Assembly (NCBI GenBank): GCA_049513715.1 | Contig: JBEKVV010000001.1 | Span: forward strand, 448,001-512,000 | Source: Candidatus Bathyarchaeia archaeon | GTDB taxonomy: Archaea; Thermoproteota; Bathyarchaeia; 40CM-2-53-6 | DNA length: 64,000 nucleotides | Reading direction: 5' to 3' | In this document: positions 1 to 64,000 of the stretch, one piece after another | Layout: every line of letters starts with the position of its first letter | Position numbering within the stretch: the stretch's first letter is position 1 | Program-made: the position numbers and the translations under genes | Notes under the pieces: model-generated | What the model was told of the DNA's origin: nothing | Databases searched by the model: none | What the model saw: the letters and a program-made list of their open reading frames with translations, nothing else

Positions 1-153
1 TATCATCCCGATTGGTCTTCCATTTTGGCCTTAAGGGCTTTGCGGGGTGATACCTCAGAGGGTGAGATCATAGTGGGGTGGTGGTAGGCAAGGTATTATT
101 TAGCAACATGCGGTATGGTGCGCCGAAACACAAACCGAGTAACGTGGAACCAC

Positions 154-486
154 ATGAGTAGTTCACAACAGCAAAATCAAAGTCAACCGAGAATTAAGCC
201 CAGCTCAAAAGTTTATTGGCTCAGATTCTTCCTTGCATTGGTGGCTGGGTTCACTACCCATTATCTCCACATAGGCGCAGCGACTTTAGGCGAATTCGCA
301 ATCTTCGTAGCTATTGGGCTTGGGCTGGTCTTTTACTTGTTTTCGGTCCTCATAGTGAAGGACATCCTCCATTATGGGGAGGCTGAGCTGAAAGGCAAGA
401 ACAGGTACCTAACACTAGGCGGAGGCACTTATGTCGTCTTATGGATCATGCTGATTGTGCTTCTGAACACCCTATATCCTAGCTAG
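154..486 (+). CDS. EMC6/Rab5-interacting-like small membrane protein
   Basis: Three hydrophobic segments, KVYWLRFFLALVAG motif typical of archaeal EMC6-like proteins; start placed at MSSSQ. Confidence 0.55.
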   Translation: MSSSQQQNQSQPRIKPSSKVYWLRFFLALVAGFTTHYLHIGAATLGEFAIFVAIGLGLVFYLFSVLIVKDILHYGEAELKGKNRYLTLGGGTYVVLWIMLIVLLNTLYPS

Positions 487-821
487 CGCTCGCGTTTCAC
501 TGCGACGTCCACTTTCTGCTGGGGAAGATTCGAGCGTTCGAGCTTCCGCATGTAGGTCTCCAGCGCCAGGAAAAATCCACGGTCATAATCAGCGTGCAAT
601 ACGTTCGTTCCTTGCTCTGCAAACTCCCTGCGTAGCGTTCTTAGTTTCGTTGGCGTTTTGTCGATCTTGGACAGGTAGAGGTATCTATCATCCGTTGACT
701 TCGCAGTCAGGATTAGGCCCTCCAACGCCTTCAGGTAACCTTTTGCAGTTTCAGTAGCTGGAATCGTAGTCCTGATAGCGTCCAGCTCTTTTTCCGCGTC
801 AGAGATTCGTCTTTCAATCAC
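483..821 (-). CDS. conserved hypothetical protein (start uncertain)
   Basis: 112-aa ORF downstream of radA on the same strand; DYDRGFF motif. Confidence 0.55.
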   Translation of the reverse strand: MIERRISDAEKELDAIRTTIPATETAKGYLKALEGLILTAKSTDDRYLYLSKIDKTPTKLRTLRREFAEQGTNVLHADYDRGFFLALETYMRKLERSNLPQQKVDVAVKRER

Positions 822-888
822 GGCCTGGTAGAACTTTTCCGCGTCGATTTGTGGGTCAGGTTGTTTGACCGTGCCGGGGTTGTGGGTC

Positions 889-2040
889 TTAGCGGCGGCG
901 CTTGACTTCGTCTTCTTCTGTGATATCTTTGATACCTTCCTCAGTTATTTTGAAGATTCGTTCGCCCTCGGGCAAGTAGGGGCTTGAAATGAGTCTGCAG
1001 ATCCTAACGGGGCCGCTCGCCGTGCGTCTCAGGAAAATCCGTGTGTGGCTGGTGTGGGATACTATGTGTCCTCCGACGGGTTCCACAGCCATCGCGAAGA
1101 ATTGGTCTGGTCTCGACATGACTTGGTTTGTGACGACTGCACACGCATTGAACGCGCGTGAAAGCCTAACTAGGCGGTGAAGGTGGCTGTTGAGTTTCTG
1201 CTGTCTTTCAGCCAACATTTCTCGGCCCAAGTATTCGCTCCTGAAGTGTGCGGTCAAGGAGTCAACTATTATGAGTTTCACTTTGTTCTCCTGGATGATC
1301 TTATCTGCTTTTTCGAGCAGGAGAATTTGGTGGTCGGAGGTGAACGCCTCGGAATAAATGATCTTCTTCGCTATCTCAGCCGGGTCCAAGCCCATCGCAT
1401 TGGACATTCTCACGATCCATTCGGGCCGGAACGTGTTCTCGGTATCGATGTAGAGCGCGGCGCCGTTTAGGCCTCCTTTATCCTCGGGCAGTTGAACATT
1501 GACCGCGAGCTGGTGGCAGAGAATACTCTTGCCAACCCCGTACTCCCCATAGAATTCCGTTATCGTCTGAGTTTCGAGGCCCCCGCCCAACAATTCGTCA
1601 AGTTGCTTGCTCGCTGTGGAGAGGCGTTTGACATTCTGCCGCATCTTGATGAGTTCGTCAGCGGTGATGAAGGTGAGGGCTAAACCGTTTCTTGCTGCAG
1701 CAATTACCTTGGCAGCCTGTTTCTCACCCACACCGGCTGTTGTCAGTTCCTTAATGGTCGCTGTGGCTAACGATTCGACGGTGTGAAACCCCATCTCTTG
1801 GAGTTTCTCAGCGGTAGCTGGACCTACGCCAGGTATATCCTCAATGAACTCGTACCTTTTCTGTTCCTCTTCAGGGGCTGCTTCATCTTCCTCTTTGCTC
1901 TCCGTGGTCTCCTCTGTTGCCTTAGCTTTCCGTTTCTTTTCTTCCTTTGCTGGTTTCGTTTCCTTCGCTGGTTCTGTAGAGGGTTCTTCTTCTGCTGTTG
2001 TTTCTTCTTCCAAGATTTGTGTCGCTGCCAAGGTTAACAC
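889..2040 (-). CDS. radA: DNA repair and recombination protein RadA with acidic N-terminal extension
   Basis: HhH DIPGVG, Walker A GEYGVGKS, YIDTENTFRPE, DSLTAHFRSEY, VTNQV. Confidence 0.97.
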   Translation of the reverse strand: MLTLAATQILEEETTAEEEPSTEPAKETKPAKEEKKRKAKATEETTESKEEDEAAPEEEQKRYEFIEDIPGVGPATAEKLQEMGFHTVESLATATIKELTTAGVGEKQAAKVIAAARNGLALTFITADELIKMRQNVKRLSTASKQLDELLGGGLETQTITEFYGEYGVGKSILCHQLAVNVQLPEDKGGLNGAALYIDTENTFRPEWIVRMSNAMGLDPAEIAKKIIYSEAFTSDHQILLLEKADKIIQENKVKLIIVDSLTAHFRSEYLGREMLAERQQKLNSHLHRLVRLSRAFNACAVVTNQVMSRPDQFFAMAVEPVGGHIVSHTSHTRIFLRRTASGPVRICRLISSPYLPEGERIFKITEEGIKDITEEDEVKRRR

Positions 2041-2159
2041 TCTGCTTATTTCAATATTAGCTACATTTGTTACTGGTGCTGCGCGATATAACGGAGAGAG
2101 CTGGATGAAAGTACGACCAATGCAAGTTAGATTCCTGTTGCATTCTAAGGAGAAGGGCC

Positions 2160-2933
2160 ATGACTCTTTCGGTGAAGGTTAGTCCGTCGGTCCCCGAGGC
2201 TGCTGAACTCCTCGAGAAAGCCTTCAGGGCAAGGAACTTCGTGTTGGTTGCAGGAGACTGTAGGGTCGACTATGAGGGTAGAGCGTCATCAGTTCTTGAG
2301 TGGGGAGAGCGAATTACCATAGTGAAGCAAGATGGATCGGTACTGGTTCATAGGCCGGTTGGTTACGAGCCTGTGAACTGGCAGCCTACAGGATGCTTGG
2401 TCAAGGCCTGGGTTGACGATTCAGGTTGCCTTGTTGTCAGCGCGTCCAGGTCGCAACCAAGGGAGAACGTTTCGATAGAATTTCGCGAGGTCTCTCTTAC
2501 GATAACCGGGACAATGAAGGATTCCGGAGAGTTCGCACTTCATGTTACCGAGGAGCAGATGAAGCAGGCAATCTTGACGGCTCCCAACCTCGTGGAGGAA
2601 GGTCTGAAACCACTCCAAGAAGAGAAGAGCCTAGGGGAAGCTGGCTTCACAGACATATTCGCGGAGGACAATCACGGTCATCTCGTTGTCATAGAAATCA
2701 AGCGCCATGCAGCGACCAAAGACGCGGTAAAGCAGCTGCAGCGGTACTTGGACACTTTGAGGAAACGCGTCCCCAGAAACATTCGGGGGATCATAGTTGC
2801 ACCCGAGCTGAGCAAGAGCGCGCAGCCATTGTTGGAGAGCTTAGAGCTGGAATTCGTCAGGCTTGCCCCCGAAAAGTGCTTTAGTGTTCTGAAGAGCCGA
2901 AAAGACATGAAACTCAGCCATTTTCTTGCATGA
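2160..2933 (+). CDS. nucS: endonuclease NucS/EndoMS
   Basis: VDYEGRASS, KQDGSVLVH, EPVNWQP, D...VVIEIKR, QLQRY. Confidence 0.95.
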   Translation: MTLSVKVSPSVPEAAELLEKAFRARNFVLVAGDCRVDYEGRASSVLEWGERITIVKQDGSVLVHRPVGYEPVNWQPTGCLVKAWVDDSGCLVVSASRSQPRENVSIEFREVSLTITGTMKDSGEFALHVTEEQMKQAILTAPNLVEEGLKPLQEEKSLGEAGFTDIFAEDNHGHLVVIEIKRHAATKDAVKQLQRYLDTLRKRVPRNIRGIIVAPELSKSAQPLLESLELEFVRLAPEKCFSVLKSRKDMKLSHFLA

Positions 2934-3006
2934 AAGCCGCCGAATGGCAAGGGCGCAAGTTTATTTACCGTAAAGAGGAACGTTCCGCAATAATCCAGTG
3001 ATTTGC

Positions 3007-3252
3007 TTGGAGCCTTCCAGAAAGCCACTCAACCTGCTGGTCAAGAAACTGAATGCCGAAGTCGTCATCCGCCTCAAGAACGACGTCGAGTACCGCGGAC
3101 ACATGATCGACGCCGACAGCCACATGAACATCATCCTTGAGGGGGCCACAGAATACAGAGGTAACTCTCCAACGGCGAACTATGGCAACGTAATTCTTCG
3201 TGGCAGCAATATTCTGTACATTTCTGTTGAATCGGGCAAGCAACAAGCATAA
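3007..3252 (+). CDS. Sm-like archaeal protein (LSm)
   Basis: Sm1 motif DSHMNIILE and Sm2 motif GNVILRGSNILYI. Confidence 0.93.
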   Translation: MEPSRKPLNLLVKKLNAEVVIRLKNDVEYRGHMIDADSHMNIILEGATEYRGNSPTANYGNVILRGSNILYISVESGKQQA

Positions 3253-3316
3253 GACACGCCAGCGCCCTTTTTCCTCACTCAGAGTACGGCTACTAGTACC
3301 GCTGAAGTGAGCAATA

Positions 3317-4915
3317 TTGGGTGCGCAACTTGAGGCTGAGCTAGATACGTCGTTGCTCTCTGAGCTCGCTTCTCGAATTATCGAGACTAAGCCAGTAGAT
3401 GCCGACAGCCTCAATCGCATGAAACTTGAATTCTGCAAAGAGCACCACCTACGCTGGATGCCTCGCAACTCGGATATCCTGAATGTCCTCGCTCCCGAAG
3501 TGAGGGAGAAGCTGGCACCTAGACTTCGAATCAAGAAAGTGCGAAGCATCTCAGGAGTGAACGTGATTGGGGTCATGAGTTCTCCCCGCGGGTGCCCACA
3601 TGGCCGCTGCGTCTTTTGCCCCGTGGAGAAAGGGTTCCCGATGAGCTACACCTCAGGGGAGCCCGCCGCGATGAGGGGCCTGCAGTCTGGATATGACCCG
3701 TTCAAACAAATCACCAGCAGAATCCACCAGCTGAAAGCGATCGGACACGAGCCATCAAAACTCGAGCTCGTAATTCAAGGAGGAACATTTCTGGCAGCCC
3801 CTCTGGAGTATCAGGAGCATTTCGTGAAACGGTGCTTGGACGCGATCAATGCTGTTGATGCACCGACACTGGACGCTGCGAAAGTCATGGCGGAGTCAAG
3901 CGAAATGCGAAATGTGGGGTTGACCATCGAGACAAAGCCAGATTGGTGCAAACAGCCGCATGTAGACCAAATGCTGCGACTTGGGGCAACACGAGTTGAG
4001 ATCGGCGTTCAGATAATCGACGACGCGATCTACGCTCTTACAAACCGGGGGCACACAGTTCAGGATGTTGTTGAGGCCTTTCAAATTAGTCGAGACGCAG
4101 GATTCAAGATCGTTGCACACATGATGCCCGGCCTTCCGGGTTCAAGCTTCGAAAAGGATCTCGAATCCTTCAGAATTCTCTTCCAAGATCCTCGGTTCTG
4201 CCCTGATATGCTGAAGATTTACCCCTGCCTCGTCATGGAGGGCACCGAGCTGTATCAATCGTGGAAAAACGGCCAGTACCAGGCATTCGAGACTGAACAG
4301 GCAGTGGAGCTGGTTGCCCAAGTTAAAGAAACGATTCCGCCTTGGGTCAGAATAATGCGGGTCCACCGAGAATTTCCAGTCAAACTCATCATTGCAGGCG
4401 TCAAGAGCGGGAACCTGAGAGAACTTGCCCTACGGAGACTCGTGGAAAGTGGGAAAAAATGCAGATGCATTCGATGCCGTGAGGTCGGCCACCGTACGCT
4501 AAAAGAAGAGACTCCAGTAGACCCCGACAAGGTTAGGATGGGTCGCCAAGAGTACGACTCGGGTGAAGGAAGGGAGATTTTCATGTCGCTCGAGGAACCT
4601 GAAGCGGACGCTTTGATAGCGTATCTGAGGTTGAGGATGCCTTCGTCAAAGGCCCACAGGCCTGAGGTCGATCGCTCTACGGCTATGATTAGGGAATTGC
4701 ATGTTTACGGTACCGAGGTTCCTGTCGGGCAAAGGTATGAAGGTGCATGGCAGCACGCGGGCTACGGAAGGCAGCTACTTCGGGAGGCTGAGATGATCGC
4801 GCGGCAGAAGGGCGCAGGTAGGATCTTGGTGATTAGTGCGCTTGGAACGAAAGAATACTACAAGCGGGTTGGGTACGACCACGTCGGCCCATACATGGGA
4901 AAGACGCTAAACTAA
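3317..4915 (+). CDS. elp3: tRNA uridine(34) acetyltransferase Elp3
   Basis: CPHGRCVFCP radical SAM motif, LKIYP, CRCIRCREVG, RELHVYG, QHAGYG. Confidence 0.96.
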   Translation: MGAQLEAELDTSLLSELASRIIETKPVDADSLNRMKLEFCKEHHLRWMPRNSDILNVLAPEVREKLAPRLRIKKVRSISGVNVIGVMSSPRGCPHGRCVFCPVEKGFPMSYTSGEPAAMRGLQSGYDPFKQITSRIHQLKAIGHEPSKLELVIQGGTFLAAPLEYQEHFVKRCLDAINAVDAPTLDAAKVMAESSEMRNVGLTIETKPDWCKQPHVDQMLRLGATRVEIGVQIIDDAIYALTNRGHTVQDVVEAFQISRDAGFKIVAHMMPGLPGSSFEKDLESFRILFQDPRFCPDMLKIYPCLVMEGTELYQSWKNGQYQAFETEQAVELVAQVKETIPPWVRIMRVHREFPVKLIIAGVKSGNLRELALRRLVESGKKCRCIRCREVGHRTLKEETPVDPDKVRMGRQEYDSGEGREIFMSLEEPEADALIAYLRLRMPSSKAHRPEVDRSTAMIRELHVYGTEVPVGQRYEGAWQHAGYGRQLLREAEMIARQKGAGRILVISALGTKEYYKRVGYDHVGPYMGKTLN

Positions 4916-4974
4916 CCCTCAGCCGCAAACACAACTAACATCTTAAGGCTCAAGGCAAGTCTCTTCGCAAACCC

Positions 4975-6345
4975 GTGGAGGAGATACTGTTGACGGAAGA
5001 ACCATTATCAGGATATTTCGGGCTCTCCCGCGACATGTTAGCCAAGGCAGGGGCGCAAATCGGAGATCGAATTCTCCTGGACCTAAGGCATGGAACGAGC
5101 GTCGAGACCGTAGAAGGCTTGTTGATGCCACGCATTCAAGCAGAACGCGACGATGACTACGTTGTGGTCAAACTGAAAACTGGGTACAATGTTGGCGTAA
5201 GAATTGACCAATCAGCCAAGATTAGCGTGCTGGGAAAGGGGGCACAACCGCATTTCGCAAGACCGCCTCCCCCTCAACGTACGGCAGGTCTTCCGAAGGT
5301 TTCAATCATAAGCACCGGCGGAACAATCGCAAGTAAGGTAGACTACAGAACTGGGGCCGTGAAGCCAGCCCTCGATGCTGAAGACCTGTACAGCGTTGTC
5401 CCCGAGCTCGCAGAACTCGCCGAAATTGATGCCAAGGTTTTGTTAAGTGTCTTCAGTGAGAACATAGGCCCTCCGCACTGGTCGCAGATCGCGGAATCCG
5501 TGGCGGAACAGATTCGTCATGGTGCAGACGGAGTCATAATTGCCCATGGAACTGATACGATGGGTTATACGGCTGCGGCTTTGAGCTTCGCGCTCAGAGA
5601 GCTACCTGTCCCAGTAGTATTAGTTGGTTCGCAGCGGTCTTCAGACAGGCCCAGCTCAGACGCGGCCACCAACCTGCTCGCCGCAACAGCAGTTGCGGGG
5701 AAAGCACCCTTCGGTGAGGTTGTCGTAGCGATGCACGACTGGATATCTGACGAGATGATATCCATTCACAGGGGAACAAGAGTGCGCAAATGTCACACAA
5801 GCAGGCGCGATGCTTTCAAGAGCGTTAACTCGCAGCCGATGGGGTATTACGATGTTGTGCACCGATCACTCGAGCTAGGTCAAGGCCCTGTTGAACCTCG
5901 CCGCGACAAAGCAAGTTTGAAAGTTCAAGCGCAATTCGACCCGAACGTTGCCCTCATGAAATTCACGCCTGGCATGTCAGTGGGAATGATTGACTGGGCA
6001 ACTGCGACCGGCTACAAGGGGATAGTTCTCGAAGGGTCAGGACTTGGACATGTGGGGAGCGCGCTCTACCCCGCACTGGAGAGAGCGATAAGCGAGGGCG
6101 TTGTGGTCGCCATGTGCTCCCAATGTGTCTGGGGACGCGTTCACATGACCGTGTACTCCACAGGCAGAGACCTCCTCAGGATGGGTGTTATCCCGCTCGG
6201 CGACATGCTCGCGGAAACCGCGCTCGTGAAGATGATGTGGGCTTTCGGGCAGGAAAAGGACCCCGCAAAGGTGAAAGAAACCATGAGCCGCAACATCGCC
6301 AACGAATCATCCGACAGGCGACTCGTCGAGGCGACAGAGGAATGA
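4975..6345 (+). CDS. gatD: Glu-tRNA(Gln) amidotransferase subunit D
   Basis: KLKTGYNVG, STGGTIASKVDY, HGTDT, GSQRSSDRPSSD. Confidence 0.97.
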   Translation: MEEILLTEEPLSGYFGLSRDMLAKAGAQIGDRILLDLRHGTSVETVEGLLMPRIQAERDDDYVVVKLKTGYNVGVRIDQSAKISVLGKGAQPHFARPPPPQRTAGLPKVSIISTGGTIASKVDYRTGAVKPALDAEDLYSVVPELAELAEIDAKVLLSVFSENIGPPHWSQIAESVAEQIRHGADGVIIAHGTDTMGYTAAALSFALRELPVPVVLVGSQRSSDRPSSDAATNLLAATAVAGKAPFGEVVVAMHDWISDEMISIHRGTRVRKCHTSRRDAFKSVNSQPMGYYDVVHRSLELGQGPVEPRRDKASLKVQAQFDPNVALMKFTPGMSVGMIDWATATGYKGIVLEGSGLGHVGSALYPALERAISEGVVVAMCSQCVWGRVHMTVYSTGRDLLRMGVIPLGDMLAETALVKMMWAFGQEKDPAKVKETMSRNIANESSDRRLVEATEE

Positions 6346-8246
6346 GCAAGCAGCCAGAGTCACTCAAGGTTAAGGTAGGCCTCGAAATCCATCGCCAACT
6401 CGATACTAAGCACAAACTCTTCTGCGCCTGCCCCACCGACTTGGCGGAAACGGATCCCGAGGAGAAGTTCCTTCGAAGGCTAAGACCAACGCAAAGTGAG
6501 CTTGGGCAGGTGGACCAAGCCGCGTTGTTCGAGTTTCACCGTGGAAGAAGCGTGATGTATGAATCAGACCGCCAAACTGCCTGCTTGGTTGAGATGGATG
6601 AGGAACCACCTGCAAGGCTGAACTCTGAGGCGGTTGAAATTTGCTTGTCCGCCGCACTGCTCATGAAGGCCGACCCAGTTGATGAAATTCACGCAATGCG
6701 CAAAATCGTCATCGACGGCTCCAACACAACAGGCTTCCAGCGTACTTGTGTCGTCGCCCTTGACGGTATGTTGAAGGTAGACGGGAAGGATATCCCGATC
6801 CAGCAGATTTCATTGGAAGAAGACGCGGCGCGGAAGACGAGCCAAAACCGCGATCTCATAAGCTACAGAATTGACCGATTAGGCGTCCCATTGATCGAGG
6901 TTACTACTGCCCCTGTTTTGGAGTCGCCTGACGAGGTGGAAAAGGTTGCGCTGGCGATCGGGACGATTCTGAGAGCGACTCGAAAGGTGAAACGGGGTAT
7001 CGGAAGCGTCAGGCAGGACCTTAACGTCTCGATTCCGGAGGGTGCGCTCATAGAGCTCAAGGGAGTCCAGGAGCTTGAGATTCTCAACAAGGCTGTGGAG
7101 TTCGAAATGAGCCGGCAGCAAAAGCTGCTCGAGATAAGAGACGAACTCAAACGAAGAGGAGTGCAGCCCGATGCGATTGAGAGAAAATACGTTGATTTGA
7201 CCGAAGTGTTCAGCAAATCGGAGGCACGGGTTGTACAGGGAGCAGTTACAAAGGGTGGAATTGTGCTCGGCGTGAAACTTCCGAAATTCGGGGGACTGGT
7301 GGGAAAAGAGCTGGCGCCGGGTTTGCGACTGGGAACTGAGATGTCGAGCCACGCCATATTTTGGGCCGGCGTTGGAGGAATTTTCCACTCCGACGAACTA
7401 CCTAGCTACGGGATTACTGAGGAGGAAGTTCAGCGCACCAAGGAACGTTTAGGTATGGGATCACAGGACGCTTTTGTCTTAGTTGCGGACGAGAAAGCCC
7501 GAACCATCGACGCATTGGACGCGGTTGTAGACCGAGCATTAGAGGCGTTGAAGGGTGTCCCTGAGGAGACGAGGACAGCGATGCCAGATGGTACCAGCCG
7601 GTACATGCGGCCAAGGCCGGGTGCCGCTAGGATGTATCCGGAGACTGATGTTCCGCCTGCCCCAGTCAAGGAGGCATTGATTCAGAACCTGAAGGCCAAC
7701 CTCCCCGAAACATCCGAGGCTGCAGCGAAGCGATTGATGGAAAAGTACGCGTTGAACCAGAAACTTGCCAAGCAGTTAATTGATTCTGATTACCTCGAAC
7801 TGTTCGAGCAAATCGCCGCAACCAGCAAGGTGCAGACATCGTTCGTTGCCACAATACTAACGGAGACGTGTAAGAGCCTTCACCGCGAAGGAGTACCCAT
7901 CGGCTCGGTTCCAGATAACAAAGTGCAGGCAATCTTCCGACTGGTGGATGAGGGAGCTGTGACGAAGGAAGCTGTCGCAGAGTTGCTCAAATGGCAAGCA
8001 AAGAACCTGAACGCAGAGTCTAGGCAGGGAGTCAAGGAACTTGGCATGAAAATGCTCAGCGACGAAGAGTTGGAACGAGTTATCGAACGCCACATTGAAA
8101 ACAACATGAAACTGATTCAGGAGAGGGGGCAGGGCGCATTCTCGTCCTTGATGGGATCAGTTATGTCTGAGGTACGCGGCTCCACTGACGCACAGAAGGT
8201 GAACGAGAAGTTGAAACAAAAGCTCGCCCAGGCAGCGAAGAAATAG
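6342..8246 (+). CDS. gatE: Glu-tRNA(Gln) amidotransferase subunit E
   Basis: GLEIHRQL, KLFC, DGSNTTGFQRT, RMYPETDVPP; ATG overlaps the gatD stop (ATGA). Confidence 0.97.
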   Translation: MSKQPESLKVKVGLEIHRQLDTKHKLFCACPTDLAETDPEEKFLRRLRPTQSELGQVDQAALFEFHRGRSVMYESDRQTACLVEMDEEPPARLNSEAVEICLSAALLMKADPVDEIHAMRKIVIDGSNTTGFQRTCVVALDGMLKVDGKDIPIQQISLEEDAARKTSQNRDLISYRIDRLGVPLIEVTTAPVLESPDEVEKVALAIGTILRATRKVKRGIGSVRQDLNVSIPEGALIELKGVQELEILNKAVEFEMSRQQKLLEIRDELKRRGVQPDAIERKYVDLTEVFSKSEARVVQGAVTKGGIVLGVKLPKFGGLVGKELAPGLRLGTEMSSHAIFWAGVGGIFHSDELPSYGITEEEVQRTKERLGMGSQDAFVLVADEKARTIDALDAVVDRALEALKGVPEETRTAMPDGTSRYMRPRPGAARMYPETDVPPAPVKEALIQNLKANLPETSEAAAKRLMEKYALNQKLAKQLIDSDYLELFEQIAATSKVQTSFVATILTETCKSLHREGVPIGSVPDNKVQAIFRLVDEGAVTKEAVAELLKWQAKNLNAESRQGVKELGMKMLSDEELERVIERHIENNMKLIQERGQGAFSSLMGSVMSEVRGSTDAQKVNEKLKQKLAQAAKK

Positions 8247-8256
8247 GTTCTATCGC

Positions 8257-9201
8257 TTATTCTAGGAATTCCACGTCATCAACCAGCCCGTCACTATTGA
8301 CATCCAACCCTGAGACTACCCGGGCTGTGACGTCTTTGTTCATTCCGTTGCCTTCCGCGATTTTGTCGGTGTATTTGATGAAAGCGAGGACTGCGGCTCT
8401 GGTGCCTTGATAGCTGTTGCCCGCGATAATGATTGCGCGGGATTCTTGATTCATAGGGTTGACGATCATTTGGATTGCTCCTTCGTCATCTCCTGAGTAT
8501 GTCTTGCCGGAGACTCTGGACATCATCATGTTGTGGCCAGTTAGCTCGTAGGTGATCGGAAGCCATTCGTTAACCATCATAGTGACTGTGTTCACTCTTG
8601 GGCCACCAACAAGGAGGAGGTTGCGCAGCAGTTCCTGTTGCGAGATCTCGGTGTCCAAACGTACCACGCTCTCCCGTGTTAGCGGGAGAAGCGAGCCGAG
8701 GAAGAGGGCAAGGTCGGTGGCTCTGTCCCCACACCTAGCTCTACTTCGAAAGATGCCATGCGTGTCGGGGCTGCCAAGAACGATGTGCCCGTTTAGGTGG
8801 CCTTGGGAGATGAATGGGTCGAGCAGCTTCGAGGCTGACTCGGTCAATGCTTCTTGCGGTTGATTCTGCACAGCCTTGCTTGGATTACCTGTTCGCGGAA
8901 CTACGGCGACTGCCTTCCGCTCGGCTGTGTAGTATTTCGCCGTGGCGCCTCTTTTCTTCTCTGTCCGTTCGAGCCTAATGAAACCAAACTTCTCCAATTC
9001 CCTTAGGTGGTAGCAGATTACTTGCTCACTGGCATTGAATGCTTCGCACAGATCTTTCGCGCATTTCTCACCCGCGGTAAGTTCGCTGAAAATTCTCCAG
9101 CGCATTGGCTGCAGGACGGACTGCGCGATTTTGGGGTCGTAGAAGATGCGGGCCGGCATTAGCTGGCTGTTGTGTCGTTCCTTCATTACTAGGTATGACA
9201 T
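8257..9201 (-). CDS. ArsR-type HTH regulator with C-terminal S-layer-like domain
   Basis: N-terminal wHTH (YHLRELEKFG, AKYY); C-terminal NLLLVGGPRVN and AG...GTRAA motifs. Confidence 0.75.
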   Translation of the reverse strand: MSYLVMKERHNSQLMPARIFYDPKIAQSVLQPMRWRIFSELTAGEKCAKDLCEAFNASEQVICYHLRELEKFGFIRLERTEKKRGATAKYYTAERKAVAVVPRTGNPSKAVQNQPQEALTESASKLLDPFISQGHLNGHIVLGSPDTHGIFRSRARCGDRATDLALFLGSLLPLTRESVVRLDTEISQQELLRNLLLVGGPRVNTVTMMVNEWLPITYELTGHNMMMSRVSGKTYSGDDEGAIQMIVNPMNQESRAIIIAGNSYQGTRAAVLAFIKYTDKIAEGNGMNKDVTARVVSGLDVNSDGLVDDVEFLE

Positions 9202-9572
9202 GGGCTTCTTCGGTTTCTCTATGATTCACGATTAATAAAGCCACTTTTTGACTGGTCGCGCAGTTTAGATCAGTGTATCTCCTTCAACCATTCTTGCGGT
9301 CGTCGAGTTCATGAAGCGAACTTCATTTATGCCGAAGTTAGGTTCGAAATTTGGTGTGATTTTTCTGGGACCTGACAGGTGGGCCGGCTTGCTCGGGATT
9401 GCGGGTTATGATAGCGCTGTTTTTTTACCATTAAACCTGATTTTGCCCATTTTGAGCTCGTTTCCTGGGTAATATCCGATAATCTGGGTCGATTCATCAA
9501 ACGAATCCCGCAGGAATACTTATCACCGGAATTCGAGATGGTCGGCGAATTCTCTCTGGTTGGGTACTTGCT

Positions 9573-11396
9573 GTGTGTGGAATTTCAGCTGCCGTTTTGA
9601 AAACTGGCAACGTTGGTCCAGTGCTCTACGATTCCCTGAAGCGGCTGGAATACCGAGGATACGATTCAGTGGGCGAAGCCACAGTCATAGACGGAAAGAT
9701 TGTTGTCAGGAAGGACAAGGGCAAGATCGATGAGGTTGAAAGAGCGCTCCACATCAGCGGCTTGACAGGCCGAGTTGGGATTGGGCATACACGTTGGGCC
9801 ACACACGGCGCACCGTCACAGGAAAACGCCCACCCACACACAGACTGCAAGGATACTATCGCCGTCGTCCACAACGGGATAATTGAGAATTTCATGCAAC
9901 TCAAGCAAGAGCTGGAGTCGGCTGGCCACCAGTTCAAGTCCAGAACAGACACTGAAGTCGTGGCCCACCTGGTGGAAGAGAATCTGAAACAGGGCAAAGG
10001 ATTCGTTGAGGCGGTTCGGCTTGCGGTTCGGAGATTGAAGGGCGCATATGCCTTGGCGTTCATATGTGCCACGGAACCCGACAAGGTGGTGGGCGTTCGA
10101 AAGGAAAGCCCACTGGTTCTGGGAACAAGCGCGAACGGTAACTTCTGCGCTTCAGACATTCCAGCATTCCTCTCCCGCACCAACCAGGCCATCCTCCTCG
10201 AAGAGGGCGAGATGGCGGTACTGACAGCTGGTAGCGTAAGGATTCTGGAGGTTGAGAGCGGGGAGGAAATATCCCGCAAACCATTCACGGTAGAATGGAG
10301 CGTGGAAACCGCCCTCAAAACGGGCTTTCCACACTTCATGTTGAAAGAGATTACCGAACAACCCCTGAGTGTCCGGAACGCGCTAAGGACGCATCCGATT
10401 TACTTGGATTTGATGGCCTCCGCCCTCAACCGTGCCAAGAAAGTCTTCCTACTAGGCTGCGGCACCTCATACCACGCCTGCCTAGCAGCCGAGTATGTTT
10501 TCTCAAACCTTGCGAAATTTCATGTGACGGCTGTTGTAGCCTCGGAGTTCATGGATGGTTACAGCGCGCTTGTGGATGCGGAAACGGTGGTGCTCGTTGT
10601 GAGTCAATCCGGTGAAACCGCAGATACGCTAAGTGCTGTTCGCGGCGCGAAGGATAGAGGCGCAATGGTTCTTGGGATTAGCAACACTATGGGCTCAACG
10701 CTCACCAGGCTTTCTGATGTATACATTGGCCAAAATTCTGGCCCGGAAATGGGGGTTGCGGCAACCAAGACATTCACCGCTCAGCTGTCTGTCCTCATCA
10801 AAATCGCAGTCGCACTGGCGCACAAGAGAGGCGTTTTGCGAAAAACGGAGCTTGACGAGATCGAAGCCGGATTCCGGCAGCTTCCCAGTTGGATCTCCGC
10901 AGTTCTCTCCACTCAGGAAGGAACGGTCAAGCGAGTTGTTGAGAAATATTCGGACAGGGGGAGTTTCTGTTATCTCGGAAGGGGAATAAGCGTTCCCACC
11001 GCCCTGGAAGGCAGGTTGAAACTCCTGGAGTTGTCGTACTTGCCAGCGATTGCGTATGCGGCCGGCGAATCTAAGCATGGCTTCATCTCCGTGGTAGAGG
11101 AGGGCTATCCCGTAATCTTCGTTGCACCCAAAGACGAATCCTATTCGAAGGTGATTGGTAACGTGATGGAGATGAAGGCCCGAGGAGCTCAAATCATCAG
11201 CATAGTCTCGGAGCAAGACGGTGAGATCTCCGGATTATCAGATGAAACAATCAAAATGCCAACAGGTATTCCATCAATCCTCACGCCGATCGTATACGTT
11301 CTGCCGCTCCAGCTTTTCGCCTACTACATGGCGGTCAGGAAAGGATATGACCCTGACTTCCCACGCAACCTGGCCAAATCAGTGACCGTGCTGTGA
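9573..11396 (+). CDS. glmS: glutamine-fructose-6-phosphate transaminase
   Basis: MCGI start, LEYRGYDS, GHTRWATHG, SQSGETADT, PRNLAKSVTV. Confidence 0.98.
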   Translation: MCGISAAVLKTGNVGPVLYDSLKRLEYRGYDSVGEATVIDGKIVVRKDKGKIDEVERALHISGLTGRVGIGHTRWATHGAPSQENAHPHTDCKDTIAVVHNGIIENFMQLKQELESAGHQFKSRTDTEVVAHLVEENLKQGKGFVEAVRLAVRRLKGAYALAFICATEPDKVVGVRKESPLVLGTSANGNFCASDIPAFLSRTNQAILLEEGEMAVLTAGSVRILEVESGEEISRKPFTVEWSVETALKTGFPHFMLKEITEQPLSVRNALRTHPIYLDLMASALNRAKKVFLLGCGTSYHACLAAEYVFSNLAKFHVTAVVASEFMDGYSALVDAETVVLVVSQSGETADTLSAVRGAKDRGAMVLGISNTMGSTLTRLSDVYIGQNSGPEMGVAATKTFTAQLSVLIKIAVALAHKRGVLRKTELDEIEAGFRQLPSWISAVLSTQEGTVKRVVEKYSDRGSFCYLGRGISVPTALEGRLKLLELSYLPAIAYAAGESKHGFISVVEEGYPVIFVAPKDESYSKVIGNVMEMKARGAQIISIVSEQDGEISGLSDETIKMPTGIPSILTPIVYVLPLQLFAYYMAVRKGYDPDFPRNLAKSVTVL

Positions 11397-11540
11397 TGAT
11401 AGTCTGGGTGCAGGGAACGATGGATACTGCACAGAAATCCTCAACGAGAAAAGAAGCCTACGAAAACTGCGCCAATTCAGCCACCCATGATTGAGTAGGA
11501 ACGCTATTATGGGTAGATGGCTTTGACTCCATGATGACAC

Positions 11541-12227
11541 TTGACGGAATACTCACCATCTCAACGGGCAACCGTCACTTTGACTGGGGCAGCTGTATTT
11601 GCGGCTCTGGCCGCATTACTCACGCTGGCGAAGGCCTCTGTTCCATTCCCGCTGATACCGTACCTTCAGATTGATTTCTCGGAGATTCCGATTCTGATGG
11701 CCTTCTTCCTCTTCGGCCCCGTCGCAGCCACGATTTCAACAGTAATCCAATGGATTTTCCTCAACTTCCAAGGAAGCGATGCTCCACTCGGTCCAGCAAT
11801 CAAGTTCGTTGCGATCATGTCGACACTCGGTGGGTTCTGGTTCGGGAATGTGCTGTATCAACGGTTCAAAGGCAAAACGGCCCGTCCGACTTTGGCCTTG
11901 TCGATGATTCTCAGCAATGCAATAGTGTGGCGAATAGTTGCGATGACTGTCGTAAACTACGTGGTCCTACTCTACATTGCTCCTGTATTCTTCGGGGCTG
12001 ATTACTTGGGGTTTGCCAAGGTTACGCTGGAGAATCTTCCCCTCGGCTTGCACTTGACGAGCATGGCTGACGTGCTTACTTACACGTTGTTGTTCACGGC
12101 GCTTTACAACTTGGTGAACCTACTAATCGCCGCCGTGCCTGCAGAGTTGATTGTGTCACCCATCACAACATCGTTCAAGCACATAACCTCGGTTGAGGCC
12201 TGGCTTGCGAGAAGTCTGAAGTCTTAA
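11541..12227 (+). CDS. ECF transporter S component
   Basis: PFPLIPYLQIDFSEIP motif; multiple TM helices. Confidence 0.8.
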   Translation: MTEYSPSQRATVTLTGAAVFAALAALLTLAKASVPFPLIPYLQIDFSEIPILMAFFLFGPVAATISTVIQWIFLNFQGSDAPLGPAIKFVAIMSTLGGFWFGNVLYQRFKGKTARPTLALSMILSNAIVWRIVAMTVVNYVVLLYIAPVFFGADYLGFAKVTLENLPLGLHLTSMADVLTYTLLFTALYNLVNLLIAAVPAELIVSPITTSFKHITSVEAWLARSLKS

Positions 12228-12236
12228 ACGGTTCGT

Positions 12237-13493
12237 TTAGACGATGATCATGTTTTCTCGTCTCGGGCCCACGGATACGTAGCGGATTGGAACGTTCACT
12301 AGTTCCTCCACACGTTTCAGGAATGCTTGAGCTTCTCTGGGCAAGTCTTTCCATTTTCGAGCCTCGCTAGTTGACTTCTTCCATCCCTTCCATTCTTCGT
12401 ATACAGGTTTGACTTGACCTAGCTCAACCGTGTCAGGCATGTCTGTGACAGTTTTGCCGCCGATTTGGTAGGCTGTGCAGATCCCTATTCTTTCAAATGA
12501 GTCGAGGACATCGAGTTTAGTGATCGCAATCCCCGTAAATCCATTCAATGAGGCCGCGTATCGAACCACAACTGCATCCAACCAGCCGCAGCGGCGAGGC
12601 CGTTTTGTGGTTGCGCCGTATTCGTCCCCGACTTTTCGGAGTCGTTCTCCGTCCGCGTCAGAGAGTTCGGTTGGGAAGGGGCCACCTCCTACGGATGTGG
12701 TGTAGGCTTTCACGACCCCGGTCACGTCTTTGATCCATTTTGGTGAGATACCTGCTCCATCACACGCACCACCGGCAGTCGGTGAAGAGGCAGTGCTGTA
12801 CGGGTATATACCCCAGTCTAAGTCACGCATCACCCCCAGCTGTCCTTCCAGAAGAATATTCTTGCCTGCTGTGATCGCGTTCTGTATGATTGGGACAGAA
12901 TCAATGATTGATTTGCCAAGCTTTTCTTTCCACACCGCCGCCTCGCGTAGCAGTTCCTCGAGGCTAAGTGGTTTCAAGCCGTAGAATGCCATCTCATGGT
13001 TCTTGAGTGGGAGAACCTTTTCCAGTCTCTGTCGTAGGAATTCCGGATGTAGCAGGTCGCCCATTCTGATGCCTCTGTATGCGGCCTTGTCGCCATAAGC
13101 TGGGCCAATTCCCCGGCGTGTCGTGCCCAAACCGCCTTTTTGTTCACCTGCTCCATCTAGAAGGCGGTGGTATGGCCAAACAATATGTGCCCTCCTGTCG
13201 ATGCGCATATTGTCAGTGTTTACTCGGGCTTCCTGTAACCCCGCTACTTCTTCCAGTAGCGATGAAGGGTCGATTGCCATGCCCGCACCTAGTAGGCACA
13301 TCACATTGGGATAGAAGATTCCTGAAGGAACGAGGTGCAGCTTGAAAGTTCCCAGTTCGTTTACGACAGTGTGTCCAGCGTTGTTTCCGCCCTGGAACCT
13401 GACGACGATGTCGGCTTTGGCCGCGAGATAATCGATAATGCGTCCTTTGCCCTCGTCGCCGAATTGACCGCCGACGACTACAGTGCACGCCAC
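12237..13493 (-). CDS. purA: adenylosuccinate synthase
   Basis: GGQFGDEGKG, GGNNAGHT, GTTRRGIGPAY, EYGATTKRPRRCGWLD; GTG start at 13493. Confidence 0.97.
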   Translation of the reverse strand: MACTVVVGGQFGDEGKGRIIDYLAAKADIVVRFQGGNNAGHTVVNELGTFKLHLVPSGIFYPNVMCLLGAGMAIDPSSLLEEVAGLQEARVNTDNMRIDRRAHIVWPYHRLLDGAGEQKGGLGTTRRGIGPAYGDKAAYRGIRMGDLLHPEFLRQRLEKVLPLKNHEMAFYGLKPLSLEELLREAAVWKEKLGKSIIDSVPIIQNAITAGKNILLEGQLGVMRDLDWGIYPYSTASSPTAGGACDGAGISPKWIKDVTGVVKAYTTSVGGGPFPTELSDADGERLRKVGDEYGATTKRPRRCGWLDAVVVRYAASLNGFTGIAITKLDVLDSFERIGICTAYQIGGKTVTDMPDTVELGQVKPVYEEWKGWKKSTSEARKWKDLPREAQAFLKRVEELVNVPIRYVSVGPRRENMIIV

Positions 13494-13627
13494 TAAGGTT
13501 TCCCCCCCGTTGGGGCTGGGTTTGAAATTTAAGCTTTCAGCGCCGGTCGTGAAGTTGGATTTTACGATATCCACATTCGCGGCGGTGGAATCGCACAATT
13601 CAAGCGGGTTCTAAGATTGTTCGTTGG

Positions 13628-13719
13628 TTCGACGGGTGAGAATAGGTTTCAGACTGCCCGTCGAATGCCATCACTGCGCTGGCTGAGAGCGCTCTGAACT
13701 TAAAGGACGCATTATCTTC
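13628..13719. repeat. ~90-bp structured direct repeat, copy A
   Basis: Similar to 15009-15095; TTCGACGGG/CCCGTCGAA and GCGCT/AGCGC stems. Confidence 0.85.
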
Positions 13720-13754
13720 CATGACCACTTTTGCTCAGTTAAGGGACGCAGCTT

Positions 13755-14444
13755 TCACATGAATTCGAGCATGCACGAGCCTCTGTAGATGCTATTGATT
13801 GAGGATGCTAGAACGCTCTTGATCTTGGACACCTCATAACTGGAGAATTTCTGTGATTGCTGCGGGAGAGGAGGAGCTTGCTGCAGCACCGAGAGTACTT
13901 GGCTGTAGATTGCAGCAAGGTCGCTGAAGCTGGCCTTCATTATCATATCAGTCTGTTTCGCTTCAGCTAGCGCTCCCCACTCGGTTAGGAGATGAGCACA
14001 AACAGCAGCATGAATTGCCAGCTGTCCATCTCCTGGCCGTAACTGGTGGTCTCCTCGAATGGGGACAGGGGCGATTGAATCATTCCACCTGCCTCGCAAT
14101 TCCTCTAGCCGGTCGGTCTTAGAATGGAATCTCTTCTCCAGTTCGAGTCTCAGCGCATAGTATTCTGCGAGAAAATCTACTGGGTTTCCGGTCAGTTCGG
14201 GGACTGCTCCGTTGATTCGTGTTTTTGAGGGTGGATACCCTAAGTGAAAGAGAAAAACATGAGCCCCCTCATGAAACAAAATGACCATGTCCAAAGATGG
14301 GTCACCTCTCACCTCAATGTGGACCTGACCATCCACAGGGCGAGGAATCGTGTGGGGAATCTCAGTGGCTTCAACAAACGTTAGGCTAAATTCAGCCTGA
14401 TCTATCTGCCAAATTCGCTTGATTTCCTCGGCAAAGTCTGGCAT
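13755..14444 (-). CDS. hypothetical protein with HExxH (ImmA/IrrE-like metallopeptidase) motif
   Basis: ILFHEGAHVFL; downstream DFLAEY. Confidence 0.6.
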   Translation of the reverse strand: MPDFAEEIKRIWQIDQAEFSLTFVEATEIPHTIPRPVDGQVHIEVRGDPSLDMVILFHEGAHVFLFHLGYPPSKTRINGAVPELTGNPVDFLAEYYALRLELEKRFHSKTDRLEELRGRWNDSIAPVPIRGDHQLRPGDGQLAIHAAVCAHLLTEWGALAEAKQTDMIMKASFSDLAAIYSQVLSVLQQAPPLPQQSQKFSSYEVSKIKSVLASSINSIYRGSCMLEFM

Positions 14445-14521
14445 GCCACTCGTTTCCTAGCTTGCGACAAATTCCTTCCATTCAGATAAAGGATGGTCAC
14501 ATTCCAACCAACATTGGGACA

Positions 14522-14938
14522 TTATGGGCCTTCCATGTGGAGCACTTCATCAGGCCAATTTCTGAGGCCGTGTGCTCTCAACATCATGAGTTCCCACTCC
14601 GCCCATCGAAGTGACAGTTGATGCAATATTCGAACCACCTGAGAGAGCGTGGCGTCATCTATGTAACCAAACCAACGACGCAAACGCGAATAATGTGAAG
14701 GAACGTACACAAGGACCACCTGAATCTTATGATTCTTGCCATCCGTGAACAAATCGCCAGCGAAATCAGAACGACGTTGGAAAGCCAATCGTACTGATGA
14801 TGAAAGTAAGGCGGGAGATTTCATCTCGACAAGCAGAAGCTCGAGAGACTTTGCAAAGAATTCGCTTCGTTCTTGGTGATTGGCAACATATGAAGAGATA
14901 CTGCTGAACCGTACAGCGTAATCGCGACCAATTCGCAT
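14522..14938 (-). CDS. hypothetical protein
   Basis: 138-aa ORF, no recognised motif. Confidence 0.45.
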   Translation of the reverse strand: MRIGRDYAVRFSSISSYVANHQERSEFFAKSLELLLVEMKSPALLSSSVRLAFQRRSDFAGDLFTDGKNHKIQVVLVYVPSHYSRLRRWFGYIDDATLSQVVRILHQLSLRWAEWELMMLRAHGLRNWPDEVLHMEGP

Positions 14939-15008
14939 GGCATGCTGTTGAACAAGAAGTTCGATTTAACATAAGGAGGCTGGGAACGAGACGGGCCGCG
15001 GGAGATTG

Positions 15009-15095
15009 TCGACGGGGGATAATGAATCAGTCTGCCCGTCGAAACGTCACTGCGCCGGCTGAGGGCGCTCTGCACTTAATGGACACATCATTTTC
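15009..15095. repeat. ~90-bp structured direct repeat, copy B
   Basis: TCGACGGG/CCCGTCGA and GCGCC/GGCGC stems; similar to 13628-13719. Confidence 0.85.
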
Positions 15096-15229
15096 GCGTA
15101 CGCAGTCCACTTCCAGACCGTTTGGAGATCTCTATCCATTAAATCTTCGGTAGCGCCTTGTGCCTTGGCATTTGGGTTTTGCTGCTTTGTTTTTCTGGGT
15201 CGTGAACTCTTGCAGTCGAGAGAGAGACT

Positions 15230-15252
15230 TGGTGGGGCCGGTGGGATTTGAA
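15230..15252 (-). mobile_element. tRNA 3'-end remnant (Pro-like), candidate att site
   Basis: Minus strand reads TTCAAATCCCACCGGCCCCACCA = T-loop, T-stem, acceptor strand, discriminator A and CCA; the rest of the tRNA is absent. Confidence 0.75.
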
Positions 15253-15301
15253 AGATTCCTCGACTAAGTTGCGTAGAGTAGTTGATGAAGGCGTGACATT
15301 A

Positions 15302-15673
15302 GCGCAATAACGACGATTCGTTGGAGTCAAGAAAAATGAACTCTGTAAGGCTACGAGTACTAATAGTACAAGTAAAAAGTTCGAGTTTGCGCGTAAAAAG
15401 TTCGTCGGCGAACATTGTCATCCTAGGGGAGTCCTACATTCCTTGACGATGCGAGAATGGTGAAACCCACCATTTCTAGGAACTACGGCCGTTTGAAGGC
15501 ATCTTTCACGTCTTTTCGTGTCAGTAGGCAGATTCTCGTGTGTCCTACGTCAAAACGTCAAGAAATCTGGTCGCGTCTCAGTGATGGCATGGACAAAACG
15601 GGCTTCAGCGCACCATTTTGGGCCTGCGTAAAAAGTTCGACTGATGGATAGTGAATTGGGCAGATTTGCGCGC
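15302..15673. repeat. ~370-bp structured non-coding direct repeat, copy 1
   Basis: Colinear with 19658-20027 over its full length, with substitutions and small indels. Confidence 0.92.
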
Positions 15674-15787
15674 CTTCCACCGAACGGAAAATTTGGAAGG
15701 GTGATCAAGGTCGCTTTCCTCAAGAAGACGGACGGCTCGAAACGATGTCGCTCTCGGCGTCTTGTTTTTGTCTCTTCGCGTTTGGTC

Positions 15788-16594
15788 TTACCATGGTGGG
15801 ATGTGGTCGTACACTCGACCGTTGAGTACGCGGCAGCCGTACGCCGGCTCATGAGAAGGTGTGCTAGGTGCTGTGGGATTCTTCGGCCTGTGACACGTAC
15901 ACTTTCTGTCCCCTCCGAGCTGCTTCAGCATGAAGGGAACTTTCGCTGCTTGGCACTGCTGGACCAGGTCTAGAAACCACTTCTCTTCTGGGCGGCGTGG
16001 AGGATGCTTCGAGTCCCCTGACTCTCCGCCCGTAATTACCCACCCCAAATCTTTGAGGTAGGGCCTGAGGTCTATTGGTCCGAGCAGTGGTTCTGCTGAA
16101 ACCCATTTCAGTTTTGCTGGGACCGCTTGCAGGAACTTGATGCGTGGCGCAAATTTATCTTTTTCAACGCTGACTCCTAACCAAACATTGTCGTAGCCGT
16201 TTGGACCCCAATCTGGGGGAAGGGAACTTTGAATGTGTCCTGGGAATTTTGTAGATATTCGATACGTGTGCCACCAGGTCTGCCGCATGAACTTCCAGGT
16301 CAATGGCCGCCACTTGTCTGCGACTGGGTCGTCCACGAAAAAATCGCTCCAAGGACAGATGAATACCATTTTCGGGTCTTGCTGCTTCCAGTAGAGGGGC
16401 TTCTTGAAGGAGTGTGGCGTGCCTAGAGTCACTTCGTGTTCGTGACCCCTGTACCGTTTGTAGCGGGGCATCTGGCGCACGACCGCATAGCAGTTCTCGC
16501 AACCATCGCTGATAGGGCCGGGGCATCCGTGCCAAGGCCCCCAGCTTTCGCCCATTTTCGTCGCTATCTGGATCGTCGTCGTCTTAACGCTCAT
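15788..16594 (-). CDS. DUF5131 / phage Gp37Gp68 family radical-SAM-like protein
   Basis: W.PWHGC...SDGCENCYA, FICPWSDFF, NVWLGVSVE, SAEPLLG, WVITGGESG, KQLGG; GGAGGTGA SD before MSVK. Confidence 0.9.
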   Translation of the reverse strand: MSVKTTTIQIATKMGESWGPWHGCPGPISDGCENCYAVVRQMPRYKRYRGHEHEVTLGTPHSFKKPLYWKQQDPKMVFICPWSDFFVDDPVADKWRPLTWKFMRQTWWHTYRISTKFPGHIQSSLPPDWGPNGYDNVWLGVSVEKDKFAPRIKFLQAVPAKLKWVSAEPLLGPIDLRPYLKDLGWVITGGESGDSKHPPRRPEEKWFLDLVQQCQAAKVPFMLKQLGGDRKCTCHRPKNPTAPSTPSHEPAYGCRVLNGRVYDHIPPW

Positions 16595-16724
16595 AGATTC
16601 ACCTCCTTCGTTTCTTGTTCCCGCATAATATTCTTGTTCCAATCAGAATCAGAGAAGCAACTGTTTCTGAACCTGAGCATGTCAGTGTTGGCCAGGCCAA
16701 ACACCCGACTATTCGCCCCTCTCC

Positions 16725-17207
16725 TCAACTCCAATTCATTGGGACGACTATCATGGTACTTTTCGAAATAGGAACGAACTCCGAACGCCGTTTCCTCGAA
16801 AATGGCATCTTATAACGGCTGCAGAGTTTCTCTATTATGCTCTCTGCTTCCTTGACGGCAGCTACTGGATCCGGCTGGTCATCGTCAACAATCAATTCGA
16901 TGTGGCATTGGAAATCCTGGCGGTCTTGGACGAGCCACGCGCTGCAACCCTTGTTTTCAAACAGCTCATTGAACTCCTCAAGCTTTTGATGGATCTCCAT
17001 CTCGTCGTAGACAGTTAGATTATCATCCAAGAAGCCCTCATCACCAAACGTCACTCCACATTCGAAGTAGCCTAGACGGAGCATCTCGTCGCGGCATTGC
17101 TTGCACGCCCAGCCCAGAAATTCAAAATCATGGGCTTGGTCAGAGTCTCTAGTATGAACACTCGACACCGCTCGTGTTGACCCGCACTTGAAGCACAGAT
17201 TCTCCAT
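16725..17207 (-). CDS. zinc-finger hypothetical protein
   Basis: CFKC...CKQC pair; lies within the minus-strand operon. Confidence 0.6.
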   Translation of the reverse strand: MENLCFKCGSTRAVSSVHTRDSDQAHDFEFLGWACKQCRDEMLRLGYFECGVTFGDEGFLDDNLTVYDEMEIHQKLEEFNELFENKGCSAWLVQDRQDFQCHIELIVDDDQPDPVAAVKEAESIIEKLCSRYKMPFSRKRRSEFVPISKSTMIVVPMNWS

Positions 17208-17242
17208 CGCTGCCTCCAGGGCACGCCCATCGATTGAAAGCG

Positions 17243-18655
17243 TTAGCATCGTTCAATCTCCTGCAATTCAATGATCCGAGTCCTCTGTGCGTGCGCGGCG
17301 TCGCTGAGAAAGACGGCTGGAAAGTCTTGACGAAGCAGTTTCACAGGGCGACCAGCGGTCGCAGGAGAAAAGACCTTCTGGAAAATGCAGCAAGCCCGTA
17401 GCCTGTGCCAAACCCTCGTGGCCAGAAGAATCCGTTTGCTGTACACTGTTCCGTCGGGTCGTGGTGTGACCGTCACGTGGTAGGACGCGATGTGTCCGCC
17501 CGGCCTGCAGACTCTGACGGCCTCGCGTATGTATTGGCTGTAGGTCAGCTTTCCGGTGCCGTAGCGGGCCGTCGCGTCCTCCTTGCTGTATGGAGGATCC
17601 GAGATGACTAGGGCGAACACGTTGTCTCGGAACGGAAGGTTGTGCGCGTCGGCCCGGACGTCTGGCGGCCTCCAATTCACTCCGGAGCCAAACCTCTCAG
17701 CCAGTGGATGGGTTGTTCTCAGGTCTATTCGCAGTCCGTACTCTCCCATTCCTCCGAACTGGTGCAGCACCGGCGTAGGATTGTCCAGCAAAGTGAGGAG
17801 TTTCTTCTCGAAATATCTCGGGAATCCGCCGGGGTACTTGTCGGGCTTTGGACGCGGAAGAACCCAGGCGAGTGTGGGGACGGGTGAATGTCTTGTCGGG
17901 CCGGTTGCGCCTCCGACTTCGAGTGCTTGCAGCCGCTTGGCGGCCAATGGTGTCGGACCGTTCCAGCCTTCTTTTCGCATCACGAAGGCGACCCTGACCT
18001 GGTGGCCGTTCTTTCCGTTTGGCGGCAAGCAGTAATCGCACTTGTTGCCGCACCATGTGTCCTCCTTTCGCCCGGTCAGCTTCACTCCGGGAAGGTCGGC
18101 GGGGCACACGTATTCGCCCGCCTTCGCCTGACTCGGCTCGTCTACGACCACGGCGTAATTGTCCGTCGCCTTGTCGATCTTGTCGTCGTCCAAGCCGCCC
18201 TCAGATTTTGTGACTGTGAAGTTCGGCAGAGCGGTCAGCGGTGAGAGGTCAAGGGCGGCGTGGCTCTTCGTGTAGTACCAGAAGCGGACGGCGGGCAGGC
18301 GGCGGGCTATCTCCGCCCAAGCTAGGACATAAGACTTCGTGTGGAAGTCTCCGCTCTCATGAACCCTTACGCCGATCAGCCCCACATCCAGTATCCTTGC
18401 GACCATCAGGTCTGTGAAGTCTCTCCTCAACGACGCACGAAGGTTCTCCCTCCATGCGGCCTTGACTTTTCCTCGGAGGCCCTTCAGAACCTTGAAAGTG
18501 TAGCAGAAGCCCAGGCACTGCCAGGCCCTCAGGCACGTTTCGGGTGCGGGCAGGCTCCAGTTTCCAAAAGCCGGGTGGATCTTTCTGTTTCCTTTGACAA
18601 GGTTGATCTTTTGGGCCGCCTGGCCCCACACGTTCGGACTATTCTTGCTTCCCAA
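17243..18655 (-). CDS. GP88-like Cys-rich domain fused to a DPPY-type amino-methyltransferase domain
   Basis: N-terminal WSLPAPETC, C..FCY, VRVHESGDF, WYYTK, C..C..C; C-terminal LHQFGG, DAHNLPF, SDPPYS, VCRPGG. Confidence 0.75.
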   Translation of the reverse strand: MGSKNSPNVWGQAAQKINLVKGNRKIHPAFGNWSLPAPETCLRAWQCLGFCYTFKVLKGLRGKVKAAWRENLRASLRRDFTDLMVARILDVGLIGVRVHESGDFHTKSYVLAWAEIARRLPAVRFWYYTKSHAALDLSPLTALPNFTVTKSEGGLDDDKIDKATDNYAVVVDEPSQAKAGEYVCPADLPGVKLTGRKEDTWCGNKCDYCLPPNGKNGHQVRVAFVMRKEGWNGPTPLAAKRLQALEVGGATGPTRHSPVPTLAWVLPRPKPDKYPGGFPRYFEKKLLTLLDNPTPVLHQFGGMGEYGLRIDLRTTHPLAERFGSGVNWRPPDVRADAHNLPFRDNVFALVISDPPYSKEDATARYGTGKLTYSQYIREAVRVCRPGGHIASYHVTVTPRPDGTVYSKRILLATRVWHRLRACCIFQKVFSPATAGRPVKLLRQDFPAVFLSDAAHAQRTRIIELQEIERC

Positions 18656-18788
18656 TATTTTTCACTGGGAAGCACCTTGAATTTCGCGGGCAGTATCCCG
18701 CGCATTCACCGCGCACTAGTCCGGAGGGGGTGCGCGACATCAAGAATAATACGGCGGGGAGCCACGGCTACTGTGTGGTGTCCGCCAG

Positions 18789-19385
18789 ATGGTTCGCCGA
18801 TTGAGGACTACTATTCTCTATTTTCTCGTCGAGGAGCGTCCTTCACCGAAGAGGAGCAAGCGTGGGCCAGCGTGGCGCGACGAGTGCTGGAATGCGACCT
18901 CTCTGTCCAACCAGAAGAAATTGAATCCGACTTCGGTGCTTAAGGTTGTCAGCAAGTTCCGCGCCTGCGGCCTTCTGGAGCCCGAGCCCTCGTCCGCGAA
19001 GCTGGTTGAAGAACGGCTTGTTCCGACGAGGACAGAGACGAGGTCGAGGCGCACAGTCTCGACTTTTCGGGGAGCCGTTCCATGCCGCCCGACCGAGAAG
19101 GGGCGCAGGCTCGCCAAGATGATGAGGGCCATCGAAGAGAACAAGATGATGCCGGAGGAGTTCTCCGAGGACGAGGACAGAGCGGCCGAGAACGAGAAGA
19201 TCGTTTCCCGCCTCGCAGCAGCAGGCTTCACGCGGGAGGACTACGAGGCCGCCATTGAGTGCGGATTGATCGCTGAGGAGTCGAGGATGTTCAGTCGTCC
19301 GACAGTCGGATTCAGGCAGCCCGGCCTGAGCGCGGCCGACCTCGTGAGCGTCGAAGTCGCCAAGTACCGTCATCGAGTAACGTAG
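18789..19385 (+). CDS. winged-helix DNA-binding protein
   Basis: TSVLKVVSKFRACGLL...PTEKGRRLA wHTH pattern. Confidence 0.55.
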   Translation: MVRRLRTTILYFLVEERPSPKRSKRGPAWRDECWNATSLSNQKKLNPTSVLKVVSKFRACGLLEPEPSSAKLVEERLVPTRTETRSRRTVSTFRGAVPCRPTEKGRRLAKMMRAIEENKMMPEEFSEDEDRAAENEKIVSRLAAAGFTREDYEAAIECGLIAEESRMFSRPTVGFRQPGLSAADLVSVEVAKYRHRVT

Positions 19386-19657
19386 GGTTCGGCCGCCGGT
19401 CCGCCGCCGTCGACCACTGACGTCCGATTCCGCGAGATAATCTGAAAGATCTGAAAGCTAGGCGTGAAGTTCCTCGCACCCGGAGAGCTCAGCCGGATCA
19501 TGTCCGTCATCGACAAGGGACGAAACTCCTACAACCAGCGAACTATCCGGACCAAGGTTCGGCGGTTCAAGCGGAAAAAGAAGCAACCGAAGTAATCATC
19601 GCATTTCCCATCACAGCGGCTCGCGCTTTCTATCTCGGCCGACATTTTTTACCTGAC

Positions 19658-20027
19658 GCGCAATAACGCCGATTCGTTCTAGTCAAGAAAAATGAACTTC
19701 GTGAGCCTGAGAGAAAGTGAAAGTAATGAAAATGTTCGAGTTTGCGCGTAAAATGTTCGAGTTCGAACTTTTTATTCATAGGGGAGCCCTACGTTCCTTG
19801 GCCATGCGAGAATGGTGAAACCCATCATTTCTCGGAACTACGGCTGTTTGAAGGCGTCTTTCACCTCTTTTCGTGTCAGTAGGCGGATTCTGGTGTGTTG
19901 GACGGCAAAATGCCAAGAAATTTGGTGCGTCTGAGCGGTGCCATGGACAAAAAGGGTTCCACAGCACCATTTTGGGCCTGCGTAAAGAGTTCGACTGAGG
20001 GTCAGTGAATTGCGCGTATTTGCGCGC
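19658..20027. repeat. ~370-bp structured non-coding direct repeat, copy 2
   Basis: Colinear with 15302-15673. Confidence 0.92.
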
Positions 20028-20068
20028 TCATTGCGCGTTTGAAACGAACAATGCGTTATCTTGATCCT

Positions 20069-20275
20069 CTACGTTATTTGAGTGCAGAAGAACCCGCGTA
20101 CAAAATTCTCGTCTGCCAGTTCGGATTGCGCCAGACTGCACTTTCGGCATCCTATTGGAATTGAAGGTGCGAAGCTCGATGACAACGAGTACACAACGAG
20201 AGTCTCTCTACCGTAAGAGGGGAACACACCGGAGGAAGGCACGCATTCAGAAGCGTGGACGGACCCAGTGTTCAT
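20069..20275 (-). CDS. small hypothetical protein (CxxC)
   Basis: ATG overlaps the stop of the RHH gene; CRKC. Confidence 0.3.
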   Translation of the reverse strand: MNTGSVHASECVPSSGVFPSYGRETLVVYSLSSSFAPSIPIGCRKCSLAQSELADENFVRGFFCTQIT

Positions 20276-20454
20276 ACCCTTTTGGCGATCCAGAGCCTAA
20301 GCGCCTCCTCTACGGCTCTTTGAATGTCGCCCTTGTGTAATCCAAACTTCTTGAAAACTGTTTCGCGAAACTCATGTTCGAGTGACTCTGATACTGTCAA
20401 GTTGAGTCGCACAGTTCTTTCCTCCCCACCTTTCTTCGCTTTGCCTTTGGCCAT
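20272..20454 (-). CDS. ribbon-helix-helix protein
   Basis: VRLNLTVSESLEHEFR...GDIQRAVEEALRLWI. Confidence 0.85.
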   Translation of the reverse strand: MAKGKAKKGGEERTVRLNLTVSESLEHEFRETVFKKFGLHKGDIQRAVEEALRLWIAKRV

Positions 20455-20624
20455 GTGAGAAACGTATGCACGTATATGGGTATAAGCGTTTGCACGTTCC
20501 AATTCTGTGCTCTTTCCGCGTTGTCGGCCTGTTTTGGAACGGAACTTTGTCCACAATTCTACGCTTGATCATGCTATTTTTGTCTGCTTTAATACTATAC
20601 AAACAGAGCTTTCGGCAATCTCTG

Positions 20625-20813
20625 TTGAGAGAAGAAAGGCAACTCGTCGACTGCGATGGTCGACCTCATGAACGCAAAAGGGGCCGAGAGAAGGAACTTT
20701 TTCAGTGCGAGTGCGGCTGGATGCTCATTCTTGTGCCGCCTCCGCCTCACTGTCTGAACAGGCGTTGCCGAAACTATCGGCCGCCTCAACTTTCCATCTG
20801 GCGAGGCGACTAA
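20625..20813 (+). CDS. small zinc-finger protein
   Basis: CECG...HCLNRRC; TATA-like TTTAATA ~30 bp upstream. Confidence 0.45.
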   Translation: MREERQLVDCDGRPHERKRGREKELFQCECGWMLILVPPPPHCLNRRCRNYRPPQLSIWRGD

Positions 20814-21154
20814 CTTTAGCACAGCTCTACGTTCGAGCAAAGGAGCCTGAAGGTCGATGGCCTCAGAGCTTCAATCGGACAGTCCGGATCGAGGACTCGG
20901 CCGGCCTGGTATTCCAGTCTCGTAGGGTCATCCGAGACCGTGTTCTATTGGCCTCCAGCACCGTTGGGAGGAAGCAGAACGTTGGAGGACGAAAAGGCTA
21001 CGCGGCGAAGTTCGCCGACCGGTTGACAGGCGAGGTCTACGAGGAGGTGTTCTTCGACTCGGGAGACGCGTGTCGGTGGTGCGATGCCTGCGAGCTGGCC
21101 GCCTTGAAGCGGGCCGAGAAGGCCGCCGCAGGGCCAGTCAACTTGAGCGGCTGA
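20705..21154 (+). CDS. hypothetical protein (true start probably near 20810)
   Basis: Open frame between two zinc-finger ORFs on the same strand. Confidence 0.4.
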   Translation: MRVRLDAHSCAASASLSEQALPKLSAASTFHLARRLTLAQLYVRAKEPEGRWPQSFNRTVRIEDSAGLVFQSRRVIRDRVLLASSTVGRKQNVGGRKGYAAKFADRLTGEVYEEVFFDSGDACRWCDACELAALKRAEKAAAGPVNLSG

Positions 21155-21235
21155 AGCAACGCTTTGCCTTCGACATCAGTCGTCATTTTCGTTCGACTCT
21201 GACACCTGCGAAGCTTCTCCGCGCCCCGGTTATCA

Positions 21236-21421
21236 TTGAAACGCATCCTGCGAGGGCACATGCGATGTTCGACGTGCGGCCGCGAAGCGTTTTTGCTGAG
21301 CACCGCACAGCAGTGGAGGCGTGACGACTGGGTCTACACGGAAAAGTTCTACTGCTCTTCGTGCGGAACAATGTATGTTGCAGAGGGCGGCAAGACTTGG
21401 AAACTGCAGGTGGGACAGTGA
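21236..21421 (+). CDS. zinc-ribbon protein
   Basis: CSTCG...FYCSSCG. Confidence 0.65.
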   Translation: MKRILRGHMRCSTCGREAFLLSTAQQWRRDDWVYTEKFYCSSCGTMYVAEGGKTWKLQVGQ

Positions 21422-21467
21422 ATCGGCCACCTGTTCGCGGAAGCCGTGAGAGCCGGTTGCCTCTTCG

Positions 21468-22403
21468 TCACAAGCTCACATCGTCTCTCGTCAAGATACT
21501 TCCGCGTTCCACGGAACGCTTCGCCCGAAGAGTGAGTATGCCCTCCTGCAGGGCAAGAGCGGAGAGCGACGCACGCCGCGGGCCGTTTTGCTTTCTCAAG
21601 AACTCCATGATGACTGAGCGCACGATCTTCTCGAACCACGCGGTGCCTGGCGTCACTGTCTCGCGGCCGTCCTCGTAGTGCGTGACGAACCTTTCTGAGG
21701 CCTGGTCTGCCACTGTTGACGCCAATGAAAGGGGCTTGCCTCCGTGGGTGAATCCTGACCTGGACTCGTAGCATTGTCGCAGAAGTTCCGGGAACTTTGG
21801 GTCGTCCCTTTCGGATGCGAGTTCTTGGGGGAGGTGGGAGGAGATGAAGTGGGAGAGCTTCAGGAAGTGTCCTTCGCCCGTCTCAAAGGTGTTTGACAGG
21901 CACTCGACCGCCGTGACCAGCATGAACATGGCGAGCGTGGGGTTGTCTTCGGTCAGCGAGACCGCGACCCGGTACGCTTCGCAAGCGCGAAGGCACTGCT
22001 GCGCGTCCTTGTCGTTCAAGGAGCAGAGGCCGTTGAAAAGCGGGTTCAGTTCCGAGTCGGACTCAATCGGGCTTTTCCTTTGCCTGTGCTGTCTTCGTTG
22101 CAGAGTGATGTTGACGGTGTTGATCTTGGCCGAGTCGAACTCGATTTTCGCTCCGAATGCTAAGGAAAGCCACGCTAGGATGTACTGGGCTTCCCTTTCA
22201 GGGTTTGATGCGATCTGATCCTTCTCCCAAACGTCGGGGAATTCGAGCAGCATGTCTTCGCCGCTAGGGCTGAACGGGTCCCTCTTGGAGGGCAGAGTTG
22301 TGATCCGGTACTTGTCAAACTTGATCTCGGCTAGGTTGGGAGAGACCTCCCTTCCGCAGCTGAAGCGAACCGCAACGCGGTGGACTTCGCGCTCTTCTTT
22401 CAT
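21468..22403 (-). CDS. HEPN domain protein (ApeA/MauJ-like)
   Basis: LVTAVECL and YESRSGFTHGG (RxxxxH). Confidence 0.75.
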   Translation of the reverse strand: MKEEREVHRVAVRFSCGREVSPNLAEIKFDKYRITTLPSKRDPFSPSGEDMLLEFPDVWEKDQIASNPEREAQYILAWLSLAFGAKIEFDSAKINTVNITLQRRQHRQRKSPIESDSELNPLFNGLCSLNDKDAQQCLRACEAYRVAVSLTEDNPTLAMFMLVTAVECLSNTFETGEGHFLKLSHFISSHLPQELASERDDPKFPELLRQCYESRSGFTHGGKPLSLASTVADQASERFVTHYEDGRETVTPGTAWFEKIVRSVIMEFLRKQNGPRRASLSALALQEGILTLRAKRSVERGSILTRDDVSL

Positions 22404-22468
22404 GCGTGGAGAAGTGTGGGCACGGCTCTTATCTGAACTTCGCAAATGGGGCACACGGACATTGGGAT

Positions 22469-22488
22469 GCGTTTTCCCGGGAAAACGC
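22469..22488. repeat. palindrome GCGTTTTC-N4-GAAAACGC, copy 1
   Basis: GCGTTTTCCCGGGAAAACGC. Confidence 0.8.
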
Positions 22489-22508
22489 GGTAGACGGAAA
22501 GCCCTGGT

Positions 22509-22871
22509 CTATGGTTCGATACTCTTTCTCGCAATTTCGCCAATGGCGGGGACGATTGCCCAAATCAACCACACAAAGACGGCGATTCCCGACCCCAAGG
22601 TGAGTGTCGACAAGCTGAGCCAGACATTTCCCGTTAGAACTAACAGTACGGCGGCCGCCAGAATCGTCCCCAGTAAGAGCGGAGTGAAAACGTACCATGT
22701 CCAAAGCATGAGTACCTTCTTGCCCATTAAACCGAAGGCGGGTTCTCGGATCTTACGCCCGACTCTTCTCACAAATCTGACCGCAAACAGAACTACATTG
22801 ATTGCCCAGAAGAGAAGTGACAGCGCTCCCAACGTGGAAACGATTTCATCCAATTGTGAACTCGCGACCAA
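22509..22871 (-). CDS. small membrane protein (3 TM)
   Basis: Three hydrophobic stretches. Confidence 0.6.
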   Translation of the reverse strand: MVASSQLDEIVSTLGALSLLFWAINVVLFAVRFVRRVGRKIREPAFGLMGKKVLMLWTWYVFTPLLLGTILAAAVLLVLTGNVWLSLSTLTLGSGIAVFVWLIWAIVPAIGEIARKSIEP

Positions 22872-22919
22872 GAGCCGGTAATCCTGCCTATAGACATTTT
22901 GAGTTTTCCGGCGGGAAAG

Positions 22920-22939
22920 GCGTTTTCTCAGGAAAACGC
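22920..22939. repeat. palindrome GCGTTTTC-N4-GAAAACGC, copy 2
   Basis: GCGTTTTCTCAGGAAAACGC. Confidence 0.8.
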
Positions 22940-23039
22940 GCTCCGCAGAAAGGCTTGGCAGGGCATCCGGGTGCCTTGCGTTATTATCGGTTCACTAGGC
23001 GAACTAACCCGTTCCTTAAATTCGCAGCGAAAGGTGAGG

Positions 23040-23474
23040 GTGAGAGCCTTGACAGGCGAACCGACCAGGGCATTCAGCCAAAAGGCCGACCTACTTGAGG
23101 TCTTCCGCTGGGAGCCGTCTACATATTTCACCAATCTGCAGGCAGAGGTAGCCGAGGAGATAGTCCTCTTCCTTCGCAACAACGGAAAGGACACAGGGCA
23201 GGAAACATACACGCACTGGAGGAGCGGCGATGTGTGGAGACTCGTCAGGGTTTCCCGCGCAGCGTTCCACAAGTTTGCTGAGTCGCAGAAGCTGTGCAGC
23301 TCACGGTACGTCTGGAAGGTCATGAGAAAGCTGGTGGCCCTCGGCTACGTTCGAGTGTTCACTCTGAAAGGGCAGAAGGGCTACGGCCTCGTTGTCAACG
23401 CCATGAAGCGGCACAAGGTGTCCGCGAGCCGCTACGAAAAGTTCATGGCACCATTGAGAAAAACGGCGAGTTGA
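23040..23474 (+). CDS. winged-helix DNA-binding protein
   Basis: SRYVWKVMRKLVALGYVRV...GYGL wHTH pattern; AGGTGAGG before GTG. Confidence 0.55.
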   Translation: MRALTGEPTRAFSQKADLLEVFRWEPSTYFTNLQAEVAEEIVLFLRNNGKDTGQETYTHWRSGDVWRLVRVSRAAFHKFAESQKLCSSRYVWKVMRKLVALGYVRVFTLKGQKGYGLVVNAMKRHKVSASRYEKFMAPLRKTAS

Positions 23475-23916
23475 ACACAGCGGACTCACGCAAGTCCCCA
23501 AGTTTGGTCTGATAATCGCTGAAATCGCATTCCATGAAGACTTTGGTCACTCCTTCAACCGGCTGGAATCTGATGAATGCTGTCCCTGTCAGAGGGATGC
23601 TTGACATTTTATTTGGAGCCGGGAGAGAGCGCTGTACTCAAGGTTCAAAGCTTTTAGCAACTCTCTTTCAGCTGCCTTACGATGCCTTCCTAACGAGATT
23701 CGAACAGTGGTAGCCCGGTGGGAAAACCGACTGTGGTGTTCGAATCTCACAGGTTCAGATCTAAACGCCATGACTAACTAACAACCACAGCCTATACTGT
23801 TGCACTTGCTGATTTTTGTTTTGTGTTTCGAAAGTGGCTATGGCTCGCTTATTACATCGGGGAGATGGCGAATAGTTCTCATTGCCCACTGCTGAACTGA
23901 CAATGCATCGTTTCCC

Positions 23917-24105
23917 AGACCTTAGTACTGTGTGGATTTCAATCAGTCTCTTGCACAGTTCCACTGGAAACATTGCTGGATGGTGAAACCGGTTCTCTTT
24001 AGTGGTTTTGGCAATATCCCAAATGCTGATCGAGTACCTGCTCTATGCTCGACCATCCAACTCGTTGAGCCGTCCCTTCCTCTCTTTCGGTGGTGCGTCT
24101 GGCAA
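23917..24105 (-). pseudogene. N-terminal fragment of an N4/N6 DNA methyltransferase with an internal stop
   Basis: RLNELDGRA*SRYSISIWDI...HPAMFPVELCKRLIE; TAG at a normally Trp position; truncated before FxGxG. Confidence 0.75.
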
Positions 24106-24399
24106 GTTACTAATTAGCCCTTCGTTCTGAATTATTGCGATGAGCGCAATCCTCTATGAAGATCGAGATTTCCAGCTTTCCGGCAGGGCCATCGTATTTT
24201 TAGGCTATTTAGAGCGGCTGTGCTTCTGTTCGTTACTTTCAGACAGTGCGGAACCCATTGGAGTATTTTTCGAAATCTGGGGTAGCGTTGATTAGTCTGG
24301 CATTGATGAGAGATAGTAACGTGACTTACTGGGCAAAAAAAGGCTTTCTTCTCAACGCAATTTATGAAGGCGATCTAGGTCAACTCAGGCGAATCGGCT

Positions 24400-24978
24400 T
24401 TGCCTAGCTGGTGGGATTTTGCCTACCGTTTCGGAGCTCCCTGGGATTCCGGAAGACCACCAGATGAGCTGAAAGGGCTTGTTGAAGGAGGCCGTTTGAA
24501 GGATGGCAAAGTCCTTGACATTGGCTGCGGGACTGGAACCAGCGTCCTCTACCTTGCCAAGAGAGGCTTTCAAGCCTTCGGCGTGGATGCCTCAAGAGTA
24601 GCGATTAGGAAGGCAGTCGCGAAAGCAGAGCGGCAGAGCGTGAAGTGTTCCTTCTACTTGCTGGATTTTACAGACACCGAAGCCGTATCAAAAGCGCTTT
24701 CCGCTTTCGACATTTTGTTAGATGTTGGATGCTTCCATAGCCTATCAACGCAAAATAGGGAAAGATATGTTGACTCGCTTATGGTCGTCTCGCGTCCTAA
24801 CAGCATCTACCTACTATGGTTCTTTATTCCCGGTTCGGGCTGGAGCTACGGCCCACCGGGCGTTAGCGAAGAGGAAGTTGAGGGAGCATTTTCCAAGCAG
24901 TTCAACGTAGTTGAGAAGCACCCGGTCGACACAGCATTCAGGCCCATGCACTTCTACATGATGCTGAGACGCCCCTAG
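24400..24978 (+). CDS. class I SAM-dependent methyltransferase (TPMT/TehB-like)
   Basis: PWDSGRPP, VLDIGCGTG, DVGCFH. Confidence 0.9.
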   Translation: MPSWWDFAYRFGAPWDSGRPPDELKGLVEGGRLKDGKVLDIGCGTGTSVLYLAKRGFQAFGVDASRVAIRKAVAKAERQSVKCSFYLLDFTDTEAVSKALSAFDILLDVGCFHSLSTQNRERYVDSLMVVSRPNSIYLLWFFIPGSGWSYGPPGVSEEEVEGAFSKQFNVVEKHPVDTAFRPMHFYMMLRRP

Positions 24979-25110
24979 GACCAAAGCGTAAAGGAGAGGA
25001 TTCGAATCTGCCGGAGGAGGATATGGATCACGAGGAGATGTTCGGTGATCCCATTGCCTACGTGATGCTGAACAGGCTGGCGTCGAGGTCTGCGCGACGA
25101 ATCGTTTTGT

Positions 25111-25350
25111 CTATGTCCGCGCGCCATGGGAGTTGGGGTACCGTGTGTCTTCAGGTCTGATGATTCTGGTCTGTTTACCATCGTACTCATAGGGATCCAT
25201 CCTCAAAAGGCCATGGAGTAGTGCGTAATCGTCCTTCAGCACTAATCCCATTTGTTCTCTGAACCGATCGGCAAGTGCAAAGATGAACTCTCTGGCTAAG
25301 GCATCGCTCCCTTTAAGAGTTAACAATCTACGTTTGAATAGCTGAGTCAT
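25111..25350 (-). CDS. small hypothetical protein or fragment
   Basis: AREFIFALADRFREQ...RMDPYEYDG; start uncertain. Confidence 0.35.
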   Translation of the reverse strand: MTQLFKRRLLTLKGSDALAREFIFALADRFREQMGLVLKDDYALLHGLLRMDPYEYDGKQTRIIRPEDTRYPNSHGART

Positions 25351-25372
25351 CAAGTAGGGTTGACGAAGAACG

Positions 25373-26464
25373 ATGTTTACGCTCGAAACGACAAAGGATG
25401 TAGAGGATCTGATTGTGGGAACGACGATCTTTGGCACTGGCGGAGGAGGAAGTCCACAGACAGGAAAAGCCACTCTCGAATCGGATCTGAAGGCCGGAAG
25501 AAAGCTTCGCGTCGCGAGTCTAGACGAGATCTCTGACGAAGCTCTCGTCGTCAGCCCCTACTATGTGGGATCCGTTGCTCCAGACGTGAAGCCAAGCAAG
25601 AGAATAACAATCTCGGAACCTTTCAGTGTTGGCCTTGCGTCAATTGAGCGGCATTTCAAACGTAAGGTAGCAGCAACAGTTGCCACTGAGCTCGGTGGAA
25701 GCAATACTGCCGCAGCATTACACGTGGCGGCTCAATTGGATATCCCAATCATAGACGGTGATCTGATGGGCAGAGCGGGACCCGAACTTCACCAGAGCAC
25801 AGCACACGTCTTCAATGTACCTATGGCTCCGGCGGTCGTTGTGAGCGAGACCGGCGATGTTGTCTTCATCGAACGCTATGCCGACATCGACGATTACGAA
25901 GCTTTGGCACGCTATGTTTCCGTGCTGGCTGGTGGAATCGCCGCAGTGGTCGATACGCCTCTAACAAAAACCACGGCCGAGAAAATTGTTATCCCAGGCA
26001 CAATTTCCAAATCGCTGACGGTTGGGGGGGCGGTGGGGAAAGCGAACCGAACAGGTAAGGATCCGATAGAAGAGGTAAGAAACATTGTTGGCGGGTGGTT
26101 GCTGTTCCGAGGCGTTGTTCAGAGATATGAGTGGCGAAACGAGAAAGGCTTCTTGTTTGGCGATGTCACTTTAAGCGGAACAGGCGAATCCCGAGGTCAT
26201 GATTTTCGGTCATGGATCAAAAACGAACATATTTTCGCTTGGCGAGACGCGAAGCCTATAGTAATGCCGCCAGATCTCATAATGTTCCTGGACAGTCGAG
26301 GTTTTGGAGTGACAAACGATGCTCTCAAAGTTGGAATGGAAGTGTCTGTTCTAGCAGCAAAGGCACCTGAGGTGTGGCGGTTGGAGAGAGGGATTGAGTT
26401 CTTTGGTCCTAGACACTTCGGGCTTGACTACGATTATGTTCCAGTAGAGATTTTGGTAAAGTAA
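25373..26464 (+). CDS. DUF917 family protein
   Basis: GTGGGG, ELGGSN, DGDLMGRAGPE, KNEH, PPDLI, FGPRHFG. Confidence 0.9.
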   Translation: MFTLETTKDVEDLIVGTTIFGTGGGGSPQTGKATLESDLKAGRKLRVASLDEISDEALVVSPYYVGSVAPDVKPSKRITISEPFSVGLASIERHFKRKVAATVATELGGSNTAAALHVAAQLDIPIIDGDLMGRAGPELHQSTAHVFNVPMAPAVVVSETGDVVFIERYADIDDYEALARYVSVLAGGIAAVVDTPLTKTTAEKIVIPGTISKSLTVGGAVGKANRTGKDPIEEVRNIVGGWLLFRGVVQRYEWRNEKGFLFGDVTLSGTGESRGHDFRSWIKNEHIFAWRDAKPIVMPPDLIMFLDSRGFGVTNDALKVGMEVSVLAAKAPEVWRLERGIEFFGPRHFGLDYDYVPVEILVK

Positions 26465-26759
26465 AAAACTCGCGAACCTACTGAGACATCGAAAGTCTTA
26501 TAGTTTCACCGCGAGAGCGCAGCCTCGGAACCTTTAGCGCTAAGGGTATTCCTAATCGTAATGATATGATCCGTCCGGAGAAAGAATCCGCAGTCATGAA
26601 CGTCTGGGATAACCAAATCCACCTTTCGGACATGAAGCTTCATTGCAGCCACCTGGGAATCACTCCAACCTGGCACTTGGTGGAAATTCGCTTAGACTTA
26701 CTCTTTGTAGACTAAAACTCATACGTGTTTGCGTCCTTTCCACGTGCTTAGTGGATCGC

Positions 26760-27491
26760 ATGAAGAATCCTGTGACTTCCAAAGTCTTCTTGATTGGTCT
26801 TTTGTTGCTTTCAATCACCGCCACTAGAAGTCAAATTGGCGCAGCAAATCCTACCGCAACTCAAATCGGAGCAGCTTCCAAGTCCCATACGACTGGTGGG
26901 CCACATGTACCCCAGAGCGCAACTTTGACCACCGCAACGCAGAGTTCTCAGTCCTCCGACACACATAGCAACCATGGCAGGCAGAGTGGGGTTCCACCTG
27001 GTCTCGTCAACGCGTGGGCGCATTCAAACATGAGCGTGGTCGCAAGAGCGGTAACCCATGCAATCTTCCTGAATGGAACGCACGGCGTAGAGTTAGCTGA
27101 AATCGCAATCAACGCCAGCTCGAACGGACAAATGATCCGGGACGTAGCATTCAACGAAAGCGTCGTTCAAGTTGACCTCGACCACGATGGGAGAGTCGAG
27201 CTCAGTGTCAACTCGTCTGCGAAACCAACCGCCGTCTTTGCGGATGACAATGAACTCTCAGAATCCCAATCCGATGCGGGCTTGACAGTCAACAGCAATA
27301 CGTGGGTATATGACCAAAACAGTCACACGTTGACCGTGTTCGCTGACCCTTCATCTATCACAATATTCTATGGCTCAGCGCCAACACCGGTTCCGGAATC
27401 CCCCTTCGCGTCCATAGCTTTCCTGTTGATCGCTGCCATAGCAGGAGCAGCCCTCGTCGCTCGGAAGAAAGTCAGAAAGTTCGTCAAGTAA
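26760..27491 (+). CDS. secreted surface protein with PEF-CTERM-like sorting signal
   Basis: Signal peptide; C-terminal PVPESP + TM helix + RKKVRK. Confidence 0.7.
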   Translation: MKNPVTSKVFLIGLLLLSITATRSQIGAANPTATQIGAASKSHTTGGPHVPQSATLTTATQSSQSSDTHSNHGRQSGVPPGLVNAWAHSNMSVVARAVTHAIFLNGTHGVELAEIAINASSNGQMIRDVAFNESVVQVDLDHDGRVELSVNSSAKPTAVFADDNELSESQSDAGLTVNSNTWVYDQNSHTLTVFADPSSITIFYGSAPTPVPESPFASIAFLLIAAIAGAALVARKKVRKFVK

Positions 27492-27867
27492 ACTAAGAGT
27501 AGAAGGCGAAACGGATCTTTTTCTTAGCTTCCCGTTTTTTCCGTTCGATACTCATTCAAAGTTGGGTGTGACGAAGAATTATGGTGATGAAAGTCTCTAC
27601 CACCACGGTGATTGGAACGTTTCCTAGGAAATTACCAAGGAAACATTTCCCTCGAATTAGCATAATTATTGAGTAATGTATTGACAAATGGCGGTATATG
27701 CAACTAACTAATGTGCTCGACCTGTTGTCTAGGTGGCAACCTTCTTTTGCCCTCGAGTTCAGCTGCTAGCATATGCCGATCGGCCAGGGAAACGTGGACA
27801 TTCCTTCCGTGATAAGATGTCTTAGAGAAATCGGCTATGACGACAGAGGATTACCGGGATGGTGCAC

Positions 27868-29226
27868 TTATTTGTAGGAAACGGCAACCGGCTTCACCTC
27901 TCCCGTAGATTCAAAGTTCCACAAAGAATCATGCTTTCTGTCCTCTCTTCGATGATATACGTCCAAACATCCTTCATCTGCAAGCCAGGACACGACGCCA
28001 GCGCAAAAAGCAGGCGCCCCGGTTGCTGCAGCTCCTCCATAGAGAATACTTAACGAAGAAGAACCTTTCAATAGCATTGAATTTACAAATTTATGTCTGT
28101 CATCTATAAGCTCCCATTGAATTCCTGAGCATCCTTTCCCTTCTACCATTCTTTCGTCCAGATTGGGTATACAATTTTTTAGATATCGGACCATACTTTC
28201 TTTTGAGTTTGCTCTTCTCCATTCACTCCAAGCAAAGTAGACGAACTGCCTCTTTGTGAACAACTTGAGCCGTTGTGTAAATGGATTTCGGAAAATTGTG
28301 TCCATTGCGGTTCCCAAATCCTCTGAAAAGCCCTTGTATGCATAGGGACCCAGGACTGGGACAGCCGTAGGTCCTAACTCCTTTCTCCAACCACTTATGC
28401 AGTTGTATCGCGTTACAAGATGTGGACCCATATAGGCTATGTCTATTCCTTCAACCCCATGTCTGGTGACGGGGTAGATATTTCTGGTGATTTTAGACAC
28501 GACCGGTCCATCTACTGTCCAATATGTGCCTTTGAGATGCAACTCAGCGTACTGTTTTCCCAAACCGAGCATGCGCGCCAACTTCAGAGCCGCTGCTCCG
28601 GCGGCGTTGATGAGTAAAGAACAAGTTACAAAGGATATCGAACCACTGGCAACATCATGTAGCTCTATCTCAACTCCTTCCGGCATCTCGCGGATTCTAT
28701 GAACTTCTACTCCTCCACCGAATTTGATGCCATTCTGCCTGGCCAGAGCAAAGACTTGGTCACATAGGTCACCGTAAGATGTCATCGATTCTCTTTTGGA
28801 TACCAGTCCCAACACGCATTGAACTTCTGGTTCCAGTTTCTTGATGCCAGCACCGTCCAATAGTTCCATCTCCTCTTCCGTCATGCCGTTCAATCGTCCC
28901 CATTTCTCATATTGCCGGATAAGAAATGCGTCCTCTTCCTCGAATGCGAGCGTGATTCGACCAAGCTCTTTCCACGGTAAGACGTACTCCTGCGCTAGAC
29001 GCTGCCAAAGATGGTAAGACTTTTCCCACCATTTGCCCTGATTACCCTCCGGGTCTAAAAATACGGGCCTGTGGACTCCGCCCGTGTTTCGTGAAGTTTG
29101 ATGGAACCCCACACCCGCCTCCTTGTCTACAAGCATGATTGAACAGTCATATAACTCAGATAACCAGAACGCCAAATTCACCCCAATCACACCAGCACCG
29201 ATTATTATGATGTCGTATCTAGCCAC
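27868..29226 (-). CDS. FAD-dependent oxidoreductase, L-2-hydroxyglutarate oxidase (LhgO)-like
   Basis: IIGAGVIG, HQTSRNTGGVH, INAAG, LGPTA. Confidence 0.8.
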   Translation of the reverse strand: MARYDIIIIGAGVIGVNLAFWLSELYDCSIMLVDKEAGVGFHQTSRNTGGVHRPVFLDPEGNQGKWWEKSYHLWQRLAQEYVLPWKELGRITLAFEEEDAFLIRQYEKWGRLNGMTEEEMELLDGAGIKKLEPEVQCVLGLVSKRESMTSYGDLCDQVFALARQNGIKFGGGVEVHRIREMPEGVEIELHDVASGSISFVTCSLLINAAGAAALKLARMLGLGKQYAELHLKGTYWTVDGPVVSKITRNIYPVTRHGVEGIDIAYMGPHLVTRYNCISGWRKELGPTAVPVLGPYAYKGFSEDLGTAMDTIFRNPFTQRLKLFTKRQFVYFAWSEWRRANSKESMVRYLKNCIPNLDERMVEGKGCSGIQWELIDDRHKFVNSMLLKGSSSLSILYGGAAATGAPAFCAGVVSWLADEGCLDVYHRREDRKHDSLWNFESTGEVKPVAVSYK

Positions 29227-29442
29227 GGCGAAAGGTCACCTTTAGGCGATATAAAGCTCCATTCGAGAGGAACATTCAGCAATATGCGGCATTCTTAGTC
29301 CCTTGCACGTCTGATGTCCAGGCTATCTGATGAACCTAGTTGTTGAAAACCAATGCTGTAAAAAGCAAAAGCATCCAAGGGCCAGTGGAATGAGGGCTAA
29401 GATCATTGAACTTGGTTTTGAAAAAAAATCGTAGGAAGGCTA

Positions 29443-29655
29443 CTAGTCGAATGTGACTTTGAAGTATTCTGCGATCTTGAGCGGGTGCCATTGCGAATCA
29501 AAGGCTACGTCTCGCATGTTTCTTATCCGCATGACCGTTCTCGTTCCTTTCCCCATGTCTTCAAGCTTGAAATCCACAATACCATCATATGCCGCTTCCA
29601 GTTGCTTGTATAACGAATCGCTTATCGCTTTTCGCTTATCCGACGAAAGTCCCAA
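29443..29655 (-). pseudogene. C-terminal fragment of a RAD55/KaiC-like ATPase
   Basis: YKQLEAAYDGIVDFK...MRIRNMRDVAFDSQWH; no Walker A. Confidence 0.55.
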
Positions 29656-29686
29656 TTACAACACAGGCGCTCCAGGAGCAACTCGA

Positions 29687-31606
29687 TCAGGCGGGCAACT
29701 TGCCTTTCTGCTCGAGCTCGGCTGCTACTTCGCCTAGTCCTAGTCTCTCCAAAGTGATCCTGTAGGGCCAGCTGGTCTTTGAATCCCATTCGTGGAGTTG
29801 GTAGTATTGGTCGAGCATCATGTCGAGCTCTTGTTTAGAGTTCATCACTTTTCCCCATGCTGATGTGCCAGGCTCGTTCATCAGTCGCCAAGGGAGATCG
29901 TCGATTTCACGGGTAGCACCCTCTCTCACGTTGAAGCACTTCTCCAGCGTGACAATTCTCCTACCTGCCAACATCATGAGCGCCTCATCGGACTCAATAC
30001 CTGTCGCAGCAGTGAAGAAATCCGCCATGGCCTTCGGGCTTACCGAGTAGGCATCGGTCGTGGTGAAGGAACAGAACCCAAGCGCATCGGTCACAGCATA
30101 GCAGTCCTCATGCCATCTAATTATCTCTGGCCTAAATTCGGTGAGGATGGGGGATGCCCACTTCTTGTCACCTGTGATCCGCTCTATCAAAGCTAAAGCT
30201 TCGGGGCTCGCGCCGAACTCGGCGAAGACCTGAGTATGTAGATGATCGGGCCCCCTCGGGTTCACAGCAAAAGCGAGTGCGTATCCCTTGGCTGAACGCG
30301 TTTCTACGCTAGACTGCTCTAACCCTTTAGAGTTGCACATGGCCCATTTCCAAGATTCGTGACCCACCCTTTCAGAGGCTCGCTTGACTCCCTCAGCCAA
30401 AAGATTCCCAATCCTACCCTCTCTGTACCCTATCCTTTGGATTATCTCCACTAGGACTTCGGCGTTGCCGAATGCAACATCAAGGCCATCCATGTCTTCT
30501 TTCCCGAGAAGACCTCGTTCATAGGTTTCCATCGCCCAAGCGATTACGACACCAGTCGATATGGTATCGAGGCCGAGGAGGTTACAATATTCGTTGGCCT
30601 TGATGACAGCCTCGGTATCAATAACGTGACTCTGGCCACCTAAAGATACGAATGATTCATACTCAGGGCCACCTGTATAGGTGCCTTTGAACTTCCCCGT
30701 TCTTATCTCAACATAGCGGTGGCAACTGACGATACAGTCATGGCACCCAATTCTCTTCTTCAGGTAGCCTTTATCCACCAAGTTTTGGCCGGTGAGAGGA
30801 CCAACATTCTCTATCTGACCGTGTTGGAAATTGCGGTTCGGAAGAGCACCAAGGGCATTTACTGCCTCCACTGAGCCAGACGTTCCATACTTGTGTAGAA
30901 GCTGGATCTCGCCTTCCTTGCCTAGCGCCTCTCTGATCTTTATCGACAACTCATAGAACTTCGCTGGGTCATGGAGATTCAGTCTCTTTGTTCCTCTAAC
31001 TACCACCGCCTTGAGCTTCTTGGACCCCATGACAGCCCCGGTGCCTCCTCTGGCAGCTGCATTATACACGGAACTCATGATTGCGGAAAACCGGACCAGC
31101 TTTTCGCCTGCAGGGCCAATGCAGGCCACTTCAGCCTCCTTTTCACCTACGTCCTCCTTTAGTTCTTGATTCGCTCGACGTGCATCCATTCCCCAGAAGC
31201 GCGTTGCATCCCTGATCTCTACAGCGTCGTCATGGATCCATAGATAGACTGGTGTGTTAGAAGAGCCGTGGAGCAGGAGGTGATCGAAGCCTGTAAACCT
31301 GAACTCAGCACCCCAGTGTCCGCCCATACTCGATTTCAAGTAGAGATTAGTTATTGGACCTTTGCAAGTTACTGTAGTTCTCCCGCTTGATGGCGCTCCG
31401 CTTCCAGCGAGCAAACCCGGGCCAAAGATCAGTACGTTCGCTGGCGAGAGGGGGTCAACAGTTTCGTTCACGTGCTTCCATAAAAGCAGAGCGTTTATGC
31501 CTCGCCCGCCAAGGAGGCTGATTAAAGTCTGTTGAGAGAGGTCTTCAACCCACACCCTTCTGTCGTTCAAGTCTACGTGCAGAATTTTGCTGTGATATTC
31601 ATTCAT
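29687..31606 (-). CDS. tungsten aldehyde:ferredoxin oxidoreductase
   Basis: LGGRG, IGPAGEKLV, GAVMGSKKLKA, CHDCIVSC, GPEYE, GLDTIS. Confidence 0.95.
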   Translation of the reverse strand: MNEYHSKILHVDLNDRRVWVEDLSQQTLISLLGGRGINALLLWKHVNETVDPLSPANVLIFGPGLLAGSGAPSSGRTTVTCKGPITNLYLKSSMGGHWGAEFRFTGFDHLLLHGSSNTPVYLWIHDDAVEIRDATRFWGMDARRANQELKEDVGEKEAEVACIGPAGEKLVRFSAIMSSVYNAAARGGTGAVMGSKKLKAVVVRGTKRLNLHDPAKFYELSIKIREALGKEGEIQLLHKYGTSGSVEAVNALGALPNRNFQHGQIENVGPLTGQNLVDKGYLKKRIGCHDCIVSCHRYVEIRTGKFKGTYTGGPEYESFVSLGGQSHVIDTEAVIKANEYCNLLGLDTISTGVVIAWAMETYERGLLGKEDMDGLDVAFGNAEVLVEIIQRIGYREGRIGNLLAEGVKRASERVGHESWKWAMCNSKGLEQSSVETRSAKGYALAFAVNPRGPDHLHTQVFAEFGASPEALALIERITGDKKWASPILTEFRPEIIRWHEDCYAVTDALGFCSFTTTDAYSVSPKAMADFFTAATGIESDEALMMLAGRRIVTLEKCFNVREGATREIDDLPWRLMNEPGTSAWGKVMNSKQELDMMLDQYYQLHEWDSKTSWPYRITLERLGLGEVAAELEQKGKLPA

Positions 31607-32103
31607 GGCCCACTTTCCTCCAATAAAACACGAGCCCTCTCTTCGGCGCGGGACCTCCTATCGGCGAAGTCCCAGTGGATGATGTTTTCAGGGTCGTCTA
31701 TGTCTCCCCATTTCAATGCTCCCGGAGCGCACACTATCGCGCAGGCCGGAACGCCGCCACAGTATTCGCACTTAGCGCACTTCCCCTCGTCGTCGATTCT
31801 AATGACGCTGAAGGGGCAAGCCCAAACACACATCTTGCACCCATTACACAGTTCCCGGTCGACCACATACGCCTGTGTTTCAGGGTGTCTAGTGATGGCG
31901 CCCACAGGACACGCTCTCTCACATGGCGCTGATTCGCACTGCTGACAGATGAAAGGAACGAAGACCGCTTTTGCTTCATCTTTAGAGATCCAGAGCCTTG
32001 AGCGCGACGGATCGATAATACGATTGTTTTGCATCGTACATACGTCAACACATGCCTCACAGCCCGTACATCGGTTAGAGTCGACAATTAACCGGCGACG
32101 CAA
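31603..32103 (-). CDS. 4Fe-4S dicluster protein (AOR partner subunit)
   Basis: Four CxxCxxCxxxC-type motifs. Confidence 0.93.
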   Translation of the reverse strand: MRRRLIVDSNRCTGCEACVDVCTMQNNRIIDPSRSRLWISKDEAKAVFVPFICQQCESAPCERACPVGAITRHPETQAYVVDRELCNGCKMCVWACPFSVIRIDDEGKCAKCEYCGGVPACAIVCAPGALKWGDIDDPENIIHWDFADRRSRAEERARVLLEESGP

Positions 32104-32291
32104 TCTCTGAACCTCTTGGCCCTTGCCTGATGGGGTCTGATGACTTGCACTTTATTCTATTCGCGGCCTTTATTGTATATGAAGTATGAATTGTTCTTAG
32201 TTAAACGCGAAAAGAACTGTTCGCGAACGCTTCACCTTATGCATCAATGTTTTTCTATAGCTGGAGCTCTCCGGTGGGCCTGAAATGCCCC

Positions 32292-32478
32292 TTGGACAGA
32301 TTAGGCTTAGGTTTAGCCGGAGTTCCCTACACCACGCATGAGATCGTGGAGCTCGCCAAGATAGTTGAGGAGAAGGGTTTTGATTCCATATGGGTGGCGG
32401 AAGACTATCTCCTCAGAGATGCCATTACCACTTTGGCGGCTGTCGCGACTGCCACTAGCAGAGTCAGGTTAGGACTAC
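32292..32478 (+). pseudogene. N-terminal fragment of an LLM-class (Mer-like) oxidoreductase
   Basis: AKIVEEKGFDSIWVAED...AVATATSRVRLG, then homology ends. Confidence 0.8.
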
Positions 32479-32513
32479 GCGGGCCAAATCCAATAATGTT
32501 CCCGAACGAAATG

Positions 32514-32656
32514 TCAGCTCTTGCGGAGCCTTGGGTTCAACACCTCATCCAATGCATACCCTAGGCAAGTGAACGCTAAGACTATGAACGCTATGCATAC
32601 ACCCGGAGGAATCACATACCAGTAAGCCCCTGCAAATAAGGCACCACGTGAGAACG
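32514..32656 (-). pseudogene. 3' fragment of an oppC paralogue (near-duplicate of 36540-36682)
   Basis: FSRGALFAGAYWYVIPPGVCIAFIVLAFTCLGYALDEVLNPRLRKS. Confidence 0.85.
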
Positions 32657-32657
32657 T

Positions 32658-33191
32658 CCGTCTGCGATGTCTGGGGGCGTAAGCGACTCCAAACTTCCAG
32701 ATATCCAAGCAGGTTTCGAGAGTGCCCTATCGATGCTGACAACCGTTCTAGCTGGAGCCCACTGGACCAGAGTGGTTGCTGGAGCTCTTGAGTATCATTT
32801 CACTGCATCATATGAGATGCTCGTGATTCATGATGAAATGTTCGGAATGGCGCTGAGAATCGCACGCGGAATGGAAATAAACGAGGACACGATGGCAACA
32901 TCACTGATCAAGACCATAGCCCCTCTCGGTGGGCATTACATGGCGGAGAAGCATACCCTTGACCACATAACCAGTGAGAGATACCTACCAAAAATCAGTG
33001 ACAAGCGCACGCGAGGAGACTGGGAAAAAGCAGGTTCAAAGAATTTGGCTCACGTCGCAAAGGACCGCGTCAAACACATTCTGGCAACTCATCAACCAGA
33101 CCCTCCTTTGCCCAAGGATATTCAGAAAGAACTTGATGCGACGAAAACTGAAATAGAGAAAAGACTTGTCAAGGCGAAAGTGTCAGCCTAA
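32658..33191 (+). pseudogene. C-terminal fragment of an MttB-superfamily (trimethylamine methyltransferase) protein, non-pyrrolysine type
   Basis: PSAMSGGVSDSKLPDIQAGFE, AGALE, GGHYMAEKHT, WEKAG; N-terminal two thirds missing. Confidence 0.85.
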
Positions 33192-33288
33192 GAATCTTCT
33201 TCATCTTCAAGTCATTTCCATCATAAGAGAGAGGGCAAAAATCTTATCTCTGATCAACTGGAACGGAGACGAATGAGTGTAGAGCAAT

Positions 33289-34506
33289 CTGCTAGACCTC
33301 AAAGAAGTCATTATCGACGTAGTCGATTCCCTTAAGACGAGAATATTTGAGGTGAGCGAGACTATTCATGCAAACCCGGAGCTGGGACTCAAGGAGTTCA
33401 AAGCATCAGAACTTCTATCTTCAATTTTGGAAAAAACCGGTTTCGCGGTGGAACGCGGGATTGGGGGAATGCCTACAGCCTTCAAGGCCACCTTCTCTGC
33501 AGGCCGTTCGGGTCCGCACTTGGCATATCTAGCAGAGTACGATGCGCTCCCCGAAATTGGACACGGGTGCGGCCACAACATTATTGGAACCTCAGCAGTC
33601 TTTTCGGCAATCTCTTTGAGCAAGCTCTCTGAGAAACTGAGTGGACAGATCACGGTTTTTGGGACCCCCGACGAGGAGGGCACGGGAGGCAAGATACCGA
33701 TAGTCAAAGCAGGTTTCTTTGGAGACGTTGACGCGGCAATAATGACACACCCCTGGAATCTCACGTCCCCCTGGATGCCGTCAGTTGGCGTAGCAAGTCT
33801 CACTATCAATTTCACTGGAAAATCAGCCCATTACTCTACCCCACATAGAGGGGCGAACGCACTTGACGGCGTGGTTCTGACTCTTGCAGCGCTGAACGGT
33901 CTCCGACACAACTTCAGAAATGACGTCGTCTACGGATACACAATTGACCAAGGTGGTGTTAGCCCCAGCATCATTCCAGAGAAGGCCAGTGCCAGGTTGT
34001 GGATCAAGTCGACAGATTTGCGAAACCTAACAGAGGTTGTGGACCGGGTAAAAGCATGCGCCGAGGGCATCGCCAAATCCTTAGGCGCCAGAGTCACGGT
34101 TGAGCATCAGTATCCTCTGTTCGAAGAGTCAATCCCTAACCTGACATTAATGCATGAACTCTCGATGAATTTCACACGACTCGGTATTCCTTTCAAGGCT
34201 CCCGAGGAAACATCTCGTTCACTGGTTTATGTTTCAACGGATTACGGTAACGTAAGTCATGTTGTTCCAGGCATATCGCCGGCGATATCTATAGGCCCCG
34301 AAACCCTCAGCGCGCATACTCCTGAGTTCGCGGAAGCCGCAATTTCCAAGAGAGGCACTGATGCCCTGGTTGAGATCACCAAAGCCATGGCGATGACCGG
34401 CGCGGACGTTCTCAGTAGACCAGAAGTCGTTGAATTGGCTAAGAGAGAATTCCTGAAATACAAAGCATCTGGGTTCAGTGACGTGCCCTTGGCACCAATC
34501 TACTAA
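33289..34506 (+). CDS. M20 family amidohydrolase (AbgB/PM20D2-like)
   Basis: NPELGLKE, AEYDALP, HGCGHN, GTPDEEG, STDYGNVS; frame is open upstream of 33352 back to a CTG. Confidence 0.9.
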   Translation: MLDLKEVIIDVVDSLKTRIFEVSETIHANPELGLKEFKASELLSSILEKTGFAVERGIGGMPTAFKATFSAGRSGPHLAYLAEYDALPEIGHGCGHNIIGTSAVFSAISLSKLSEKLSGQITVFGTPDEEGTGGKIPIVKAGFFGDVDAAIMTHPWNLTSPWMPSVGVASLTINFTGKSAHYSTPHRGANALDGVVLTLAALNGLRHNFRNDVVYGYTIDQGGVSPSIIPEKASARLWIKSTDLRNLTEVVDRVKACAEGIAKSLGARVTVEHQYPLFEESIPNLTLMHELSMNFTRLGIPFKAPEETSRSLVYVSTDYGNVSHVVPGISPAISIGPETLSAHTPEFAEAAISKRGTDALVEITKAMAMTGADVLSRPEVVELAKREFLKYKASGFSDVPLAPIY

Positions 34507-34519
34507 GGAATGATGGATT

Positions 34520-35476
34520 TTGTCCGAACCGCTCCTCAGAGTGGAAAACCTGAGGACGTGCTACTTCACCAAGGAAGGAGAGACCAATGCTGTAGATGGG
34601 GTCAGCTTCCAACTACTCAAAGGGCAGACGCTGGGTATAACAGGTGAGTCAGGTTGCGGAAAGAGCACTTTGGCGCATTCGGTGCTTAGACTGTTGCCGC
34701 GCTCTGCCAGAGTCGTTTCGGGGACAATTAGCTACAAGGGCCTTGATTTAGTATCTGCATCTGAAGCTAAGCTTAGGGAGATTAGGTGGCGAAGAATCTC
34801 CCTGATTTTTCAAGCTGCTATGAACGCGCTCAACCCGGTTCGCTGTGTTGGAGAGCAGATATCTGAAGTCATCATTTATCATGAGAAAACTACAAAGCGC
34901 GAAGCTCGGAGGCGGACCAAGCGCTTATTCGAAATGGTTGGACTCGACTCTGCAAGGATGAACGACTATCCGCACGAATTCAGTGGCGGTATGAGACAGA
35001 GGATTGTAATTGCGATGGCTATCGCCTGTGAACCTGACCTCATCATAGCTGATGAACCAGCGACTGCTTTGGATGTTCTTGTGCAAGCTCAAATCCTCGA
35101 CCTTCTGGATTCGCTGAAACGAGAATTGAAAATCTCGATGATACTCATCACTCATGACCTCTCAGTGGTGAAGGAACTGAGCGACTTTGTTGCTGTAATG
35201 TACGCGGGCAAAGTCGTGGAATATGCACCAGTAGACTTAATCCTCAAGGACCCCCACCACCCGTACACGAGGGCATTAATTCAGGCCCTTCCGCAAATCA
35301 GCGGAGGTAGACATAGCCTCAAGTCGTTAGCTGGTACACCACCGAACCTAATTCATCCACCCCCTGGATGTAGATTCCATCCGCGATGCCCCTTTGTTAT
35401 GGACAGGTGCAAAGTAGAGGAACCACCGTTAGCAGAACATGGAACAAACCATAGGTCAGCCTGTTTCTTGCCGTGA
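34520..35476 (+). CDS. peptide/nickel ABC transporter ATPase (OppD/DppD)
   Basis: GESGCGKS, YPHEFSGGMRQR, GCRFHPRC. Confidence 0.95.
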   Translation: MSEPLLRVENLRTCYFTKEGETNAVDGVSFQLLKGQTLGITGESGCGKSTLAHSVLRLLPRSARVVSGTISYKGLDLVSASEAKLREIRWRRISLIFQAAMNALNPVRCVGEQISEVIIYHEKTTKREARRRTKRLFEMVGLDSARMNDYPHEFSGGMRQRIVIAMAIACEPDLIIADEPATALDVLVQAQILDLLDSLKRELKISMILITHDLSVVKELSDFVAVMYAGKVVEYAPVDLILKDPHHPYTRALIQALPQISGGRHSLKSLAGTPPNLIHPPPGCRFHPRCPFVMDRCKVEEPPLAEHGTNHRSACFLP

Positions 35477-35482
35477 TACGAC

Positions 35483-36520
35483 TTGACGCCACCTAGTCAC
35501 GAAACGGACCCTTCGAACGACGAAAACGAGCCGGTAGTTGCAGTTGACGGCTTGAAGGTCTGGTTTCCTGTTAGGTCTGGCGTTCTATCCGGTTTGTTGC
35601 GAAAACCTGAGAAGTATGTGCACGCCGTTGATGGTGTGAAACTTGACATAAGGAAACACGAAATATTCTGTCTTGCTGGCGAGAGCGGGAGCGGAAAATC
35701 AACCACCGGCCTAGCAATACTCAGACTAGTCGATCCAACGGAAGGCAGTGTCGTATTCAAGGGAGAGGAGATTCTCACTCTCAAGAAGAAGCAACTGAAG
35801 AAGATTCGTCGCTGGATGCAGATGATTTTCCAAGATCCCTACGAGTCACTTAACCCTCGGATGACCGTATTCGATGCCGTGGCTGAGCCTCTCGAGATCC
35901 ACGGCCTTACTAGGTCGGAGAAAGAGAAGCGAGGCCGAGTTGTCGAACTCTTGCAAAGCGTGGAACTGACGCCGCCTGAGAACTTCATCCATAAGTTTCC
36001 ACATGAACTTAGCGGCGGACAACGTCAGCGCGTGGCCATCGCCGCAGCATTAGCTCTGAACCCGGAATTTCTTGTTGCGGATGAACCTGTTTCCATGCTT
36101 GACCTCTCGATTAGAGCGGAGATTCTGAACTTGTTGCTATCGTTGAGAGACAAACTGGGTCTCGCAATTTTGTTCATTACCCATGACCTTTCCACAGCTT
36201 ATCACATCGCCGACCGGATCGCCATAATGTACCTTGGCAAGGTCATGGAGATGGGTTCAGCTGAAGACGTGATAACCAATTCGCTGCATCCCTACACCAA
36301 AGCTCTAATCGCCGCTATTCCCGGCACAGAAAGTAAGGAACAGCTATGGAGAAAGATCACCAAAGCGGAGATTCCTAGCGCCATCAATATTCCGTCCGGT
36401 TGTCGATTTCACGACCGTTGCCCATACGCCACAGACAAGTGCAGCGCTCAGCAACCTGAGCTCGTTGAGCTACGCCCAGGCCATTTGGTGGCATGCCACT
36501 ACGCGGACCAAATCCAGTAA
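35483..36520 (+). CDS. peptide ABC transporter ATPase (OppF/DppF)
   Basis: GESGSGKST, QDPYESLNPR, LSGGQRQR, ACH. Confidence 0.95.
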   Translation: MTPPSHETDPSNDENEPVVAVDGLKVWFPVRSGVLSGLLRKPEKYVHAVDGVKLDIRKHEIFCLAGESGSGKSTTGLAILRLVDPTEGSVVFKGEEILTLKKKQLKKIRRWMQMIFQDPYESLNPRMTVFDAVAEPLEIHGLTRSEKEKRGRVVELLQSVELTPPENFIHKFPHELSGGQRQRVAIAAALALNPEFLVADEPVSMLDLSIRAEILNLLLSLRDKLGLAILFITHDLSTAYHIADRIAIMYLGKVMEMGSAEDVITNSLHPYTKALIAAIPGTESKEQLWRKITKAEIPSAINIPSGCRFHDRCPYATDKCSAQQPELVELRPGHLVACHYADQIQ

Positions 36521-36539
36521 TATCTACTAGAACACAATG

Positions 36540-37418
36540 TCAGCCCTTGCGGAGCCTCGGGTTGAGTACCTCATCGAATGCATACCCTAGGCAGGTGAAC
36601 GCCAAGACTATGAGCGCTATGCATATACCCGGGGGAATCACATACCAGTAAGCCCCAGCGAATAGGGCGCCACGTGAGAACGCAAAGTTCAGCATTGTTC
36701 CCCAGCTCAGCCGCGTTGGGTCACCCAGACCTAGGAAACTAATAGTGGCCTCCGACAGGATCGCTGAACCAATAACCAAGACTGTGTTAGCGAAAAGCAG
36801 CGGCAGAATACCGGGCAAGACGTGGCGCAATATTATGTGGCGTTCAGATGCGCCTAGGGAACGAGCCCGCAACGTATATGACAGCTCACGTATAACCAAC
36901 GTTTGTGAACGGGCAATTCTAGCGGTTCCGGGCCAACCAAGAATTCCGATAACGAAGATAACATTCCAGATGGTTGAGCCCAACAGAGCAGCTAGTATTA
37001 TGATCAATGGAAGCGCGGGAATGATCAAGAAGATATCGATGAAACGAACCAGCACTGTCCCCAATATTCCACGGTAGTATCCTGAAAGCAAGCCAACGAT
37101 GGTCCCTACGACCACCGATATTGTTGCTGCCAACAATCCAACAAGGAGCGATACACCCGCGCCCTTCAAAACTTGGCTCAGCACATCGCGGCCAACATCG
37201 TCCGTCCCGAAAGGATGAGCCCACGATGGTGGATTGAGGATCTCCGCGAAGGTGCCCACGCCCGATGTCTCGTAAGGCGTAAAGAAATTGCCAATCAGCG
37301 CCATAATAACGAAAACCACTAGCATGACCAAGCCAATCATGCCTAGAGAATTTGCGCGGAAGACATTCCACAAGCCTGCGAATTGTCTCTTGTAGATTCC
37401 GAACTTTTCGGTGTACAT
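36540..37418 (-). CDS. peptide ABC transporter permease (OppC/DppC)
   Basis: HPFGTDDVGRD, ARSLGA, SFLGLG. Confidence 0.93.
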   Translation of the reverse strand: MYTEKFGIYKRQFAGLWNVFRANSLGMIGLVMLVVFVIMALIGNFFTPYETSGVGTFAEILNPPSWAHPFGTDDVGRDVLSQVLKGAGVSLLVGLLAATISVVVGTIVGLLSGYYRGILGTVLVRFIDIFLIIPALPLIIILAALLGSTIWNVIFVIGILGWPGTARIARSQTLVIRELSYTLRARSLGASERHIILRHVLPGILPLLFANTVLVIGSAILSEATISFLGLGDPTRLSWGTMLNFAFSRGALFAGAYWYVIPPGICIALIVLAFTCLGYAFDEVLNPRLRKG

Positions 37419-37420
37419 GA

Positions 37421-38392
37421 TCAATACCTGACTCGCGGGTCGAGGTAAGCGTAGCACAGGTCGGTAATGAGGTTGGCAATGATCACGCTTACGGATATCG
37501 CCAAGAAAGCGCCTTCTAGGACAGGGTAATCGCGCGTCGCTATGGACTCAAAGACTAGGCGACCGATTCCCGGGTAAGAAAACACGGTCTCTGTCTGAAT
37601 CGCTCCTCCAACAATCAAGCCGATGTTGAGTCCGATCAACGTGACCAGTGGAAGGAGCGCGTTCTTGAAAACGTGATCTCGAATTATCTTGACATCACCG
37701 AAACCCTTCGCCTTCGCGGTGAGGATGTAATCTTGGACACATACATCCACCACTGAGCTACGCATGATCAAGGCATACTGCCCGACTAAGACCAAGGTCA
37801 GAACAACGGTCGGCAGGAAGAGGTGTGCGCCGAGGTCGGAGAGATATGGGAGAAGGCCCTCGTTTTGCACGCCATAGGATGCGATTCCTGATGTTGGAAA
37901 CCATCCCATCATCACCGCGAAGAACATTATGAAAACCATGCCGAGCCAGAATACTGGGAGCGAGTAGACGAACATAGATGAAAGAAGAGCACCGCCCTCG
38001 AATTTGCTGCCTCGTTTCCAACCAGCCAGAGTTCCGATAAGTGTCCCGATTACGATCGAAAGAATTGTCGCCGGGGTGACCAAAATCAGTGTGTTCATAA
38101 GTCGTTCGCTGACGAGGACGGTTACCGGTATTTTGTAGACAAGTGAGATACCAAGATTGCCAGAAAAAATGTTTTGGATGTATAAGAAGAACTGAACATA
38201 AAGCGGGGCATCAAGTCCGTAAGCGTGCGCCATCTCCTGCCTCATTTCTGGAGGCATCCTAGGATCCCTCAGGAGAAGGGCGAAGGGGTTACCTGGCATA
38301 GCATGAAAAAGGAGGAAGTTTAGGAGGATGATGGCGAGGAATGTTATGATGGCCGGTATCACGCGACGTGAAGCGTACTGCATTAGCCCCAT
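37421..38392 (-). CDS. peptide ABC transporter permease (OppB/DppB)
   Basis: MPGNP, DYILTAKAKG, ETVFSYPGIG, DPRVR. Confidence 0.95.
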   Translation of the reverse strand: MGLMQYASRRVIPAIITFLAIILLNFLLFHAMPGNPFALLLRDPRMPPEMRQEMAHAYGLDAPLYVQFFLYIQNIFSGNLGISLVYKIPVTVLVSERLMNTLILVTPATILSIVIGTLIGTLAGWKRGSKFEGGALLSSMFVYSLPVFWLGMVFIMFFAVMMGWFPTSGIASYGVQNEGLLPYLSDLGAHLFLPTVVLTLVLVGQYALIMRSSVVDVCVQDYILTAKAKGFGDVKIIRDHVFKNALLPLVTLIGLNIGLIVGGAIQTETVFSYPGIGRLVFESIATRDYPVLEGAFLAISVSVIIANLITDLCYAYLDPRVRY

Positions 38393-38438
38393 CAGTGTCC
38401 CTCGTGGGCACTTTCCAAGATCGCTCTTATGTTATGTT

Positions 38439-40205
38439 CTAGTCTTTCGTAGCGGTGCGACGACGCATTGCAGTGTAGCCGATTGCTGCGATTGCGATAA
38501 TGATGGCAACTGCTGCTACAATCCAAGGCGTATTGTCTGGAGCTGAAGCCGCGGTTGTCGTGCCAGTGGTCATAGTCACTTGCGGTGGCGTAATCAAGCG
38601 GACTGAAAGCCAGCTCCAAATGTTGATTTCCGATAGTACGCCTTCAGTCATGGAAATGAACCCTGTGAATTTGTCGATTCTGTAAGCAGCGATGTTCCTC
38701 ATGTTGTAGATCGGAATCTCAGGCGACTCCTGTTGAATGAGGTCTTGCATCTGCCATACGATTGCCTTACGTTGGTCAGGATCTAGTGTGTAGCGCTGTT
38801 TTTGGTAGAGTTGATCGTAGGTAGAGTTCGACCAGCCGCTAGCACTCCATTGCGCTCTCACGGAATCAGTTGTTAGCACCCAAAGCCGCCTGTCCCAGTC
38901 AGGCCCAATGCTCCATCCCCAGAGGTATATGTCATACCTCCAGACAGGATAGTTGTAGGCGATTATTGTATCTCCATCCATGGCTTGCACGTTTAGTTTG
39001 ATACCGATTTGAGCGAACCACTGTTGAATTTGACTTGCAGCCCTCATCTCCTCAGGCCACCTGTTCAGAACCCAGTAGTTGAATTCGAGCCTGACCCCTT
39101 TCGAGTTGGATCTGACTCCAGTGTGTTGCGGATCAGTGTAACCAGCGGCTTCGAGAATCTGAGCAGCGGTCGTCAGGTTGAATGGGTATGGTTGAACATT
39201 CGGGTTGTGCCAAATTCCGTATGCGGGTGGGAGGAATGATACCGCTGGATCGGCCAATCCGAGTTGAACTGTTTGGGCCAGGAGATCCCTGTCGATCGCG
39301 TACGACATCGCTCGCCTTACACGAGCGTCTCTGAGAGCCACGTTGCCAGTACCATTGATGTTGTCATTCGGCGTGAAGATGCGGGTCCAGAAGTCAGGTG
39401 AAGTGGTGACTTTAATGTTAGGATCGCTGGTCAGAGAACTTGCACTGAGCGCTGGAACTTCGCGCGCGACAACATCAATCTCACCCGTCTTCAGAGCCGC
39501 CAGCATCGTATCGTAGTCCTTGAAAAGGGTGAAAACTATTTCATCTAGGTATGGTCGTCCGTGCCAGTAGTTTGGATTTGCTTTTAGACTAAGGAACTCG
39601 CCTCTCTTCCACTGGTCAAATAAGAATGGACCAGATCCGACACATGGAACGTTGTCGAATTTGAGAATCTGGTCAGGCGTGATCTTTTCCCAAATATGCT
39701 TTGGCAACACTGGAAAACCGCTATAGGCAAGAGTCCCATCAAAACCGGCAGAAAGCGGACTCTTTCTCGTAATAACCACAGTGTAATTGTCCGGAGTATT
39801 CACAGATTGAACGGATTCCACGTATGACGCGGCAGACCCTATGTTGTTTGCAATGGCAAAGTCGTAAGTGAATTTCACATCCGCAGCCGTCAGTGGAACG
39901 CCATCGCTCCACGTTGCGTTTTTGACCAGGTGAAATGTCCAAGTTGAACCGTCTGGCGAGACATCCCAAGACGACGCGAGCCAAGGAACTATGTTCATGT
40001 TTTGATCATATTTGCCGAGAGTGTCATATGTCAATGAGAGAACATAGATAGATTCGTCCAATACCGTCACGAATGGGTTCAGGGTATCTCCCTCTGTTAC
40101 CCATCCTACTTTCAGAGTTCCACCATACGGTGTCGTAGGTGCCTGTGCATTTACTGGAACTAGGACTAGAACGCTAAGAAACAAAGCGAGAAAAGCTATT
40201 CTCAT
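38439..40205 (-). CDS. peptide ABC transporter substrate-binding protein with C-terminal TM anchor
   Basis: Signal peptide, PWLASSW, WSDGVPLTAADV, GSGPF; Thr-rich linker + TM + RRR. Confidence 0.95.
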   Translation of the reverse strand: MRIAFLALFLSVLVLVPVNAQAPTTPYGGTLKVGWVTEGDTLNPFVTVLDESIYVLSLTYDTLGKYDQNMNIVPWLASSWDVSPDGSTWTFHLVKNATWSDGVPLTAADVKFTYDFAIANNIGSAASYVESVQSVNTPDNYTVVITRKSPLSAGFDGTLAYSGFPVLPKHIWEKITPDQILKFDNVPCVGSGPFLFDQWKRGEFLSLKANPNYWHGRPYLDEIVFTLFKDYDTMLAALKTGEIDVVAREVPALSASSLTSDPNIKVTTSPDFWTRIFTPNDNINGTGNVALRDARVRRAMSYAIDRDLLAQTVQLGLADPAVSFLPPAYGIWHNPNVQPYPFNLTTAAQILEAAGYTDPQHTGVRSNSKGVRLEFNYWVLNRWPEEMRAASQIQQWFAQIGIKLNVQAMDGDTIIAYNYPVWRYDIYLWGWSIGPDWDRRLWVLTTDSVRAQWSASGWSNSTYDQLYQKQRYTLDPDQRKAIVWQMQDLIQQESPEIPIYNMRNIAAYRIDKFTGFISMTEGVLSEINIWSWLSVRLITPPQVTMTTGTTTAASAPDNTPWIVAAVAIIIAIAAIGYTAMRRRTATKD

Positions 40206-40439
40206 AGCCGCAAATTGAGGGTACCCTATATTTAAAACTGCAGACTAGCCATGAAAAACTAATTCTTCCCAGCCTCAACTCCTTTCCTAATTCTGATCAT
40301 TGCTTATCTTCGAAGTAGTACTGGCTTCTAGAGTCTCGGAGGTAGGCTTAAGTTGACTGGGCGTTTTGGCGTTCATTTCGTAGAATCTTCACAAGGATCT
40401 CAGGCCACGTGGCCTTCAAAGCATCTGACACAGAAGGGG

Positions 40440-40717
40440 CTAGTTGGCGGCACTCTTAGGTTTCCGGAGGGCAATCCCAAGCCAGACCAGACCCGCGATT
40501 GCTATTATCACAGCTATTATTGTTAGGGCATTGGTCAAGCCGAAGGGGTTTCCGCCCGCGAACTGGCGGCCTCCCGTGAAGTTTCCCGTGAAGTTTCCGT
40601 TGAAGTTTCCATTCGGACGAAACATCTGCCGGACGAATAAGGCGCGTACTGCTTCTAAATAGCGGAAACCGCCATAAGGGCGACACCAACCACTGTGACA
40701 AAGTACGAATATTTCAC
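40440..40717 (-). pseudogene. small membrane protein with GNF(N/T) repeats, frameshifted
   Basis: MKYSYFVTVVGVALMAVSAI joins LEAVRALFVRQMFRPNGNF... if one T is restored near 40658; 12-bp repeats at ~40577-40612. Confidence 0.6.
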
Positions 40718-41011
40718 TTGTTCTTTAGCGTCCAATTAACTACACCCTGTAGTTGCCGCAGTCTTCAGGCCGATATATAATGAATATGGATGAATCATCC
40801 AAGCAGTCAGAAGACAATCCTAGATGAGCGAATTGATTGTAACGTTACTGTTTGGTGATCTGTCAAGTCAATGATAGACTTCACACTTTCTAGCCGGAGT
40901 CAATGGTAACTATCTGCTTGCTTGAAGGTGCGGCTTATCAATAGCGGCGGCCTTGGGGACAGCCCGGATTATTTGCGGTACCTAACACGCGCTTACTGGG
41001 ATAGCAGGAGA

Positions 41012-41200
41012 CTAAGAGACGAAGATCTCTGCTTTGCTCCCTTCATTTTGGATGTCTTCCTGAGTTCGCTTCAGTCTCTCAACAGACCGTCCAACCAGCG
41101 CGACTTGGCCGCCGTTAATTGCTATGCTTCCCGCTATCTCTCCCAATCCCAGTGCCAGCTCAGGTAACGACAGCGTTCTTCTCTTCCATCCCCGAACCCT
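41012..41200 (-). pseudogene. short-chain dehydrogenase N-terminal remnant
   Basis: KNAVVT*AGTGIGR, then a frameshift to IA...GGQVALVGRSVERL. Confidence 0.7.
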
Positions 41201-41240
41201 TCTACACATTTCTGTGAGAATCAGTTACAGGATTCCCCAA

Positions 41241-42620
41241 TTAGGCGGGTATCCTGAATTTTGGCTCAGGCAATTCTATTGTTTCCGGGAATGGCTCGCC
41301 GAATGGCTTTGTTGCATCAATGGCCATTCCAGACACTACGCAATCTTCTTTGGCTGAGGGATCAGCAGGGCCTCCAGCAACTCTTGGAAAAACGTAGACA
41401 TCCGTGTCCGGCTGGGCCCTAGTTGCTATGGCCCATTCAACCTCAACGGGGTCATAAACATCGATATCCTCATCCACGACAACGACATTCTTTACATCGA
41501 GTCTCGATCCGTACGCGGCCAGCATTACGTTCTTTGCTTGTTCTTTGTAGGTTTGCTTGATTGATATTACAACGTGATTCTGACCAATCCCACCTGATGT
41601 GAAGTGGACAGCCTTCACCGTTGGACATGCCTGTCGAATATAGCGATAGAAACTAGCGTCTACGGGAATTGAGCGTAGGTTGTGGCCTTCGTTTGGTGGT
41701 CTACCTGGATGAATAGCGTGATAGATGGGCTCCTCTCGCGTGGTTATGGCTTTTACAATTATTATTGGGCTGTTGACTCCGGCTCCGTAGTATCCAGACA
41801 TCTCGCCAAAAGGCCCTTCCATTTCCCTTACGTTTGGAGGAACTTCGCCTTCGATGACTATTTCAGCTGTGGCCGGCACCTCGATATCAACCGTCCTGCA
41901 TCTGACAAGCTCTACAGGTTTTCCTCGTAATCCACCGGCGACCGCTAGCTCGTCTCCGTAAATTCCCTTAATCGGAACCGTTTGAGATGCTATTGGGATA
42001 ATCGGATCCGTTCCTATTACTATGGCGACTTCGAGAGGCCTACCCATCGACTCCGACCTTTGGTAATATGCGCCTAAATGTCGACCGGCGTCGATGACGA
42101 GCGCCAGTTTATTCTTTCCCTTGACCATGCATCGATGGATAGATACGTTTCTCCCATATTCGGGGTCTTTGGCTATCACGATACTCGTTACATATGGTCC
42201 ACCATCTTTGGGCGCATGAGTTAGAATGGGGAGCTTGGCCAAATCAACTTCCTCTCCCAACCAGACAACCTCTTGACAGGGCCCCTTACTCACTATTGTA
42301 GGATGGACTTCATTTTCCATTCCATGAAGAAAGTCTTTAGGAGCGCTCTCTTTGGTTGTCCCTAAAATCGAAAGCACTCTCTCTTCAGTAGCATAGACCC
42401 CTCCCACAACGGGTATTCTGTGGCCTCTAACGTTCTTAAAGTAAAGAGCTGGCCCTCCTATCTTGCAGGTTTTCTGGAGCCCTGCTGAAATCTCACATTT
42501 TACATCTACTTCTTCTCGTATTGTCGCCATTTCTTTTTTTTCTTCAAGGTAATTCAAGAATGCTCTCAGATCGTCCCACAAAGGAATTAACTCATCTATG
42601 AGGAAACACCGCATCTTCAT
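41241..42620 (-). CDS. UbiD-family prFMN-dependent decarboxylase
   Basis: DLRAFL, DGGPY, EIVIEG, EGPFGEMSGYY, VDEDIDVYD, IDATKP. Confidence 0.93.
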   Translation of the reverse strand: MKMRCFLIDELIPLWDDLRAFLNYLEEKKEMATIREEVDVKCEISAGLQKTCKIGGPALYFKNVRGHRIPVVGGVYATEERVLSILGTTKESAPKDFLHGMENEVHPTIVSKGPCQEVVWLGEEVDLAKLPILTHAPKDGGPYVTSIVIAKDPEYGRNVSIHRCMVKGKNKLALVIDAGRHLGAYYQRSESMGRPLEVAIVIGTDPIIPIASQTVPIKGIYGDELAVAGGLRGKPVELVRCRTVDIEVPATAEIVIEGEVPPNVREMEGPFGEMSGYYGAGVNSPIIIVKAITTREEPIYHAIHPGRPPNEGHNLRSIPVDASFYRYIRQACPTVKAVHFTSGGIGQNHVVISIKQTYKEQAKNVMLAAYGSRLDVKNVVVVDEDIDVYDPVEVEWAIATRAQPDTDVYVFPRVAGGPADPSAKEDCVVSGMAIDATKPFGEPFPETIELPEPKFRIPA

Positions 42621-42766
42621 AAGGTATCCGGGTCTGGCATCGCATCACATTCGATGGCGCAAGCGTCACAGGTCTGATACCTCTTCTCACGGTATGAGTT
42701 GTCAGGCTGCTTGATCCTCAGAACTGATTCGAAGAACAGTGAACTTCCACACCTAGGACACCGCAT
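42617..42766 (-). CDS. 49-aa zinc-ribbon protein, VdcD/BsdD-like, coupled to ubiD (not in ORF track)
   Basis: MRCPRCGS...YQTCDAC; its TGA overlaps the ubiD ATG (ATGA). Confidence 0.55.
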   Translation of the reverse strand: MRCPRCGSSLFFESVLRIKQPDNSYREKRYQTCDACAIECDAMPDPDTL

Positions 42767-42984
42767 CAACCATCACGGGCAGGTCAGTCCCGACCTCGCT
42801 GCTTAAGCAAGGAAGCTGAATGAAACTCAACCGTCAGAGAAGAATGAAACTGAACAGCCAGCCTCAGACAAGGATTGTTCAGCGTAGAATTGTGGAATCC
42901 AGAGAGTGCTCTACAGTAGGTAAATGTAACATTATCGTCGAAAAGGGGCTTTTCGCCTTAATTCATTGATTGTGTGTGTTTTGA

Positions 42985-43225
42985 GACAAAATCGTTGAGG
43001 TGAAAGTTACTCTTTTCCTGGGTTTCGCAGATCAGTTCTGCTTGGAATTTTGCTAAGTCACATTTCCGCATCTAATCAGGGAACGGAGCGTGAAATAACA
43101 CGGTTAGCAGAGGTGTTCTTCTAGGAAAAAGATGACCTATGCGGGGCGTTAAATCAAGCCTCACTCACTTTCTATGCCGATTTTTCGTCATGTCTGAGCG
43201 CTTGTTGCTTCAGCAAAGCACTCAG
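42985..43225. other. highly structured non-coding element
   Basis: At least seven nested or adjacent inverted-repeat pairs. Confidence 0.6.
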
Positions 43226-43343
43226 CCGCCAGCGTAATCCTCGAGACTCGCATTCGACAGCGTGGAACCAGGGCCGCAGCGATCCAAGTCACCGTTCACA
43301 TTAGCCAATCAGCTAACCCAAGCTAGGAATGCCGCTGGTAAGT

Positions 43344-43482
43344 TGTCCGACAGCCACTGTATAGCAACCCTACGGCTGAATTGTCCGACACGGAACCTCT
43401 CGGCTCATGGAATGTCGGACAGTGTCATACACTTGTCGGACACTTGTCATACAATTGTCGAACAGTTATCGAACAGTGTCGA
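43344..43482. repeat. iteron-like array of TGTC(N2)ACA motifs
   Basis: Nine copies, seven spaced at 10-11 bp. Confidence 0.85.
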
Positions 43483-43592
43483 TTGCTTGTCTTCATGTTT
43501 CTTGGGTTTCAATTGAACACTAGCGGTGGACATAGTGCTCGCGAAGTTTGGGCGATTTGTAGAATAAAGAATCAGACACAGGCGACCGAATT

Positions 43593-44951
43593 TTGGGTAA
43601 GCTGTTTCTGTCGATAAGTTACGGGAAGGATGATGAATGGTTAGTGGAGGTCATTAGAAGCGAGTTTGGCGTTCATGGTATTGAGTGCGTCATAGCCCAA
43701 GAGATCTCTAAGACTCCCCCGCTACCGGTTATACTGAACAAAATACAAGCATCAAACGGTTTTCTAGCGGTGATCACTTCCAACGAGAGCGACTGGATTC
43801 AGAACGAGATTGGTATGGCCTATGCAGCATATGGAGACAGAAAACCGATTTACGGCTTAGTTGAAGAAGCAGTGCCTAAAGTCGGGGGAATTCTTCCCCT
43901 CGTGTGCAAGTACCATCGGTTTTCCAAATCAAATACTGTCGAGTTGCGGAAGCTGCTTGTTGAAATCGCAAGGGAATTTACACCGGAGGCTGCTGTTCAA
44001 ACGCACGGCGTTGTTGCGGTTTCTCCACAGCCTTGGCCTTATCGGGCTACTCAAGACTCAAGGTACCCCGTTGGGGAAGGAACGGAAATTCTAACATCAA
44101 CGGACGACCACCAGAATACAGTCAGAGTATTGGTGGCAGTAAGGCCTCATGAGGTTCTTCACGGGGATGAGGTTGTGACGGTCTACATCCCGCCGCAGTT
44201 TGACCTGACATCACCTCTGAACAATCCTTCTGAAGAGATCCACACAGATTTGCCAGCTTCTGCGGGTGACATAATGATTACAGTGAACCCTGACGAGGAT
44301 CCCAATTATCCAGGATTCTGGGTTGTGAAGGCCACGCTCAGATTCCCCGAGGCTCAGTCTTCGTTGAAAGGGGGATGGTTCAGCTTCAGGCTTTCGCAAG
44401 TCGTCGCTCCTAAGGTGGCGGGCACATACCGGTTCTACGGCAGAGATGAGATACTGGTCGTCGGGGTTACGCCTACACCGTCTCAGTTTGACTTCCACCC
44501 TATCTATGTCAAGGGTGAGTACGTGACTTGGAGTCTGTCAGGGATATTATTCCTCTCGAAAGACAAACCGTTGACACTGCCGGCTGTTGTCTGGGCAACT
44601 GGTACCGCAGCGGTTCCATCGACGCATCAGTCAACTGGCAGGAAGGTCACATCGGTTTGCTATGTAACTTCCAGGGAGAAGGGCCATTATGCTCTAGACC
44701 TCGCTCCAGGTGTCTATGACCTGTATGGTGGCGCGCTTGGCTATTCCCAATTTCTCATCGCGTCAGAACTGTCGATGTTCGAGCCTAGGGAATTGAACGG
44801 ATTTGTTCTCCATTCGCTATCCCGGGCTGATGTTTCCCTTCAGGCGAGGGAAACGATAAGGAAATGTCATTACTGCGGCGCAGAATTCTCACCGACCGAC
44901 ATAATCTGCGGGAAATGCGGCACGCCCGCTACAGACCTCGAAACTCACTGA
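43593..44951 (+). CDS. TIR domain + beta-sandwich (surface-protein-like) region + C-terminal zinc ribbon
   Basis: LFLSISY...D, SDWIQNEIGMA (TIR catalytic Glu context); CHYC...CGKC. Confidence 0.75.
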   Translation: MGKLFLSISYGKDDEWLVEVIRSEFGVHGIECVIAQEISKTPPLPVILNKIQASNGFLAVITSNESDWIQNEIGMAYAAYGDRKPIYGLVEEAVPKVGGILPLVCKYHRFSKSNTVELRKLLVEIAREFTPEAAVQTHGVVAVSPQPWPYRATQDSRYPVGEGTEILTSTDDHQNTVRVLVAVRPHEVLHGDEVVTVYIPPQFDLTSPLNNPSEEIHTDLPASAGDIMITVNPDEDPNYPGFWVVKATLRFPEAQSSLKGGWFSFRLSQVVAPKVAGTYRFYGRDEILVVGVTPTPSQFDFHPIYVKGEYVTWSLSGILFLSKDKPLTLPAVVWATGTAAVPSTHQSTGRKVTSVCYVTSREKGHYALDLAPGVYDLYGGALGYSQFLIASELSMFEPRELNGFVLHSLSRADVSLQARETIRKCHYCGAEFSPTDIICGKCGTPATDLETH

Positions 44952-45169
44952 CAGGTACCAACGGAATCCTAAGACGGCCAGAGCTAACCCAAAACTAGCC
45001 CAGACGGAATATTCCTTGCCAGAGACTCACATAAGACATGGTTTGGTTTTCCCGGCTCTAGGCTCAAACCAACTGACATTACACTAGAGACCCTAACCTT
45101 CTAACAATACTGCTTTTTTCCATCGGATTTCTGGCCCGCTTTTAATACCTTGCGAAGTATGAGAAGTAA

Positions 45170-45445
45170 GTGAAAGACATGGCGAAGCGGATACGACTTC
45201 TTGACGAAGAAGATCCCGCAATCAGAATCGTCGGATTCGTCGGCGGGTCTAAGTCCATCACCATTCCGACGGAGTGGTGCGGCGACCTCGGCATCGCGCA
45301 GGGGGACTATGTCGTCCTGTGGCGAGGAGTCTACGAGGGCACAAAGCACGGGTCAGTTGTGGTTATCCAGAAGTTGAACGCGGGGGCCACGCACCGTGAC
45401 GGCCGGCAAACCCAAACCCAAGGGAAGGCTGGGACTAGTGGCTGA
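45170..45445 (+). CDS. AbrB/MazE-family DNA-binding protein
   Basis: GGSKSITIPTEWCGDLGIAQGDYV. Confidence 0.75.
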   Translation: MKDMAKRIRLLDEEDPAIRIVGFVGGSKSITIPTEWCGDLGIAQGDYVVLWRGVYEGTKHGSVVVIQKLNAGATHRDGRQTQTQGKAGTSG

Positions 45446-46304
45446 CCAACGCAAAGTTACAACAAGCCTCGCCACTACCATCTACGATGACCTGAAGTCG
45501 CTGGCCGATGAGCGCGAGCTTTCCGTCGCCGCGATGCTCCGGCAACTGACAGTGATGGGAGTCGCCGAGGAGAAGACGCCTGTGATGCCGCTCGGAATCG
45601 AGGCTGGCTTCGGGCCTCCGCATCTTTACTTCTTCGGCACTACCGGCCAGGGCAAGTCAACCGTCATCGACGAGTACGTGATCCCACGCCTCGGACGCGG
45701 ACGGCGGACGGTTGTCTTGACCGACAGCAGCGACGACATCAGGAAGATCTACCGGGACGCGTTCAAGGTAGTGCTCCTCGCTTCGAGCCGGAAGTTTCCG
45801 TCGTTCGACAACGAACGCTACGAGGAGATTAAGGCACTGCAGGCCGAACCGGAGTTTGAGGCGGAGGTCAGCAGGGCGATTAATGCCGTGGTGGACTCAA
45901 GACATCGGAAGATCATCGTCGCGGTTAATGCGCCTGACAAAAGGGCGAAGAAGTGGCTTGTGAACTCCTTCATAACGGAAATAGTCGGCCGTGACTGGGG
46001 CAACCCCGGACTGCTCTTCGTCGTCGAGGACGCACACAAATACGACTGCGAGGAGCTAGTCGGCAGCGGCCGAAAGAATGGCATAGTGGCCGTCCTCGCG
46101 GGCGTCAAGGAACCCGATGAAGACACCTCGCGGAACACTCGCCTCGTCCTCGGCCCGGTCGGAACCGCCACGGCGACCCGAATCGACCCGACAATCGTGG
46201 CGATATCGAAGCGGCTCGGACGAGGAGAATTCCTCTGGCAGTACTCGGCCGGACGCTGGGCAAGGTTCCGGCACGAGAAGCGGAGGGAGGCGAGGAAGCG
46301 GTGA
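45396..46304 (+). CDS. RHH domain + FtsK/HerA-superfamily P-loop ATPase
   Basis: N-terminal RHH (LKSLADERELSVAAMLRQL); GTTGQGKS, LFVVEDAH, GRKNGI. Confidence 0.75.
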   Translation: MTAGKPKPKGRLGLVADQRKVTTSLATTIYDDLKSLADERELSVAAMLRQLTVMGVAEEKTPVMPLGIEAGFGPPHLYFFGTTGQGKSTVIDEYVIPRLGRGRRTVVLTDSSDDIRKIYRDAFKVVLLASSRKFPSFDNERYEEIKALQAEPEFEAEVSRAINAVVDSRHRKIIVAVNAPDKRAKKWLVNSFITEIVGRDWGNPGLLFVVEDAHKYDCEELVGSGRKNGIVAVLAGVKEPDEDTSRNTRLVLGPVGTATATRIDPTIVAISKRLGRGEFLWQYSAGRWARFRHEKRREARKR

Positions 46305-46347
46305 CGGGATTCTTGGTCGCCGACTGTCCGAGCTTCGTAATGCACCC

Positions 46348-46478
46348 GGTTCTGTTAACTTGGCTGGGGTGCCGAGCATTTTCTTGCCCATTGTTAACCG
46401 CTTAGGGGGTTCTGTTCTGGTTCTGCTAACTTGAGTGGGTGGCAAAACTGACTTATCTAGATGTTAACTTGTGGGGGG
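46348..46478 (+). repeat. left motif array GGTTCTGYTAACTTG...GGG
   Basis: Copies at 46348, 46419 and 46460, plus a partial at ~46391. Confidence 0.7.
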
Positions 46479-46724
46479 CCACATTTCTGAACAAACCCTC
46501 CGACCAAAAACATTCTATACATCGTGAGTAGAGTAAGAAATCGGTCGAAACATTGTCTGGCAAAGACGATCAAGACTACGCACCAGTAGACGATGCTCTT
46601 ATCAAACTCAGAGAAAAAGAAAAGAAGAAAAAAGTGAATGTAACTGAAAGCGAGTCGGGTCAACAACCAGACCAGAAGTAACTCTTCTGAAATCGAAAAG
46701 CGCAAACTGTTCTACAATTATTCA

Positions 46725-47198
46725 ATGCAGACCAATAGTTGGCTACAAGATTCCAATGAGAGAATTAGCGCGAAATTTTCCAATGTTATTGTGTTGAACT
46801 CAAGTGTGCTTACGATACTATTTGGCTTGGGATATTTCCTATTTCAAAATAGACTGAATCTTAGCAATTATGGGTGGCTTACTGTTGCTCTTCCAATATT
46901 CTTTGCCTTGTGTCTTTTCATTTTCATATTAGCGATTGCAGTGGGCGTATTTTACTATCGACCAGTGGATTTCAACTTCGCCGACCCTATGGTACTTGTT
47001 GACACTCTAAAGGGGGTGCCATACGCGATTACTTTGAGTCGAATAGCGGCTACAATCGCAAAACAGGTTTCCAAAAACCGAGAGGTTGTAAACAAGAGAG
47101 GCGCTCATCTTGAATGGGTTATGACCCTAACAGCTATCGGGTTCTTCTTGATGTTTCTCACAGGGTCTTTGCTAGTCTACCTTTGGATGCTTTCTTGA
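46725..47198 (+). CDS. membrane protein (3 TM)
   Basis: Three TM segments with a soluble loop; AT-rich. Confidence 0.6.
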   Translation: MQTNSWLQDSNERISAKFSNVIVLNSSVLTILFGLGYFLFQNRLNLSNYGWLTVALPIFFALCLFIFILAIAVGVFYYRPVDFNFADPMVLVDTLKGVPYAITLSRIAATIAKQVSKNREVVNKRGAHLEWVMTLTAIGFFLMFLTGSLLVYLWMLS

Positions 47199-47335
47199 TG
47201 AGGCGATTCGCGCCCTCCATTTCAGAAGAGATGGAACGAGCCTTAGAGAAGGAACGCAAGAAGCGGATGCTAGATTCCATCCCAGAAACGGCTAGGGTAA
47301 TCATCAGCGAGTATTTGACTAGGAATTATGGGTAG
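47198..47335 (+). CDS. 45-aa ribbon-helix-helix protein
   Basis: MRRFAPSISEEMERALEKERKKRMLDSIPETARVIISEYL. Confidence 0.65.
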   Translation: MRRFAPSISEEMERALEKERKKRMLDSIPETARVIISEYLTRNYG

Positions 47336-47543
47336 GTGGAACAAGTGGAAGAAGCCTTAGCGGTAGCACAACCACTAATCCAAACCGGAGCACGCATGGA
47401 AATGTGGTGCGGTATAGTTCCTCGAACACGAACAAATACACCTACTGCCTTTTTGTCACTTCCGGTTGCCTGTCTCAGTGACAAAGATGAAATAGGAGTA
47501 CGATGTCAGAGTATTTCTCACTTGATTGGAGGCTTGAAATAAG

Positions 47544-47729
47544 ATGTCTGGTGTAGGAGGAGCTGTATTGGTGCGCGTCATTCCTACTGGAACTGGATCA
47601 AAAAGAATTACCATTCCGAAAACTCTCTTAGAGGATGTGTTAGGCGACAGCGAATATGCTTTGATCGGCAAGGAAGAGGACGGTTTACTGATTCGGCCTG
47701 CCGAAATAAGGGCAGCTAAGAAACGTTAA
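47544..47729 (+). CDS. AbrB-like small protein
   Basis: GSKRITIPKTLLE...GLLIRPA. Confidence 0.65.
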   Translation: MSGVGGAVLVRVIPTGTGSKRITIPKTLLEDVLGDSEYALIGKEEDGLLIRPAEIRAAKKR

Positions 47730-47762
47730 AATAGGACATGGTGTAGTGTCACCGTATCTACG

Positions 47763-47984
47763 GTGACATTGAACATGGTGGAACTGCGTGTAGGAGCTGA
47801 CACCACAGAATTTCTAGCTAAATTATTCGCAGCCGTAGTTGTAATTCACATCCTCGCCGCAGTCTTGTATCTGCCATTTTACACGTATCTCACACAACAG
47901 GAATGGATGGTTCTTTCCGATTTCATCAATGCAGTTGCGAAGGCACTTCGGGATTTCTTTGGTTCCTTCCTCGGATTCCTCTAG
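47763..47984 (+). CDS. small membrane protein
   Basis: TM helix plus amphipathic C-terminus. Confidence 0.5.
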   Translation: MTLNMVELRVGADTTEFLAKLFAAVVVIHILAAVLYLPFYTYLTQQEWMVLSDFINAVAKALRDFFGSFLGFL

Positions 47985-47994
47985 GGGATGTTTG

Positions 47995-48162
47995 ATGATG
48001 AAACCGAAAGACGCAGCGTTAATCGCGTTGATTGTTGAAGGTGGAGCTTGGCTATACCAACGATTGCAGAATCATCCGCTTGAATGTTCGTGCGGAGGAT
48101 GTGTCGCGATTAATCTCTCGATTCCAATGACACTGTCGTTCTGTCTTGGTGAATCAAAATGA
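47995..48162 (+). CDS. small hypothetical protein (H..ECSCGGC)
   Basis: Overlaps the next ATG; part of a compact operon. Confidence 0.45.
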   Translation: MMKPKDAALIALIVEGGAWLYQRLQNHPLECSCGGCVAINLSIPMTLSFCLGESK

Positions 48163-48419
48163 AAAAAGAAGCGATGACGCAGATAGTCAATGAGGAACTA
48201 GCGCATATTCCGAGAACGGGTAGGCACATCTATGATGCTCAAGCGCAACTACGAGGAATGTACAACGCCATGCGGAGACATGGCCTTAAGTTCGGCAAAA
48301 CGAAGGAAAGAACTCTAGTAGAGTGTATCGAGTTTTTGAGGAAAGATCATCCGTCTTGGCAACCAGTGTTTGACAAAGCATTCTTCCTCATGCAAGAGTC
48401 AGAGGTGATTCAGTCTTGA
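48159..48419 (+). CDS. hypothetical protein
   Basis: 86 aa; overlapping start/stop with both neighbours. Confidence 0.6.
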   Translation: MKKEAMTQIVNEELAHIPRTGRHIYDAQAQLRGMYNAMRRHGLKFGKTKERTLVECIEFLRKDHPSWQPVFDKAFFLMQESEVIQS

Positions 48420-48664
48420 GCTATAGAGTAGGTCGAAGTCGAATGTTTACGAGGCGAAACAACCCCCGGTACTACAGGCTAGGGCACATTCCGCGTTCCA
48501 AGATTCAACCTTCAAAGATTGGGGATGCGATAATCGATAAAGTCGTCCCCGATCATGCCGAAATCAAAGTCGGTGGGCCTGCTCCATTCCCACGAGCAAA
48601 GGTTGAATGGGACAGGGAAAAGAAGGTACGAATCTCTCAACTTCGTAAGCGGTTCCTTGAGTAG
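48416..48664 (+). CDS. basic hypothetical protein
   Basis: GAGGTGA SD upstream of TTG; Arg/Lys rich. Confidence 0.5.
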   Translation: MSYRVGRSRMFTRRNNPRYYRLGHIPRSKIQPSKIGDAIIDKVVPDHAEIKVGGPAPFPRAKVEWDREKKVRISQLRKRFLE

Positions 48665-48668
48665 GCAA

Positions 48669-48719
48669 CCCCCCACGAGTTACCAGACCAACAAACCACC
48701 CATTGAAGTTACCAGAACC
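48669..48719 (-). repeat. right motif array (inverted relative to 46348-46478)
   Basis: CCACCCATTGAAGTTACCAGAACC matches the reverse complement of 46419-46442 at 21/24. Confidence 0.7.
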
Positions 48720-48891
48720 ATGCACCCCCCACCCCCACTGCGAAAGGGCAAAAACCGGAGGAATACGTAGGTTTCCGCGCATTCCAGCCCTTTTTTCTCC
48801 GGTTGGTTTGGCTATCAGAAACTTGACGACACTTAGTTTGCGCGGCCAAACAGGTGGTGCTCGCTCCGCTGCCTCAGATCATTGAATATTG

Positions 48892-49422
48892 TTACCTATT
48901 GAATCGTTCAAGAAAGAGAAGGCAGAAGATGGCGAGGGCAATTCCACATAGAATGGACAGAAACACAGCGCCATTCCCTGTGAGACAATGCGCCCACAGG
49001 CTAACGGATATGATTGTTGCAACATTAGAAGTCGCCCCCAGTAGTAAGCGGAGCACAATCAGAAGACCAATAACAGCCAAAAATATTCCTTGAAGGATTT
49101 TCGATAGGAATTCCAACTTAAGGTTTGACCATTGTGCAAGCAAGGATGGTCTTAGCCGAATTGCAATAAGAACTATGCCCGTCGCAAACGGCAGCAATGT
49201 GAGAAACGATTGATTCTCGGCAAAAGACCAGAAGGTTTCCAGTGTCGGCTTCTCAAAGAAAGTGCGAACGATGCTATTTCCTTCACATTCGCCGAACCCA
49301 AGGTGAACGAATAGCGCAGATGTTCCTCAATCCAAGAGAACGGAAATCGCATACAACACTATTAGGGATGCAAAGCCTCGCTGGCTTCGGATATTCTTAA
49401 GGAAAGCAAACATTACGATCAT
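48892..49422 (-). pseudogene. DUF5658-like membrane protein with an in-frame TGA
   Basis: ...VLLD*GTSALFVHLGFGECEGNSIVR...; stop at 49327-49329. Confidence 0.5.
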
Positions 49423-50126
49423 CTTTCAAGATAAGGTGCTGCAGCACTTGCAATATTCTAGTCGGTTTCGCGACGACGCGCATTTTCGCCATTCGAATTC
49501 GTGACTGTGGGCCTATTCGCTCGTTGGGGGGCCAAGGGCCAACGTACTTCGACATAGCCAACTATCGCTCTTCTAGCTTGCGTCTCGCAACTTAGCGTTG
49601 TCTCCGATGGATACTGGTCGGCATGAATGGCGGGTGTGGGACAACGCGGGCGAGTCTTGCGACATCGAAGAACGCAGAGTTCAACGACGCCACTACTCGC
49701 CGGTCGCCCCGGTCGGATACAGACAGTAGCGCTCAGCATTAGCCTCTTACAGGTCTGCTGTTAGCGCATCCAATCTCTACGTTGAGTATTAAAAGACCGA
49801 AGAAATTCATGCATCTGAGATTAGAGACAGCAAGGGACAAACTGTTCAGCTCACTGGTGTCCCTACCGACACTTGGGGGCGGCCGCCTGAAACTTGGGCC
49901 GGGTTGGAGACGGAGCGGTAGCGGCCTAGGGCTGAAAGTGAAAGGGATTGGAAAGTGGGGGGCCGCTGCCGAAACAGAAGGCGGGAGATGGGAGGGTGAG
50001 CGGAAGCGGGTGGAAAGGGGAATTGAAAGGGGAGCAAACGGGAATTGAGCGGGAAGAAAAGCATCATGGCCAAGATCATACAAAGGGCCAAAAGGGCCAA
50101 AGTGTCGGCGGACGGACGCTCGCCGG

Positions 50127-50285
50127 TCAGACATTCTCGACGATCAGCCGCTTGCCTTCGACTTTGAGCTTGACCTCTCCCTTTTCGTCAGGCAGGGGGA
50201 ACTGCGAGTCCCCGCTGATGATGATCGGCACATAGATCAGGAATCGTCCGTCCGCTCTCCAATAGCTTCCCTTCCCTTCCAGCAT
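50127..50285 (-). CDS. 52-aa AbrB-like protein (DSQFP type; not in ORF track)
   Basis: MLEGKGSYWRADGRFLIYVPIIISGDSQFPLPDEKGEVKLKVEGKRLIVENV. Confidence 0.7.
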   Translation of the reverse strand: MLEGKGSYWRADGRFLIYVPIIISGDSQFPLPDEKGEVKLKVEGKRLIVENV

Positions 50286-50391
50286 TGTCGTTTGCCGCGT
50301 CTCTGGAAGAGATACACTTATTTGTTTCTTCCTACGTATAACCCTGCGTCTAACGGCACGTTGAACTCTTCGTTAGACACGAAACTTCCAT

Positions 50392-51279
50392 GTGAGAAAG
50401 AAAGAAAAAGGAGGCGTTCCGAGAATGGCTTTGAGCGTAGTGGTTCGAGTCCGTCTGAGCCGGAAGGTTGAGGAGATCGTCGGGTCTCCGTCCTGGGGCG
50501 GACGCGACAGGTTTCTGGAAAGAGTGAGTTCGTGCTGGCTGTACGCCGAACCCAACCGGAAGTGGGATGGTAAGCGATGGATTGACCTTGGAATCCGGCA
50601 GGTTTTGGTGGCCGGCAACGCGAAGCTGATCCTTGCTCCGCGTGACGGGCAGACTTGGCAGTGGGACGCCACAGACATCTACCACGCGGGGAAGAACGAC
50701 TGGGCGGTCGCCATCGCCGGCCAGGAGGCTGAGGCCGAGTTTCTATCGTCCGATGCCGCGTGCATGGAAACCGTAGGAAAAGAAGTCGTCGAGGCTGCGC
50801 CGACAGTTCAGCCGATTGCTCCCGCGTCTCAGGAAGCGCCGAAAACGCCGATCAGAAAGTGTCCGAAGTGCGGGGCCAGCCAAAAAGAAGAAGCGAAATT
50901 CTGTGACGGTTGCGGGGCGAAGCTTCCCGAATTCCTTGTCCGGGAGTTCGCCATAGTTTTCTTCGACGACCGTGAAAAACTGGCAGAGTTTCAGGACGCG
51001 AGGGTCAACGCGGCCCTTGTCCGCGCAGAGAGGGGTAGGAAGGTCAGCCGACAAGTCCTATTCGATGACCGCTACGCCGTTCTTCTCCGTGCTTCGGCTA
51101 AGGATGCGAGTTCGGCAGCGGACTTGGACACTCTTCGAGCAGTATTCGCAGAGTTCGAGGACGGAACGAAGACGAAGTACGGCGAAGTCCTTACGGACGC
51201 TTACGAACTAAAAACACTGCGCAAGATGCTGCTCGAAAAATATCCCGAGTCGGAGCTGTGGCGCGGGGACGAAGAGTAG
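50392..51279 (+). CDS. zinc-ribbon domain hypothetical protein
   Basis: CPKCGA...KFCDGCGAKL. Confidence 0.7.
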   Translation: MRKKEKGGVPRMALSVVVRVRLSRKVEEIVGSPSWGGRDRFLERVSSCWLYAEPNRKWDGKRWIDLGIRQVLVAGNAKLILAPRDGQTWQWDATDIYHAGKNDWAVAIAGQEAEAEFLSSDAACMETVGKEVVEAAPTVQPIAPASQEAPKTPIRKCPKCGASQKEEAKFCDGCGAKLPEFLVREFAIVFFDDREKLAEFQDARVNAALVRAERGRKVSRQVLFDDRYAVLLRASAKDASSAADLDTLRAVFAEFEDGTKTKYGEVLTDAYELKTLRKMLLEKYPESELWRGDEE

Positions 51280-51490
51280 TTGCGGGAGGTGACTTGACCT
51301 GTTCAGAAATAGGGTTGGTCTGGCCGGCGTCGGCGCCGTAATCGCGGGGGTATGGCTTCTCTGCTTCGCGGTTGCTTCGGCAATCGTGTCCGCGTACCAG
51401 TCGGCCTACTGGCCTGCCTTCTACGCGATGGCTGTCGGAGCTTCCCTCGTTGCTTCCGGCACGGTGTTGGCCAGAACGTTCAGGTAGGGG

Positions 51491-51736
51491 CTACTTGTTT
51501 GGCCCTCCCAGACTTGGCCCGATGGCTCTGGGGTTTTGGAGCCACCGCATGGCTGCCTTCTTGGTTTTGAACTCCTCGACAAAACAGTCGGCTGTGGTGT
51601 TGTCTGTTGCGACCCACCATTGGCCCTCCTTGGCCAAGTAAAGTGCTCGATAGCGCTCCATCTTCCACCGCTCGCTATGTTCAATGAGACGGTGAATGAA
51701 CCGCTTCGAGACCTGCCTGACTCTGCGCTTCTTCAA
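51491..51736 (-). CDS. hypothetical phage/plasmid-type protein
   Basis: WVATDNTTADCFVEEF...AMRWL; overlapping operon. Confidence 0.6.
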   Translation of the reverse strand: MKKRRVRQVSKRFIHRLIEHSERWKMERYRALYLAKEGQWWVATDNTTADCFVEEFKTKKAAMRWLQNPRAIGPSLGGPNK

Positions 51737-51978
51737 GATTTGTTCGCCTCCTTATCGGGGGAATAGTTCGCTACTCCTTCCTCGAAGATGTCCGGAAGAT
51801 CTGCGTCACAGCGTGGGCATTTTTGCTCGCATGAACCGCCGTAGGGGTCGGTGTTGCTGTATGTGCCTGTCTTGGGGTTGAACTCGTATTGCTCGCAGGT
51901 GCCGTACTCGACCTTGTCCAGCGGTTCGCCGCATTCGGGGCATTTTGGAGCCTGGAAGTGTTCAGTCGAATTCGGCAT
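51733..51978 (-). CDS. zinc-finger protein
   Basis: CPECG...CPRC. Confidence 0.65.
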   Translation of the reverse strand: MPNSTEHFQAPKCPECGEPLDKVEYGTCEQYEFNPKTGTYSNTDPYGGSCEQKCPRCDADLPDIFEEGVANYSPDKEANKS

Positions 51979-52474
51979 AGAGCGCTCCCTTCCTGATTGC
52001 TTCGGTGATGTTGGTTTCCGATTCTAGTTGCTGGTCGGTCAGGTTCTCCTGTTCGCTGTCATCGATCAGGTTGAACACGTCCCAGTGGCTCTTCTCGTAC
52101 CAGACACGTTTGCTTGACCGAAGTCCGCCGGTGAGGCAGAGAAAGACATCAACTCCGTCGGCCTGGGCGGCGAGTGTTCGAAGTTCTTGAAGAGTTTTGA
52201 TTTGTGGTTTGGCGGCTTTCAGTTGTTCCGCCAAGGTGTCGAGCAGCTTGGCTTCCTGGGGGTATACTTCTGGGTCGGTGTCGAAGTCGCTCAGCCAGTC
52301 CAACGCGTACCTCAGGGTTTCAGGGTCGAGTTCGATCTGTAGTTTCAACCTTGAACCGCATCCTTCGGGTGTCTGACCTCGAAGTTCGTGTTCCAGTCGG
52401 GAGCGATCACCGCTTTGCTTCCGCAGACCGGACATCTTCCGTTCTTCCTGAGGTTTCCGTGGTTGTTTGGACAT
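51962..52474 (-). CDS. hypothetical protein
   Basis: GGLRSSKRV, FNLIDDSEQ, TNITEAIRKGAL. Confidence 0.6.
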   Translation of the reverse strand: MSKQPRKPQEERKMSGLRKQSGDRSRLEHELRGQTPEGCGSRLKLQIELDPETLRYALDWLSDFDTDPEVYPQEAKLLDTLAEQLKAAKPQIKTLQELRTLAAQADGVDVFLCLTGGLRSSKRVWYEKSHWDVFNLIDDSEQENLTDQQLESETNITEAIRKGALYAEFD

Positions 52475-52501
52475 TCGTATTCCACATCGTCCATTTCCAT
52501 T

Positions 52502-53350
52502 TCACCTCACGGGTTCGCTTCGGCGGATGGCGGGCATGGCCGGCGCGACCATGACCCTCCTGGCAACGTCCTCGTACCTTTGCCTCGCCAACGGTTGCGC
52601 TGCGAGTTTGTGCGTCGCGTAGTTCGTCAGCGCGTTCGCCAGGTCGTATTTGGTGAGGTCGGTAGTCCGCTCCAGCCTCCTAACGATCTTCTCGGAGACT
52701 TTCGGCCCGATGTCGAGCCTTTTCAGCACGGTGTTGACGTCTTCAGTGAGGCGTTCTTGGGCTGCTCGTTGGACTAGCCGCTCGAACTGGGGCCGCTGTT
52801 CTCGGATGCGGCGGATAGCGAGCCGAACCCAGTTGCGGACGCTGCTGCTTCCGACGTGGATTTTTCTGGCCGCCATTTCCTTCGTCCACGCGTGCAGGCC
52901 GTTCTCGCAAACCTTCCTCCACGCGTAGTAGGCTGCGCTGACTGCGGTGCTTCCGTCGTAGCTGTTTCCGAAGAGAATGCCGTCCCTGTAGGTGTCTCCG
53001 GATATTGGCTGGAACTCTTGCGGTGAGAGGGCGGTTACCCAGATGCGCCCCTCGTCGTTCCAAGTGTCGACTCTGCCGTGGCTGTCGTCAAAGCCGAATT
53101 CCGCCAGCTGGGAGACCACTGCCTTGATGAGGGCGGCGTGCTGGACCACGGTGTAGGTTTTGCCCGAGATTTGCCAGAGCCTGTCGCCGCTGAAGACCGC
53201 TTTGTAGTCTCCTGCGTTGCGCCAGGTTTCTGCGGCACGGGAAAACTTGGCTAGTGACTTGGTTTCTGCCACCGGCAGCTTGTCGCCGACGGCTAGGAGT
53301 TCGTCCAGGCCACTGAACTCATAGCTCGAAAACTTCGTTGCGTTGCTCAA
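52502..53350 (-). CDS. DUF932/DUF945-like phage/plasmid protein
   Basis: YTVVQH, NSYDGS, RKVCENG, KIHVG, YDLANALTNYATH; GGAGGTGA SD. Confidence 0.85.
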   Translation of the reverse strand: MSNATKFSSYEFSGLDELLAVGDKLPVAETKSLAKFSRAAETWRNAGDYKAVFSGDRLWQISGKTYTVVQHAALIKAVVSQLAEFGFDDSHGRVDTWNDEGRIWVTALSPQEFQPISGDTYRDGILFGNSYDGSTAVSAAYYAWRKVCENGLHAWTKEMAARKIHVGSSSVRNWVRLAIRRIREQRPQFERLVQRAAQERLTEDVNTVLKRLDIGPKVSEKIVRRLERTTDLTKYDLANALTNYATHKLAAQPLARQRYEDVARRVMVAPAMPAIRRSEPVR

Positions 53351-53848
53351 TCCAATTTCACCTCCATTTTCATTTCTTCGTCGTCGGTCGTTCGGTCGTG
53401 CGGGACGCGGCTTTTACTAGCCGCCTCCCAAGTTTTCGTTTCAATAAATCCCACAATCTCACCTCCTTTGGTTGTCGTGGGGGCCAGCGTTCAGAGAAGT
53501 CGTGTTCGGTGTCCGGCAGAGCGTCCGCTGACCAGTCGACGCTCGTCCGGTTTCAGGGATTAATGAGAAAACCTACGCCGTTTACGGGCGGCAGGAATTG
53601 TAGTCCGCTTTTGAACCGGCTGCGTAGGCGTACCGGTTGGGGACGTGAAGCGAGCAATCCTCCTGCACTCCTTCTCGAAGGCTTAGAAAACCAAAACCAC
53701 CCTGACAGACCTGAAGGTCAGAACTACTCATGCCCCGTTCAAGGATGCAACGAACTGGACTGATGTCAGGCGTCCACTAGCAGATTTGCTACGGTACATA
53801 TGAAAGGCTAATTTCCAAGAACCCGACCTACAACCTACTCGACGACAA

Positions 53849-54442
53849 ATGCCTTTCTGCTCACAGTGCGGTACCGAAGTAGAGTTGCATTTCTGTTGGC
53901 GATGCGGTGCACCCCTATTCCAAGCAGACTACGAACTTGTGGCTGAGGCAGTAGATGAGCTTGGTCGCCGCTTCATAGATCAGTATGAGGGATTGGAGCG
54001 ACAGATCCGAGCCGCTTTCAGTGATGCAAGGTTCGCTTTCCACGAAGCCATCGGGTGCTGTAAGAATGGAAACTATCTTGCTTCTGCAGTAATGTGTCGG
54101 GAAACCATCGACGGCATAATCCTCCTAGCAGTACTTCACACTGTAGATTCGCAAAAGCAACCAATCATCGACATCAACACGCTAGAGCAATTTTCGGAAA
54201 AAGAAATTCCTTGGGATCAATTAAGGCAGTGGGCAACGGATAGAAAATACGTTGATCAAACGCTTCTGAACACGATTCAGGACATACGAAAACTAGGCAA
54301 CTTCGCGGCCCATTACGTTGAACAAGTCATGCGAGGAGTAGCAGAGGCAGCTAGTGCACCATACCGAGTATGGATTTCCCCTGAGGAAGCGTACAGATCC
54401 TTACACATCGTGAGTCAATTCGTTATGAGCGTAATAGGATAA
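53849..54442 (+). CDS. zinc ribbon + DUF4145 (HEPN-like) protein
   Basis: CSQC...CWRC; EAIGC, ASAVMCRETID, IRKLGNFAAH. Confidence 0.8.
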   Translation: MPFCSQCGTEVELHFCWRCGAPLFQADYELVAEAVDELGRRFIDQYEGLERQIRAAFSDARFAFHEAIGCCKNGNYLASAVMCRETIDGIILLAVLHTVDSQKQPIIDINTLEQFSEKEIPWDQLRQWATDRKYVDQTLLNTIQDIRKLGNFAAHYVEQVMRGVAEAASAPYRVWISPEEAYRSLHIVSQFVMSVIG

Positions 54443-54681
54443 CTCTGCCTGTAATCAAGAACGCAATTAGGAGTTGTGAGACTCATCTAAACAGCAGCGG
54501 CGCGAGAGGCTCTGAAATTGAATCATGTTTGACGCGCTACCTTCTGAATTGCCACTCTTCTTCCGCGAAATCGTCCTGTTTCTCTCGGACACAAAGGGGC
54601 GGTCCTGTGAGGTAGTACTTAAGACCAAGCAGGTTCCGATTTCTGGAGCGTGTCCAATCAAACCAGACAGGTAGTGAGACG

Positions 54682-56061
54682 ATGAACGTGATAATAGAGG
54701 GTGCTACGATCGTCACAATGGATGACAGTCGGAGAGTAGTCAACGACGGAACATTAGTAATAGAACAAGACCGGATCGCTAAGATTTGCAAGCACCATGA
54801 GCTCCAGAAGACGCAATATCATGGATATGAGATTCTTGACGCGCGAGGGAAAGCGATATTCCCAGGGTTCATAAACGCACACACTCATGTTGCTATGCAA
54901 CTGTTTCGCGGAATTTGTGAAGATCAGCCCAACTCACTCTACGACTACATTTTCCCGATGGAACGCTATCTTACCGGTGAAGACTGCTACATCGGGAGCC
55001 TGCTCGGTTGTGTAGAAGCATTGAAGTCCGGGGTCACATGCATCTCAGACCACTATCATTTCATGGAGCACACTGCAAAGGCCGTGGAGGAGACTGGAAT
55101 CCGCGGAGTACTAGCACACAAAATATGGGAAATCGATCTCTCGGACCCGCCACGTTACGACCTGAAAGCCAAGCGCGGGGTGTACAATTACGTCAGAGAA
55201 GAAGCAGAAAAGAGACTAGCAGAAGGAGTAAAACTGGTGCGGGAGTGGCACAACGCTGCCAGCGGGAGGATCACATGTCGTCTGGGGCCCCACGCGCCAG
55301 ACACGTGTTCTACCGAAATCCTACAAAGAATCAGAGAACTCGCCAGCAAGCACAACGTTGGCATCTTCATTCATTGTTCTCAGTCAGAAATGGAGGTTCA
55401 GCAGATCCAGCGACGCTCTCGCAAGAGTGGCTCAGTCGATTACCTAGACAACATAGGTTTCTTGGGCCCAGACGTACTTGCCGCCCATTGTATCTTTGTG
55501 AATCAGAAGGAGATTCGTGTCCTTAGGAACACGGGCACAAAAGTCTCGCACAATCCAGTTTCGAATGCTGAAGACGGAGTCGTAGCTCCGATTGTTGATA
55601 TGCTAGGATTAGGAGTCACTGTAGGTCTTGGAACTGACTGTTTTTCAATGGACATATTAAGTGAGATGAGACACGCCGCATTGCTCAACAAAGTGAAGCA
55701 TGGCAACCCCTTGGTTATCTCAGCTCGAAAAGTCTTAGAAATGGCAACGCGTGGGTCTGCACAGTGCTTGGGTCTAGAGAAAGAAATTGGATCGCTTCAA
55801 GAGGGAAAGAAAGCTGACATCGTAATAGTCGACCTGAGAAAACCCCACCTCGTCCCTATGAAATCCGTAGAAACGAACCTAGTCTACTACGCTCTACCTT
55901 CAGATATCGACACAGTCATAATAAACGGCGAAATCGTTGTCAAAGATGGCAGGGTCACTACTATCGACGAGAACATGATACTCGAAAAAGCCCGGAAAAC
56001 TGCGCGGGATTGGTGGAAGAGAAGCGGTAAAGTGCCGGACTCTGACCAACACATGATTTAG
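54682..56061 (+). CDS. amidohydrolase, MTA/SAH deaminase-chlorohydrolase family
   Basis: PGFINAHTH, GPHAPDTC, IHCSQS, AAHC, LGTD, GKKAD. Confidence 0.9.
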   Translation: MNVIIEGATIVTMDDSRRVVNDGTLVIEQDRIAKICKHHELQKTQYHGYEILDARGKAIFPGFINAHTHVAMQLFRGICEDQPNSLYDYIFPMERYLTGEDCYIGSLLGCVEALKSGVTCISDHYHFMEHTAKAVEETGIRGVLAHKIWEIDLSDPPRYDLKAKRGVYNYVREEAEKRLAEGVKLVREWHNAASGRITCRLGPHAPDTCSTEILQRIRELASKHNVGIFIHCSQSEMEVQQIQRRSRKSGSVDYLDNIGFLGPDVLAAHCIFVNQKEIRVLRNTGTKVSHNPVSNAEDGVVAPIVDMLGLGVTVGLGTDCFSMDILSEMRHAALLNKVKHGNPLVISARKVLEMATRGSAQCLGLEKEIGSLQEGKKADIVIVDLRKPHLVPMKSVETNLVYYALPSDIDTVIINGEIVVKDGRVTTIDENMILEKARKTARDWWKRSGKVPDSDQHMI

Positions 56062-56352
56062 CTCATCCAAGCTGACTAACGCTCCCCAAAGAACCCCTCA
56101 GAGTACTCGCTGCAAGGATCTAAGAGTGATTTCGTACGGAGAAAGCCTAGTTCTCGGACTGCCTCTATTCAACTTCCTCATGATTTCGTTTGCGAGGCCT
56201 CTGAAGCCGTCGTTTTCCTATCTTCAATCTCATATAGCATATAAGACTATAAGACAGCATCCAAACTAGGTGGCGGAATTTGCTTCAACCGATCTCTCTG
56301 AGGTCACTGGGGGATCCACAACGGACATGCATCTAGCAACGAGGGAAAGAAG

Positions 56353-57609
56353 ATGACTTTGGACTTAATCATTAGAAATGCCTACCTCAGAACCCCCGAT
56401 GGTGTCTTCGATATCGGCATTGCGGGAGACAGAATTGAGCAAATAAGGAAGAAAGTTGCCGAAAGAGGCGAAACAGAACTTGATGCAGCCGGGAACTTGG
56501 TTTCGCCCGGGTTTGTGGACTGTCACACCCATATGGACAAATGCCTTACCGCAACAGGGGGGAGGTTCCCGAAATACAACGAGTCCAGAACAGACATTGT
56601 CGACTCAGTGAGCGCGAGGGATGAGTGTATTAGAATTGGATTGCAGTACTTCGAAAGCGCTACAATCGAAGAAATAAAAAAGCATGTGCTTGAACACGCG
56701 TACATGCAAATATCCAATGGAACTCTATGGACTAGGACGCACGTGGACGTTGATAGCATTGCTCGTACAAAGGCGGTCGAAGCTGTTCTAGCTGCTCGTG
56801 AGGAACTGCACGGCCTGATCGACATCCAGATAGTCGCATTTGCTCAAAGCGGGCTTCTGCGCGACAAAGGCTCTCAGGGTCTGGTTGAAAAGGCGCTGGA
56901 GATGGGGGCTGACGCGCTGGGTACTGTAGATCCCGCGACCTGTGACAATAACATTGAATGCTCGTTGGATCTGGCGTTCAAGATTGCCAAGAATTATGAC
57001 GTTGACATTGATCACCACATCATGGATTCAGGAGCTCTCGGCATCTATACTCTGCAGCGCCTAGCAGAAAAGACGATACGGAATGATTACAAGGGAAGAG
57101 TCACGGCAAGTCATAGTTACTGTCTTTCTGATGCCCCTAAGGCGCTGTTCGACCAGGTAGTTCGCCTTCTTAGACAAGCAGAGCTGAAATTTGTTACGTG
57201 CTATAGTAGTTCTCCTGCAGCCATGCCGGTCAAGAGATTACTCGATCTTGGAATTCAAATGGGCATAGGCTCCGACAACGTGAGAGATTTTTGGATAGCC
57301 GGAGGTAGCTGCGATATGCTTCAAGGCGCGCTCATTGAGACACAGAGGTGGGAAATGCCAACCAACCAGGACATGGATCTAATCTGGCGAATGATTACAA
57401 TAGAAGGCGCAAAGGTTCTGGGTATTGAAGATCAATACGGAATTGAAGTTGGCAAGAAGGCGGACCTTGTTGTGCTAGATGCCCCTTCTCCCCAATGGGC
57501 AACGATTGCCCAAGCCAAGAAATCATACGTTGTCAAGAACGGTAGAGTTGTGGCAAGGGAGGGACATGTAGTTTCTAATGCTAACGTAGTGGACAAAAAA
57601 GGGAACTAA
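56353..57609 (+). CDS. AtzC-like / cytosine-deaminase-family amidohydrolase
   Basis: DLIIRNAYL, HTHMDK, RTHVDVDS, AFAQSG, SDNVRDFW, GALIETQR, SPQWA. Confidence 0.85.
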   Translation: MTLDLIIRNAYLRTPDGVFDIGIAGDRIEQIRKKVAERGETELDAAGNLVSPGFVDCHTHMDKCLTATGGRFPKYNESRTDIVDSVSARDECIRIGLQYFESATIEEIKKHVLEHAYMQISNGTLWTRTHVDVDSIARTKAVEAVLAAREELHGLIDIQIVAFAQSGLLRDKGSQGLVEKALEMGADALGTVDPATCDNNIECSLDLAFKIAKNYDVDIDHHIMDSGALGIYTLQRLAEKTIRNDYKGRVTASHSYCLSDAPKALFDQVVRLLRQAELKFVTCYSSSPAAMPVKRLLDLGIQMGIGSDNVRDFWIAGGSCDMLQGALIETQRWEMPTNQDMDLIWRMITIEGAKVLGIEDQYGIEVGKKADLVVLDAPSPQWATIAQAKKSYVVKNGRVVAREGHVVSNANVVDKKGN

Positions 57610-57853
57610 ATGGTCTGCGCGAGGGAGTTCAGGTTCGACGAAGCTCAGAATCTGCGCATTTGTTCAGACAGCATGATGCGCTCAATGCCATCATTTTTGT
57701 GCATTCGATCCATTCATAGAGACGTACAGACTCATCCGTGACATGTATGCGACTCCTTTACTTCAGAACAAGTCTCGCAAAAGGTTCCTCTGCGACGGAG
57801 CGCAAGCTTTTTACGCGTACCGCATACCACCTACACCCCGCGGCGAGTACCAA

Positions 57854-59617
57854 ATGGATTTCACCGTGTTTGACAGAGTCGATCTGATTGATGTAGCATT
57901 AGGAAAGGTACCAGCTGATTTGGTTGTAAGAAATGGAAAGCTGGTGGACGTCAATACAAGAGAAATCTACGATGCAGATGTCGCCGTGAAGGGAAGAAGA
58001 ATTGCTTGTGTAGGCGATGTAGATCATACTGTTGGCTCTAAAACAGCGACTGTAGATGCAAAAGGGAAATATCTGGTGCCAGGTCTCATCGACGGGCACT
58101 TTCACGTAGATGACTCATTGATCACGGTGACAGAACTTGCGAAAGCTCTCCTGCCAAGAGGCGTTACCGCTGTATTGGGCGATCCTCACGAAATCGCAAG
58201 CGTACTTGGCATGAAAGGAATTGGGCTGATTCAAGACGAGTCCAAAAACCTGCCTCTCAAGGTTTTCATTCTTGCGCCTTCACATGTTCCCGCTGCGCCT
58301 GGTCTTGAAACCACTGGAGCAGAAATCGGGCCGGGGGATGTCAAGAACATGCTGTGCCAGAAGGATGTTCTTGGTCTTGGTGAGATGAACCCGCCCCATG
58401 TCCTAGATAAGACCGAGTCGTATCTTCGCAAGATTCGCTACGCCTATGAAAGCGGTAAGGTCGCTAATGGTCATGCGGCTGGTCTTACAGGGAGAGAGTT
58501 AAACGCCTTCATCGCGGCCGGGCTGCAAGATTGTCATGAGACGGTGAGAGGAGAAGAGGCCCTAGAAAAACTGCGCCTAGGGATGAAAGTACTAATAGGA
58601 TGGATTAATATCCCGAATGTCATGGGGGCCCTCATCAGTAGTGGGTGCAGCCTAAGGAATTGCTTATTGTGCATCGACGACATACATCCAACGCATTTGG
58701 TTCGTGACGGGCACCTCGACCATGCGGTAAGAATGGCCATAAGAGAGGGCCTAGATTCTGTGACTGCTGTTCAAATGGCCACGATTAACTGCGCAGAACA
58801 CTACAACTTGGATAAAGATCTCGGTAGCATTGCACCGGGTAAGATTGCGGATATCATCTTACTTGACGACCTTGAAAACTTCCGTGTCAATAGTGTCTTG
58901 GTTGACGGAGAACTGGTCAGTGAAAAAGGGAGACTGCTCATGGAACTAATGCCGTTCAAATATCCTGAGTGGGCCAAGAAAACAATCCATCTGAAGGATA
59001 AGATCAAACCACAAGACTTTGAGATCAAAGCAAAGATAACATCGGGTCGCATAAAGGTCAGAACCATTCAGCTAGTCCCGATGGGGATGTTCTTCGATAA
59101 GAAGGAGATCGTTGCAGACCTTTTGGTGAGACAAGGGAACGTTCAAATGGATATCGAAAACGATGTGTTGGAAATGGCTGTTGTTGAACGGCACAAAGCT
59201 ACAGGTAACATCGGCAAGGGTTTCGTCAAGGGATTCGGACTCAAGCATGGAGCTATCGCGTCCTCAGTTTCGCATGATCACCACAATATTGTGGTCCTTG
59301 GAACCAACCATTACGATATGGCGACATCTGTAAACAGAATTGTGGATATTGGCGGTGGCTTCACAGCGGTGAAAGAAGGTGTAGTAATCGGACAGTTGGA
59401 GTTGCCCGTGGCGGGGCTCATGTCCGAAGAATCTATTGAAGTTGTCGCAGAAAAGTTAGAAAGACTTGAGGAGGTTGTATCAAAGGATCTCAAAGGACAG
59501 ATGCCGTTTTTCTATCTGATTTTCATTTCGTTGCCAAGCATTCCAGAGTTGGGATTAACGGATAAGGGGTTAGTCGACACTCGAACATACAGTCTTGTAG
59601 ATCTAATGATCGAATGA
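57854..59617 (+). CDS. ade: adenine deaminase
   Basis: PGLIDGHFH, DPHEIA, GLGEMN, DCHE, VVERH, SVSHDHHNI, LPVAGLMS. Confidence 0.92.
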   Translation: MDFTVFDRVDLIDVALGKVPADLVVRNGKLVDVNTREIYDADVAVKGRRIACVGDVDHTVGSKTATVDAKGKYLVPGLIDGHFHVDDSLITVTELAKALLPRGVTAVLGDPHEIASVLGMKGIGLIQDESKNLPLKVFILAPSHVPAAPGLETTGAEIGPGDVKNMLCQKDVLGLGEMNPPHVLDKTESYLRKIRYAYESGKVANGHAAGLTGRELNAFIAAGLQDCHETVRGEEALEKLRLGMKVLIGWINIPNVMGALISSGCSLRNCLLCIDDIHPTHLVRDGHLDHAVRMAIREGLDSVTAVQMATINCAEHYNLDKDLGSIAPGKIADIILLDDLENFRVNSVLVDGELVSEKGRLLMELMPFKYPEWAKKTIHLKDKIKPQDFEIKAKITSGRIKVRTIQLVPMGMFFDKKEIVADLLVRQGNVQMDIENDVLEMAVVERHKATGNIGKGFVKGFGLKHGAIASSVSHDHHNIVVLGTNHYDMATSVNRIVDIGGGFTAVKEGVVIGQLELPVAGLMSEESIEVVAEKLERLEEVVSKDLKGQMPFFYLIFISLPSIPELGLTDKGLVDTRTYSLVDLMIE

Positions 59618-59690
59618 TACTGATCGAATGATACTGATCGAATGATACTGATCGAATGATACTGATCGAATGATACTGATCGAATGATAC
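59607..59690 (+). repeat. tandem repeat 6 x 14 bp (TGATCGAATGATAC)
   Basis: Six perfect units overlapping the ade stop codon. Confidence 0.95.
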
Positions 59691-59865
59691 AGGCTCAGTA
59701 TCTTGTTCCGCATTCCAACTTTTCCGAAGGCACATGCCGTCTGGTTCTTGGAACACGGTTTCTGTCAGGATCTCGCTGTTTTCGAGGTCGGTGACTCTGT
59801 TTCATTTCAGTTCCCATATGCCAGACAGGTCCACGAAGGTTGTGGCGGTTATGAGTCTACCGCGC

Positions 59866-61482
59866 CTACTCGGGAGGCAGCTCACGAAACGCTAGGTCCA
59901 GGTTTATGCCTTGCTTTAACCTGTAGGCCCTAGCCACGTAATAGATGACGACCCCTGATATGGTCGTAGCAAGTATGAAACCATTTCCAACCATAGAGCC
60001 TGGCGCGCTTAGGCCACCCCATACTACGCCCGCCATACCAGCGGAACCAAGAACAGCGATAATGGAGATCACGGGTACGCCGCCGATCCTAGCCCTAACC
60101 ATCCTAGGAGAGGCTTCAAAAAGTTCCTTCTTTCTGAATGGAAAGAATATTCCCCCTATGCAGCCGACACAGAAACACATGACCAACATCGTAACTTCAT
60201 TGTAGAGAAGCGCGAGCGCACTTGGCGTATAAGAATAAACTGCACACATGATGCCTCCGAGAATAATGCTGGCAACCGCAGCCACCCACGGCGAATGATA
60301 TCTCGGATGCACATCTGCAAGTTTCGACGGCAATATTTGGGCAAACGAGTAAGAAAAAAGAAATCTAGAGATGCTTATCAATATAACCAAGTTGAGGGTC
60401 CACAGGCTCCATACCATCGCAATCATTAGACTTAGTTGCAGAAAGACGTTGGGAATCAGCATTCCCAACAGGAAGTTTACGGTTGGAGGGGCCGCCAACG
60501 GGTAATTCGGACCAAGAGACAACGAGGCGAGTGCATTCGTAAAGTCCCATCCGACGACATCGTACCACCGGCCAAATATTGCAGCAAACATCACCACAAG
60601 CGTAACCATCATCATGATCATTGCAAGTGGCTGGCTCTTTCTAGGATTCTTTACTTCGCCGCCAACATAACCGGACCAGGCCGGCCCCAGAAAATACCAG
60701 AAACCTATGGTAATCGCGCCCAAAGAGGCCATTATGTCCGGCTTCGGAAAGGTCCCGCCGAGTTTTGCATATTGATTCAATACGTCTTGATACGTATTCA
60801 GCGAATGTGTAAAGGGCGCGTTAAATTGATTGAAAAGGGTGACGTACTGCGAATGTGTGGTGGTCACGAGAACCCAAGCGAGAAGAACTGGGATCCAAAT
60901 GTTTCCAATAAGCCCGAGGGTAAGAGCGCGGCCCTGGTACTTACTTCCGAAAACAACGAAAGCACCAGCTGAAATCAGGAATATTAATCCGAAGGCAAAA
61001 GTGTAGTTTGCCGTAGTCAAGAGGCTTCCAAAATTGACAAGAGCAGGGTTATTCGAAAATAGGCCAACGCTCAATACCCCGCCAGCCATCACGTAGTTCA
61101 CCGTCCAAGCAGCATATATTCCTAGAGCAAAAAACTCCGCAATGCACAAAATCCAGCTTGCGGCAAACCCAACAGCCGGATGCAGGTTCTGGGAGCTCCA
61201 CACAAAGTCGCCACCAGACCTAGGCATTGCCATTGAGAGAAGCATGTAAGTTAGTACTTGGAAGATGGTCACAGCAAAGCCGGATATCAGTATATAGGAC
61301 ATGTGTGCTCCGGGAAAAGACGTCGCAGCTGCGAGGGGTCCAGCGATAAAGGATGCAGCCGTACAAGAAGAGCCCATGTTCAATGCGTATGTTTCTAAAA
61401 GACTGAAATTCCTTACAAGACCACTTGCTTTTCTTACGTAGACGCCTTTCGGGCCGCTCAACCAACTAGCCCCGTGGTTCAT
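59866..61482 (-). CDS. APC-family amino acid/amine permease
   Basis: VRKASGLVR, AMPRSGGD, GGEVKNP, FRELPPE; about 12 TM. Confidence 0.9.
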   Translation of the reverse strand: MNHGASWLSGPKGVYVRKASGLVRNFSLLETYALNMGSSCTAASFIAGPLAAATSFPGAHMSYILISGFAVTIFQVLTYMLLSMAMPRSGGDFVWSSQNLHPAVGFAASWILCIAEFFALGIYAAWTVNYVMAGGVLSVGLFSNNPALVNFGSLLTTANYTFAFGLIFLISAGAFVVFGSKYQGRALTLGLIGNIWIPVLLAWVLVTTTHSQYVTLFNQFNAPFTHSLNTYQDVLNQYAKLGGTFPKPDIMASLGAITIGFWYFLGPAWSGYVGGEVKNPRKSQPLAMIMMMVTLVVMFAAIFGRWYDVVGWDFTNALASLSLGPNYPLAAPPTVNFLLGMLIPNVFLQLSLMIAMVWSLWTLNLVILISISRFLFSYSFAQILPSKLADVHPRYHSPWVAAVASIILGGIMCAVYSYTPSALALLYNEVTMLVMCFCVGCIGGIFFPFRKKELFEASPRMVRARIGGVPVISIIAVLGSAGMAGVVWGGLSAPGSMVGNGFILATTISGVVIYYVARAYRLKQGINLDLAFRELPPE

Positions 61483-61518
61483 CCCAGGATCTACGTATAA
61501 GTGACTTGCGGTGCGGAA

Positions 61519-61610
61519 AGCAGAAAGCACGCTGTGAACGTGAACCCCGTCGTATTCTATGGGTGGAAAGAGAAGTTCATTGAAGGAGGGAAAACGTTCT
61601 CAAAGACAGG
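61519..61610 (+). mobile_element. IS3-like transposase HTH remnant
   Basis: RKHAVNVNPVVFYGWKEKFIEGGK. Confidence 0.55.
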
Positions 61611-61666
61611 GGTCCACTCCACTTGTTATCCACTATTACTAGTGTAGTTTCCCAAATTGCTAACTG

Positions 61667-62602
61667 CTACCCTCTGGTGAACAAGTAACTCCTAACCTTG
61701 TCCTCGCTTAGGTTAATCACAACACCCCTGAGAATCCCTTCCGAGTACTCGCTTCCGGGATTGAGACAGAGAGTCCGTCCGATCTTGCGAAAGCCCTGAG
61801 ACTCGTGTATGTGACCGTGCAACGACAGCATAGGTTGGTATTCTTCGATTGCTCTTCTCACTGCATGGCTGCCCACTGGGACCATCTGTCCAGTTGGCTT
61901 CAACTCCTTGAGTTCCGGCGCCGTATCCAAACCACTATCGTATGGCGGGCAGTGGAAGTTGAAGATGCAGTTCTTCATATTCCTGACTTGAGCGGCCATA
62001 GTGTCTATCTTCTCTGTCAACTTTTCTTCAGGAATGTCTCTGGGGCAATTCCAAGGCGAAATATTCGAGTAACCTGTGCTAATCATCTCATGAAACTCGT
62101 CAATTTGGACAACTTTTCCCTCCGGGTTTACAACAAAATCGGTGGCCTCAAGAAACGAATCCAACTCAAACCTATCATCATTTCCTGGCATGATTAGACA
62201 TTTCACTCCTGAATCCTTCAATTTCTCTTCAGCAATTCGGGTCCATCTCTTGGCCACCGCAACCATCGTGTCTGAGAAGATTTGATCAACTGCCTTTGGA
62301 TCCATGTCAAGCCTTGCCTTTTCGTCCTCGCTCGTTACGAAAGGATACTGACCGTTTAACCTAATATTCTTCTCAAGGTCCTTCAGTTGTTCCTCATTCT
62401 TAGCGACTACGTTTGAGCCTAGGAAGTTCGCAGAGTAAGTTCCATCGCTTTCTTTGACTATTGGAACTAGCACCTTTCCAGTGATATCGCCACTAAGCAT
62501 GACGATATTGGGCTTGTAGTATCTCGCGGCTGCTAGGAACTTCCTGAAGGTTGTCTCGCTGCCATGGACGTCCGCGGCGAAAAACAGCCTCGTCTCAGTC
62601 AA
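61667..62602 (-). CDS. Icc-related metallophosphoesterase
   Basis: ADVHGS, GDITGK, PGNDD, HCPPY, HGHIHES, NPGSEY. Confidence 0.9.
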   Translation of the reverse strand: MTETRLFFAADVHGSETTFRKFLAAARYYKPNIVMLSGDITGKVLVPIVKESDGTYSANFLGSNVVAKNEEQLKDLEKNIRLNGQYPFVTSEDEKARLDMDPKAVDQIFSDTMVAVAKRWTRIAEEKLKDSGVKCLIMPGNDDRFELDSFLEATDFVVNPEGKVVQIDEFHEMISTGYSNISPWNCPRDIPEEKLTEKIDTMAAQVRNMKNCIFNFHCPPYDSGLDTAPELKELKPTGQMVPVGSHAVRRAIEEYQPMLSLHGHIHESQGFRKIGRTLCLNPGSEYSEGILRGVVINLSEDKVRSYLFTRG

Positions 62603-63048
62603 TCACTGTTACCTCTTTCAAGCATTATGGGTCCAACAAGTTTGCGATCCCACGCGGCCTTCGTTGGAGCATCTTCAGACTTGAACTTAAGCTATTTTCT
62701 ATCGTTCTTATATAAGCTTGGGAAGTCCACCGTAAGCGAGACTGGCAGCATTGGGTTCTTGGTACCAACCTGCAAACTGAGTTCGGAGCTGTGGAACTCG
62801 TCAATTCTTAGACTGCAATTCCGAATAGGCAAGCGATTTCTGAATCATGGGAAGGGAAAACTGATATTCTTTGCGCCACATCCATCAAACGGTCGTGTCA
62901 TCTATGAACTGAAGACTTTGCAAGCAAAGGATGAGCGATGAATGCTGACACGGCTAAGGTCGCGCAGACGCGGACCATTTTAGGGCCCATCGCGCTCAAA
63001 ACGTGGTGCATCCAAGACTTATAGGCAAGTTGAGGGGGGAGTTCTAAA

Positions 63049-63843
63049 TTGAGAACGATGAATGAAGTCGGATTGCCTCTCGCAGATTTCTTGGAAGAAG
63101 CAAGAAGAATCGTTTCGGAAGCTCGTGAGGCGGGCATAACTCTTCGCGTAATTGGAGCCACGGCAGTTAAACTTCATTGTCCAAAATATGCGCGACTCTA
63201 CACCTCCTTTGGAAGAACGTTGTCGGACCTCGATATTGTCGCGTTCTCCAAAGATTTGAAGAGAGTGAAAGAATTGTTCGAGAAAATGGGCTATACCAAT
63301 AGAAAGATGGGGTACGCTGTCGCGGTGTCAGCCCACGGAGAGAGATTGATTTTTTACGACGAAAACAACAAGCGCGCTGTCGACGTATATTTTGATCGTC
63401 TCAGAATGTGCCACACCATAGAATTCAAAGACAGGTTGGAACTAGACAGCCCAACAATTACACTGGCAGATATTCTACTGGAAAAGATGCAGATCGTAGA
63501 ACTGAATGAGAAAGACATCAAAGACACGATAGTATTACTGAGAGAGCACCAACTCGGAGAGACTGAAAAAGAAGTCATAAACATGGGATATATCGCAAAG
63601 TTGCTGAGTGAGAACTGGGGCTTCTACTACACAGTTACGACAAACCTCAAGAAGACGAGAAACTCGTTGAATGAGTACGACATCTTATCCAAGGAAGACT
63701 GCGAAGATGTCACGTCAAAGGTCGACATGCTGCTGAACACGATTGAATGCGCACCTAAGAACCTAAGTTGGAAAATGAGAGCAAGGCTTGGTACACGCAT
63801 GAAATGGTATGAAGAAGTTGAGGAGATTTATCTGACAAGATAG
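63049..63843 (+). CDS. nucleotidyltransferase-fold conserved protein
   Basis: LRVIGATAV, SDLDIV, MCH, LLEKMQIV, NEKD, WGFYYT, WYEEVEE. Confidence 0.7.
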   Translation: MRTMNEVGLPLADFLEEARRIVSEAREAGITLRVIGATAVKLHCPKYARLYTSFGRTLSDLDIVAFSKDLKRVKELFEKMGYTNRKMGYAVAVSAHGERLIFYDENNKRAVDVYFDRLRMCHTIEFKDRLELDSPTITLADILLEKMQIVELNEKDIKDTIVLLREHQLGETEKEVINMGYIAKLLSENWGFYYTVTTNLKKTRNSLNEYDILSKEDCEDVTSKVDMLLNTIECAPKNLSWKMRARLGTRMKWYEEVEEIYLTR

Positions 63844-64000
63844 GTCGTGCGGGGATGCGCTAGTTTTCGGGTGTCAAAAGAATCTTTTGTGCCATTGACG
63901 GAATGTCTAGGCGAGACAACCTAGCTGACCAATCAAGTTTTCCTCGGGAAGGCACAGCAAAGTAAATAGAAGAAGAATTCTCAGAGAAGAGGCGGAAAGG

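Follow-up and report, generated by a model that had tools for sequence, protein, structure and literature searches.

A duplicated non-coding module in a decayed integrative element of a Bathyarchaeia genome: a possible cis-acting DNA site

Two similar stretches of about 370 nt, both on the plus strand, lie at positions 15302-15673 (copy 1) and 19658-20027 (copy 2) of the window, i.e. the 64,000-nt stretch of DNA analyzed here, from the genome (2.79 Mb) of a Bathyarchaeia peat archaeon. They raise the question of whether such a module works as a folded RNA, as a folded single strand or as duplex DNA. A docking platform for proteins on DNA (such as a replication origin or a recombination site) seems to fit the module better than a new folded RNA does. 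An even chance is given to a cis-acting module that serves as an origin, a resolution site or a partition site and is bound by the element's own winged-helix or ribbon-helix-helix protein, each of two joined elements having contributed one copy.

The two copies and their boxes

The pair is present as reported in the initial annotation, with an identity of 82.8% over 373 alignment columns; the substitutions and indels described there correspond to 67 differing columns out of 372, two of which are single-base gaps. No other copy exists in the genome (the next best match had E=1.4), and the repeat is far beyond chance. Since a single, variant-free contig of 5426 nt covers both copies in four of four runs (all of which are possibly the source data), the copies are not an assembly artefact as far as the contigs show; a joint between the copies was not found in the contigs of the four runs, which drop rare forms. 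The differences are clustered (variance 7.6 versus 2.8, reached by none of 5000 random placements) and both module ends coincide with one inverted motif; the module is therefore a discrete, constrained unit, belonging to a mobile element without known family, as had been proposed. It is most likely non-coding.

Each copy carries four AAAAWGTTCG boxes, two of them spaced 21 bp and one inverted. The three forward occurrences per copy that had been noticed before were confirmed (among the six, the box at 19984 has one mismatch), and the inverted box, at 15409-15418 in copy 1 (one mismatch) and 19764-19773 in copy 2, is additional. The left box cluster of copy 1 (15374-15418) consists of AAAAAGTTCG at 15374 and 15395, 21 bp apart, and of the inverted box ending at 15418, which creates the palindrome GTTCG-N4-CGAAC; that of copy 2 (19729-19773) has boxes at 19729 and 19750 and an inverted box ending at 19773. 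The fourth box lies on the plus strand at 15630-15639 in copy 1, preceded by GCGT, and at 19984-19993 in copy 2 (AAAGAGTTCG). The pattern GCGTAAA[AG][AT]GTTCG occurs four times in 2.79 Mb, always within the two copies, and AAAA[AT]GTTCG 19 times genome-wide, the six occurrences in the copies being its only clusters. In both copies the outer arms of the palindrome mismatch at the W position (A.A and T.T) while each half, judged by its sequence, fits the consensus of the box, which is what half-sites for a bound protein would show.

A second motif, TTGCGC, is found at both ends of the copies (inverted at the left end of each) and once within the left box cluster. At the right end of copy 2 it forms a plus-strand triplet (20010-20038) with spacings of 10 and 11 bp, including an extra TTGCGCGT motif at 20031-20038, beyond the end of the copy. 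The terminal inverted repeats measure 6 bp in copy 1 and 9 bp in copy 2. Each copy also contains eight tracts of at least four A or four T, three of them owned by boxes; eight or more occur in 0.33% of the genome windows. The tracts are phased at 10.5 bp (R=0.69, p=0.017 and R=0.78, p=0.004, the copies not being independent), with p=0.10 and 0.02 when the period is left free, and the value of copy 1 was reached by two of 20 matched genome windows. Differences between the copies concentrate outside the boxes. The central 190 nt contain no box, yet are conserved equally to the rest.

These features of duplex DNA are clearer than RNA folding. The module would act in duplex form within a family of small integrative elements of archaea: a dimeric winged-helix protein (encoded at 18789-19385) would recognize both the GTTCG-N4-CGAAC palindrome and the direct boxes, which are separated by two helical turns; the TTGCGC motifs, spaced by one turn, may be bound by the ribbon-helix-helix protein; and the A/T tracts would bend the DNA into a nucleoprotein complex. 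Granted a duplex module, its likeliest job is that of a replication origin served by a primase-helicase of the family (about half), with a resolution or recombination site and a partition site at about a quarter each. An origin had been suggested from the outset; that idea survives, more as an array of duplex boxes and less as a single-strand signal.

Folding and coding capacity

A structured non-coding RNA of the plus strand, with paired ends, a multibranch core and the boxes as protein-binding RNA motifs, is considered unlikely. The plus strand does fold better than the minus strand in both copies (z -1.25, 10 of 100 shuffles, and -2.23, 2 of 100 shuffles, versus -0.35 and -1.78); these values lie inside the genome background. 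The stems named in the initial annotation are present and able to pair in both copies, and its two G-C/G-U swaps are real; the TGGTGC/GCACCA pairing exists as written only in copy 2, copy 1 reading TGGTCGC. Among the 41 pairs of these stems, none changed on both sides and two changed on one side, the others being invariant. A conserved multibranch structure was not recovered, the minimum-energy folds of the two copies being different, with some local hairpins in common.

Against controls that keep the clustering of the differences, the consensus energy favors the RNA with copy 1 fixed (reached by 2 of 120 controls) but not with copy 2 fixed (27 of 120). Two-sided changes are at chance level: the RNAalifold fold, built from two sequences only, contains three, a number reached by 64 of 120 and 82 of 120 controls. 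Helices of at least six pairs common to the copies numbered 32, versus 18.1+-4.6 with copy 1 fixed, whereas with copy 2 fixed the count was reached by 13 of 60 controls. Regarding the central 190 columns, 3 of 150 and 5 of 150 controls attained the covariation term, which is nowhere conspicuous on the minus strand, but this region was picked after looking at the data and gives z-scores of -0.56 and -1.34 when folded alone. The weak signal belongs to a plus-strand domain at 15428-15606 (counterpart at about 19783-19960), whose closing helix 15428-15434/15600-15606 retains seven pairs despite three G-C/G-U swaps. The structure conservation index of the copy pair is 0.65. At the gathering score Rfam had no match in the whole window, and the five weak matches within 15200-20200 include none inside either copy at E<=10. 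RNA folding of the module is thus only weakly supported, with a modest plus-strand signal in the central 190 nt, and the proposed selection on plus-strand folding is weak. Among the listed sequencing runs that contain the sequence there was no RNA run, which counts neither for nor against a transcript. The equal conservation of the box-free center, together with its folding signal, is counted against a duplex module.

Regarding individual RNA and origin classes, a box C/D RNA was rejected on the loss in copy 2 of the C-like box of copy 1, a CRISPR leader on the lack of an array, and a retron RNA with no reverse transcriptase recognized; a chromosomal ORB origin was dropped after considering the sequence.

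A single-strand origin or priming signal (a pRN1-type stem-loop or ssi) that would fold once exposed and be recognized by a helper element's primase-polymerase is improbable. It draws on copy 2, which folds as DNA at z -3.50 when the extra motif is included, on a related element of the genome that encodes a Prim-Pol protein, and on plasmid pRN1, which requires a 100-nt stem-loop behind the primase gene (PMC4234260). The z-score of copy 2 drops, however, to -2.58 at the ends given above and to -0.91 without the terminal motifs, and copy 1 reaches -1.2, while among 76 random genome windows five attain -2.2 and two attain -3.5; a single long stem-loop common to both copies was not found, and the primase-bearing element lacks the module. 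A pRN1-type origin proper was set aside, the island having no primase gene and the copies no shared long stem-loop. Taken more broadly, it is rather unlikely that the module encodes an as yet undescribed RNA of 370 nt on the plus strand, or forms a folded single-strand origin, in a family of Bathyarchaeia integrative elements. In that case its ends would pair around a multibranch core, the new winged-helix family of the element would bind its four repeated motifs, and it would be a large, ornate RNA of an archaeal mobile element outside Rfam.

A small protein gene of 64 codons (15457-15651, plus strand, inside copy 1), preceded by an operator and degraded in copy 2, is very unlikely. Ten of the 22 changed codons of this frame are synonymous, versus 23% expected (p=0.008, or 0.033 as the best of six frames), but the region was picked after looking, and the frame is interrupted in copy 2 by a 1-nt gap. 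The product has no homologue (in a search limited to lengths of 35-112) and no PHROG, and its Atlas scores are at the level of shuffled proteins.

The island and its genes

The island around the copies is a decayed integrative element. The copies bracket genes for DUF5131, GP88-methyltransferase and winged-helix proteins. A minus-strand, attachment-site-like tRNA 3'-tail fragment (15229-15252), one of 14 similar stretches in the genome, lies 50 nt from the start of copy 1; no tRNA tail is found beside copy 2. The minus strand then carries a DUF5131 gene (15788-16642; PF07505, phrog_2045) that ends 115 nt from copy 1, a 174-aa gene without family (16725-17249) and a fusion of GP88 (PF17338) with a DNA-methyltransferase-like domain (17243-18655). 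On the plus strand, the winged-helix gene (18789-19385), 270 nt before copy 2, encodes a member of a small unnamed family without match to a known initiator, and is the candidate box binder; its model is similar to MarR-type folds and to AspA, a centromere-binding protein of plasmids, all fold matches having E>0.001 (AspA at rank 22, E=0.24). It is followed by a short basic open frame (19480-19596) and a T6 tract just before copy 2. A minus-strand ribbon-helix-helix gene (20272-20556; RHH_6, E=7.9e-5, below the curated cut-off) points at copy 2.

Segments at 20502-21126 are shared with a sibling element at C1:94.8-103.3 kb (20502-20603 at 90%, 20625-21126 at 71%). The sibling encodes an integrase and a primase-polymerase, the gene of the latter (C1:98067-100181) lying between the two shared segments and being absent from the island at this place. 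The right end of the shared backbone is a second putative winged-helix gene (22923-23474, plus strand), whose protein is 90% identical to its counterpart in the sibling. The sibling is without the module, which is counted against a duplex module. Also counted against it is that no initiator, helicase, integrase or ParA was recognized from 13.6 to 24.4 kb. The island proteins gave no ParA or ParB family match.

It is quite improbable that the module is now functionless, whether as a non-autonomous transposon-like unit, as integrase arm sites of the tRNA-tail site or as a drifting local duplication. The short inverted motif at the ends (9 bp in copy 2), the tRNA-tail fragment near copy 1 and an identity of 83%, within the 71-90% range of the other segments shared by these elements, would suit such a reading; the strong clustering of the differences, the lack of a target-site duplication at either copy (by eye), the restriction to two copies in one island and the missing tRNA tail at copy 2 argue against it. 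A MITE or insertion-sequence end was rejected for want of a target-site duplication (by eye) and of dispersed copies.

An archaeal Frpo-type single-strand promoter, also suggested initially, is extremely unlikely. The length of the module, its paired ends and the nearby methyltransferase gene recall plasmid leading regions (PMC11541004), but all neighboring genes end at the copies (DUF5131 and ribbon-helix-helix from the right, winged-helix or short frame from the left) and none starts at either, which disfavors it. A relaxase, oriT or transfer gene was not recognized in the island, where loss is possible in a decayed element. A TATA-like box common to the copies was not seen with a pattern that also missed the divergent GP88/winged-helix promoter region.

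With a duplex module, each copy would go back to a different one of two related elements. Tandem insertion, or a single crossover between the two modules, may have linked a 4.36-kb unit (module, DUF5131, unknown gene, GP88-methyltransferase, winged helix, short frame) to a second remnant.

Relatives and comparison with known systems

Regarding a third copy, 60 related genomes gave no match and 400 genomes of the class one 24-nt match but no true homologue. A sequence-only model yielded one weak match, inside a protein gene, in 104 genomes of the order and none in 19 loci of related elements. Phage and plasmid collections gave no match; two viral pattern scans gave 1 and 16 stretches, none of which extend, and a metagenome pattern scan gave 16 loci (10 near-identical to the window, six chance). 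The palindrome pattern matched in five of 22 same-genus genomes, with four loci in protein genes and none aligning further. Neighbor proteins used as bait left five of six viral scans empty, the other giving six loci for the methyltransferase part only, and two genome-collection scans empty; the second winged-helix family was found in 0 of 58 family genomes and 0 of 400 class genomes. Relatives of the winged-helix protein include P0002 (76% identical), P0003, P0004, P0007, P0012 and P0015. A repetitive 1986-aa match (P0011) was excluded from alignment A4. No publication on this element appeared in literature listings. The absence of a third copy is counted against a duplex module.

One same-genus genome (G016) shows the same GP88/winged-helix layout, followed by a non-coding stretch that has a 13-mer and one AAATGTTCG box in common with the module. 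Alone, these occur in 47 and 43 of 8241 control windows, together in none. The stretch has no overall alignment to the module above shuffles (75-182 of 200 reach the score, same strand). In 58 family genomes the 13-mer occurs at 13 places versus four for the control, 12 of them unrelated places in 10 other genomes, and the exact box is near the G016 place only. Other GP88 elements carry a non-coding five-box array behind a putative helicase gene (L041:14318-14501 and L074:2318-2499), with boxes kept and spacers changed. These arrays, the G016 layout and the placement of the pRN1 origin are counted in favor of a duplex module.

Outside the Sulfolobales, hardly any origins, resolution sites or partition sites are known for the cryptic elements of archaea. 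A duplex module, if true, would supply a specified box sequence together with a putative binder belonging to a new winged-helix family, testable in vitro without a cultured host, and would point to the second, better conserved five-box array in related elements; this is of value for specialists and unsurprising. A folded RNA, if true, would amount to a new class of large RNAs in the mobile elements of archaea.

Resolvase res sites and integrase arm sites extend for a few hundred bases and contain several short boxes along with phased bends, and iteron-type origins have an iteron period of 21-22 bp. The module resembles the former in boxes, phased tracts and a direct-repeat pair around cargo, but has no recombinase beside it and no excised form in the contigs; the tRNA-tail fragment, a candidate core for an integrase att site, lies beside copy 1 only. 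With iteron-type origins (phage P4, RSF1010; PMC4234260) the module shares direct repeats two helical turns apart, A/T tracts and an adjacent winged-helix protein, the boxes 21 bp apart, TTGCGC at 10 and 11 bp and phased tracts being direct repeats in helical phase; unlike them it has only two boxes in tandem, the third being inverted and the fourth at a distance of 235 bp, and it lacks both a long AT-rich stretch for unwinding and a helicase in the island. The origin of pRN1 (PMC4234260) sits behind its replication gene and is, like the module, non-coding, behind replication-type genes and in a family with primase-polymerase and ribbon-helix-helix genes, but consists of one necessary 100-nt stem-loop without iterons, whereas boxes dominate the module.

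The AspA centromere of the Sulfolobus plasmid pNOB8, with a dimeric winged-helix protein, a palindromic site and a footprint over 200 bp, is likened to the module; that site lies upstream of its gene in an aspA-parB-parA cassette (PMC5120986), whereas the module lies downstream, ParA/ParB is unrecognized and the fold match is weak. An AspA-ParBA partition site was set aside on the downstream palindrome and the missing ParA/ParB match. Like the module, Frpo/ssi promoters occur near methyltransferase genes in several diverged copies, each a few hundred bases long (PMC11541004). Cryptic integrated elements of Thaumarchaeota, in the portion of the survey available, are like the island in small size, tRNA association and a winged-helix candidate initiator; they carry an integrase, a primase-polymerase or only the winged-helix protein, for many no replication protein could be named, and tandem integration is described for casposons and proviruses (PMC6563490). 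No cis-acting module appears in that portion (PMC6563490), and the present island has no recognized integrase or primase. The L041/L074 array of Bathyarchaeia GP88-helicase elements differs in its box (a 21-bp near-palindrome) and spacing, and only in the best of 20 tests was its alignment with the module matched by as few as 1 of 200 shuffles; it is like the module in host genus, GP88 cargo, TGCGCGT core and place behind the operon.

The repeat pair and its genomic setting

Two non-coding stretches of about 370 nt, placed by the initial annotation at 15302-15673 (copy 1) and 19658-20027 (copy 2) and jointly termed the module here, are 82.8% identical over 373 aligned columns. The copies differ in 67 of 372 columns (26 by a transition, 39 by a transversion and two by a single-base gap), and their similarity ends at GCGCAAT on the left and at TTTGCGCGC on the right. 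A single contig of 5426 nt spans both copies in each of four sequencing runs (possibly all the source data), with no variant letters and chromosome-level depth. Searching the 2.79-Mb genome with a profile of the pair gave no third copy (next match E=1.4). The module had no match in Rfam, and no description of an element carrying it was found among the papers listed in a literature search. The module is real, discrete and undescribed, and two copies of it are known.

The host is an archaeon, judged by RadA and GatD/GatE among the window proteins, and the 24 listed holders of the sequence are peat or wetland DNA runs. A tRNA 3'-tail fragment (15229-15252, minus strand), one of 14 such stretches in the genome, lies 50 nt from copy 1. 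Between the copies, the minus strand carries a DUF5131 gene (15788-16642), a gene of no family and a gene joining GP88 (PF17338) to a methyltransferase-like domain (17243-18655), followed on the plus strand by a winged-helix gene (18789-19385) and a short basic frame. A ribbon-helix-helix gene (20272-20556, minus strand; E=7.9e-5, below the cut-off) lies beyond copy 2. All genes adjoining either copy have their 3' end at the copy and none begins there, which makes an Frpo-type promoter, one of the functions initially suggested, scarcely credible.

Segments past copy 2 are 71-90% identical to a sibling element at C1:94.8-103.3 kb (C1 and C2 being contigs of this genome), which carries genes for a Prim-Pol and an integrase-like protein, the latter label being a sequence reading for which Pfam gave no integrase hit. 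Because the sibling's primase gene is missing from the island around the copies and no integrase was recognised there, this island is a decayed element. The reading of the module as a functionless or transposon-like unit is considered decidedly improbable.

The differences between the copies are clustered. Since this 17% divergence is clustered and surrounds intact cargo genes, an origin as two homologues from different elements suits the pair better than a single ancient duplication. The present layout could be accounted for by a 4.36-kb unit that tandem insertion or a single crossover had joined on. In the frame 15457-15651, 10 of 22 changed codons are synonymous (p=0.008; 0.033 as the best of six frames), but the frame is disrupted in copy 2 and no homologue of it was found; a small gene is very improbable.

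A second repeat pair on the minus strand (13643-13720 and 15023-15095; 80% identity across 91 nt) reads as two candidate box C/D guide RNAs, absent from Rfam, with guides matching the genome's 16S rRNA at C1:242365 and C1:242857; a third candidate, with an identical first guide, lies at C1:809.3 kb. At one guide's target the 16S rRNA gene has, by eye, an apparent insertion of ~50 nt (C1:242315-242365), possibly a short intron. The two genes of no family between the guide RNAs (13755-14938) look inserted, because on the contig of a related organism positions 13750 and 15008 are separated by about 40 letters. A 153-nt direct repeat (32504-32656 and 36530-36682; 89% identical) brackets a methyltransferase fragment, a peptidase and ABC-transporter genes. 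A second mobile-type gene island (43593-54442) holds a weak TIR hit, DUF932 and zinc ribbons, and a 14-nt tandem repeat (59590-59701) lies at the end of an adenine deaminase gene. A block of ~2.6 kb with the same proteins and a ribbon-helix-helix-like frame occurs twice on C2 (73061-75712 and 147028-149679). The window contains a trimethylamine methyltransferase fragment, and a tRNA-Pyl (CUA) was predicted at C2:419817-419913 by ARAGORN with the intron search on.

Boxes, end motifs and A/T tracts

Each copy has four boxes of the type AAAAWGTTCG: a pair at 21-bp spacing, then, 4 nt after the second, an inverted box, and a last one ~235 bp further. The only clusters of AAAA[AT]GTTCG in the genome are those in the two copies, and the longer form GCGTAAA[AG][AT]GTTCG occurs at four places, all within them. 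The palindrome suits half-sites better than a stem, because all four spacer bases differ between the copies, the outer arms are mismatched at the W position in both, and each half matches the box. The motif TTGCGC is found inverted at the left end, once more within the left cluster, and also at the right end, where copy 2 has it three times at spacings of 10 and 11 bp. Tracts of A4+ or T4+ number eight per copy (three of them within boxes), a count equalled or exceeded in 0.33% of genome windows. The tracts keep a 10.5-bp phase (R=0.69, p=0.017; R=0.78, p=0.004; the copies are not independent), with p of 0.10 and 0.02 when the period is left free. Phased A-tracts bend DNA. Iterons repeat with a period of 21-22 bp, and resolvase res sites and integrase arm sites combine several short boxes with phased bends across a few hundred bases.

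The explanation considered best, held with about even confidence, is that the module acts in cis as duplex DNA. A winged-helix dimer would bind the boxes, the ribbon-helix-helix protein might bind the phased TTGCGC motifs, and the A/T tracts would bend the DNA; the module would most likely serve as an origin, or else as a resolution or partition site.

Folding of the module

The initial annotation had proposed a conserved multibranch fold under selection on the plus strand. The best RNA folds of the two copies differ, and the folding z was -1.25 (copy 1) and -2.23 (copy 2) on the plus strand and -0.35 and -1.78 on the minus strand. Of 41 pairs in the proposed stems, none changed on both sides and two on one side; the invariant pairs are uninformative because the stems had been selected for being kept. 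RNAalifold gave -76.4 kcal/mol and 91 pairs, three with two-sided change. Since the differences cluster, the null shifted the same change pattern along one fixed copy. The consensus energy was reached by 2/120 controls with copy 1 fixed but by 27/120 with copy 2 fixed (2/70 and 15/70 in a separate run), and the two-sided changes by 64/120 and 82/120; the minus strand gave nothing above controls. In the central 190 columns, picked post hoc, the covariation term was matched by 3/150 and 5/150 controls, and the central pieces folded alone had z of -0.56 and -1.34. The plus-strand signal is thus faint and falls short of demonstration; a structured RNA is unlikely, the energy with copy 1 fixed being in its favour and the two-sided changes and differing folds against it.

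A single-strand origin, also among the initial suggestions, is quite improbable. Folded as DNA, copy 2 had z of -3.50 with its extra motif, -2.58 at its ends as delimited here and -0.91 without the terminal motifs, and 5 of 76 random genome windows had z of -2.2 or beyond.

Related elements and known systems

Relatives of the winged-helix protein number about ten (11 matches at E<=0.001, counting itself and one repetitive protein), among them P0002 with 76% identity. Its structure model (pLDDT 66) matched no solved structure at E<=0.001; the top weak fold matches were MarR-type regulators, and the plasmid centromere protein AspA ranked 22 (E=0.24). The sibling (L037:9835-18313) is apparently fuller: besides an integrase-like gene and a Prim-Pol/CHC2 protein it has a winged-helix gene from a family with 19 other members (about 50-90% local identity); type I restriction-like genes come next.

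GP88 was found in 9 of 400 genomes of the class. In G016, of the same genus, it is 51% identical over 250 aa and adjoins a divergent winged-helix relative split between two frames (E=5.8e-7 and 1.1e-4). Non-coding sequence of 320 bases follows this relative; it aligned with the module no better than shuffles but has a 13-mer and one AAATGTTCG box in common with it, and among 8241 control windows 47 had one of the two, 43 the other and none both. The resemblance is a lead only, because 10 further genomes contain the 13-mer at a total of 12 unrelated places. A larger GP88/winged-helix element of G016 (L072/L073; about 358-377 kb on G016's own contig C2) has a frameshifted winged-helix gene followed by a 14-bp inverted repeat, as well as a tRNA-tail fragment (L073:7171). 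More short-repeat families lie between cargo genes at L039:4699-12920 and L040:4742-8042.

Five 21-bp boxes stand behind the putative helicase gene of a GP88-methyltransferase-helicase operon in each of two further GP88 elements, one of this genome and one of the related G015 (L041:14318-14501 and L074:2318-2499), with the spacing (about 30, 53, 52 and 30 bp) kept in both genomes and the spacers changed. Box arrays are thus a recurrent trait of these elements. This array is a stronger candidate for an origin or resolution site than the module; any kinship between the two is tentative at most, their alignment having a score reached by 1 of 200 shuffles, and this as the best of 20 tests only.

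What the evidence favours is an ordinary part in new form, namely a stretch of mobile-element DNA on which proteins dock. By the features tested, the module belongs to none of the Rfam families and lies outside the pRN1-type origins (PMC4234260), the AspA cassette (PMC5120986) and the Frpo promoters (PMC11541004). Functionally, its closest counterparts would be the cis sites found in small plasmids and in cryptic integrated elements (the latter surveyed for Thaumarchaeota in PMC6563490).

Follow-up and report, generated by a model that had tools for sequence, protein, structure and literature searches.

The window, a contiguous stretch of 64,000 bp (C1:448001-512000 of the source genome, G000), contains a gene in which an N-terminal TIR-like domain is joined to two beta-sandwich domains homologous to host surface proteins (Table 1). 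The open reading frame and every motif quoted in the original prediction are present in the translation. An AlphaFold2 model of the 452-amino-acid protein, calculated from a 12-row alignment (pLDDT 79, pTM 0.77), consists of an alpha/beta domain and two sandwiches. The C-terminal zinc ribbon is accessory, being carried by 3 of 23 rows in the family alignment, whose members are 33-79% identical to the query. The original prediction mentions neither this ribbon nor the paralogue and the repeated element core described below. No match to the single fusion protein was found with PADLOC, NCBIfam, or the PDB sequences.

Table 1. Features of the fusion gene and its surroundings, in coordinates of the window.
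Feature	Position	Strand	Basis or remark
Repeat cluster, 11-bp spacing, TGTCSGACA core	43344..43477	.	Upstream of fusion gene
Whole fusion gene	43593..44951	+	TTG start, 452 aa; ORF reading and AlphaFold2 model
N-terminal TIR/NDT-fold domain, residues 1-131	43593..43985	+	Profiles, motif, fold comparison
S66-D-W68-I-Q-N-E72 motif (position of E72 codon)	43806-43808	+	Alignment
Captured domain D1, residues 138-309, Ig-like beta-sandwich	44004..44519	+	Homology to surface-protein domain 1 (mature form)
Captured domain D2, residues 311-405, CarboxypepD_reg-like beta-sandwich	44523..44807	+	Homology to surface-protein domain 2
C-terminal zinc ribbon, CxxC...CxxC, residues 424-445	44862..44927	+	Pfam scan
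Mobile-element core: AbrB/MazE-like, RHH-ATPase, zinc-ribbon protein, DUF932	45126..53570	.	Abuts fusion gene

The N-terminal domain had been predicted to be a TIR domain with its catalytic Glu intact. Pfam TIR_2 matched residues 8-91 (E = 8e-4) with 20.3 bits for the whole protein and 23.9 bits for the domain alone, which is below the curated cut-off of 28 bits, and among 19 family rows TIR_2 was recovered in 15 and Nuc_deoxyrib_tr, weakly, in 13. When the modelled residues 1-131 were compared with known structures, the nucleoside deoxyribosyltransferase (NDT) 7o62 scored best (Z 13.2, rmsd 2.7, 117 aligned), next to the TIR domains 4c6t (VIA-align; Z 12.8, rmsd 2.9, 127 aligned) and 7fcc (Z 12.6); the five-stranded flavodoxin-like fold of the model is common to TIR domains and NDTs, and the fold comparison is a tie. 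Because both score equally in structural terms, the TIR label rests on the motif and not on the fold. All 23 homologues have W68, N71, E72, G74, and Y77, and 17 have S66; in a profile alignment S66 and E72 coincide with S68 and E74 of Cat1, both of which are reported to be required for its function (PMC12162218). NDTs, MilB, and RCL have the fold and the position of the catalytic Glu in common with the fusion protein, but the aligned NDT rows have D and G at positions -6 and -4 relative to this residue, whereas the fusion family has S and W, as in Cat1. The catalytic Tyr of NDTs lies in strand 1, where 21 of 21 family rows have F (F5). At the sequence level the S-x-W-x-x-x-E motif favours TIR over NDT, and NAD+ probably is the substrate of the domain. 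The motif and the Glu of the prediction thus were upheld, but neither the Pfam score nor the fold singles out a TIR domain.

It is improbable that the domain is instead an NDT-type N-glycosidase acting on nucleotides other than NAD+, a possibility that would be compatible with the sensor readings discussed below. The segment E-I-G-x-A-Y-A-x-x-K-P resembles NDTs, and the best PDB profile match, like the best structural match, was to an NDT (7m5h, E = 0.002); this match, however, spans positions 48-94 only, whereas that to the Cat1 TIR domain (E = 0.004) covers positions 1-82. A plain NDT identity was not adopted, since the residues before the Glu are of the TIR type (S and W) with no D-x-G, and strand 1 carries F.

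In tblastn searches of G000, residues ~150-397 of the fusion protein matched three secreted proteins that are 1319-1472 aa long, with E values between 1e-15 and 1e-21; phmmer added a weaker match (E = 0.003) to a fourth secreted protein with a length of 1014 aa. An hhalign comparison of the fusion with the donor alignment gave a probability of 99.95% (E = 2e-37, 245 columns). The resemblance of the middle region to Bathyarchaeia surface proteins, which the first reading had drawn from recall, is therefore confirmed within the organism's own genome, including the CarboxypepD_reg-like character of D2. The captured part comprises the first two domains that follow the signal peptide in the donors; every capture begins with the first mature strand and retains at least two whole domains. 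Y-x-P-P-x-F, A-P-x-x-A-G-x-Y, and V-K-G-E contain invariant residues that are common to fusions and surface proteins. The module of the query's clade is ~28% identical to present host surface proteins and sits on a long branch in the tree.

All four G000 donors have a signal peptide and, by sequence reading, three of them end in a PEF/PEL-TM-basic tail; TIGR03024 scored 18.9 bits (cut-off 23) with the donor on contig C5 and had no listed match to the two other tailed donors. About ten G000 proteins carry PEF-like C-terminal tails. A search of G000 for the exosortase/archaeosortase family PF09721 gave no match, and the enzyme that processes these tails may be a divergent one. The donors match NF052345 weakly, and their codon bias is unremarkable. 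Of the 401 genomes of the class, 77 encode donor proteins. Within the order they occur in 73 of the 104 genomes other than G000 and in the genus in 22 of 22, but one sister genus lacks them (0 of 22). The 24 named relatives of a single donor came from Bathyarchaeia/Bathyarchaeota (n = 19), one archaeon, and four bacterial bins. Members of this family (L002-L005, L008-L036) are secreted, sequon-rich, multicopy proteins of 1000-1530 aa, which makes them candidate S-layer proteins. The only cultivated Bathyarchaeum possesses an S-layer, for which the accessible text of its description names no protein (PMC10477458). An S-layer or viral-receptor function of the donor is a guess.

In the fusion protein itself, neither a signal peptide nor a TM helix was found in the 452-aa sequence, in agreement with the original prediction: the highest 19-residue hydropathy is 1.18, compared with 2.3-2.8 in the host surface proteins, and values above 1.6 occur in 3 of 23 family rows, where all peaks are internal. 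The module of the 23 fusions contains 0.33 N-x-S/T sequons per 100 aa, close to the 0.34 expected from composition, whereas the same region of 33 surface proteins contains 1.54 (0.65 expected). A cytoplasmic location therefore is likely, given the lack of export and membrane signals together with the loss of glycosylation sequons.

Searches seeded by the donor alignment (top 120 of 164 matches) and by the fusion profile (top 150 of 1191 matches, with 57 of 134 new identifiers matching the donor profile) recovered, among the matches listed, at least 16 more proteins that carry the module without the donor signal peptide and joined to a different partner, of at least seven kinds; the suggested check for the same region on other effectors thus gave a positive result. 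A coverage screen flagged the four proteins with two TM helices but not P0116 and P0163, which were picked via Pfam, and fusions can be missed in this way. The partners are a second TIR_2 type (P0116 and P0163, Pfam E = 2e-17, over cut-off; fragments P0210 and P0182) without BLAST match to the query's TIR, a CAP12-type TIR (P0221, P0260; over cut-off), DUF4062 (over cut-off) followed by an R-x-x-x-x-H motif that we take to be HEPN (P0225), a DUF4365 nuclease (P0270; E = 3e-22, PADLOC REase E = 1e-15), a C-terminal DUF3226/TOPRIM-like domain (P0181; Atlas score 0.94), two TM helices (P0124, P0143, P0151, P0156), TPR (P0215, P0217; under cut-off), and a region without family match (P0218). The 16 come from databases and were judged without their genomic context, several of them as fragments or from a single record. 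With 0.43 sequons per 100 aa they fall below the donors (1.36 in 32 proteins). Defence systems are reported to use DUF4062 domains as NADases (10.64898/2026.09.04.749371).

The trees require at least two changes between fusion and surface protein. With FastTree, the group of second-TIR and two-TM proteins is nested inside the surface proteins, and in a quick IQ-TREE calculation P0270 alone is nested. P0116 shares 77% identity over 217 aa with a surface-family match, and its D2 adjoins the signal-bearing P0074 in the tree. These changes and the likeness of P0116 to the surface family indicate that capture or refreshing from host genes recurs. Partner swapping has also occurred within the query's clade, since P0181 and P0182 carry the module of that clade. 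Wholesale replacement of D2 by that of different host paralogues was rejected for this clade because the D2 tree groups its 17 rows with a support of 99; a loop motif in D2, M-T-x-R-x-D-P-Y-T-G versus G-x-A-x-D-P...S-T-G-R, is all that splits these rows, and it splits the donors likewise.

A constant module on many defence effectors is an established pattern, known from CARF, SAVED, STING, and STAND sensors, and the captured module is therefore interpreted as the sensor. In a defence or stress protein it could alternatively bind a small molecule, a glycan, or a metal, or act as no more than an oligomerisation scaffold; its surface origin would then be incidental, with no mimicry of a receptor. 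Tandem Ig-like domains are generic binding modules: pilins and adhesins were the low-TM Foldseek matches of the modelled sandwiches, a generic Ig-like resemblance, the modelled D1 weakly matches the fold of YcnI (Z 10.5), and the invariant residues listed above could be structural only. Such a role is quite unlikely, though, as it leaves the repeated joining of one host module to many effectors, and its refreshing, unexplained.

The homologue search yielded 14 matches, of which 13 are fusions or parts of one. Of 53 loci identified by a metagenome scan, 26 combine TIR and module and 27 have a related TIR alone; five of the 26 represent the two copies present in the query's own species, one has an early stop (L059:195-869, 225 aa), and one is cut by a contig end. 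Scans of genome and viral contigs with the fusion alignment, which were limited by the search pattern, confirmed no fusion, and a search for longer homologues with the module returned the query's own record only, missing the known donors too. Within the order the fusion is present in 1 of 105 genomes, namely G000, while eight others hold related TIRs with other partners. G000 harbours a full second fusion that is 80% identical (C1:615040-616386), as well as a TIR piece (C7:530-931, L125) with 64-67% identity to the TIR of P0116 and P0163 that is followed by a stop, has no module behind it, and looks degenerate. Among the loci with related TIRs, L065-L084 encode proteins of a zinc ribbon, the TIR, and a C-terminal hydrophobic tail, and at L089:3100-4449 the TIR is joined to a uridine-kinase/PRK domain.

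Between the two G000 copies dN/dS is 0.07 for the TIR, 0.14 for D1, and 0.23 for D2, and eight other pairs gave 0.05-0.29 where computable. The gene is under purifying selection in all domains, and with module values of 0.08-0.27 an average excess of amino-acid change, and thus an average sign of positive selection, is absent.

The gene is solitary and patchily distributed, occupying variable islands or single-gene insertions. At 21 fusion loci examined, the widest neighbour cluster reaches at most four loci, and at L052 and L057/L058 the fusion gene, alone or with one additional ORF, lies between genes that are adjacent in G000. PADLOC matched 8 of 76 neighbours at E 0.001, some of these matches being weak or to housekeeping proteins. 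The paralogue lies beside a PD-T7-4/DUF4145 protein and a TIR-like protein; the other labelled neighbours are a Mokosh-like helicase, a type II methyltransferase, Mrr_N, an integrase, and a terminase, and most neighbours are unlabelled.

The mobile element next to the fusion gene has a second copy at G000:C1:116283-124483 with 71-92% nucleotide identity. The slot to the left of this copy that is equivalent to the fusion gene's is filled by type I restriction, methyltransferase, and BrxC/D-like ATPase genes; the region G000:C1:108021-124483 (L124) also contains a Hypoth_Ymh protein. No integrase was seen within the core common to both copies. The argument for a cargo slot rests on these two copies, as the RHH-ATPase of the element occurs in 1 of 105 genomes of the order. 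Further cargo on the plus strand comprises a small TM protein with a weak PycTM match (46725-47198, E = 4e-5) and a zinc-ribbon DUF4145 protein (53849-54442). The repeats upstream of the fusion gene are possible regulator or origin sites: TGTCSGACA, a motif picked post hoc, has 27 exact matches in the genome, four of them in the cluster, against 0.77 expected, and 2 of 100 shuffles also reached four. Elsewhere, a second island at ~13758-23471 of the window contains ORFs without assignment that are partly virus-like, and beyond the window G000:C1 ~518400-533100 holds an island between two integrase-like ORFs with ORFs that read as methyltransferase- and restriction-like.

The fusion protein probably has a role in defence. 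That it is a non-defence protein, either an envelope signalling protein or one of several chance chimeras persisting in recombination-prone islands, is very unlikely: the whole protein matches no defence model and multicopy surface genes are likely donors for chance fusions, but this reading conflicts with the purifying selection in every domain, the catalytic motif intact in 23 of 23 homologues, the patchy and mobile distribution, and partners that, among the matches listed, come almost exclusively from the defence repertoire.

The fusion belongs to no named system tested, and it would act like a single-gene sensor-effector with a sensor of new origin. With Thoeris ThsB (types I-IV) it shares a TIR domain with a catalytic Glu, but it lacks a match to the ThsB models and a ThsA or caspase neighbour at the loci examined, and it carries a long C-terminal module from a host surface protein. 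As had been noted at the outset, no ThsA-like effector is adjacent: neither ThsA (SIR2-SLOG, TM-Macro) nor a caspase effector was present among the 76 scanned neighbours and in the 64-kb window, and Thoeris was not adopted for this reason. The STALD and ThsA_Macro models had no match throughout G000, but control models were silent too. A lone SIR2_2 gene of 373 aa is located in another variable island (G000:C3:180679-181170; L128:6194-7315). Like Cat1 (TIR-CARF), TIR-SAVED, and TIR-STING, the protein combines an N-terminal TIR, with S-D-W-x-x-x-E aligned to Cat1, and a C-terminal ligand-binding module, but this module is Ig-like and not nucleotide-binding, and there is no adjacent cyclase or CRISPR locus. 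Assignment as a TIR effector of CBASS, Pycsar, or type III CRISPR was rejected because SAVED, STING, CARF, and CNBD domains are absent and no cyclase neighbour is conserved; one neighbour gave a weak cyclase match (a nucleotidyltransferase in L054). Avs/STAND, Vulcan, and NIR-HEAT likewise are single genes that pair interchangeable effectors (TIR, NIR/DUF4062, nuclease, TM) with a constant sensor, but the fusion has no NTPase or repeat sensor, and its constant part is a fragment of a host secreted protein; Avs/STAND was not adopted because a central STAND NTPase is absent from the Pfam scan and the model. In plant NLRs with integrated domains, a copy of a host protein is fused into the immune receptor. 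The fusion resembles these in its host-derived domain, as indicated by homology and trees, but it is archaeal, has no NB-LRR, draws on an extracellular donor moved to the cytoplasm, and its bait role is putative. In the literature covered, with subscription papers and bioRxiv supplements outside its scope, a surface-protein fragment as cytoplasmic module of prokaryotic defence effectors is undescribed, and the accessible text of a survey of STAND receptors describes no such surface-protein module (10.64898/2026.01.04.697583).

The reading that we favour, held with slightly less than even confidence, is a stand-alone cytoplasmic antiviral sensor-effector that uses a captured part of a host surface protein as its sensor and in which a viral binder of that surface protein would trigger NAD+ breakdown. 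A viral protein that binds the host surface protein would also bind the captured copy in the cytoplasm, and the bound module would cluster the TIR domains, a step proposed by analogy with Cat1 and ThsB. Clustered TIR domains would switch on NAD+ breakdown and so arrest the infected cell; as a partner gene is absent, direct NAD+ depletion after clustering is the most likely output, as in Cat1. Activation by assembly likely is a feature in common with Cat1-type effectors (PMC12162218), and a precedent for sensing by TIR proteins is a staphylococcal ThsB pair that is reported to bind a viral structural protein directly (PMC11312562).

If the protein acts in defence, its ligand is somewhat more probably than otherwise a viral surface-binding protein with a function in receptor binding, exit, or superinfection exclusion. 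Bathyarchaeia viruses are reported from 56 genomes (10.1101/2023.08.24.554615). Two sequence features speak against a viral ligand: ~28% identity appears low for a mimic of a current receptor, and the dN/dS of the module seems unlike that of a sensor chasing such a ligand. Archaeal viruses may furthermore bind S-layer glycans, which an unglycosylated copy could not mimic. The decoy idea of the original prediction thus gained from the surface origin, the likely cytoplasmic location, and the fusion to other effectors, and lost ground on the low identity.

The same selection pattern would suit a conserved host ligand, as expected if the module self-associates with a host precursor piling up in the cytoplasm once infection has blocked secretion, or with a virus-encoded homologue of the surface protein, upon which the effector fires. 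Capture that keeps the first mature strand and at least two whole domains also fits such an envelope guard, and refreshing from host paralogues would maintain self-recognition. It is nonetheless unlikely: the low identity of the query's clade holds towards the host's own proteins, nascent precursor would pose an autoimmunity risk, structures in a viral library resembled the donor model only as generic Ig folds (TM <=0.27 by query), and the pattern-limited scan of viral contigs gave no fusion.

The favoured reading of a decoy sensor for viral proteins can be extended, tentatively and with more doubt than belief, to a family of receptors that present virus-facing domains of the surface protein, probably an S-layer protein in this reading, as cytoplasmic bait for new viral receptor-binding proteins, carry interchangeable killing domains (three TIR types, NIR NADase, nucleases, membrane helices), and are refreshed from surface genes. 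How prokaryotic defence proteins acquire new sensors is an open question, and here the sensor donor is identifiable, conserved, and multicopy. Because one module occurs on several effectors whose action is easily read out, as NAD+ loss, DNA cleavage, or toxicity, the bait idea can be tested directly. If it is true, a virus would escape only by altering its own entry protein, and the fusions would parallel, in prokaryotes, the integrated decoys of plants, offer a new way of acquiring immune specificity, and supply a module for sensor engineering. They would then point out what the viruses of an uncultured archaeal order use as receptor, and would give access to the receptor and cell envelope in a class of archaea that is abundant and for the most part uncultured.
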